A DNA stretch of 26,272 bases, from assembly GCA_964471255.1 (NCBI GenBank), contig CAYYFB010000005.1, positions 1 to 26,272 on the forward strand, in the 5' to 3' direction. Below, piece by piece: positions 1-26,272 of the stretch. The stretch is from Candidatus Woesearchaeota archaeon. GTDB taxonomy: Archaea > Nanobdellota > Nanobdellia > CAYMVK01 > CAYYFB01. Numbering within the stretch: position 1 is the stretch's first letter; the number at the start of each line of letters is the position of its first letter. The notes under the pieces are model-generated. The model did no database searches. It saw nothing but the letters and a program-made list of their open reading frames with translations, and was not told where the DNA came from. Position numbers and translations under genes: made by a program.

Positions 1-85
1 GATGAAAAACAATGTCTCCATGTAATATTGGATAATATAGTCTATGAGTACTGTAAGCAGATTAAAAATGGAGATTAGAGACTCC

Positions 86-784
86 TTATAGACCTCCTAG
101 ACTAGTTATTTCTCGGGCAGCCTCTTCAAGATCTTTATGTGTATCTATACTTCTCCAGAAGATATCAATATATTTTACTGCAGCTAATACTTCCTCAGAA
201 GCCATTCTAGGAAATGCTGTTTTTTCAATATCACCTTTATCAGGCAGGTAATCAAATACATCTGGTGTCATCGCATATACTCCAGCATTAATCCAATAAT
301 CACTTAATCTCGGCTTTTCTCTAAAGCCTTTTACAATATCACCACTTATTTCAAGAATACCATAAGGACTTGGTAAAGGTATTGCTGCAATTGCTGCTAT
401 AAATCTCCTATTACTTTTCAGGGTTTCAATTAATTTTTCAGGATTTAGATTAGTCAATATATCTCCATTCAATACTAAGAATATATTAGTTTTAGACAAG
501 ATATGTTCAGCATTCTTTAATGCTCCACCAGTACCTAACGGCTCGTCCTCAACAACATAAGTCACTCTTACTTCGAGACGACTGCCGCTACCTATATATT
601 CTATAATCTTTTCTTTTCTATAACCAACAAGTAATACAAATTCGTTAATACCATATTTCTTTAGCCATTCAATTTGCCATTCAAGAATAGGTCTTCCAGC
701 TACTTGAATCAAAGGTTTTGGAAGCTCCTCAGTATATGGACGGAGTCTTTTACCAAATCCACCGACAAGGATAGCCGCCATCAT
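86..784 (-). CDS. Sugar-phosphate nucleotidyltransferase (NDP-sugar pyrophosphorylase family)
   Basis: 232-aa ORF. The N-terminus 'AAILVGGFGKRLRPYTEELPKPL' matches the G-x-G-x-R-L-x-P nucleotidyltransferase signature. 'EPLGTGGA' and 'VLNGD' motifs follow. Confidence 0.85.
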   Translation of the reverse strand: MMAAILVGGFGKRLRPYTEELPKPLIQVAGRPILEWQIEWLKKYGINEFVLLVGYRKEKIIEYIGSGSRLEVRVTYVVEDEPLGTGGALKNAEHILSKTNIFLVLNGDILTNLNPEKLIETLKSNRRFIAAIAAIPLPSPYGILEISGDIVKGFREKPRLSDYWINAGVYAMTPDVFDYLPDKGDIEKTAFPRMASEEVLAAVKYIDIFWRSIDTHKDLEEAAREITSLGGL

Positions 785-1014
785 ATCCTTTCCACCTCCA
801 GAACTCCTCTAGAATACTATAATAGATTTTATACATTAATAAAGAATAACTATAAAACAATATAATCCCTAAATTAAATTATTCATATAGATGCTGAAAA
901 CGGCCGAAGCAGATACGATGAAGAGCAACACCTAGGCTTAGCCTGAGATGAGGATACTGGCCCTGAACCGATTATGATGTGGAGATTATGTAGCCGACTG
1001 TTTCTAATAAACAC

Positions 1015-1554
1015 ATGTCTTTATCTGGTCCAAAGTATAAGAGTCTCTATGTGGATAGTCATCTAGAGGTGAAACTATTGGTTAATGAGGCAAAAATCGT
1101 TGAACATGGTTTACCAGGTAAGTTCGATTACTTGGAACATACTGCTGATGTATATATACTTGCATATGGGGAAAATATTATTGAGTTATTAGAGAATGCT
1201 GGCATAGCATTATTTGAAACTATGACTGATACAAATAAGATCAATAAGAGGATCTATAAAGATATAGAGGCTCATGGAATAGATCTTGAGAATTTGCTTT
1301 ATCGCTGGCTTGAAGAATTGTTAACAATATATTATTCTGAAAATATAATGTGCAGTGAAATCAGAGTTAATAAGTTTGTAGTTTCTAGAGAAAACGCTGG
1401 GATAGACTACTTTGCCAAGGGCTCATGTATGGGCGAAGAATTCGATCCAGAAAGACATGAAGCTAAGGTTGAGGTAAAAGCAATAACGTATCATTTAATG
1501 AAAATAGTACGTGAAGAAAACGGGTGGAAAGCATATTTTGTACTTGACATTTAG
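1015..1554 (+). CDS. Archease
   Basis: 'FDYLEHTADVYILAYGENIIELLENAGIALFETMTD' is the characteristic archease N-terminal motif. The C-terminus 'KAITYHLMKI...YFVLDI' also fits. The true start may be an internal GTG at 1069, because the family is usually ~140-160 aa. Confidence 0.8.
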   Translation: MSLSGPKYKSLYVDSHLEVKLLVNEAKIVEHGLPGKFDYLEHTADVYILAYGENIIELLENAGIALFETMTDTNKINKRIYKDIEAHGIDLENLLYRWLEELLTIYYSENIMCSEIRVNKFVVSRENAGIDYFAKGSCMGEEFDPERHEAKVEVKAITYHLMKIVREENGWKAYFVLDI

Positions 1555-2108
1555 ATAAGTTTTTTCATCAACTTAGCTGAACAATTTCTACAGAAGAACA
1601 TGGATTTTTCATCAACTTCATAAACACTATTGCTAAATCTCATAACACACTCTTTATTACTGCAATGGCCTAAATCTAATAAATGACCTAATTCATGGAT
1701 AACTTCTTTAGATACACGTTGAATATATAAATTGAAATCATATCTATTCCCATAAAAACGTGGATCAAGTCTCTTAGTATAGATTATAGCTGTTCTTAAT
1801 CCAGGAGACGCTTCTCCAAATACAAAGTTTAAACCATGCTCAAACCCATCTAGATATCCTATGCCAATAATATAATCTTCAAAAATCTTGGATACATAAT
1901 TATAAAGCCACTTAAGTAAACAAGGACTAAGATACTGCATTCTATTCCAAACAAAACAATCCATAGGAGGCTTTAATACATCGGGCCATATGAGAACATC
2001 TATAGACATACCTACTTTAGAGAAACTCTCTCTCAAATTAGAGGCCCATATATTTAAGTAGTCAATTACATAAGGCCTAGTCAATGGAATAATTAGGACC
2101 CTAGCCAA
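1551..2108 (-). CDS. amzA: Archaemetzincin-type zinc metallopeptidase
   Basis: 'HELGHLLDLGHCSNKECVMRFSNS...FCRNCSAKL' matches the archaemetzincin HExxHxxxxxHC...CxM...CxxC pattern. The tracked ORF (to 2237) runs into tRNA-Phe, so the start was moved to in-frame TTG 2108 ('(M)ARVLIIPL...'). The start is uncertain. Confidence 0.75.
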   Translation of the reverse strand: MARVLIIPLTRPYVIDYLNIWASNLRESFSKVGMSIDVLIWPDVLKPPMDCFVWNRMQYLSPCLLKWLYNYVSKIFEDYIIGIGYLDGFEHGLNFVFGEASPGLRTAIIYTKRLDPRFYGNRYDFNLYIQRVSKEVIHELGHLLDLGHCSNKECVMRFSNSVYEVDEKSMFFCRNCSAKLMKKLI

Positions 2109-2177
2109 GATATAGCACCCAATTGGAAAATAATGTATTCTGCAAAATAAACACAATGGTTGGTAGCATAGAAGAAA

Positions 2178-2284
2178 TGCCGCCGCGGGGATTTGAACCC
2201 CGGACAACCCGGTCTTCAGCTTCGCCGGATCCCTCATAGACTGAGGGTTTCCACGGGCGCTCTCCCGGGCTGAGCTACGGCGGC
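2178..2284 (-). tRNA. tRNA-Phe(GAA) with a 33-nt intron at a non-canonical position (anticodon stem, ~30/31)
   Basis: The reverse complement reads GCCGCCG-TA-GCTC-AGCCCGGGA-GAGC-G-CCCG[33 nt]G-CTGAAGA-CCGGG-TTGTC-CGGGG-TTCAAAT-CCCCG-CGGCGGC-A. All four stems pair once the insert tggaaaccctcagtctatgagggatccggcgaa is removed. No CCA is encoded. Confidence 0.85.
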
Positions 2285-2348
2285 TCCTTGTCTACATAGG
2301 TATTCTAGGTGTTGTGGTTTATTAGTTTTTAATATCCCTTATCATAAC

Positions 2349-3209
2349 ATGTTGTGGAGGGCTATAATGGTTACGACATTATGGGCTTACTTAGCTGATT
2401 TGCTCGAGGACCATAGAATTATTTATGTATTTGATAAGAGGCTCTATAAGCTTAAACTCTTTAAGTATAATCCATTACAAGCACTAGCTATTGATATGTT
2501 TCTCCATAAGAAATGTATTGATTTAGGCTCTATTAGTGGTAGGGTATTTAGGGTTTTCAGAGCTGGTGGTAGGGAGTATATCTTCTTAGGTAGTTCGGGA
2601 AAAATTATTTCAGAGTTAATTTATCCAGTGAGTAAAAATAGTAAGTTTATTTGCTGGGATGATCTATCGGGGTCCTTACCTAAGAGACTGCTATTCATAA
2701 TAGATAATTCCCTGTACCATGAATTACATCCAAAAGATCAGAATAGGCTAGTTTATCAGTTAAATTTATTCCTTAAAGTACTCCGTAAATACCTATTTGA
2801 TACCTATCTTTTAATGAATAATTCTCCTATAGAGCTCTATAAGAAATACAATAGTGTAGCTGGACACAACATGGTTAGATGGCTTAGTGAATTTACTAAA
2901 TAAAGATAATAAAATAATAGCATTGGATCCGTATGCCGAAGATATAGCTAATGAAGTGCTCTTAGAAACGTAACTGTAATAATTATTGGTGGTATAGTTG
3001 ATCGTAAAAGACCAATTAAGATGGCTACAAAGAGGATAGTAGATGCTTTAAGCAGGAAACTAGACATAGCGATCACAAGATATCGCCTGGAAATAGATGG
3101 TATACGAGAAGCAGTTCCCCATAGAATAAACATACTTGGTGAAATAATACTTGAGACAATATACAATAAATCGTTAAAAAAGTCAGTAATGGGGCACATG
3201 AGTAACTGA
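2349..3209 (+). pseudogene. trm10: Trm10-like tRNA (m1A9/m1G9) SPOUT methyltransferase, reading frame broken twice
   Basis: Three collinear pieces. Frame 0 covers 2349-2903. Frame 1 covers ~2884-2973 ('NKIIALDPYAEDIANEVLLET'). Frame 0 resumes at 2955-3209 ('VTVIIIGGIVDRKRPIKMATKRIV...IDGIREAVPHRINILGEIILE'). The 'LDPY...IIGGIVD' core is typical of the Trm10 SPOUT domain. The summed length (~285 aa) fits archaeal Trm10. Confidence 0.6.
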
Positions 3210-3515
3210 GATATAGCATGGTATATAGGATTAAAAATTATGAAAGAAAAAACTTGATCATGATAAAGTTAAAGAGATCGTGAGTGGAATAGAAGAATAT
3301 AGGAAGATAAAAATAAGAGATCATGTATTAAGAAGAGCTTATAGAATAGCAGGGATCAAGATCTAATATTAATAATAAAGTGATCAGATTTTCCGGCTTA
3401 CATCACAGCCCTATATGGGCTCAAGAGACCCTCTCCTCATCACTATAGAATAAATATAGGAAAACACCTAAATAAACCATAAAAACCCAGACACTAAATC
3501 ATAACAATGGGAAAA

Positions 3516-3593
3516 GCGGCGGTCGTCTAGCCTGGACTAGGACGCCGGCCCCCCAAGCCGGAGACCCGGGTTCAAATCCCGGCCGCCGCACCA
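3516..3593 (+). tRNA. tRNA-Gly(CCC), CCA encoded; integration target (attL side)
   Basis: GCGGCGG-TC-GTCT-AGCCTGGACTA-GGAC-G-CCGGC-CCCCCAA-GCCGG-AGAC-CCGGG-TTCAAAT-CCCGG-CCGCCGC-A-CCA. Cloverleaf folded by hand. The anticodon loop reads CC-CCC-AA. Confidence 0.8.
3550..3590 (+). repeat. attL core (3' part of tRNA-Gly)
   Basis: CCCCCAAGCCGGAGA-CCCGGGTTCAAATCCCGGCCGCCGCA is repeated at 25595-25636 with one extra T. Confidence 0.85.
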
Positions 3594-3676
3594 CTTATAT
3601 ACCCCCTATATAAATCTTTCCCTGTTGTCCCCGATAAGTTTTATGCCTCTGGGACTGTCCCAAATCATGTGGAAAC

Positions 3677-4978
3677 ATGGGACAGCCAGCTTGTATACTG
3701 GAGGAGTGGCAGGCACGGGAGATACTTCAGTATCTGTATCGTAGACACAGGAGTATCCGAAAACTCGCTGAGTTATTACATACAAGTAAGAGTACTTTAC
3801 ACCGGTGTTTGCAAGGGAAACAATCCATACCAGTATCCATAAGAGCTCGCTTATGTGAAGCACTGCCAGAGGAAGAATTACTAGAAGTACTTAAAGGCAA
3901 GGAGCTACTTAGGAAATATGGCTTAATAGATAATGATGGCAGGCTCAACAAAGCACTCCTCCTAGCGCTGATAGATTCGGCCATGCAGGTTGAAACTATA
4001 AAAGAAGAAGTACTCGCCTACCTACTCAAATACTATAAGGGTGAGTTAATGGAGAGATTAGCCGAAACCCTCCCCAAAATAGAGCTGAAATGGAGCGAAG
4101 ACTTCGAGCGATGGCTTACAGAGAAGAAGAGTAAGCCAATCAGTGAACGCACACTACGTGATTACCGTAATCTCTGGCGTAACTGTTTAGAGGGAAAGGT
4201 GCTTGGATGGCACCTATTGAAGCAGCTTGAAGGAAACAAAATGATGTGCAGAGACGGAAAATATCATCCCACGGGATGGGCTAGACAGATATTCAGACGC
4301 TACATCAGATACCTATACTCACAGGGCAAAATAGACTGGGACACCTATTCAAGACTCCTCCTAACAATCCCTGGACGCAAATACGGTCGTAAACTCGTTC
4401 AAAAACCCATCCTAAAGGAGGATGTGATAAATACGCTTAAGAAGCTAAGAGGGGCTAAGAGGCTCGACATATACATGCTCTATCTTCTAATACTGTCGTC
4501 TGCTATAAGATTTGAGCATGCACTTAGAGTCCTGAAGAACTGGAGACCAGATGAAATCATCTACGTTAACTATCTCAACCGCAACATAAGAAGACTTGAA
4601 TGCTTCCAAACACACTGCAGATACTATATAGGTAGGGAGAAAGAACGGAAACCTGTTGGTTTCATGTTCTTTCCTCGTCAATTACTAGAGTTAATAGAGA
4701 AATACAAGGATAGACTACCAAGTAAGAGGAGGATAGAGAAAGTAGTGAAGAAATACGGCTGTCTACCACTATCACATATAAGGACATATGCCCTACGGTT
4801 GATACTCCATGCATTAGGCGATAACGATATCTCGAAATTCATACTCAGCAAGTTCGGAGAATTAACGGTCTCAGCAAGACACTATAGAGACCTATTAGAA
4901 GAAGCTGATAAAATGTATCCCACGTACATTCAATATTTAGAAAACGAATTCGGCAATTATCTAGTATCTTCTCCATAG
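3677..4978 (+). CDS. int: Tyrosine recombinase/integrase (unsplit, pNOB8-like integration mode) with N-terminal HTH
   Basis: 433 aa. HTH 'IRKLAELLHTSKSTLHRCLQG'. Candidate catalytic residues lie in 'SSAIRFEHAL' (R), 'HIRTYALRLIL' (HxxR) and 'SARHYRDLL' (Y). It is adjacent to attL. Confidence 0.85.
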   Translation: MGQPACILEEWQAREILQYLYRRHRSIRKLAELLHTSKSTLHRCLQGKQSIPVSIRARLCEALPEEELLEVLKGKELLRKYGLIDNDGRLNKALLLALIDSAMQVETIKEEVLAYLLKYYKGELMERLAETLPKIELKWSEDFERWLTEKKSKPISERTLRDYRNLWRNCLEGKVLGWHLLKQLEGNKMMCRDGKYHPTGWARQIFRRYIRYLYSQGKIDWDTYSRLLLTIPGRKYGRKLVQKPILKEDVINTLKKLRGAKRLDIYMLYLLILSSAIRFEHALRVLKNWRPDEIIYVNYLNRNIRRLECFQTHCRYYIGREKERKPVGFMFFPRQLLELIEKYKDRLPSKRRIEKVVKKYGCLPLSHIRTYALRLILHALGDNDISKFILSKFGELTVSARHYRDLLEEADKMYPTYIQYLENEFGNYLVSSP

Positions 4979-4997
4979 GTCTTTACAGAGGGAGAAA

Positions 4998-5867
4998 ATG
5001 AAGAAGAGTCGAGTTGTCGCAGTAGTCGCTGTAGTTGTCGTTGTGCTCGTGGTACTTGCTATGCTCATGCACGTACCCCCGTTCACTGGTAATGGTAGTC
5101 CGGTCTCCACGCCATCAACCCCGTCTGGCACCAGCACCGGCACCAGCCCATCAACCAGCACCACTGCCCCTGGCTATGTCAAGCTCGACAGCCTCAACGG
5201 CACAATAGTATCGCTGAACGGCGAGGAGATAACCGAGCAGTTATGGTCTAAGATGAGGGACTACAACGCCGGCGACCCAGCAGTAAAACCCTACATAGAC
5301 TGGCTCCGCAAAGCCCTCGCACCCGAACCACACGATGCACTCAATGTCCCTTGGTACCCAAGGTATAGGTACTACTGGTTCAACGACAGACACGGCTGGA
5401 GCGTACCGCTACCATATGAAGACAGCATAACGAGGATAGGATTGGTCAAGCTACCGTTTGGGGTAGGGCTAGTAGTAACAGCCTATCATGCCAGCGACGG
5501 CTTAACCATAATAGTGCACGGCACAGTAATTAACGAAACCGAGTGGAGAGAGTTGCTGAGCAGAACTGTTGCTTTCGCTCCCTATCCATCACCGCCTATT
5601 TACGGGTGGGAATCTTGGGGCGTCATGGCCGGAGACTTCTATAATAATCCTAAAGCAAGATACATTACTAACTGGGTGCTCTGGAGAATTAGCCTCGAAG
5701 GACACGGGAGCTACCTAGATACAGGTAAAGTAAAGGCACCAATCAAGAAAGTTGTTGTCCTCATAGAGATGCCGGTACACGAGAGATATCTTGGCTCTCT
5801 GACGATGACTGGTACTTGCAAAGCGCTGAAGCAGTATACTGGGCAGTACTGGGAGAGCCAGCATTAG
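4998..5867 (+). CDS. Secreted/membrane-anchored protein with Ser/Thr/Pro-rich linker
   Basis: N-terminal hydrophobic segment 'VVAVVAVVVVVLVVLAMLM' is followed by 'SPVSTPSTPSGTSTGTSPSTSTTAPG'. G+C is much higher than in the surrounding sequence. It may continue into 5816-6624 through frame shifts. Confidence 0.6.
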   Translation: MKKSRVVAVVAVVVVVLVVLAMLMHVPPFTGNGSPVSTPSTPSGTSTGTSPSTSTTAPGYVKLDSLNGTIVSLNGEEITEQLWSKMRDYNAGDPAVKPYIDWLRKALAPEPHDALNVPWYPRYRYYWFNDRHGWSVPLPYEDSITRIGLVKLPFGVGLVVTAYHASDGLTIIVHGTVINETEWRELLSRTVAFAPYPSPPIYGWESWGVMAGDFYNNPKARYITNWVLWRISLEGHGSYLDTGKVKAPIKKVVVLIEMPVHERYLGSLTMTGTCKALKQYTGQYWESQH

Positions 5868-6003
5868 CACTAGCTATGAATATAGCATACCAGCCAGACA
5901 CGGATATCTGGCGCCTGTACAGGACAATAACGGTATCAATGACCAAAAGCGTAGTAACTACTGACACGCATCACGCAGAGGAAGAAGGCCCGATGGCTGG
6001 TTC

Positions 6004-6624
6004 ATGTCAAAGACTATAGAGCCGGGGGTTGATATGTCGCCAGTCATGCTTAGAGCATTCAAGGCAGGCGTTTGTGCCGACTACACATCTGCTACTACAC
6101 TCTTCGCATCAAACGCCCTAGGTGCAATAACATCCGCTGTATCCTTACCCTCTCCTAGTGGTATAGGTCATGCACTTTCAGTTCTAGTCCTTCCGTCGAG
6201 TACATTCCGGGCATACGATATAAGATTGCCACTCGACGCTGACCACGACGGCAAGAACGAAACCGGGATAGTAATAGTTGATACCGCAGGCCTAGAAGCA
6301 TCCTACATAAATGATAAAATGGAGGACGTCCAGCTTATCTTACCGTTTATGTGGAACTATAACGAAAATGTAGATGAATGCGTGGAGCGGTATGGATACA
6401 ACCTGTACTGGGTCGGCGTCGCCCAGAGCGACATGGGTCTTCCGAGATGGCTTAAGATGCCTTGGCTTCCAGAGATAATGAGGATGATTAACTATGCCCG
6501 CATAGTTGGCGAGGCACGTAAAGTATTCATTGAGAATTACTACCGACCTGAAGCCGTATTCTACCCAATGCCCGTAGAGCAATTCGTAAAAACAGTAGCT
6601 AACCTTACGGCAATCAAGATGTGA
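6004..6624 (+). CDS. Hypothetical protein, possible transglutaminase-like Cys-His-Asp fold
   Basis: 'AGVCADYTSATTLF...GIGHALSVLVL...VIVDTAG' resembles the C...H...D spacing of transglutaminase-like cysteine peptidases. Assignment is weak and by eye. The frame is open upstream to 5965. Confidence 0.4.
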   Translation: MSKTIEPGVDMSPVMLRAFKAGVCADYTSATTLFASNALGAITSAVSLPSPSGIGHALSVLVLPSSTFRAYDIRLPLDADHDGKNETGIVIVDTAGLEASYINDKMEDVQLILPFMWNYNENVDECVERYGYNLYWVGVAQSDMGLPRWLKMPWLPEIMRMINYARIVGEARKVFIENYYRPEAVFYPMPVEQFVKTVANLTAIKM

Positions 6625-6633
6625 ACAGAGTAC

Positions 6634-7578
6634 ATGCCTCCCGGCTACACTCTAGGCGTCAGCAAGGTAGTAGGCAGGATACCGGTAGTTGATGCCGGGG
6701 AAACACCGAGTCTCTGCAATACATCAGTAGTCTGCCATACAGTAGAGTTCAAAATAGTGCTCAGCAGTGGCGACGGCAAACACTACACCGGCTCGGTGGT
6801 CGCCAATGCTAGAAACATTACGGTATCGGCAACGCTCATCACCTACCTAAGAGACTTTAACGAGTACGTTATGAACACGACGATATACATCGACGGCACA
6901 CCGGTCTTTCATGCCGATGAGCTGAGATTAGTGTACTCGCTCTACACGGGAAGCTGTTCAAAGACAGTCCCAGTCGAGTACAACAACGAACCCATAGCAT
7001 ACATACTTACTCTGGAACTCTCAACCACCAATAAGAACGAAAATAACGACACAGGAAGCGAAAACAACACCAGCCCCGGCAACAAAGTAGTCAACACTAT
7101 CGTCCAGCTATCACCAATATACATCAACGAATCCACGTCTTGGGGCGAGATGCCTGTGCTGGATAGGCTGGTGGGCACCAGTATAGTTAACGCAACCAAC
7201 ATCACGGTCGAGGCCTTCTATACGGGGGACGGTTACGATGTCCATATTTATATCAATAGCACGCACGCCTTCGACACCCATACAGCTCTCCCTGCAACAC
7301 TAGAGTTCAGCTACGACGGAGCAGAGTATCGGATAGATGTTATACTACCTAGTCCACCAGTACTCAACCAGACCATTACATCAGAACTTGTACCAGTAGA
7401 TGAGACGCAGGTGGCCCTGCCGAACGGCACGGTAGTTAATGTAATCATCTACATGGTGAACCAAACAACAAAGATAGAGATAAACAACATAACCATAGTG
7501 GTGTACGGCTACGTGTCGAGGCTACAGATAGATTTGGATATATACGTGTTCGGCGTTCCCCAGCAGAGTATAATGTAA
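6634..7578 (+). CDS. Extracellular protein rich in N-glycosylation sequons
   Basis: 314 aa with about 13 N-x-S/T sequons (NTS, NIT, NTT, NDT, NES, NAT, NST, NQT, NGT...). An open frame continues in another phase to the stop at 7737-7739. Confidence 0.6.
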   Translation: MPPGYTLGVSKVVGRIPVVDAGETPSLCNTSVVCHTVEFKIVLSSGDGKHYTGSVVANARNITVSATLITYLRDFNEYVMNTTIYIDGTPVFHADELRLVYSLYTGSCSKTVPVEYNNEPIAYILTLELSTTNKNENNDTGSENNTSPGNKVVNTIVQLSPIYINESTSWGEMPVLDRLVGTSIVNATNITVEAFYTGDGYDVHIYINSTHAFDTHTALPATLEFSYDGAEYRIDVILPSPPVLNQTITSELVPVDETQVALPNGTVVNVIIYMVNQTTKIEINNITIVVYGYVSRLQIDLDIYVFGVPQQSIM

Positions 7579-7775
7579 CTGTTGAGGGACTCAACGCAAC
7601 AACCAGTATGGAGTACAGCGGAGCATTTCATGTATACATACACTACCAAGCACCACGAGAACAGCTAATACCCATCGGCACACAGGTGAAGATAACGATA
7701 CAGCCCTTGAGCCTAATAATATCAGTAAGAATAGTCTGACTCTTATTCGTCCTTGGAATTCTCCATTATTTTGAA

Positions 7776-8111
7776 CTATTTTAATGCGGAAATCACTAGT
7801 GCAACTGCTCTTCCTAATGCTACGGATAGTGATATAGCACCTACTATTCTAAGTATATCTATGCCATAACTTGCCATCACGAGCCCTACCATTATAAAGA
7901 GCAATAGAATGGTCAGTATTCCTTGATGCTCATCACTAGTGCTCTTCTTTTCTATTAATATGAATATTCCGCTTATTATACCACCTAATGCAAGGAAAGT
8001 ACCTATCCAAGGTGCTGTTAGAATTGAAGCTAGAGATAATGTGCTTAGAAGCATTAATCCTAGTGCGAATAAGAACCCGTAAATTAGTCCGCTTATATAT
8101 TCTTCATCCAT
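7776..8111 (-). CDS. Small integral membrane protein (3 predicted TM helices)
   Basis: 111 aa with three long hydrophobic stretches. It lies 5 nt downstream of the 8117-9427 gene on the same strand. Confidence 0.6.
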   Translation of the reverse strand: MDEEYISGLIYGFLFALGLMLLSTLSLASILTAPWIGTFLALGGIISGIFILIEKKSTSDEHQGILTILLLFIMVGLVMASYGIDILRIVGAISLSVALGRAVALVISALK

Positions 8112-8116
8112 CTATA

Positions 8117-9427
8117 TCACCTCTTGGTAAGATGTTGTTTTAATGAAGATTTCAGTCTTTCGCTATCGTTCTTTAATAGTTCATCAAGTTCGCTTACTAA
8201 CCTATGTCCCTCTTCTACTAAGGCATCGAAGTTACGTGGGACTCTTATACCTATTGATTCAAGGGTTTCCCTAATTGATTTTTTAACAAACGTTACTATA
8301 TACTCGGAGCCTTCGTAGTAGAAGTGAGTGAATCTTGGCACTATGTTTAGCGACCAGTCGCTTAGCCATATACCCTTAATCATATCCTCCAGTGTGTAGC
8401 CGTGTCTTTTCGCATGTTCTAGTTCTTTCCTAAGCTCCGATAAAACCTCTTCTTCAGTCTTATCAGCAAACTCGTTGATTTCTATAATCTTTCCTAGCTC
8501 ATCCTCATACACTATATACTTTGGTTTTCCTTTCTTCTCCTTAAATGAGAAATATGTTGCTACTATACTGTCGAGAATCATTCCTGCTCTTGCTAGCTTA
8601 TACAACTGCATGAGTTTATTCCTTCTCTCCTTGCCAAGAATAGGCTCTAAATAGTTCATAACTCTCTCTACAATATCCTCGTCATAAATTCTCATGTGTG
8701 CTAATAACATAGCATCACTATCGCCCTCTTCGATAGAATATCTCAGTTGGTCGTAGAGTTCTCTTTCATCTTCGGTTTCGTCAATGAGGTGTCTAGGCGG
8801 ATAAGCAACAAGCACAATCTTTTCTAGTTCTCTGATTTTACGCCAAACCTCTTTATCCTCGCCACTCATAATTAATGCTTCGTCAATTACTCCTGAAGTA
8901 TTAACAGACTTATTGAGTAGCTTCTCACCGAAATCAACGTACTCTCTTATCACATCAACTAGTATCGGTTGTCCATTAACTTCTTTTGGAATATGCCTTA
9001 TGAGTATCTTATATAGTTCAGCTATTTCCCGAGCTGGTAGTCCGTCTCCATCAATGCCTGAACGCTCTCCAATGATGTAGGGTAAGCTGTTTAATATGAA
9101 CTCCCTTACTGCAATGTAGGGTATAGGGGCCTTCTTAACGTCTTTTGACATCTTAGCGGTTATACCTAACTCGACGATTGCATTGAATATATTGGCGAGC
9201 CTTATCAATAAAACCTCTAATATTGCTTTATAGATAGGGTTTTCTTCTATATTGCGTGGTAGACCGAATATAATTCCTTCAACAAGAGTCCATAAGTGCT
9301 CGCCAATTCTCCATTCATATATCATTGAGTCTCCGTATTTCTCACGTATCTCTCTAATAAGCTCGCTTACTTGGAATGATTTCGGCGTTATCTTTAGCCT
9401 ATACTTGCCTCTCTCCACTTGCTCCAA
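8117..9427 (-). CDS. Large hypothetical protein with N-terminal winged-helix-like region (5' end unresolved)
   Basis: 436-aa ORF. The same frame stays open upstream without a start codon ('KKGSILKFKDIHEEFVKNGIVFNIRHRGNTRRILRQLIEKGYLEQVERGKYRL', wHTH-like). A second frame carries a GTG at 9642. The two would join at the T6 run at 9549-9554. Confidence 0.6.
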   Translation of the reverse strand: MEQVERGKYRLKITPKSFQVSELIREIREKYGDSMIYEWRIGEHLWTLVEGIIFGLPRNIEENPIYKAILEVLLIRLANIFNAIVELGITAKMSKDVKKAPIPYIAVREFILNSLPYIIGERSGIDGDGLPAREIAELYKILIRHIPKEVNGQPILVDVIREYVDFGEKLLNKSVNTSGVIDEALIMSGEDKEVWRKIRELEKIVLVAYPPRHLIDETEDERELYDQLRYSIEEGDSDAMLLAHMRIYDEDIVERVMNYLEPILGKERRNKLMQLYKLARAGMILDSIVATYFSFKEKKGKPKYIVYEDELGKIIEINEFADKTEEEVLSELRKELEHAKRHGYTLEDMIKGIWLSDWSLNIVPRFTHFYYEGSEYIVTFVKKSIRETLESIGIRVPRNFDALVEEGHRLVSELDELLKNDSERLKSSLKQHLTKR

Positions 9428-9775
9428 ATACCCCTTCTCAATAAGTTGTCTTAATATTCTCCTCGTATTTCCCCTATGTCTAATGTTAAAGACTATTCCA
9501 TTCTTAACGAACTCCTCGTGTATATCCTTAAACTTTAGGATACTGCCCTTTTTTGTTGAAGGCTAGCTAACACATTTATTATCTTGCTAATTCTCCACTC
9601 ATTCTCAATGTAGCTTGGACGACCTCTATACACAGTCCACACCTGTAAATGTGAATAGCATAGAATCCTTAAATTGTTGCCTAAATTGATAACAAGTTGT
9701 CTATTCAAAATAGATATGCGAATTTAGACACTAATATTCTAGTAACAGAGATGTTGATTGAAAGGTGGGGACTTG

Positions 9776-10780
9776 ATGGCTGATTCGCCTATAATAACGT
9801 TCATCTTGCAATTGGTAATACCTTGGATTGTTTATCTCATACTAGTTTTTATGCTTGCATGGTATTACAGAGAATACGTTAAGGGCGGTGCTAGATGGTG
9901 GATGTCTATAGTTAAGCTGTTCCTTATAGGATTCTCGGCTGTTATGTTTCTTTATGGTTTTTCTATCGTGTACAGTATAGTTGGAACTTCTGTTTTATAC
10001 CCTCTTACGATGGCTGTCGCTATGGCTGGTCTTATTGTATATAGGGTTAGGGTGGGTAATTATGGTTGCGAAAAGGAGGAAGAGCGGGAAATAAATGGTG
10101 TTAAATACGTTCTATGCTATACTGATGTTATTAATGCTTGGTATAATCAAAGAACCGGGAAAATCTATGTGAGTAAAGCATTAGCTGAACGCCTAACAGA
10201 TAATGAGCTTAAAGCCGTTATATATCATGAAGAGGGCCATGCTCGGAATAAATGGCTAGGCCGTATATCTACGTTTCTATTTGGGTTGTGGATATTTGCT
10301 TTAGCGGGTATAATGGTTATCCTAGTTCTCTTATGGAGGTCTCCTCTTTCTGTACAGCAGTTCTTAACCGGGATTAGTGTTGTATATGGCGTTGCATCCA
10401 TTCTCACACTATGTGCGATTGTTCCTAGCTGGATTGCCGAACATGAATCTGATAGAAGGGCTTTGGAAAAAGCTGGCTTGAATCCAATAATCAATGCTCT
10501 CATAAAAGTCAATGTCTATGGAACATTAAAGAGCGCAGGACTCCTTGGAATGGTTGATGTATGCCAAATAAAGAATATAGAGAATCCACAAGAGATACGT
10601 GAGAGGATTGGCTCGTTTACTATGCTGACTCTCATATTGCTAACCTATGGACTGATGTTTCCAAAATGGATAGGAGAATATGTACAAAAGCCTATCTATT
10701 ACACTCATCCTTCTCTCAAGCTTAGAATTGCCCTATTATTGCACCAAGCAGAGACTATCAAGAAAAGTAAAGACACCTAG
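9776..10780 (+). CDS. Polytopic membrane Zn-metalloprotease (M48/M56-like, HExxH)
   Basis: 'AVIYHEEGHARNKW' (HExxH) and a downstream 'AEHESDRRA' (candidate third ligand Glu) sit among several TM segments. ATG 9776 is preferred over TTG 9758 because an AGGTGGGG motif lies upstream. Confidence 0.7.
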   Translation: MADSPIITFILQLVIPWIVYLILVFMLAWYYREYVKGGARWWMSIVKLFLIGFSAVMFLYGFSIVYSIVGTSVLYPLTMAVAMAGLIVYRVRVGNYGCEKEEEREINGVKYVLCYTDVINAWYNQRTGKIYVSKALAERLTDNELKAVIYHEEGHARNKWLGRISTFLFGLWIFALAGIMVILVLLWRSPLSVQQFLTGISVVYGVASILTLCAIVPSWIAEHESDRRALEKAGLNPIINALIKVNVYGTLKSAGLLGMVDVCQIKNIENPQEIRERIGSFTMLTLILLTYGLMFPKWIGEYVQKPIYYTHPSLKLRIALLLHQAETIKKSKDT

Positions 10781-10816
10781 AATAAGATGATAAAATAATC
10801 CTTAGAGGCGAATAAT

Positions 10817-11188
10817 ATGGGGCCGCCCGCACTGAAGCATCCGGAGTGGTTTCTCCGGAACATTGTTAATCGGTCACTTAGTATGATAAAGTACGGTAGA
10901 CCGCCGAGGATGATTCGGTTAGTGCCCGGCCTCGCTATCCCGGAGTACATGGGTTTCCTACTAGTCCTCTGCGAGCCAGTAGGCTACGCCCGGAGAGCGG
11001 TGGAGGCTGGAGACCTCCTAAGGATAGACTACCATCCACCCTACCTAGAGCTACGGTGCAGAGACGTAGAGAAAACAGTCGAGGAGGCCCGGTGGAGGCT
11101 GAGAGTCTACAGGGGCAAAAACCACATCACAATAACAGACGGCACCTACAAAGCAAGAATATATCTAGAATGCTGGAAGAAACAATGA
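10817..11188 (+). CDS. Hypothetical protein (G+C-rich gene)
   Basis: 123-aa ORF with no competing ORF. Its codon composition differs from that of its neighbours. No motif recognised. Confidence 0.45.
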   Translation: MGPPALKHPEWFLRNIVNRSLSMIKYGRPPRMIRLVPGLAIPEYMGFLLVLCEPVGYARRAVEAGDLLRIDYHPPYLELRCRDVEKTVEEARWRLRVYRGKNHITITDGTYKARIYLECWKKQ

Positions 11189-11666
11189 TATAGCTAATAA
11201 ACTTAACCATAATAATCTTAGTCAAATGACGAAAGAAGAAATACAATGTCAATTCTTCAACAATAATGTCCCACATACACAACATTTCTTACTATGTTAC
11301 TAGAATTATTGCGTACATATATTGAGCTGACGTGCCTTATCTAGCAAGTCTATAGGAGAACGTATTAAGCGGGTATTTGAATTCACATATTATCTTGGCG
11401 ATAATATTGCTCTTTGAATATGAGGTAATAGAATAAAGAAGAGTTCCTCACGAGGATAGCAACAGGGAAGGCAAAGAAGCATTCCAGAAGCAAGAACCTC
11501 ATATTCAAATAACATGTAGATGAAGGGAGATTAGAAAACATGCTTCTCAAGACCAGTAAGATTCTGCGAACCTCCAATAATCTCGGTGCAACAAATAAGT
11601 AATTGATATTCTCGGTTTAGGCCTTATCATTTAGTTCAATATTGTGTTGAGATGTTGAGATATGTG

Positions 11667-12503
11667 CTATGGGTCTATGGGAATCTCATATATTTTGTCA
11701 AATGTTCTCAGGTCCTTGCTTACAGCTCTCTCCAGCTTTGTGATAATATTGTTTAATGAAATGTATATAGATGTGGTTACTATGTTTGACCCCAGTACAA
11801 CTAGTTCTATATTCGTATTTCTACATATTTCAATGTCCTTCATATCCTCGCCTATGTTCCGTTTGATTATTTCTGAAAGCTGTTCTGGTTCGTAGTATAC
11901 ATACGGTATATCTATTACGCTTACTGGTGTTCTAAAAGCTATGGATTCAATCGCCAAACTCTTCGGGTCAAGAACTACGTCTATGAGGTGAATGTAGGCT
12001 ATAGATGCCGTTGTTATCCAACCTACATGTCGCGATTCCCCACGTTCCGTTACCCATGGGTTAGCGAAGAATGGAGTGTAGTTAATATAGTAACGAACAG
12101 AATTGTCATCTTTGTGCAGGTATGCGTAGAGCATGGCTAGGGCTGTATGATTAAATGAAGGCCCCCGTTTTAGGAATAGAAAGTATCTTTGAAACTCAAC
12201 CCTCAGCAATACAGATACGAACACCTTGTCTTTATACTTAAAGGATTTTGAAGCAGGTGTTACGACAATAGCTTGAGGAACTGGTTTAACCCATGAGCTT
12301 TGTTGTAGCATTGTTATACCTAGGGTTAGGAGCGATGAACCCATAACAACAAATGCTTCAACAGGAGCCAGAATCCTTGTTAGGCTAAGAGCTAGCACCA
12401 AAGTACCTAAAATAAACAGTATTATAGATAGAAACGCTGTTAATGGGAACTCAGACCTCATTCTTAGCCTTATTGGGCCAGTATCTTTTTGCAATTCATC
12501 CAT
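11667..12503 (-). CDS. Hypothetical membrane protein (2 N-terminal TM helices plus soluble domain)
   Basis: 278-aa ORF. Hydrophobic segments 'LTAFLSIILFILGTLVLALSL' and 'VEAFVVMGSSLLTLGITML'. No family recognised. Confidence 0.55.
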   Translation of the reverse strand: MDELQKDTGPIRLRMRSEFPLTAFLSIILFILGTLVLALSLTRILAPVEAFVVMGSSLLTLGITMLQQSSWVKPVPQAIVVTPASKSFKYKDKVFVSVLLRVEFQRYFLFLKRGPSFNHTALAMLYAYLHKDDNSVRYYINYTPFFANPWVTERGESRHVGWITTASIAYIHLIDVVLDPKSLAIESIAFRTPVSVIDIPYVYYEPEQLSEIIKRNIGEDMKDIEICRNTNIELVVLGSNIVTTSIYISLNNIITKLERAVSKDLRTFDKIYEIPIDP

Positions 12504-12859
12504 ACCCTCCTGTAATATTTTAGCTAGAGCAACTATACGATTCCCACTATATTCTTATACTATAGTGTTTAACCATATTTAGCGAGTTAAGCAGGTTATC
12601 AGCGATAATCAACATGTTACTGCTATAATGGCTACATGCAGAACTACATAGATAAATCATTAACATTAATGAATAGCAGACACATTGCAGATTTATAACG
12701 TGGGGTGTCGCACAGCTTAAAAGGTTGCGACATAGCTTTAGGAATGTACTATTTATACGGACTATTAAGGAGTAATAATACTCAACGGATGAAAAACGTT
12801 CAGAAACAACCGTTGCCCGTAGTGCCTCACTCCCTGCTAGACCTGTCTAGTGCTTAGTG

Positions 12860-13320
12860 TTCATGGCCGGATTTCATTAAATTATCCCTATAGATACCTT
12901 GGCGGAATCCCTGTAGAAATCCGCCGGAATCTGTTGGAGCGAGACCCAGATTTCTTCACAGTTTCCGCCGCATTTCTATCCCAGAGCCCGGCGAACTTCT
13001 TAGGGGATAATCTCAAATTATCTATATAGATTCCATGCCGAAGACCCCTAGAGAAACCATAGGATTTAAGACTTCCATCTCCGCCGCAGTCCGCAGCGGA
13101 CCGGGGCTGATACCATCAACCGTGTAATAATTCTTATCGTAAGCCGGGATAATTTGATGATATCTAGGGGGATTCCATTGCGGAATCTATGGGGAAACAC
13201 GTTGGAAATCCTCGGGGAGCCCGGCAAGGTATCCGTTTTGTGGAAGGTAATAAAACGCAGCGGACGAAAGACGCTCAAAACAATTCGTGTGAAAAACATT
13301 ACGGATAGAATCCGACTAAA
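12860..13320. repeat. G+C-rich non-coding island with clustered short direct/inverted repeats (iteron-like array or structured RNA)
   Basis: GGAATC/GATTCC at 12904, 12926, 13029, 13171 and 13182. Palindrome GATTCC-ATTGC-GGAATC at 13171-13187. Hairpin GGCGGA..TCCGCC at 12901-12925. A 20-nt direct repeat at 12879-12898 vs 13015-13034 (17/20). ATTATCCC/GGGATAAT at 12881, 13004 and 13146. GATACCTTG (12893) vs CAAGGTATC (13225). Confidence 0.6.
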
Positions 13321-13542
13321 AACTATGCGTATAAAATAATAAAGGTAATGGTGCTGGGAATTATAATTTAAGCGATTGCTTTATGGTAGATTGTGAAAAA
13401 CATCAGATAATACTTTATCGAGTTTAGCTTTAATTTAAATGTGATGTTTCTTCAAGCGATTTGCTGGGATTATATATCTTGTTATATCTTTTAGAATTAC
13501 AGGTTATATTGAAGTTTATAAATATTATATCTATTGTTACTT

Positions 13543-13986
13543 ATGAGGAAGAGGGGGATAGTTAAAAATGGTGAACGATGCGTGAGGAAGTGGTCAGCAC
13601 AATTCATTCTGAAACCCATTTGTGAAGCCATTGCTGGGTTTCGTGGTGAATTAGTTTTTGGTGACTACAAGCTCTGGTTTGACGATAAAAAGTGGGTGTT
13701 TTATGGAGAAGTATCTAAGGAGCTAAATATAGAGGAACCTGACAAAGCTAGAAAGATACTTGCTGAAAGAATTGAGCAAGAATTACTACCATATCTCATA
13801 GTTGTTACTGGTTGCGGAATACAGTTTAACCCCGACAACATGAGTCTACGATACGAAAAGCTTGGAACTATAGGCATTGTAGTATCTAGTGTTGTTAGAA
13901 TCCATGCTGTAGTAGGGGTGAAGAGAACTCTCGAAGAGTTTAGAAAAGAGCTGGAACTATACATCGACGCAGCTAGAGGTTTTTGA
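13543..13986 (+). CDS. Hypothetical protein, probable N-terminal part of the downstream HEPN-like protein
   Basis: The ORF ends in a T5 run (13980-13984). Removing one T fuses it in frame to 14009-14395 ('...YIDAARGFDNIKREWFLRALRFW...'). Confidence 0.5.
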   Translation: MRKRGIVKNGERCVRKWSAQFILKPICEAIAGFRGELVFGDYKLWFDDKKWVFYGEVSKELNIEEPDKARKILAERIEQELLPYLIVVTGCGIQFNPDNMSLRYEKLGTIGIVVSSVVRIHAVVGVKRTLEEFRKELELYIDAARGF

Positions 13987-14008
13987 CAACATCAAGAGGG
14001 AATGGTTT

Positions 14009-14395
14009 TTGAGAGCACTAAGATTCTGGAATAAAGGCGCAACAGAGGAGGACCCTATAGACAAGTTCATAGATATCTACATCGCATTAGAGATTTTTGC
14101 GAAGCGAATCCTTGGTTATAGTGATTTGAACGAACATGTAATAAACGAGCTGGAGAAGAGATTTGGTATTAGCTTTAAGTATAAAATCAATAACAAAGAA
14201 TGGAGCGTTTGCGATATAAGAAATCACCTTCTCCACGGTGGAGCTTGTAGTGCAGAAAAGGTTAAAATACTAGATGAAGTCATTGAAGCAGCTGATAAGA
14301 TAAGTAATAGATTTAAGAGAGATGCCCTAGACCTATTTAAAATATATCTAAAACAACAGGTATCAAGAAACAACTCTCCAATCATTAATAATTAA
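14009..14395 (+). CDS. HEPN-domain-like protein (candidate RNase, R-N-x-x-x-H motif)
   Basis: 'CDIRNHLLHGG' matches the HEPN Rx4-6H (RNxxxH) signature in an all-helical context ('DKFIDIYIALEIFAKRILG'). The frame is open upstream to 13943 with no ATG. Confidence 0.5.
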   Translation: MRALRFWNKGATEEDPIDKFIDIYIALEIFAKRILGYSDLNEHVINELEKRFGISFKYKINNKEWSVCDIRNHLLHGGACSAEKVKILDEVIEAADKISNRFKRDALDLFKIYLKQQVSRNNSPIINN

Positions 14396-14816
14396 CAACT
14401 AATAATTTATGTTAATAACCACATTATATAGTACTATTACATATAATAAGAATTCCCACTCATTATCAAACTTGTTTAAGACAATCGATATATCATTTAT
14501 AGAAGGGTTTCTCCTTCTAATGATTCTTCTCTTAATGTTGTAATTACTGTATCATGCTTTCTATGTAAGCACAAACAGGCTGTTGGACTTATTAATACTT
14601 CTTAGGGTGGGGGCTCCTTCAAAAATTCCTTTGCCAGTAAAGTCTCTCTTTGAGTAGACTAAAGATTTTTGTTGAATCCGCATGATGGGGCGCCTCCAAT
14701 TATATTGAAGATATCATATACTAGAAATAATATAAATATAAGATACATAGTTTAGGGCTTGGCGTCATCGTTTTGGACTAGTCTTTAGTGATTCGGTCGA
14801 AGATACTAAGTGATTT

Positions 14817-15548
14817 TCAGGACTCGTTCTCATCGTGTTGTTCAGATTCGTAGATGTTTTTGCTAGTTCTTCTAGTTGAAGATGGTGAAGATATGCCGAG
14901 TGCTCGTAGTCCATCCATGTCATTGCCTGTTTTTAGCCCAAGCACTAGATTTTCGAGTTGTGGTATCGCTTTCTTAGCAAGTAGCTGAAGTTTACCTACA
15001 TTAACGGCATGTAATTCTGGGTCAGGTGTAGGTATAATGATAATGTATTTAACTTTCTTTCTTGGAAACATTACTGACAAATAGAAAACTCTCGCTGGAG
15101 TTCTATAGAATATGTAGTCAATAACATTAACTGAGCCGAATCTTTTCATAAACTCTGTTAGAACATCTCTCCTCAACGACATTGATGCTTGGCTTTCCAA
15201 AAGCCGGGTTAGCGGATATATGCCGAGCGGTGTTGGGTAGCATCGGTACATATCACAGAAGACAAGCTCGGTTATCCGCCTGGATGGGGTTGAGTCAAAT
15301 AATCTACTCAGAATTAATTCTATAAAATTTATTGGAAATTTCATAACTTTTCCAGAATTCTTGTCTTGGTCTTTCATACACTCCTCCAAAATATATAGTC
15401 CACAATAATTCCTTCTTTTTGCATACTCTCTAGTATATATATAAATTCCATAAACAGTCTTTCTGCCTAACGTACACCTACCCCTAATTTCCAACAAGTC
15501 GCTATATTCATTTAGTGAGTAGTCTATTTGTACGGGTTCTTCTGACAT
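14817..15548 (-). CDS. Hypothetical protein (operon gene 4)
   Basis: 243-aa ORF. It overlaps the 3' end of the upstream gene by 41 nt. The C-terminal tail is acidic and Ser-rich. No family recognised. Confidence 0.55.
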   Translation of the reverse strand: MSEEPVQIDYSLNEYSDLLEIRGRCTLGRKTVYGIYIYTREYAKRRNYCGLYILEECMKDQDKNSGKVMKFPINFIELILSRLFDSTPSRRITELVFCDMYRCYPTPLGIYPLTRLLESQASMSLRRDVLTEFMKRFGSVNVIDYIFYRTPARVFYLSVMFPRKKVKYIIIIPTPDPELHAVNVGKLQLLAKKAIPQLENLVLGLKTGNDMDGLRALGISSPSSTRRTSKNIYESEQHDENES

Positions 15549-16212
15549 TTTTGCACCTGAAAGGATAAACTACTATAGACCTGTATCTGTTGGCAAATCC
15601 TAGAAATAACTTATCAACAGACAAGCCCGTATATCTCCTTAGCTCATTTACAAATATAATAGGTACCAGGCCAGACATCAAATTAGATAAAACATATACT
15701 CGCTTAGGCTTATTTATCCGGATAATCTTATCAAGAGCGTCCGGAGATATGGAACACAACACTCGTTGTTGCTTATTAGCAAATATATTCTTCATAGGAC
15801 ACTCAGGGATATTAGTAACTCTTAGCCGCATCCAAACGCTTTTGTCATACCTCCTAACTGAAGAATAAGATAGCCATATCATTCTTTTTTCTCCACCAGA
15901 AAATACTTCTTCCTCACTTATCTCGTTCCTCCTGATTTTATCACATAATACCTTCTTACCGGCAAAAAGTAAGTAGGTACCATGTTTAATTTCATTTGTA
16001 TCAAAATCAATAGGCTTTAATCTGAATTCGTTGAGAAAATCAGCTCTTATGCCTATAAATTCTCCTGTTTCTTCAATAAAGTAGTCGTTGACGAAGATAA
16101 ATGCGATGTTTCTTAGTTCTCCACTCTTCATCGCCACCCTATATAGCCACCATGCATAGTAGAGTCTACGCAGTACAGTATTATGTTTTCGGCAAGAGCT
16201 ACGACCATTCAT
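15508..16212 (-). CDS. Hypothetical protein (operon gene 3)
   Basis: Long ORF. ATG 16212 ('MNGRSSCRKH') is preferred over the tracked TTG 16266. It overlaps the upstream 77-aa gene by 14 nt. Confidence 0.55.
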   Translation of the reverse strand: MNGRSSCRKHNTVLRRLYYAWWLYRVAMKSGELRNIAFIFVNDYFIEETGEFIGIRADFLNEFRLKPIDFDTNEIKHGTYLLFAGKKVLCDKIRRNEISEEEVFSGGEKRMIWLSYSSVRRYDKSVWMRLRVTNIPECPMKNIFANKQQRVLCSISPDALDKIIRINKPKRVYVLSNLMSGLVPIIFVNELRRYTGLSVDKLFLGFANRYRSIVVYPFRCKNVRRTRTNRLLTK

Positions 16213-16432
16213 CCCAAAATAATTCTCTTGCTTCTTTAGCCCAATTGATAACGTAGTCGAATTCAAATTGCATTACGCTTTTATTAATTTTGTGAACTAT
16301 GTTTTCCCTAAGCTCTTCCTCCGTTACTGGCTCGGCTACTATTATGCCAAACCGATAACTTGGTAATAACGCTAGTCCACGTAATTTATGTGGGTTTTTC
16401 TTCATCCACCAATAAGCTTCTCTGAAATTCAT
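16199..16432 (-). CDS. Small hypothetical protein (operon gene 2)
   Basis: 77-aa ORF preceded by an A/T-rich TATA-like 'ACATATATG' about 30 nt upstream. It overlaps the next gene's start. Confidence 0.5.
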   Translation of the reverse strand: MNFREAYWWMKKNPHKLRGLALLPSYRFGIIVAEPVTEEELRENIVHKINKSVMQFEFDYVINWAKEARELFWDEWS

Positions 16433-16533
16433 GATTACCGTGGTATTCGTTTCACATATATGTAATGCCAGTTATGTGGCCAAGAAGCGAAGGGGCAGAC
16501 CCGTGCCCGTGCCGGTACTTCTAGATAATCCTG

Positions 16534-16911
16534 TTAAAAATTAGGACCTATACCAGGATGGTCTTGGAAAGCATGGTATTCGGCATGGTCATCTATCTTC
16601 TTTAAACACTTCATAAGATTGTCAATATCTATTCTAACTAGCTTGGCTTTATCTCCTAGAACAGCTTTATACATAGGGCCCCTGCGAGTGAATGAAATTT
16701 TATAGTAGAATTCACCTACGTATAGTCTTTCTAAAAAGTCAACTACAGCATTAGGAGATTTTACTCGATACAGTTTTACAGAATCCGGGAGAACCGTCCA
16801 GAGCACATCTATATCTATTCTATCCCTTGGGATAACCACGTATCTATATGAACCCGTCTTTCGCATAATAACCCCTACTAGTATTCCCTCACACTTCTGC
16901 ATAACCTGCAT
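16534..16911 (-). CDS. Hypothetical protein (operon gene 1)
   Basis: 125-aa ORF, first gene downstream of the 400-bp divergent intergenic region. Confidence 0.5.
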   Translation of the reverse strand: MQVMQKCEGILVGVIMRKTGSYRYVVIPRDRIDIDVLWTVLPDSVKLYRVKSPNAVVDFLERLYVGEFYYKISFTRRGPMYKAVLGDKAKLVRIDIDNLMKCLKKIDDHAEYHAFQDHPGIGPNF

Positions 16912-17318
16912 AACTAGGCACCCATATTCAAATATAGTCTCTCATAAATTATTGTTTCCGGACTTTCAAGACCATAGTTCAAGACCATACTAGCATACTT
17001 AATAATATAGAAGCACAAATCCAAGCACATTCTTGGGTAGACGCAAGCCCTTGAGACTATTCCGAGAGGGGATGCGTCTACCTGACCGGAGATGATGTGA
17101 CACTTAGAGCTGAGCATGCTGTCGGCGGCTTTTAAGTGTAGGTGTCGTGTTGTTTATATGCGACATTTGGATACGAGCCGTTATAGCTTAGGAGTTTACC
17201 TGGTTTTAATGTTAAATTAGCGATGGTGTTTATCTTGATAGTTTAAAGGGTTCTAGTCATTTTTGTCCATCATAATTACGCTACCTTCCCTATCTAGTTC
17301 TAGTGGAGGTGGTGTCTG

Positions 17319-18035
17319 GTGAGTGTTGTTGAGGAAAAGGAGGCAAGGACACTTACCAGGAAGAATATTGATAAGCCCCGCCAAGAGTCTTTCGGGCTCG
17401 ATAGAAGGGTGCTAGTTGCTCACCCCGGTGATAGAGTTGGCTTCTCAGTCCGGATTAATGGGCCTCCAAGACATGTTGTGAGTGTGGAGGTTAGAGGTAT
17501 ACCTTCTAGTGTAGCCGAGGTGACAGTAAGCCCTTATAGAGCTGTAGCTCCATATACAGCGGAGATATCATTAGCTGTTAGAGGATATGCTGAGCCTGGT
17601 CTCTATCCCTTCATCGTAGTAATCAATAATATAACTATAGGTCGACCTATTGGAGTAGAGAAACTAGGCCCCCTCATTCTGCCAAGAGAGCTCTCACTAA
17701 GCCAATATGCAAGGCTAAGAAGATTGTACTACCGAGAAAAGCTGGGGGCACAGGGAGTCCTATGGTACCTAATAGCCAGGGTCTATAAGAACGAGGCTAG
17801 CTTTATGGAACTGAAAAGGGTCTACGAGTTTATACGAGGAGGTCCAATAAGGAAAGCTACGATAGCGAAGATACTCAAACAAATGATTAGGAAAGACCTC
17901 ATCAAGAAGGATAAAGACGGAAAATATTACCCGGTAGTGGCTAGAGAGGAGATAGCATTTAGTAGGATAAACCGAAGTAGGGTCAGAATACGTCATACTA
18001 CAGAGAAAACAGTAGGGAAAGCGAAAGAGAGCTAG
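17319..18035 (+). CDS. Hypothetical protein with C-terminal winged-helix-like segment
   Basis: GTG start preceded by GGAGGTGG. 'FMELKRVYEFIRGGPIRKATIAKILKQMIRKDLIKKDKDGKYYPV' looks like a wHTH. A stop-free frame (17981-18301, 89+ codons, no start codon) continues it after a frame change. Confidence 0.55.
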   Translation: MSVVEEKEARTLTRKNIDKPRQESFGLDRRVLVAHPGDRVGFSVRINGPPRHVVSVEVRGIPSSVAEVTVSPYRAVAPYTAEISLAVRGYAEPGLYPFIVVINNITIGRPIGVEKLGPLILPRELSLSQYARLRRLYYREKLGAQGVLWYLIARVYKNEASFMELKRVYEFIRGGPIRKATIAKILKQMIRKDLIKKDKDGKYYPVVAREEIAFSRINRSRVRIRHTTEKTVGKAKES

Positions 18036-18293
18036 AAACACGAGTAGGTAGACACGGGCCATATGAAGCCAGATTAGCTTTCAAAAGAGCGTGGAAGATA
18101 GCTCTGAAGCATAATAGTCTGGTAGCTGCATATTTCTTAGTCTATAGCTTATTAGGTGTTAGAGAAACTGGTATTCTACTCCTATGGCTCAACGCCATGT
18201 TCGTATACTGTGAGCAGAAGACTGGGTTCTGCCATTACTTCTATTCCAGCTACTTCACCAATATTTTCAACTACGGGCTTGAAGCAAGGTATA

Positions 18294-18638
18294 ATGTATA
18301 GAGACACGATAGAGTACCAGAAAGCGATACAGACAGCGAACAAGTATATCAGGAAACACTATAGGAGTCATCAGGTTGCACGCCGACTACATTATAAATT
18401 AAAAGAGGAGAAGTATATAGAATATGATGACGATGTACTCAACCTAGAAATAATACGCTATAATGATGGTGATATAGGCCTTAGAATATGGGACAACAGT
18501 ATGGAGGAGATATTATACGAAGAAAACATAGTAAACAAGACAATAACTAAGACGGAAATCAAGCCAGCTTATCCATTCGAACACGTATATCAGCATAACG
18601 AAGAAACATACCTCTATAAACCAGGAGGCATATACTAG
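18294..18638 (+). CDS. Small hypothetical protein
   Basis: ATG 18294 overlaps the stop (18299-18301) of the preceding open frame (ATGTATAG). The tracked TTG 18156 start lies in sequence that is better explained by the other frame. Confidence 0.45.
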   Translation: MYRDTIEYQKAIQTANKYIRKHYRSHQVARRLHYKLKEEKYIEYDDDVLNLEIIRYNDGDIGLRIWDNSMEEILYEENIVNKTITKTEIKPAYPFEHVYQHNEETYLYKPGGIY

Positions 18639-18715
18639 CCTAGCATTGTTATGTGGATGGCAAGTTAAAAATACAAGCCGGATTATAACTAAATAATTAT
18701 AAGGGGAGAATATAA

Positions 18716-19867
18716 GTGGCAGGTCGGGAATTGATATTGAAGCATAGAATGAATCCCTTGCTGGTTTTATCTAATATTATGAAGGGGGTTTCGAGCAGAG
18801 CCAATAAATTTCTAGATGAATCCTGGACCGTATTTAATAATTATATGACTTATAAATTTTTAAAGAAGAACGAAAATAGAGTAAAGTACGCTGTTCAGAA
18901 AGCCGAGGAGCTTGCTCCGTTATTCGCAAAAGTTATTCAAGAAATTCCAACTGATAGTATGCTTGAAGCCGCTGTGTTGCTTTACTTTATCCTAGAGTAT
19001 GAAGGTATTTCTAAACGATACGAAGACACCTTGGTTAGACCAGCTTTGAGCTTCATTTCAAGATGTATAAGAGACTACAATAGAGGAATAGCAACGCTGG
19101 AATCCTCTCCCGCACTTAGCAGATGCATAGGTCTCTCCTATATCTTCATAGATAAGTTAAGCAGGGAGTATAAAAAAGTGCTTGAGGAATTGCTTAAACG
19201 TTGTGATGAACCAGAGTCCCCAAATGAATATTTCTGCCTATATGCATCGTTTTCAAGCACATTAAAAGCTATTTTAGACAGAGAAGAAAAAGATGAAGTA
19301 CTTTGCAGACGCGTAGCTAATGTATCTAAGTCATTTAGCAGGTATGGTACATTAGAGACTATAACGTTAATGCTCCTAACAACAGGTCTATCGCTACGTA
19401 TTGGTTGTAGGCACGAAGCCATATCACTAAAGCTATTCCAGAAACTTGCTAAGGTACTTGAAACTAATATTAGAACCCTACTCAGAAGAAGCAGAGGCAC
19501 TTGGCAAGCCCTCTCTCTAGCACTAAAACTTAACAAATTAGAAAAACTCGCTTATGTCCCTGAGGGTTATATAGTCCTAAGAGAAAAAATAGCTAGGCGA
19601 ATTGCTAATATTCTCTCAGCGAAAAAGAAAACAACTGAGAACTTACTAGTATATTTATCATTAATTATAGGCGTCAGTTCTCTAGTAACAAGTATTATAG
19701 CGACAGTAATCCAAGGATTACATTATATTAGTATCATGTTTTCTCTAATAGCTAGTTCATTTCTAATACTAGTAGCAACAGTTATATATAGCGAATATAG
19801 GGAGATTCAAAGCCTATTAGATGAACCAGACATTCAAAAGCTCCTAAAGGAAGTAAGCAAAGGCTAG
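18716..19867 (+). CDS. Helical protein with two C-terminal transmembrane helices (candidate membrane effector of the Argonaute locus)
   Basis: 383 aa. GTG start with AAGGGGAG 8 nt upstream. The C-terminus 'LLVYLSLIIGVSSLVTSIIATVIQGLHYISIMFSLIASSFLILVATVIYS' gives 2 TM helices. Its stop is 1 nt before the next gene's start. Confidence 0.65.
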   Translation: MAGRELILKHRMNPLLVLSNIMKGVSSRANKFLDESWTVFNNYMTYKFLKKNENRVKYAVQKAEELAPLFAKVIQEIPTDSMLEAAVLLYFILEYEGISKRYEDTLVRPALSFISRCIRDYNRGIATLESSPALSRCIGLSYIFIDKLSREYKKVLEELLKRCDEPESPNEYFCLYASFSSTLKAILDREEKDEVLCRRVANVSKSFSRYGTLETITLMLLTTGLSLRIGCRHEAISLKLFQKLAKVLETNIRTLLRRSRGTWQALSLALKLNKLEKLAYVPEGYIVLREKIARRIANILSAKKKTTENLLVYLSLIIGVSSLVTSIIATVIQGLHYISIMFSLIASSFLILVATVIYSEYREIQSLLDEPDIQKLLKEVSKG

Positions 19868-19868
19868 G

Positions 19869-20735
19869 GTGAACTCGTTGAAAATAAAGCTACCACTATA
19901 TCAGACTGCGGATGCAGAATTACGTTCTCTAACTTTAAATTATGTCTATTTCCCTATAAAAAATCCCCAAAAATGCCACCGCTCTCTATTTAGCGACCTC
20001 TTATATAATTTATGGTTATCAGGCATAATTTCATATCATCACGAGAATAAATTATATTTTATATTTCAGATACCCTCTAAGAATCTCTTAAATGAATTTA
20101 ATAGACAATTAAACGACTTCATAAAAAACAATATAGACTGTTTTCCTAAGGATTTCGCCGGAAACTCATGGCAGGAAGGAGAAGGTATAGATTTTACCGA
20201 TTTTATTACAGTAACAAATTTATGCCCGGTTGGGTCGCAAAAGAATTTCAACATAACACGTTCTATAGTATATGGGTATTTCCGCAAAATTTATGGATTT
20301 AGAAGGAATGTGAGAGGTAAGGGTACTGTTATATATATTTATAGATTTCCTGAAAATGAAAACACATATATGTATGATGATAAATTTATTCGGCAAGGCA
20401 TTGAAATCCTGTTTGAAATTACTCCGAAAGGAAGAGGAAGAATATGGTTTGATATTGTAACGCATGCTTTTAAAATAGACGAATTAGGAAACACGAAAAG
20501 ACTCTCACACTCCGAAATGAAACAGGAATCAATGAAATTCTATAGAAAATATTTATCATTAGCCCAGATGCGGCCCTGCTTGAGATACAGTAAGTTGCTA
20601 GAGATGCTTAAAGCTTTAGGTATTCAAGATAAAATGGAGTTTAAGTTCTACGTTTGGAGTCCAAGTAAGCAGTTCAAAGAATATAGCATTGTATTCACGA
20701 GCCAATCCCTAGTAAATCTACATAATATATCTTAG
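19869..20735 (+). CDS. Argonaute N-L1-L2/APAZ-like partner protein (candidate)
   Basis: 288 aa, tightly coupled to the upstream gene. The beta-rich sequence resembles the N-terminal half of long pAgos ('IKLPLYQTADAELRSLTLNYVYFPI', 'GIEILFEITPKGRGRIWFDIVTHAFKID'). Its 3' end overlaps the pAgo 3' end by 18 nt. Family assignment is inferred from context and by eye. Confidence 0.5.
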   Translation: MNSLKIKLPLYQTADAELRSLTLNYVYFPIKNPQKCHRSLFSDLLYNLWLSGIISYHHENKLYFIFQIPSKNLLNEFNRQLNDFIKNNIDCFPKDFAGNSWQEGEGIDFTDFITVTNLCPVGSQKNFNITRSIVYGYFRKIYGFRRNVRGKGTVIYIYRFPENENTYMYDDKFIRQGIEILFEITPKGRGRIWFDIVTHAFKIDELGNTKRLSHSEMKQESMKFYRKYLSLAQMRPCLRYSKLLEMLKALGIQDKMEFKFYVWSPSKQFKEYSIVFTSQSLVNLHNIS

Positions 20736-22268
20736 AGCTCTTGGCTCTCTTTGTAGAACAGCTATTAAATCTTTTGCAAAGTTGATACTTTTTTCATCCC
20801 CTCGTCCGTATAATAATGAGAGTATATCAGCAATTCTTTTCGCGTATTTTTCAACAAATGGTCTTTTCGGCCAGGATGTGTAGGCTTCCCAATCGAGTTT
20901 TCCTAGAAGTAATGCTAGCCTACATGTATAGAGGGCTATATCAGTATCTATTTGTGGTTTATCTACTAGCGTTTCTGTCTGAGTATTGTAAAGTATTTCT
21001 AATTCTAATGGCATCGGAGTGGTATTTTGTTTATAAATTCTTTTTTCCTCTTCAACAAATTTATGAAGTTCATAATTAAATTTCTTAGTCTTTATAATAC
21101 CTGTTGATAGCAATAATGCTTTAACTGGTTCATTACCTCCTAGTGAATCCTCATCTATGAGACATGTTCCTCTATATGGCCCGTAGTCATCGGTATCTAG
21201 GTCATATATACGTTTAGTAAACCCGGTTTCTTTTACATGTGCTAGAATCCAAATGTTATCTTTCAATACTTCAGTTAAACCTTTAGTTTCATCTGGGTGA
21301 ATTATAGTTGTCTGAAATATGACATATTTGTTGATGTTCCATGCGCTAAGGGAATTCTTGATATGGGTAAAAATGTTCTTTACAACTCTAGCTGGGATAT
21401 ATAATCCAGTAGTCTTTAGGGATTCTATATCAAGCTCTGATTCTTCAAAAACCTCACTATAGATGTAGCTTCGTATCTCTTTACCTACATAGGCGATTGA
21501 GTATGAAACCCCGGCTAGATAACCAGTATTGCCGAGTTTTGAGACTGCTAGACCTACTACTGCTGTATTTTGAAGCATTATGGCATCCTCATCACTTACA
21601 ACCCACGGAATACCACCTGCCTTCGCATATAGCTGTACATAGTTATTGAGCATATATGCAATAAATCCAGGGCATCTTTCCTTTCTTTTATTCCTTTCCA
21701 TACAGTCCTGAATTATTTCATCTACTTTGTCTAGATTTATTATATGCGTAGGTATCTTGTAATATGTTCCATATGCCTTTATTTGATTATATAGGCTATT
21801 ATCCTCTTGAGGTTTATGTCTCCGGTAATCATGGAGCTTTCTAGCTATCAGCATCACTATGTATCTATTTTGTTGATTATTTTGAGAAGCATTCTTCATA
21901 TAATCTACCATGTAAGCGATGCACCTATCAACATTGTACTCGTACACCGGGATTTCAAAGTCAATGTAGAAGTTATAGCGTCTCCGATACTTATTGGCTA
22001 TCCCTTTAATGCCTTCAAGAAAGTTGTTTCCTCGCCTATCTGCTATGAAAGGCTTTACTCTAATTTGTAATGGTATATTACTCGTATAAAATTTTCTAAC
22101 ACCCCTGAATTCAAGCGGATATAATATCTTATCCCTTCCAATGGATAAGTATGGCTCTTTAACATGATATACCTTAAAACCATGTATATGTTCCTGTCGG
22201 ACCTCCTTTGCACCTTTATGCCCTAACTCGGATATTTCTTTAATTACATCAAGTAGAGACATGCTCAT
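20718..22268 (-). CDS. ago: Short prokaryotic Argonaute (MID-PIWI only), catalytic tetrad degenerate
   Basis: 516 aa. MID-like 'YNQIKAYGTYYKIPTHIINL'. PIWI hallmark 'NNYVQLYAKAGGIPWVV'. 'AVVGLAVSK' sits where active pAgos have G-x-D-V. 'WPKRPFVEKYAKRIA' sits where the C-terminal Y-A-(D/H) motif lies. It is too short to contain N/PAZ domains. Confidence 0.8.
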   Translation of the reverse strand: MSMSLLDVIKEISELGHKGAKEVRQEHIHGFKVYHVKEPYLSIGRDKILYPLEFRGVRKFYTSNIPLQIRVKPFIADRRGNNFLEGIKGIANKYRRRYNFYIDFEIPVYEYNVDRCIAYMVDYMKNASQNNQQNRYIVMLIARKLHDYRRHKPQEDNSLYNQIKAYGTYYKIPTHIINLDKVDEIIQDCMERNKRKERCPGFIAYMLNNYVQLYAKAGGIPWVVSDEDAIMLQNTAVVGLAVSKLGNTGYLAGVSYSIAYVGKEIRSYIYSEVFEESELDIESLKTTGLYIPARVVKNIFTHIKNSLSAWNINKYVIFQTTIIHPDETKGLTEVLKDNIWILAHVKETGFTKRIYDLDTDDYGPYRGTCLIDEDSLGGNEPVKALLLSTGIIKTKKFNYELHKFVEEEKRIYKQNTTPMPLELEILYNTQTETLVDKPQIDTDIALYTCRLALLLGKLDWEAYTSWPKRPFVEKYAKRIADILSLLYGRGDEKSINFAKDLIAVLQREPRALRYIM

Positions 22269-22366
22269 ACTCGTAACCCCCTAAACCCTCATGCCTTATC
22301 ATCTCATCAATGAAGTTCAAGAAAGTAGTGGGTCTTTTTGGAAATTTTAGAAAGCAGGTAGCTGTT

Positions 22367-22504
22367 TCAGCATCCTTCATTAGCGATTCTTTCACTATTT
22401 TCAATAACTTCTCCGTTCTCAGTTACTTCCAAGATTTTCCTCGCTTCACGGGGAACTGTAGTCCTGAAGTACCTACCTATCCTGGTCTTTGCAAGTACTG
22501 GCAT
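22367..22504 (-). CDS. AbrB/SpoVT-like small DNA-binding protein (not in ORF track; 45 aa)
   Basis: Hand translation gives MPVLAKTRIGRYFRTTVPREARKILEVTENGEVIENSERIANEGC. The 'R..TVPREARKIL....GEV' pattern is typical of swapped-hairpin AbrB/VapB-type domains. It lies directly upstream of pAgo on the same strand. Confidence 0.5.
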   Translation of the reverse strand: MPVLAKTRIGRYFRTTVPREARKILEVTENGEVIENSERIANEGC

Positions 22505-22515
22505 ATCTAAACCCT

Positions 22516-22533
22516 CTATAGTGTTCACTATAG
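22516..22533. promoter_or_regulatory. Perfect 8-2-8 palindrome CTATAGTG-TT-CACTATAG (candidate operator)
   Basis: It lies between a TATA-like TTTTATAA (reverse complement of 22552-22559) and the AbrB-like ATG (22504). Confidence 0.5.
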
Positions 22534-23021
22534 TATTCTAGTCGTGATAAGTTATAAAACTTCACATCCACTTACGAGACTAAATGTTTTAAAGCAAGTG
22601 GCTACTAGCGTGTTTATCCACGCCAATCAGGCTTAGAGACAGTATTATGCCGTTCTTGGAACGTAGGCTCCAAATGCTTTTAAGCAATAAGTGCGTTTTC
22701 CTCTTATTTTTGTATCCGTTTATTACTAGGTATGTTTTCATATCTTTTCTAATAGGGATGACGCGGGTCCTCTATTACAAGAACAAGAACTAATTAGAAG
22801 GTACTGTTTTCCTCGCTACTGTTACAGCTCAACCACCCCCCTTTATCAAAACGGAAACAACCTCCGTAAGGGATGTTTTTCCCTATATCAAAACGTACTG
22901 AGACAAAGATAGTCTTTCCCTTCGAGCACTTAGATGAAGAGAATAAAAGTATATCCCTTAAGGCCATCAAGACCTTTTAATTTTTACTAAAATCTAAAAC
23001 TAGATAAGATTAAAGAGTAAC

Positions 23022-23462
23022 TTAACTATTACTTGGCAAAGTCCTATTCCAAGGAGGCAACTCATGATGTTCTTCCTCATATTTTTTCAGAAGCTCCTCT
23101 TCAAGCTGCTTAGGATTAATACTTGTAACCCAGCTTATCTCTATAAGCTCTAGGTACTCTCTATCGAAGATATAGTAGCGAATTCTTTGTGTGGTTTTAC
23201 CGCCTCTTCCTTCTAAATAATTTTCAACAATCCTCTGATAGATGTCGCTAGTTGAACCAATATAAAGTATATCCGACTCCCCCTTCAGTCTGCCAAAAGA
23301 CCTATTTAGTCTTAATACATATACACCCGATTCGGAAGGGGGTGTAATTTCCCCTGAACTAATGTCTCTTAGCCTATACCAGTTCTTAAATCCATACTTA
23401 CATAAAGTATCTGAGTCCATTAAATTCACCTTTATGTTAGTGTATGCTGGTGGCTTAGACAT
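23022..23462 (-). CDS. GIY-YIG domain nuclease
   Basis: 'SGVYVLRLNRS...ILYIGSTSDIYQRIVENY' matches the GIY...YIG motifs with the downstream Arg. ATG 23462 is chosen because it lies 4 nt after the stop of the upstream gene. The tracked start at 23570 overlaps that gene by 104 nt. Confidence 0.75.
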   Translation of the reverse strand: MSKPPAYTNIKVNLMDSDTLCKYGFKNWYRLRDISSGEITPPSESGVYVLRLNRSFGRLKGESDILYIGSTSDIYQRIVENYLEGRGGKTTQRIRYYIFDREYLELIEISWVTSINPKQLEEELLKKYEEEHHELPPWNRTLPSNS

Positions 23463-23466
23463 ATTT

Positions 23467-24783
23467 TTACCTAGATAAGTTATTATAATACATTTTAATG
23501 TTATGTTTAATTGGTTCTGCTCGTTCACGTATAAAGTCATAATATCTGGATACTTCCCATAACGATTCATCTATAGGTATCATGTGCTTTTCTAGAATAC
23601 TCTCCTCGATTTCCCTAAGATATTCTCTTGGCGGTCTATCACCTACTTGTGAATTCTTCGATTTATTAATTATTGTTATATTACCTAAATTATTGGCTAA
23701 GATATTGAATTCCTCTGCTTCTCCAAGCTCTAATTCATCTCTGTGTTCGTCAAGATAGTTGCGAGGAAAGATGTGATGCTTCGAGAAGTCCTTTTGCCAT
23801 TTACGTCTATATATCTTATACCCTGTCCAGTCGTCAGCATTATTTTTAACAAGTAACATGTATAGTAGGAAAAGGAAGAGCTTCCCTACTTTTCGTGTAG
23901 CATCAATTTCTAATCCCTTCATAACATCAGTTTCGCTTATGTATGTTCTTCCATTATACTTTCTTATATTGTTTATTAGTTCATTATATGGAAAAATGTC
24001 TGAATTTCTGACAGCTATTATATCGCTTTCAAGTTTACTATTAGTCTTTGAAGTATAGTATGTTGTGAAATTTACTAAGACAAACCAGTTCTCAATATTT
24101 TTCTTCTCTGTACCGCTTAGAGTATCCAAAGAATTAATTTGTTGTGTATAGAAATACATGGCAAGGGGTACCAGAGTTATCTGGGAAGGTAAAATATCTG
24201 CTGATGATATCTTTAGCTCTTCCTTGAGCATCTTTAGTGTAATTTCTAAACCATTCCTTACCTTATCAAAGTTCTCTACTAATGTTTTCGTAATCTGTGG
24301 CACATATTTTCTTATTAGAGAACGTAGCTTACTAGGTTCTATAGCTTGTGTTTGCTTAATATTAGCTGTCGCCAACGAATATCTTATAATTGGTTGTAAG
24401 TCTAAATCAAAGGTTTCTTCTGCAAAGTCGTATAGAGACATAATATGTTTCTTTGCCTCCCCGCTCACACGGCCAGCTATATATGAGAGTATTAATTCAA
24501 GTGATTTGATTCTGGCACCATATTTATTGACACGAATAAAAGCCTCTACAAGCATGTCAATAACTTTCTCATCGGCTTTAGGCGTGCTAATTTCATATAT
24601 TGGAACCTCGTAATTCTTAATTGCTGTAGCAAGTTTCTCTATTTTACTAAATGCATCACTTGTGAGATTAGATAATAGTTCTTGTAGTGCACTATACTCG
24701 TTATAAACAATGCCTCTTACAATTGTTGGAAACATCCATGCCTCTACGTGTTCCCTTGTAAAATTTATCAGAACTGTAATCAT
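23467..24783 (-). CDS. DUF1524/His-Me-finger nuclease part of a GmrSD-like type IV restriction enzyme
   Basis: 'KHHIFPRNYLDE...NNLGNITIINKSKNSQVGD' matches the C-terminal HNH-like DUF1524 motif. The N-terminal half is a helical linker region. Confidence 0.7.
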   Translation of the reverse strand: MITVLINFTREHVEAWMFPTIVRGIVYNEYSALQELLSNLTSDAFSKIEKLATAIKNYEVPIYEISTPKADEKVIDMLVEAFIRVNKYGARIKSLELILSYIAGRVSGEAKKHIMSLYDFAEETFDLDLQPIIRYSLATANIKQTQAIEPSKLRSLIRKYVPQITKTLVENFDKVRNGLEITLKMLKEELKISSADILPSQITLVPLAMYFYTQQINSLDTLSGTEKKNIENWFVLVNFTTYYTSKTNSKLESDIIAVRNSDIFPYNELINNIRKYNGRTYISETDVMKGLEIDATRKVGKLFLFLLYMLLVKNNADDWTGYKIYRRKWQKDFSKHHIFPRNYLDEHRDELELGEAEEFNILANNLGNITIINKSKNSQVGDRPPREYLREIEESILEKHMIPIDESLWEVSRYYDFIRERAEPIKHNIKMYYNNLSR

Positions 24784-25156
24784 AACTTATAGGATTTATT
24801 TCTACTATTTCTTTGCCTTTTCTCACACTCCAATTATTAAAGACAAGTAATAATGAAGTAAGACGCTGTTGTCCATCTATGATAAAATACGTTGATGAAG
24901 CCTCTTCCTTTATGTCGCCGATTAATGGTTTAGAAAGCGGGTCTATATCTTCTGGTTTATAACCTTCATGCTTTCTCCATAAGATAATATTACCTACGGG
25001 ATAACCATTCTTTATCGAATCTAATAATGCTAATACATCATCTTCATCCCAAACATATCTTCTCTGAAACGATGGCAGAAGATAATTACTTGTTTCCTCA
25101 ATGTCTTTTATAAGAGAAGGAATACTTTGTTTGTCAACTTTTATCGAGAATGACAA
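24701..25156 (-). CDS. DUF262 (ParB-like NTPase) part of a GmrSD-like enzyme
   Basis: 'LPSFQRRYVWDEDDVLALLDSIKNGYPVGNIILW' and 'FIIDGQQRLTSL' are the DUF262 signatures. TTG start. It overlaps the downstream ORF by 83 nt in another frame. Confidence 0.75.
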   Translation of the reverse strand: MSFSIKVDKQSIPSLIKDIEETSNYLLPSFQRRYVWDEDDVLALLDSIKNGYPVGNIILWRKHEGYKPEDIDPLSKPLIGDIKEEASSTYFIIDGQQRLTSLLLVFNNWSVRKGKEIVEINPISYDYSSDKFYKGTRRGMDVSNNCKRHCL

Positions 25157-25594
25157 GAAGGATTCACCAAGATTAAATAGAATTAAGCTGGTTATTTATT
25201 TCTTTTTAGGTTAAACCCTTTCATATTATATAGCGTAATGTATGTTAGATAGTCTGTAATATCGTGTGGCAGTAATCCTTCTGCGTTTCTACTCATAGAG
25301 GCTATGGTGATAACATTCAAGTAACATGTTCTCAATATTCTTTGCTTCATTCTGATGAGAATAAATGAAAAAACAAATCGGGCTAACCCATCTCTATAGC
25401 TCACTATTAACAGCTTCAGCAAAATCCTTCCAGTAATTTTATAAGATAACATCTATGTCACGCTTCCTCGAACTCCTTGGCCCAACTACTAAGTAATGGA
25501 ATAACGTCCCATATACTAGATAATAGGTATAAAAACTATACCTAACTGTCCCGGATTAATATCAACTGTTGGGACAAAACCTCGAAGGAACCAG

Positions 25595-25636
25595 CCCCCA
25601 AGCCGGAGATCCCGGGTTCAAATCCCGGCCGCCGCA
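25595..25636 (+). repeat. attR core: displaced 3' fragment of tRNA-Gly
   Basis: CCCCCAAGCCGGAGATCCCGGGTTCAAATCCCGGCCGCCGCA. There is no matching tRNA 5' half upstream. It is in the same orientation as the intact tRNA. Confidence 0.85.
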
Positions 25637-26125
25637 TAACATTTATTGAAAACATTTATTTAGTGCTCCATTTATTCATAGAAACCTCTTTATTATCGTA
25701 TTGTATAGCTGTGTTAATGTATATAATGCCTTGATAAAAACCTCTATGCAATAACTTGATCGGATAAAATGGTTACATACTAACATTAGTGATTTTAAGT
25801 ACAATCTTATACTTTTAAGAACTACTATATGGAATTAGTGAAGGACTAGTATTCTTTATACCATTAATAACTGCTATAAATATACCCTTACTTATAATAT
25901 ATCTATTCTTAAATCTCTTCAACGTAAATGAACTTATGGACTATATAATATTATAATATATAAATAACTTGTTTAAGTTAGTCTTCGTAGCTATAGATTT
26001 ACTTTTCAATCTAGGAATTTTGATCAAAGTAATTATATTTATATAATTGTTTAGCTTTTACTACCATAACATACATGCGTAATTTAATCTAAAAGACTAT
26101 CTTTAGCTACTCTCTGAGGAATGTT

Positions 26126-26272
26126 ATGAAACGTAATACCTCTAAGGGATTAATTGCATTAATGGGCACATCACTGATTAGGGGCTCGTCATTTCCAATA
26201 ATAAAAATTGTTGTAACGAATATAAGTGATTATACATACGTATGGTTAAGGAGTTTAATTGCTATATGTGGT
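26126..26272 (+). CDS. EamA/DMT-family permease, N-terminal fragment (runs off the window)
   Basis: 'GLIALMGTSLIRGSSFPIIKIVV' resembles the first TM helix and the 'WGSSF..IK' motif of EamA transporters. 49 codons are open to the window end. Confidence 0.45.
   Translation, partial: MKRNTSKGLIALMGTSLIRGSSFPIIKIVVTNISDYTYVWLRSLIAICG

Follow-up and report, generated by a model that had tools for sequence, protein, structure and literature searches.

Helically phased dyads and iterons in a gene-free gap of an archaeal mobile defence island

What might be the role of a gene-free island of some 460 bp, dense in short direct and inverted repeats, that lies between two divergent genes of an archaeon? 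A preliminary description of the sequence had weighed protein-binding iterons against a structured RNA. The window, by which we mean the whole stretch of 26,272 nucleotides analysed here, is contig C5 of an 855-kb archaeal genome (G000; 35.5% G+C, 51 contigs, about 90% complete), and the contigs related to it come from hydrothermal-vent metagenomes. We find a genuine and well-ordered array, in which dyads and iterons keep in phase with the helix and which is carried by a mobile defence island, and discuss below which protein might read it and to what effect.

The integrated element and its gene-free gap

The window carries an integrated element of about 22 kb (~3.5-25.6 kb), as indicated by a pair of repeats of the 3' part of tRNA-Gly and by an integrase gene at 3677-4978. 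The features that define the element and the gap are the following.

3516-3590: tRNA-Gly
3545-3600 and 25591-25646: 56-nt direct repeat equal to the 3' part of tRNA-Gly(CCC), attL and attR
3677-4978: archaeal-type integrase gene, after the tRNA-Gly
11667-12503, minus strand: 278-aa gene, left neighbour of the array
13330-13533: AT-rich flank (25% G+C), which holds the promoter region of the HEPN-like gene
13534-13986, plus strand: HEPN-like orphan of 147-150 aa, right neighbour of the array

The cargo of the element comprises a short-pAgo trio (with a pAgo of 516 aa), GmrSD, GIY-YIG, an M48 peptidase, HEPN-like defence genes and many orphans. Between the divergent neighbours of the array, 1,030 bp are free of ORFs, where the median ORF-free gap of the genome is 54 nt; a gene-free gap of this length is unusual for the host genome. 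The left neighbour has two N-terminal transmembrane helices, and is not a candidate for binding DNA. Its family (the gene at 11667-12503 and relatives P0002-P0007) consists of conserved two-TM proteins with an invariant YTPFFANPW...HVGW core; the family recurs beside short-pAgo clusters in several vent metagenomes, and may be a pAgo-associated effector that has so far gone unrecognised.

Two other loci of the genome were noted in passing. ORF-free gaps of 1-2 kb occur elsewhere, for example at C3:72810-74756, and C11:4443-4595 holds 2.4 copies of a repeat with a 61-nt period, whose unit contains GGATTGAAAG and which resembles a small CRISPR array.

The island had been singled out as being richer in G+C than its surroundings, and this had been read as a possible signature of a structured RNA in an AT-rich thermophile. 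The excess over the flanks is real (47% vs 34% and 25%), but the island merely equals the element's own coding blocks at 4998-7578 and 10817-11188 (47-53%), while the structural RNAs of the host lie far above it (RNase P RNA, at C1:149456-149723, 59%; tRNAs, 67-73%); for both reasons the argument from composition to an RNA gene is weak, and in the form in which it had been made it fails. A more general caution follows for work of this kind, namely that high G+C in a gene-free island of an AT-rich thermophile does not have to mean an RNA gene if the mobile element around it is itself of foreign composition.

That no convincing ORF lies in the island was confirmed: we found no open frame, no coding signal and no homologue, and the conserved frame expected of a degraded gene is absent. 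No frame stays open across the island, and none of its stop-free six-frame pieces matches Pfam. A frame piece of 62 aa has no homologue in a set of 5.8 billion proteins; one of 89 aa, searched against 1.8 billion representative proteins, has a single match, to a translated 58-aa tandem satellite, which we judge spurious, the score being inflated by five repeated stretches. A run of synonymous-looking differences (GGAATCCCT vs GGGATTCCA) had hinted at coding repeats; these were rejected on an ungapped alignment that lacks 3-periodicity, on the period of 23 and on the lack of a homologue. Nor is the island a decayed form of the 323-aa gene that lies upstream in a related island (L011), to which it has no similarity.

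Anatomy of the array

Every repeat listed in the preliminary description was recovered in its place. This includes the five GGAATC/GATTCC hexamers of the island, the palindrome GATTCC-ATTGC-GGAATC (13171-13187), the GGCGGA...TCCGCC pair (12901-12925), the 20-nt direct repeat at 12879 and 13015, the long-range complement GATACCTTG/CAAGGTATC, and three copies of ATTATCCC/GGGATAAT, of which the 26-kb window holds no others. A separate 7-bp hairpin at 12706-12732 is present as well, but lies within chance, with about 1.5 such hairpins estimated per kb.

The repeats are enriched roughly 10-fold over shuffled sequence: eight 6-mers occur at least four times in the island and nine 7-mers at least three times, compared with 0.8 and 1.0 in dinucleotide shuffles. 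In a comparison with non-coding gaps elsewhere in the window and in related contigs, the island has nine such 7-mers vs 0.27 expected, while the enrichment in those gaps is about 3-fold at most. Nowhere else in the 855-kb genome do GGAATC/GATTCC hexamers cluster as densely (5 in 460 bp vs 0.16 expected), and a core motif, GGWATCTATRGGGA, is present in nine approximate copies within 480 nt, where 0.6 would be expected from a control contig. In the autocorrelation of the island, an offset of 23 nt gives the strongest peak (z 4.9, where 95% of the maxima of shuffles lie below 3.5), with sub-peaks at 12 and 46-47 nt. The same offset of 23 gives z 4.9 within 12880-13000, and offsets of 23 and 46 give z 4.7 and 3.6 in the right-hand iteron stretch. 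As a step of 23 bp is close to two helical turns, successive sites lie on one face of the helix; as 23 is not a multiple of 3, the period is incompatible with a codon repeat.

Alignment of the island with itself resolves it into three diverged tandem units of 136-142 nt (~140), starting at about 12866, 13003 and 13146. The units are 56-59% identical over 70 ungapped nt, with mismatches spread evenly over the three codon phases. Each of them opens with a dyad, GGAT-N10-TATC, whose perfect form is GATAAT-N5-ATTATC, and continues with rows of iterons in 23-nt phase. The parts of the array are listed below.

12772-12805, no strand assigned: 34-nt direct repeat, left copy (GTAATAATACTCAACGGATGAAAAACGTTCAGAA)
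12866-13002, no strand assigned: unit 1, a degenerate dyad (GGATTTCATTAAATTATCC) followed by iterons, from the three-unit alignment
12885-12952, minus strand: iteron rows of unit 1 at 12885, 12908 and ~12930; core TCCCYRTAGAWAYC, the minus-strand form of GGWATCTATRGGGA
13003-13145, no strand assigned: unit 2, the perfect dyad GATAAT-CTCAA-ATTATC (13006-13022), two iterons and a G+C-rich tail (CCGCCGCAGTCCGCAGCGGACCGGGG)
13020-13065, minus strand: iteron rows of unit 2 at 13020 and 13043
13146-13300, no strand assigned: unit 3, a dyad (GGGATAATTTGATGATATC), a run of four adjoining 23-nt iterons and, as tail, a repeat of 12772-12805
13161-13252, plus strand: phased iterons of unit 3 at 13161, 13184, 13207 and 13230; consensus WATCYNNGGGGANNC...GG
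13247-13280, no strand assigned: 34-nt direct repeat, right copy (79% identity to the left copy, E 5e-5 in self-comparison)

With its copies at 12772 and 13247, the 34-nt repeat brackets the array. The dyad of unit 2 is the sole perfect GATAAT-N4-6-ATTATC in the genome, and the iteron stretch of unit 3 includes, besides the palindrome, a lone string that loosely resembles an ORB (TCCATTGCGGAATCTATGGGG, at 13174). The whole array is 100% identical in two other assemblies, with no sign of length polymorphism. The GGWATCTATRGGGA core is found mostly on the minus strand in units 1 and 2 and on the plus strand in unit 3. This opposed arrangement explains why the complementary long-range pairs cross and do not nest, as had been described and as we see for pairs I1, I2 and I4.

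The crossing of the pairs bears directly on the view that the island is a structured non-coding RNA of the defence island, which might serve the neighbouring HEPN-like or membrane proteins as a partner or an antitoxin, or be a protein sponge with repeated GGAAUC. The excess of G+C over the flanks and the setting beside a HEPN-like gene would suit such an RNA, as would a TATA-like box at 12752 and a plus strand that runs from 12780 to 13400 with no stretch of at least five T. Folded as a single strand, unit 1 does form an imperfect hairpin of 131 nt (12881-13011, -48 kcal/mol, z -3.1). The fold of the whole island, however, reaches z values of just -2.0 and -1.4, units 2 and 3 fold no better than shuffles, and the three units and their diverged relative in another element (L014, see below) have neither a consensus structure nor covariation: consensus folds come to -9.3, -4.9 and -1.8 kcal/mol with covariation terms that are about zero or unfavourable, and the part they have in common is the invariant 5-bp dyad.

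Searches for known RNA families likewise gave no support for an RNA. In Rfam 15, the region 12700-13400 has zero matches at the gathering threshold; at E up to 10 it gives just Fibrobacter-1 (14 bits, cut-off 78) and, outside the island, CRISPR-DR44 (24 bits, cut-off 35). The latter match (13488-13514) occurs just once in the genome, and we take it to be a probable chance match. The island does not match archaeal SRP RNA (RF01857), for which the entire assembly, about 90% complete, gave no match at E up to 10 either. The earlier preference for protein-binding iterons over one RNA fold thus held up, on the 23-nt phase, the motif in both orientations, a dyad that is invariant without covariation, the absence of an Rfam match and the weak fold z; we consider a structured RNA very improbable.

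A diverged relative beside a winged-helix gene

Searches at the DNA level for the island found no further copy in its own genome and none in 40 relatives, in 400 sampled genomes of the class, in phage records or in genome G401. When viral, metagenome and genome contigs were scanned with degenerate patterns, chance matches only were obtained; the metagenome and genome scans predate our recognition of the dyad in L014. One bacteriophage intergenic region (L021, an IMG/VR phage contig, 10772-10799) has 17 nt, GAAATCCGCCGGAATCT, in common with the island beyond the searched pattern, which we judge to be a coincidence (about 1-2 chance matches are expected). The neighbouring genes were of little help in finding relatives: homologues of the 278-aa protein, at 56-78% identity, are encoded in other pAgo-bearing islands, none of them with the array upstream, and the 147-aa right neighbour is an orphan that offers no route to relatives.

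A related gap does exist in one of these islands, L014, where 7599-8775 is free of ORFs and G+C-rich (47-50%). L014, L015 and L016 are identical, and thus count as one independent relative. The two have in common a dyad block (GGGGATAACTTCAGATTATCT vs GGGGATAATCTCAAATTATCT), in which the dyad of unit 2 and L014 7889-7909 are identical at 18/21 positions; counted with the three units of the window, GGAT-N10-TATC is unchanged in 4/4 copies. The iteron pair at 13165-13199 is 74% identical over 35 nt to L014 7932-7966, a 23-nt block at 13046-13068 is 83% identical to 8287-8309, and unit 3 aligns without gaps to 7890-7977 at 58% identity, with several shorter common pieces besides. Between the window and the L014 gap there are 3 HSPs of at least 25 bits, compared with 0.05 in 200 dinucleotide shuffles, and the scores of the best three, added up, give z 5.2; the best single local alignment is equalled by 2/300 shuffles (p ~0.007). 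The relative also has a periodicity of its own at 23 and 46 nt (L014 7860-8000; z 4.1 and 4.0). Dyad, iteron core and phase have been kept while the adjacent proteins are 39-73% identical and the remaining gaps cannot be aligned, and this retention points to selection on the candidate binding sites.

The same comparison bears on the view that the island is non-functional repeat DNA, be it what decay has left of an insertion, of a repetitive gene or of a non-autonomous transposon with subterminal binding sites, or a slowly eroding minisatellite. One might expect of such DNA that its units are just 56-59% identical, that the sampled genomes, phage records and contig scans yield no relatives beyond chance, that the array is missing upstream of the other 278-aa homologues and the related gap of L014-L016 lies elsewhere in the locus, and that a nearby gene is split (see below). 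The conservation of dyad, iteron blocks and 23-nt phase in L014 speaks against this view, as do the lack of a reading frame or protein homologue and the complete identity of the two other assemblies. A MITE or other non-autonomous transposon finds no support: the genome has one copy of the island, which lacks terminal repeats plus target duplication, the bracketing 34-nt repeat being far too long for the latter. We regard non-functional DNA as unlikely.

The array of L014 is followed, about 290 nt downstream of its start, by a gene for a 434-aa winged-helix (wHTH) protein, P0011. A homologue of this gene, and a hairpin that precedes it, are found in the window as well.

17036-17082, no strand assigned: hairpin with a 10-bp stem upstream of the wHTH gene; L014 counterpart at 7814-7860
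17319-18638, plus strand: wHTH gene, homologue of the 434-aa P0011 of L014 and candidate binder; tblastn match in three frames with stops inside the match

The sole family signal in P0011 is an MCM_C-like winged helix at residues 154-206; an AlphaFold model of the protein (pLDDT 46) was too poor for use. In the window the gene lies directly upstream of the pAgo trio and is split over three reading frames, leaving the N-terminal 238 aa, with the wHTH, intact; it may be either a pseudogene or a truncated, 238-aa DNA-binding form. Nowhere in the window does the L014 gap match better than at this hairpin (77% over 47 nt, with stem and loop conserved), whose L014 counterpart abuts a unit of dyad and iterons. 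In the window, by contrast, 3.7 kb with HEPN-like genes and a four-gene operon lie between the array and the pair of hairpin and wHTH gene, relative to which the array is inverted.

Relatives of P0011 were sought in 400 + 100 genomes, which gave two distant matches, neither with an upstream gap. Among the three elements compared, array and wHTH gene are both present in the window and in L014, and the third, the related island L011 of genome G401, gave no match to either.

A putative binding platform, a putative origin, and known systems

The island is most likely a site on double-stranded DNA at which a protein binds, the best candidate for the binder probably being the wHTH protein of the P0011 family. 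Tentatively, and with something short of even confidence, we suggest that it acts in cis as a regulatory platform. In each unit, the symmetric site GGATAA...TTATCC, whose half-sites are spaced by about one helical turn as in a classical operator, would come first, and the 23-bp iterons would follow in rows. A dimeric protein encoded by the element might occupy the dyads and spread cooperatively over the iterons, and we propose that the resulting complex controls the divergent defence genes and/or the wHTH-pAgo module.

Much of the evidence for such a platform lies in the architecture described above: repeat enrichment and a 23-nt periodicity above the 95th percentile of shuffle maxima, unit differences without 3-periodicity, a motif used in both orientations, and a dyad that does not change in four copies. 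The gap of L014-L016 adds the same dyad, similar iterons and the same phase, upstream of a wHTH gene, and the joint presence of array and gene in two of the three elements compared would agree with this.

Several observations, however, sit less well with a regulatory platform. In both elements the arrays are 215-360 nt from the nearest start codons (363 nt to the start of the 278-aa gene, about 290 nt to that of the HEPN-like gene, and about 290 nt to the wHTH start in L014), and so neither overlap nor abut a promoter; this is far for a classical archaeal operator. The wHTH gene of the window is distant, split and in inverted orientation. Within the element the core motif is confined to the array, so that there is no sign of a regulon, and the comparison draws on a single independent relative.

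A second explanation is that the array is a replication origin or a centromere-like partition site of the integrative element, with the iterons loading an element-encoded initiator or the host's Orc1/Cdc6 and the adjoining AT-rich DNA melting. Iteron origins and parC-type centromeres are classically laid out in this way, with opposed arrays of phased 22-23-bp iterons. The repeats of 17-23 bp at a step of 22-23 bp that such origins have are present here (23 nt, z 4.9, and the same phase in L014), and the distance of the array from the flanking gene starts would fit an autonomous element. The flank of 25% G+C alongside would be the sole candidate for an unwinding element, but its most AT-rich part (13425-13544) is just the third most AT-rich 120-nt window of the element, and the DNA between the opposed arrays (13066-13158) is G+C-rich and no DUE.

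The proteins that an origin would call for are missing from the element as well. No Rep, primase, helicase, Orc1/Cdc6 or ParA is recognisable in it, and scans with Pfam, PHROGs and NCBIfam found no Rep-like families among its ORFs; where an iteron origin would have its cognate Rep gene adjacent, the neighbours are the two-TM protein and the HEPN-like orphan. Cdc6_C matches lie on contigs C2, C7 and C50, none in the window, and the related island L011 has no match to the array. The replication origin proposed in the preliminary description is thus left without a Rep or Orc1 gene, with a loose likeness to ORBs and with no AT-rich unwinding element between the opposed arrays; we consider an origin or partition site conceivable, if rather unlikely.

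The likeness to ORBs was pursued at the origin of the host itself. At G000:C2:162400-162960, beside orc1/cdc6 (C2:162967-164193), canonical ORBs (TTTCCAYWGGAAAYKAAGGGGT) at C2:162483 and 162617 flank an AT-rich core, a canonical ORB box being TTCCA-N2-3-GGAAA-N4-GGGG. The two ORBs are inverted (TTTCCACTGGAAACTAAGGGGTGGGG and TTTCCATAGGAAATGAAGGGGT) and have mini-ORBs nearby, and a separate motif, GCTCCAGAA, occurs three times round orc1/cdc6. The string TCCATTGCGGAATCTATGGGG of unit 3 fits a loose ORB pattern that has 7 matches in the genome, two of them being the true host ORBs at oriC, and when 1.7 million positions are scored with a PWM derived from the island, one host ORB comes 233rd. Against this, the likeness was noticed post hoc, the spacer of the dyad exceeds that of the host ORBs by 2 nt, and the other host ORB stays below 6 bits; nor does the array have inverted boxes round an AT-rich element beside orc1/cdc6. 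We think it quite improbable, more so than an origin or partition site in general, that the array is the origin or a host-Orc1-recruiting site of an integrative defence element of a DPANN-type archaeon, with 23-bp, loosely ORB-like iterons that would be read with or instead of a family-specific winged-helix protein.

To our knowledge, hardly any work has characterised the mobile elements that DPANN-type and vent archaea carry, and none of their cis-acting sites is defined; we know of no replication origin described for mobile elements of these tiny archaea. The array is a specific stretch of DNA, conserved in part in two elements, for which a candidate binder can be named, a wHTH protein encoded beside short-pAgo modules; it could reveal how such defence islands are regulated or maintained.

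Among known systems, theta-type plasmid origins such as those of R6K, P1, F and RK2 have iterons of 17-22 bp at a step of 22-23 bp, and the parC centromere of R1 has phased repeats of 11 bp. The array resembles both in its tandem repeats at one or two helical turns, its opposed arrays, its non-coding setting on a mobile element and its AT-rich flank. It differs in having no Rep gene or genes of the ParR/ParM type beside it, in its archaeal host and in its super-repeats of ~140 bp that open with a dyad.

In phage lambda, OR1-OR3 are 17-bp dyads at a step of 23-24 bp. Like such repressor operators of phages and plasmids, the array has dyad sites, a spacing of 23 bp, a position between divergent genes and, in L014, an HTH gene beside it. 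Unlike them, its sites lie 215-360 nt from start codons and do not overlap promoters, there are many more of them, and in the window the gene of the putative regulator is split and 3.7 kb away. With Orc1/Cdc6 origins the array has in common repeats in both orientations and one string of unit 3 with TTCCA...GGAAT and a G-run at the distance seen in host ORBs, but most iterons are without the TTCCA half, the dyad spacer is longer by 2 nt, neither a DUE between opposed boxes nor a nearby orc1 is present, and the host ORBs score modestly.

A parallel by position, and one that lends some support to a regulatory platform, is the SiAgo locus of Sulfolobus islandicus, where the HTH protein M164_1615 is predicted to be a regulator (bioRxiv 10.1101/2021.12.09.471704); the passage on that protein describes no binding sites for it. 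P0011 differs in having an additional N-terminal beta domain and a C-terminal part of ~200 aa. In the SiAgo locus, the DNA-binding gene lies immediately upstream of the Ago-Aga trio on a variable island, and the wHTH gene of the window occupies the same position with respect to its own pAgo trio.

Follow-up and report, generated by a model that had tools for sequence, protein, structure and literature searches.

In SPARTA, SPARSA and SPARDA, the APAZ partner of the prokaryotic Argonaute (pAgo) is fused to an effector enzyme (TIR, SIR2, or a Mrr/DUF4365/DREN nuclease), and the genes are co-directional. In long-B pAgo systems with membrane effectors, an inactive pAgo acts with a transmembrane effector to bring about abortive infection (PMC10620215). 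The Archaeoglobus fulgidus operon AfAgo-N, AfAgo and Af1317 encodes a split Argonaute and a third protein (PMC10954474; PDB 8PVV/8OLD); AfAgo is phylogenetically long-B, the operon has its three overlapping genes on one strand in the order N-Ago-effector, and Af1317 is reported by the authors of that study to be similar to the membrane effector SiAga2 (PMC10954474). SiAga2 itself belongs to the Sulfolobus (Saccharolobus) islandicus M.16.4 system, which comprises SiAgo, SiAga1, SiAga2 and the HTH protein M164_1615 (Zeng et al., bioRxiv 10.1101/2021.12.09.471704; PMC11788926; PDB 8ZNJ/9LGW). SiAga2 consists of a soluble basic domain and two C-terminal transmembrane (TM) helices (10.1101/2021.12.09.471704; PMC11788926), its gene lies immediately upstream of the SiAga1 gene (PMC11788926), and the HTH gene M164_1615 falls outside the reconstituted functional SiAgo system. 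SiAgo carries A213, L257, T291 and N435 at the DEDX positions, and its 5'-phosphate pocket is formed by H138, K142, Q153, Q179 and K183.

The window analysed here, a stretch of 26,272 nucleotides, contains a locus that we read, with a probability of about 80%, as a SiAgo-like module of three proteins for nucleic-acid-guided abortive infection, borne by a mobile element integrated at tRNA-Gly in a hot-spring archaeon of the Thermoproteota, for which Desulfurococcales MAGs are the nearest named genomes. An initial annotation made from the sequence had arrived at a similar interpretation, which proves largely right, and none of the three outcomes that it had named as refuting was seen. The open reading frames of 383, 288 and 516 aa and the small frame that it described are all present, and the core locus is composed of the following features.

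18716-19867, plus strand: Aga2-like putative membrane effector, 383 aa, with an all-alpha basic soluble domain and a C-terminal hairpin of two TM helices (GTG start; AF2 model and hydropathy)
19628-19810, plus strand: coding region of the predicted TM helical hairpin, approximately residues 305-365 of the 383-aa protein (Kyte-Doolittle and AF2)
19869-20735, plus strand: Aga1-like partner, 288 aa, with a predicted N-L1-L2/APAZ fold to which no effector domain is fused (GTG start; AF2 model and Foldseek)
20718-20735, unstranded: 18 nt shared by the two convergent 3' ends, pairing the codons of the pAgo C-terminal LRYIM with the 288-aa protein's unconserved tail
20718-22268, minus strand: SiAgo-like short pAgo, MID and PIWI, 516 aa, catalytically dead as judged by sequence (PADLOC, profile, BLASTP and residue mapping)
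22367-22528, minus strand: truncated AbrB/SpoVT-like small ORF upstream of the pAgo gene, probably degenerate (comparison with intact relatives)

The pAgo and its two partners

The 516-aa protein, which has no N or PAZ region, matches the PADLOC pAgo profile PDLC02436 over nearly its full length (E=2.3e-33). Pfam Piwi does not detect the window's protein, although two members of its family have a precomputed PF02171 match. The best solved relative of the family profile (A1) is SiAgo (8znj_A, E=3.2e-26), followed by 9om4_B (3e-6), the SPARSA Ago (2e-5), AfAgo (2e-3) and RsAgo (5e-3), and BLASTP gives 27% identity to SiAgo across the PIWI domain. These matches bear out the MID/PIWI identity first proposed for the protein, and its profile scores against the other Ago classes place it in the SiAgo-like clade, and not among short, long-A or long-B Argonautes. 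The DEDX positions of the window pAgo are occupied by A241/L289/T320/K477. Across 33 family members the same positions hold A/S, L/I, T/S and K/R/H/Q/E, the first three never being acidic. The GLAV and YAK substitutions already pointed out in the initial annotation correspond to G239-L-A241-V and Y475-A476-K477, and map onto the substituted SiAgo positions A213 and N435; the active site is hence predicted to be dead, through tetrad substitutions matching those of SiAgo. The predicted 5'-phosphate pocket of the MID domain (Y160/K164/H175/Q212/K216) has its K, H, Q and K invariant in 33/33 family members, with Y, F or H at the first position. It departs from the SiAgo pocket at two positions (Y/F-K-H-Q-K here versus H-K-Q-Q-K), so that guide preference could differ between the two.

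For the 288-aa protein, searches of Pfam, PADLOC, NCBIfam and PDB sequences yielded no match, an 18-sequence profile included, and the profiles of both the 288-aa and the 383-aa families lack detectable sequence similarity to solved proteins, SiAga1 among them. The AF2 model of the 288-aa protein (pLDDT 83.5, pTM 0.79, with residues 281-288 below pLDDT 50) retrieves SiAga1 (8znj_B) as the first Foldseek match (E=5.6e-9, TM 0.55/0.65). The next matches are the N-L1-L2 regions of TtAgo, MpAgo and PliAgo, AfAgo-N (E=1.5e-5, TMt 0.54-0.56), and SIR2-APAZ and TIR-APAZ chains (E=7e-5 and 6e-4); the best 50 of the 55 matches at E<=1e-3 are all Argonaute N-L1-L2, AfAgo-N or APAZ. No second domain was found with Pfam or PADLOC. 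The structural match to SiAga1 agrees with the earlier suggestion that this is the missing N-terminal portion of an Argonaute, and the model indicates that the protein would supply the half absent from the short pAgo.

The third protein had been described as helical and ending in two TM helices, and both the hydropathy profile and the AF2 model concur. Two hydrophobic segments at around residues 309-360, with Kyte-Doolittle windows reaching 2.37, are seen in all 13 diverse relatives examined, and the model (pLDDT 88.1) has long helices at residues 290-331 and 336-368. The soluble part is net basic, with 49 K/R against 34 D/E. Neither Pfam nor PADLOC matches the protein, and comparison of its model with PDB and BFVD returned no significant fold match, the nearest being alpha/alpha barrels. 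The family amounts to only 21 clusters among 1.84e9 representatives.

Gene arrangement and genomic context

The gene for the 383-aa protein lies directly upstream of the Aga1-like gene, and the two are separated by the single nucleotide originally reported (TAG-g-GTG), the first gene reading into the second. The convergence of the partner genes on the pAgo gene, likewise noted at the outset, extends well beyond the window: the pAgo gene is faced by a convergent 288-like gene in 46/46 related loci that offer sufficient sequence, at Ago identities as low as 32%, and the 383-like gene (in L047, the most divergent locus, its architectural equivalent) sits directly upstream of the 288-like gene wherever the contig extends that far. 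Because convergence and neighbours are kept in all 46 loci, the arrangement of the trio is not due to chance; conservation of the three genes as neighbours had been set beforehand as a test of the proposal. Furthermore, pairwise identities among the three proteins correlate (r=0.97-0.98, and rho=0.52-0.60 for distant pairs), and the three genes co-evolve.

The trio is the cargo of an integrated element of about 22 kb, delimited by the following features.

3516-3593, plus strand: tRNA-Gly(CCC), the integration target, with attL at 3565-3590 (ARAGORN; 26-bp exact repeat)
3677-4978, plus strand: integrase of the element (PF16795 archaeal phage integrase, E=5.9e-17)
25611-25636, plus strand: attR, repeating exactly, in direct orientation, 26 bp from the 3' end of the tRNA-Gly gene (repeat search)

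The identity of the two 26-bp segments and the adjacent integrase uphold the proposed tRNA-integrated element, and on a sister contig (L001) the sequence past attR carries housekeeping genes (EamA, chromate transporter and arginase). GmrSD and GIY-YIG genes adjoin the trio, a setting in keeping with a defence island. Other related trios adjoin an R-M system or DUF499/SNF2 genes. The AbrB-like regulator annotated ahead of the pAgo gene fared less well. Its assignment stands, insofar as intact relatives match PF04014 (E=1.8e-12), but these genes, located upstream of the pAgo gene and on the same strand, are confined to a close subclade, and the window copy is probably degenerate, lacking the C-terminal half and any Pfam match. 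No conserved regulator was found adjoining the Ago gene over the whole family.

Proposed function and competing explanations

The heterodimer, the type of guide and target, the activation step, membrane depolarisation and the abortive-infection outcome are drawn from the SiAgo literature, and would come together as follows. The dead short pAgo and the 288-aa Aga1-like protein would associate into a heterodimer, restoring a bilobed Argonaute that lacks PAZ. In it the MID pocket (Y160/K164/H175/Q212/K216), together with an invariant Met at the C-terminus, may hold a small guide (probably RNA) by its 5'-phosphate. Pairing of the guide with complementary invader nucleic acid would induce a conformational change in the heterodimer, enabling it to engage the 383-aa protein through the latter's soluble basic domain. 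The 383-aa protein would in turn depolarise or permeabilise the membrane via its C-terminal two-helix hairpin, probably in oligomeric form, and the ensuing damage would lead the infected cell to die or arrest. The 383-aa membrane protein is probably the component that kills the infected cell. The strict synteny of the three genes and their co-evolution lend this scheme indirect support.

The lack of any sequence or fold link between the 383-aa protein and known proteins, and the tiny, self-contained nature of its family, would also fit a scenario in which the sensor pair is SiAgo-like and the effector is not a SiAga2 homologue, having been recruited independently with a new alpha/alpha-barrel-like domain; its action could then possibly be different, such as lipid binding or remodelling, or the gating of another channel. 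The third gene of L047 lends some weight to this scenario, since its lack of detectable similarity to the 383-aa family implies an effector that is either very fast-evolving or exchangeable. The L047 protein, however, retains the architecture of the family and, immediately ahead of the TM hairpin, a Y-x-V-I motif that matches; divergence accounts for this better than replacement. The position, size class, basic charge and soluble-plus-two-TM architecture of the 383-aa protein, moreover, fit the published description of SiAga2, and its family co-evolves with the Ago and 288-aa families, making an unrelated effector unlikely. The setting of the trio inside an att-bounded element with its own integrase, together with the encoding of a putative toxin, raises the question of whether it serves the element instead of the host, through addiction or the exclusion of competing plasmids or viruses. 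We deem this improbable: related trios occupy quite different neighbourhoods, by R-M or helicase systems, as is typical of defence islands, and no conserved antitoxin-like partner was found next to the trio. The mechanism would in any case be identical, the difference residing in the beneficiary and not in the function.

The convergent genes do overlap by 18 nt at their 3' ends, a feature that the initial annotation had linked to complementary transcript ends. With convergence in 46/46 loci and stop codons at most 43 nt apart, overlapping transcripts are hard to avoid, and they might constitute a functional RNA device controlling the toxin/sensor ratio or seeding Ago guides; we know of no established guide source for SiAgo-like systems. 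Yet the overlap is not fixed, ranging from -43 (a gap) to +27 nt across related loci and being positive in 34/46, and it involves a C-terminal tail of the 288-aa protein that is unconserved and modelled with low confidence. Synonymous-site conservation is not raised at the 3' end of either the pAgo or the 288-aa gene (synonymous-codon identity of 0.60 over the final 25 codons vs 0.66 overall for one of the convergent genes, and 0.61 vs 0.64 for the other), and no terminator or hairpin signal exceeds the shuffled expectation. An RNA-level role is hence very unlikely, and we read the convergent orientation as an inherited compact arrangement that would place the sensor and the toxin-plus-partner under separate promoters, and not as a sequence-specific RNA device. 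Signs of decay are also apparent in the truncated AbrB-like ORF, in the breakage of the upstream 437-aa gene into two ORFs, in the split GmrSD gene and in the split Ago genes of two related loci (L017 and L046). That the window trio is itself a decaying, non-functional remnant is nonetheless highly doubtful, given that its three core ORFs are full-length and preserve every family-invariant residue, and that the identical trio was recovered by separate assemblies of at least three metagenomes.

Relation to described Argonaute systems

The SiAgo-like module that we favour can be set against each of the systems outlined above. Long-B systems with membrane effectors (PMC10620215) differ in using full-length Argonautes and unrelated effectors. 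SPARTA, SPARSA and SPARDA, in which a sensor role and abortive infection are likewise found, share with this locus a dead short pAgo and a partner of APAZ/N-L1-L2 fold, but here the partner carries no effector domain and the putative effector is encoded as a membrane protein of its own. The pAgo also scores much better against SiAgo than against the SPARSA Ago (3e-26 vs 2e-5). The locus does not fit a canonical SPARTA, SPARSA or SPARDA system, the 288-aa protein being APAZ-fold only and its gene converging on the Ago gene. The AfAgo operon resembles the locus in separating the N-L1-L2 protein from the MID-PIWI protein and in encoding a third protein, whereas the order here is effector followed by Aga1-like gene, converging on the Ago gene; with these differences in order and orientation and a profile score to AfAgo of only E=2e-3, the locus does not fit a split long-B operon of the AfAgo type either.

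The Sulfolobus Ago-Aga1-Aga2 system, initially named as an analogue, turns out to be the closest relative. The two nevertheless differ in several respects. The window pAgo is 57 aa longer than SiAgo and has K in place of N at the fourth DEDX position, while the 288-aa protein has a structure-based identity of 17% to SiAga1, a similarity invisible to sequence profiles. The conserved HTH regulator of S. islandicus has no family-wide counterpart, an AbrB/SpoVT-type gene being present in one subclade only, and the hosts of the trio family are Desulfurococcales- and Thermofilum-type archaea, as opposed to Sulfolobus for SiAgo. On the other hand, both systems feature a short MID and PIWI Argonaute, assigned by profile to a common clade, with A, L and T at the first three DEDX positions, and a separate partner of predicted N-L1-L2/APAZ fold without a fused enzyme, for which SiAga1 is the top structural match. 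By published description, SiAga2 and the 383-aa protein are alike in domain architecture, size class, net basic charge and gene position, and in both cases the trio resides in a mobile or variable region. SiAgo-like pAgo systems are an already recognised class, of which this locus would represent a divergent archaeal member, distant from Sulfolobus Ago-Aga1-Aga2.

The Argonaute trio and its relatives

The short Argonaute gene and its two partner genes meet tail to tail on opposite strands, and the four open reading frames proposed in the initial annotation were all found where it had placed them:

18716-19867, plus strand: 383-aa putative membrane effector, GTG start
19869-20735, plus strand: 288-aa Argonaute partner, GTG start one base past the 383-aa stop codon (junction TAG-g-GTG)
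20718-22268, minus strand: 516-aa short prokaryotic Argonaute (pAgo), convergent, its 3' end sharing 18 nt with the 288-aa frame
22367-22528, minus strand: 53-aa frame upstream of pAgo

Ahead of the 383-aa start lie a GGGGAG that resembles an SD sequence and a TATA-like stretch rich in A/T. The trio recurs with an identical pAgo in independent assemblies from at least three metagenomes, and its nearest named genomes are two Desulfurococcales MAGs (70-71% Ago identity); a more distant family member carries the label Thermofilum adornatum. The family comprises about 37 Ago clusters (90% identity), the two Desulfurococcales MAGs, the single protein labelled Thermofilum adornatum and 41 loci from hot-spring metagenomes.

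Among 50 related loci retrieved for synteny comparison, all 46 with enough sequence have a 288-like gene convergent with pAgo, bearing out the earlier expectation that the three genes are conserved neighbours. Where the contig extends far enough, the gene immediately upstream of the 288-like one is 383-like, except in the most divergent locus (L047, trio at 1378-4694, 32% Ago identity). No similarity to the 383 family could be detected for the third gene of this locus (338 aa, 3678-4694, minus strand; hhalign probability below 1%), but its product likewise has a helical domain and two C-terminal hydrophobic helices, with a matching Y-x-V-I motif just ahead of them; the effector thus diverges fastest while keeping its architecture. 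A TFIIB gene (5357-6307) lies near the same trio. Across pairs with less than 90% Ago identity, the Ago proteins share 45% identity on average, members of the 288 family 40% and those of the 383 family 33%. The distance matrices of the three proteins correlate at r=0.97-0.98, and among pairs below 50% Ago identity at rho 0.52-0.60. These comparisons indicate that the trio is inherited as a unit. In two loci, L046 (3651-5176, 6088-7365) and L017 (3680-5229), the Ago gene is broken into two ORFs, as is the 383-like gene of L046; these are either decaying copies or assembly errors.

A predicted inactive Argonaute and its two partners

The assignment of the 516-aa protein to the MID/PIWI proteins holds, though the Pfam Piwi model finds no match in it: the PADLOC pAgo profile covers residues 79-491 (E=2.3e-33), and phmmer retrieves SiAgo, the Argonaute of the Sulfolobus (Saccharolobus) islandicus Ago-Aga1-Aga2 system (PDB 8ZNJ chain A), at E=3.9e-11. 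A profile of 33 family members reaches SiAgo at E=3.2e-26 and the next Ago classes far less strongly (9OM4, 3e-6; SPARSA Ago, 2e-5; AfAgo, 2e-3; RsAgo, 5e-3), and the PIWI domains of the window pAgo and SiAgo share 27% identity (BLASTP). Sequence comparison therefore provides strong evidence for a SiAgo-like short pAgo. The SiAgo residues named in PMC11788926 were placed on the window protein through the family-profile alignment.

Catalytic (DEDX) and guide 5'-phosphate pocket positions: SiAgo residue, window residue, residues in the 33 family members
DEDX position 1: A213, A241, A/S
DEDX position 2: L257, L289, L/I
DEDX position 3: T291, T320, T/S
DEDX position 4: N435, K477, K/R/H/Q/E
Pocket position 1: H138, Y160, Y/F/H
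Pocket position 2: K142, K164, invariant K
Pocket position 3: Q153, H175, invariant H
Pocket position 4: Q179, Q212, invariant Q
Pocket position 5: K183, K216, invariant K

None of the 33 family members has an acidic residue at DEDX positions 1-3. Together with the residue mapping, this identifies the GLAV and YAK motifs, singled out from the start as substituted catalytic positions, as the counterparts of the substituted DEDX positions of SiAgo, and the pAgo is predicted to be nuclease dead. The guide-end pocket, by the same alignment, is under strong selection throughout the family; the C-terminal methionine is also invariant in all 33 members. A SiAgo fragment had no match among viral contigs, and on plasmids it matched solely distant, unrelated short pAgos, namely a SPARDA-type pair (Methylosinus plasmid) and a lone Ago (Halorubrum pHLAC01). 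The window pAgo had no match among phages.

Neither partner has a significant Pfam, NCBIfam, PADLOC or PDB sequence match, whether searched singly or as a profile (18 sequences, spanning 24-64% identity to the window protein, for the 288-aa protein; 13 sequences for the 383-aa protein). The AlphaFold2 model of the 288-aa protein, built from a 15-sequence alignment, is confident (pLDDT 83.5, pTM 0.79) and yields 55 Foldseek matches in the PDB at E<=1e-3, and the best 50 of these consist entirely of Argonaute N-L1-L2 regions, AfAgo-N and APAZ proteins. The first is SiAga1 (8ZNJ chain B; E=5.6e-9, TM 0.55/0.65, 17% identity), followed by the N-L1-L2 regions of TtAgo, MpAgo and PliAgo and, further down, by AfAgo-N (E=1.5e-5, TMt 0.54-0.56), SIR2-APAZ (7e-5) and TIR-APAZ (6e-4). 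The modelled fold accordingly identifies the protein as a probable Aga1-type N-L1-L2/APAZ-fold partner, in agreement with its earlier reading as the missing N-terminal half of an Argonaute; since it carries no extra domain, it is not an APAZ-effector fusion.

Searched exhaustively with HMMER among 1.84 billion representatives, the 383 family comprises only 21 clusters and is thus confined to the trio system. The AlphaFold2 model of the window protein, based on 19 of those cluster sequences, is confident (pLDDT 88.1, pTM 0.73). It shows a soluble domain in which a small sheet of two strands (9-12 with 277-280) holds together thirteen helices (residues 14-272), then long helices at 290-331 and 336-368 and a short C-terminal helix. 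The two C-terminal transmembrane helices anticipated in the initial annotation are thereby predicted, and hydropathy places two adjoining hydrophobic segments near the C-terminus in 13 of 13 diverse relatives. In the soluble part, basic residues outnumber acidic ones (49 K/R against 34 D/E). Published accounts of SiAga2 give it a C-terminal pair of transmembrane helices preceded by a soluble domain, whose basic pocket binds the head groups of anionic lipids (bioRxiv 10.1101/2021.12.09.471704; PMC11788926), and its gene lies upstream of that of SiAga1 (PMC11788926). Compared with this published description, the 383-aa protein agrees in every descriptor of build and gene position, and the two may be homologous. 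The model has no significant fold match in the PDB or in BFVD, where the search turned up no viral relatives; closest to it, though short of significance, come alpha/alpha barrels, namely designed helical barrels, transcobalamin, C3d and glucuronyl hydrolase. An iterated Ago HMM also drew in the 383 family, but this was due to a single entry of borderline score, E=7e-4 in a very small database; a clean Ago profile found no match in the family, and the link was rejected as profile drift.

Genomic setting of the trio

An integrated element of about 22 kb, flanked outside both ends by housekeeping genes, carries the trio as cargo. Integration at a tRNA gene, as originally proposed, is confirmed by a 26-bp att repeat and an integrase:

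3516-3593: tRNA-Gly(CCC)
3565-3590 and 25611-25636: attL and attR, an exact 26-bp direct repeat of the tRNA-Gly(CCC) 3' end
3677-4978: archaeal integrase (PF16795, E=6e-17)
8117-9427, minus strand: 436-aa ORF, no matches
9758-10780, plus strand: M48 peptidase-like protein
14817-16266, minus strand: two overlapping ORFs with at most a marginal AbiEi-like match (E=0.0075)
17319-18035 and 18156-18638, plus strand: ORF pair immediately ahead of the 383-aa gene, one holding the N-terminal and the other the C-terminal portion of a single 437-aa gene
23022-23570: GIY-YIG nuclease, next to pAgo, after the GmrSD-like gene
24701-25156 (GmrSD_N) and 23467-24783 (GmrSD_C), minus strand: GmrSD-like gene (PADLOC HEC-05) next to pAgo, in two overlapping ORFs

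The cargo other than the trio is largely unannotatable. The same GmrSD split occurs in three independent assemblies (L001-L003) and is therefore a real frameshift or split gene, or programmed. Inside the element, GC content rises to 0.49-0.52 at 5001-7000, against 0.33-0.41 around it, over ORFs (4998-5867, 6004-6624 and 6634-7578) with no Pfam or PADLOC match; this region may have come from another source as a mosaic insertion. Elsewhere, one locus (L006, 1-3622) has a DUF499 gene in the neighbourhood of its pAgo trio, with an SNF2 helicase, and another DUF499 gene directly follows the distantly related lone short pAgo of the haloarchaeal megaplasmid Halorubrum lacusprofundi pHLAC01 (3473-8374), with a DNA methyltransferase. 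DUF499 and short pAgos may form a recurring defence-island association.

Two genes adjoining the trio fall outside its core. The 53-aa frame had been taken for an AbrB-like mini-regulator preceding pAgo, and its intact relatives are genuine AbrB/SpoVT-fold proteins (PF04014, E=1.8e-12), encoded on the same strand upstream of pAgo, mostly at 100-500 bp and in one case 3.8 kb away; the window copy, however, has lost its C-terminal half and has no PF04014 profile match. The gene adjoins pAgo only in the close subclade (Ago identity at least 57%), and in the Thermofilum-type clade its homologue sits in an unrelated R-M cluster; it is not a core component of the module. The 437-aa gene, which has a weak wHTH signal, is intact in an 85%-identical relative (L018, 8595-9908, minus strand) and lacks about 70 central residues in the window; being present only in the closest relatives, it too lies outside the core.

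Convergent layout, proposed mechanism and class

The layout of this family is strictly convergent. The orientation noted in the initial annotation thus proved general, but the length of the overlap did not: spacing at the 288/pAgo 3' ends varies between a gap of 43 nt and an overlap of 27 nt. The modal overlaps are 8, 11 and 18 nt, and the ends overlap in 34 of the 46 loci. Since the genes converge in every locus and the stop codons are never more than 43 nt apart, antisense-overlapping transcript ends are nearly unavoidable, and the complementary ends suggested earlier are, judging from spacing, likely. Nothing, on the other hand, indicates a sequence-specific RNA function of the junction. 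In the window, the codons of the conserved C-terminal LRYIM of Ago lie opposite an unconserved, low-confidence 288-aa tail. Synonymous-codon identity over the last 25 codons is raised neither in Ago (0.60, with 0.66 overall) nor in the 288 family (0.61, with 0.64 overall), and a promoter and terminator scan, whose consensus was that of sigma-70 promoters and intrinsic terminators rather than archaeal types, gave no excess over shuffled sequence. The conserved layout may nonetheless be functionally required; through transcriptional interference it could tune the proportion of sensor to toxin, or it could provide Ago with self-derived RNA so that it stays loaded or licensed. Separately, the 383-aa protein may be a membrane effector of a new alpha/alpha-barrel type, with no kinship to SiAga2. 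We regard these readings as improbable.

We favour instead, with a probability of roughly 0.8, a SiAgo-like abortive-infection module, in keeping with the original interpretation of a sensor-effector trio akin to the Sulfolobus Ago-Aga1-Aga2 system. Beyond the presence and conservation of the parts, its mechanism is drawn by analogy from the S. islandicus work. The Ago/Aga1-like heterodimer would hold a 5'-phosphorylated guide and recognise complementary invader nucleic acid; it would then shift conformation and engage the soluble domain of the 383-aa membrane protein, which would in turn collapse the membrane potential.

SiAgo-like pAgos are an already recognised class, of which this locus is therefore a very divergent addition, and it does not reveal a new principle. 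To our knowledge, a single SiAgo-like system has been characterised so far, so that the class is defined by one example, and the present family lends it comparative depth. Constant features are the dead tetrad (A/L/T), K-x-Q-K within the 5'-phosphate pocket, an invariant C-terminus, the Aga1 fold, the paired-transmembrane build of the effector and a gene order in which the effector precedes Aga1; pocket residues 1 and 3, the regulator and the effector sequence vary. Confident models are supplied for two partner families that carry no annotation in any of the sources consulted and cannot be tied to SiAga1 or SiAga2 from sequence, and hyperthermophile variants may behave better for solving the still-missing full-length effector complex. 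With regard to layout, the split Argonaute operon of Archaeoglobus fulgidus (AfAgo) is co-directional, whereas the trio is convergent, and the SPARDA-type locus of the Methylosinus plasmid also differs. Gene orientation in S. islandicus is not stated in the published text on the SiAgo system; should it be the same, convergence would extend across the whole class, a trait so far overlooked and relevant to the question of where SiAgo-type guides come from. Relative to the SiAgo system itself, the variants described here differ in pocket chemistry, in having no HTH regulator and in belonging to other host lineages.
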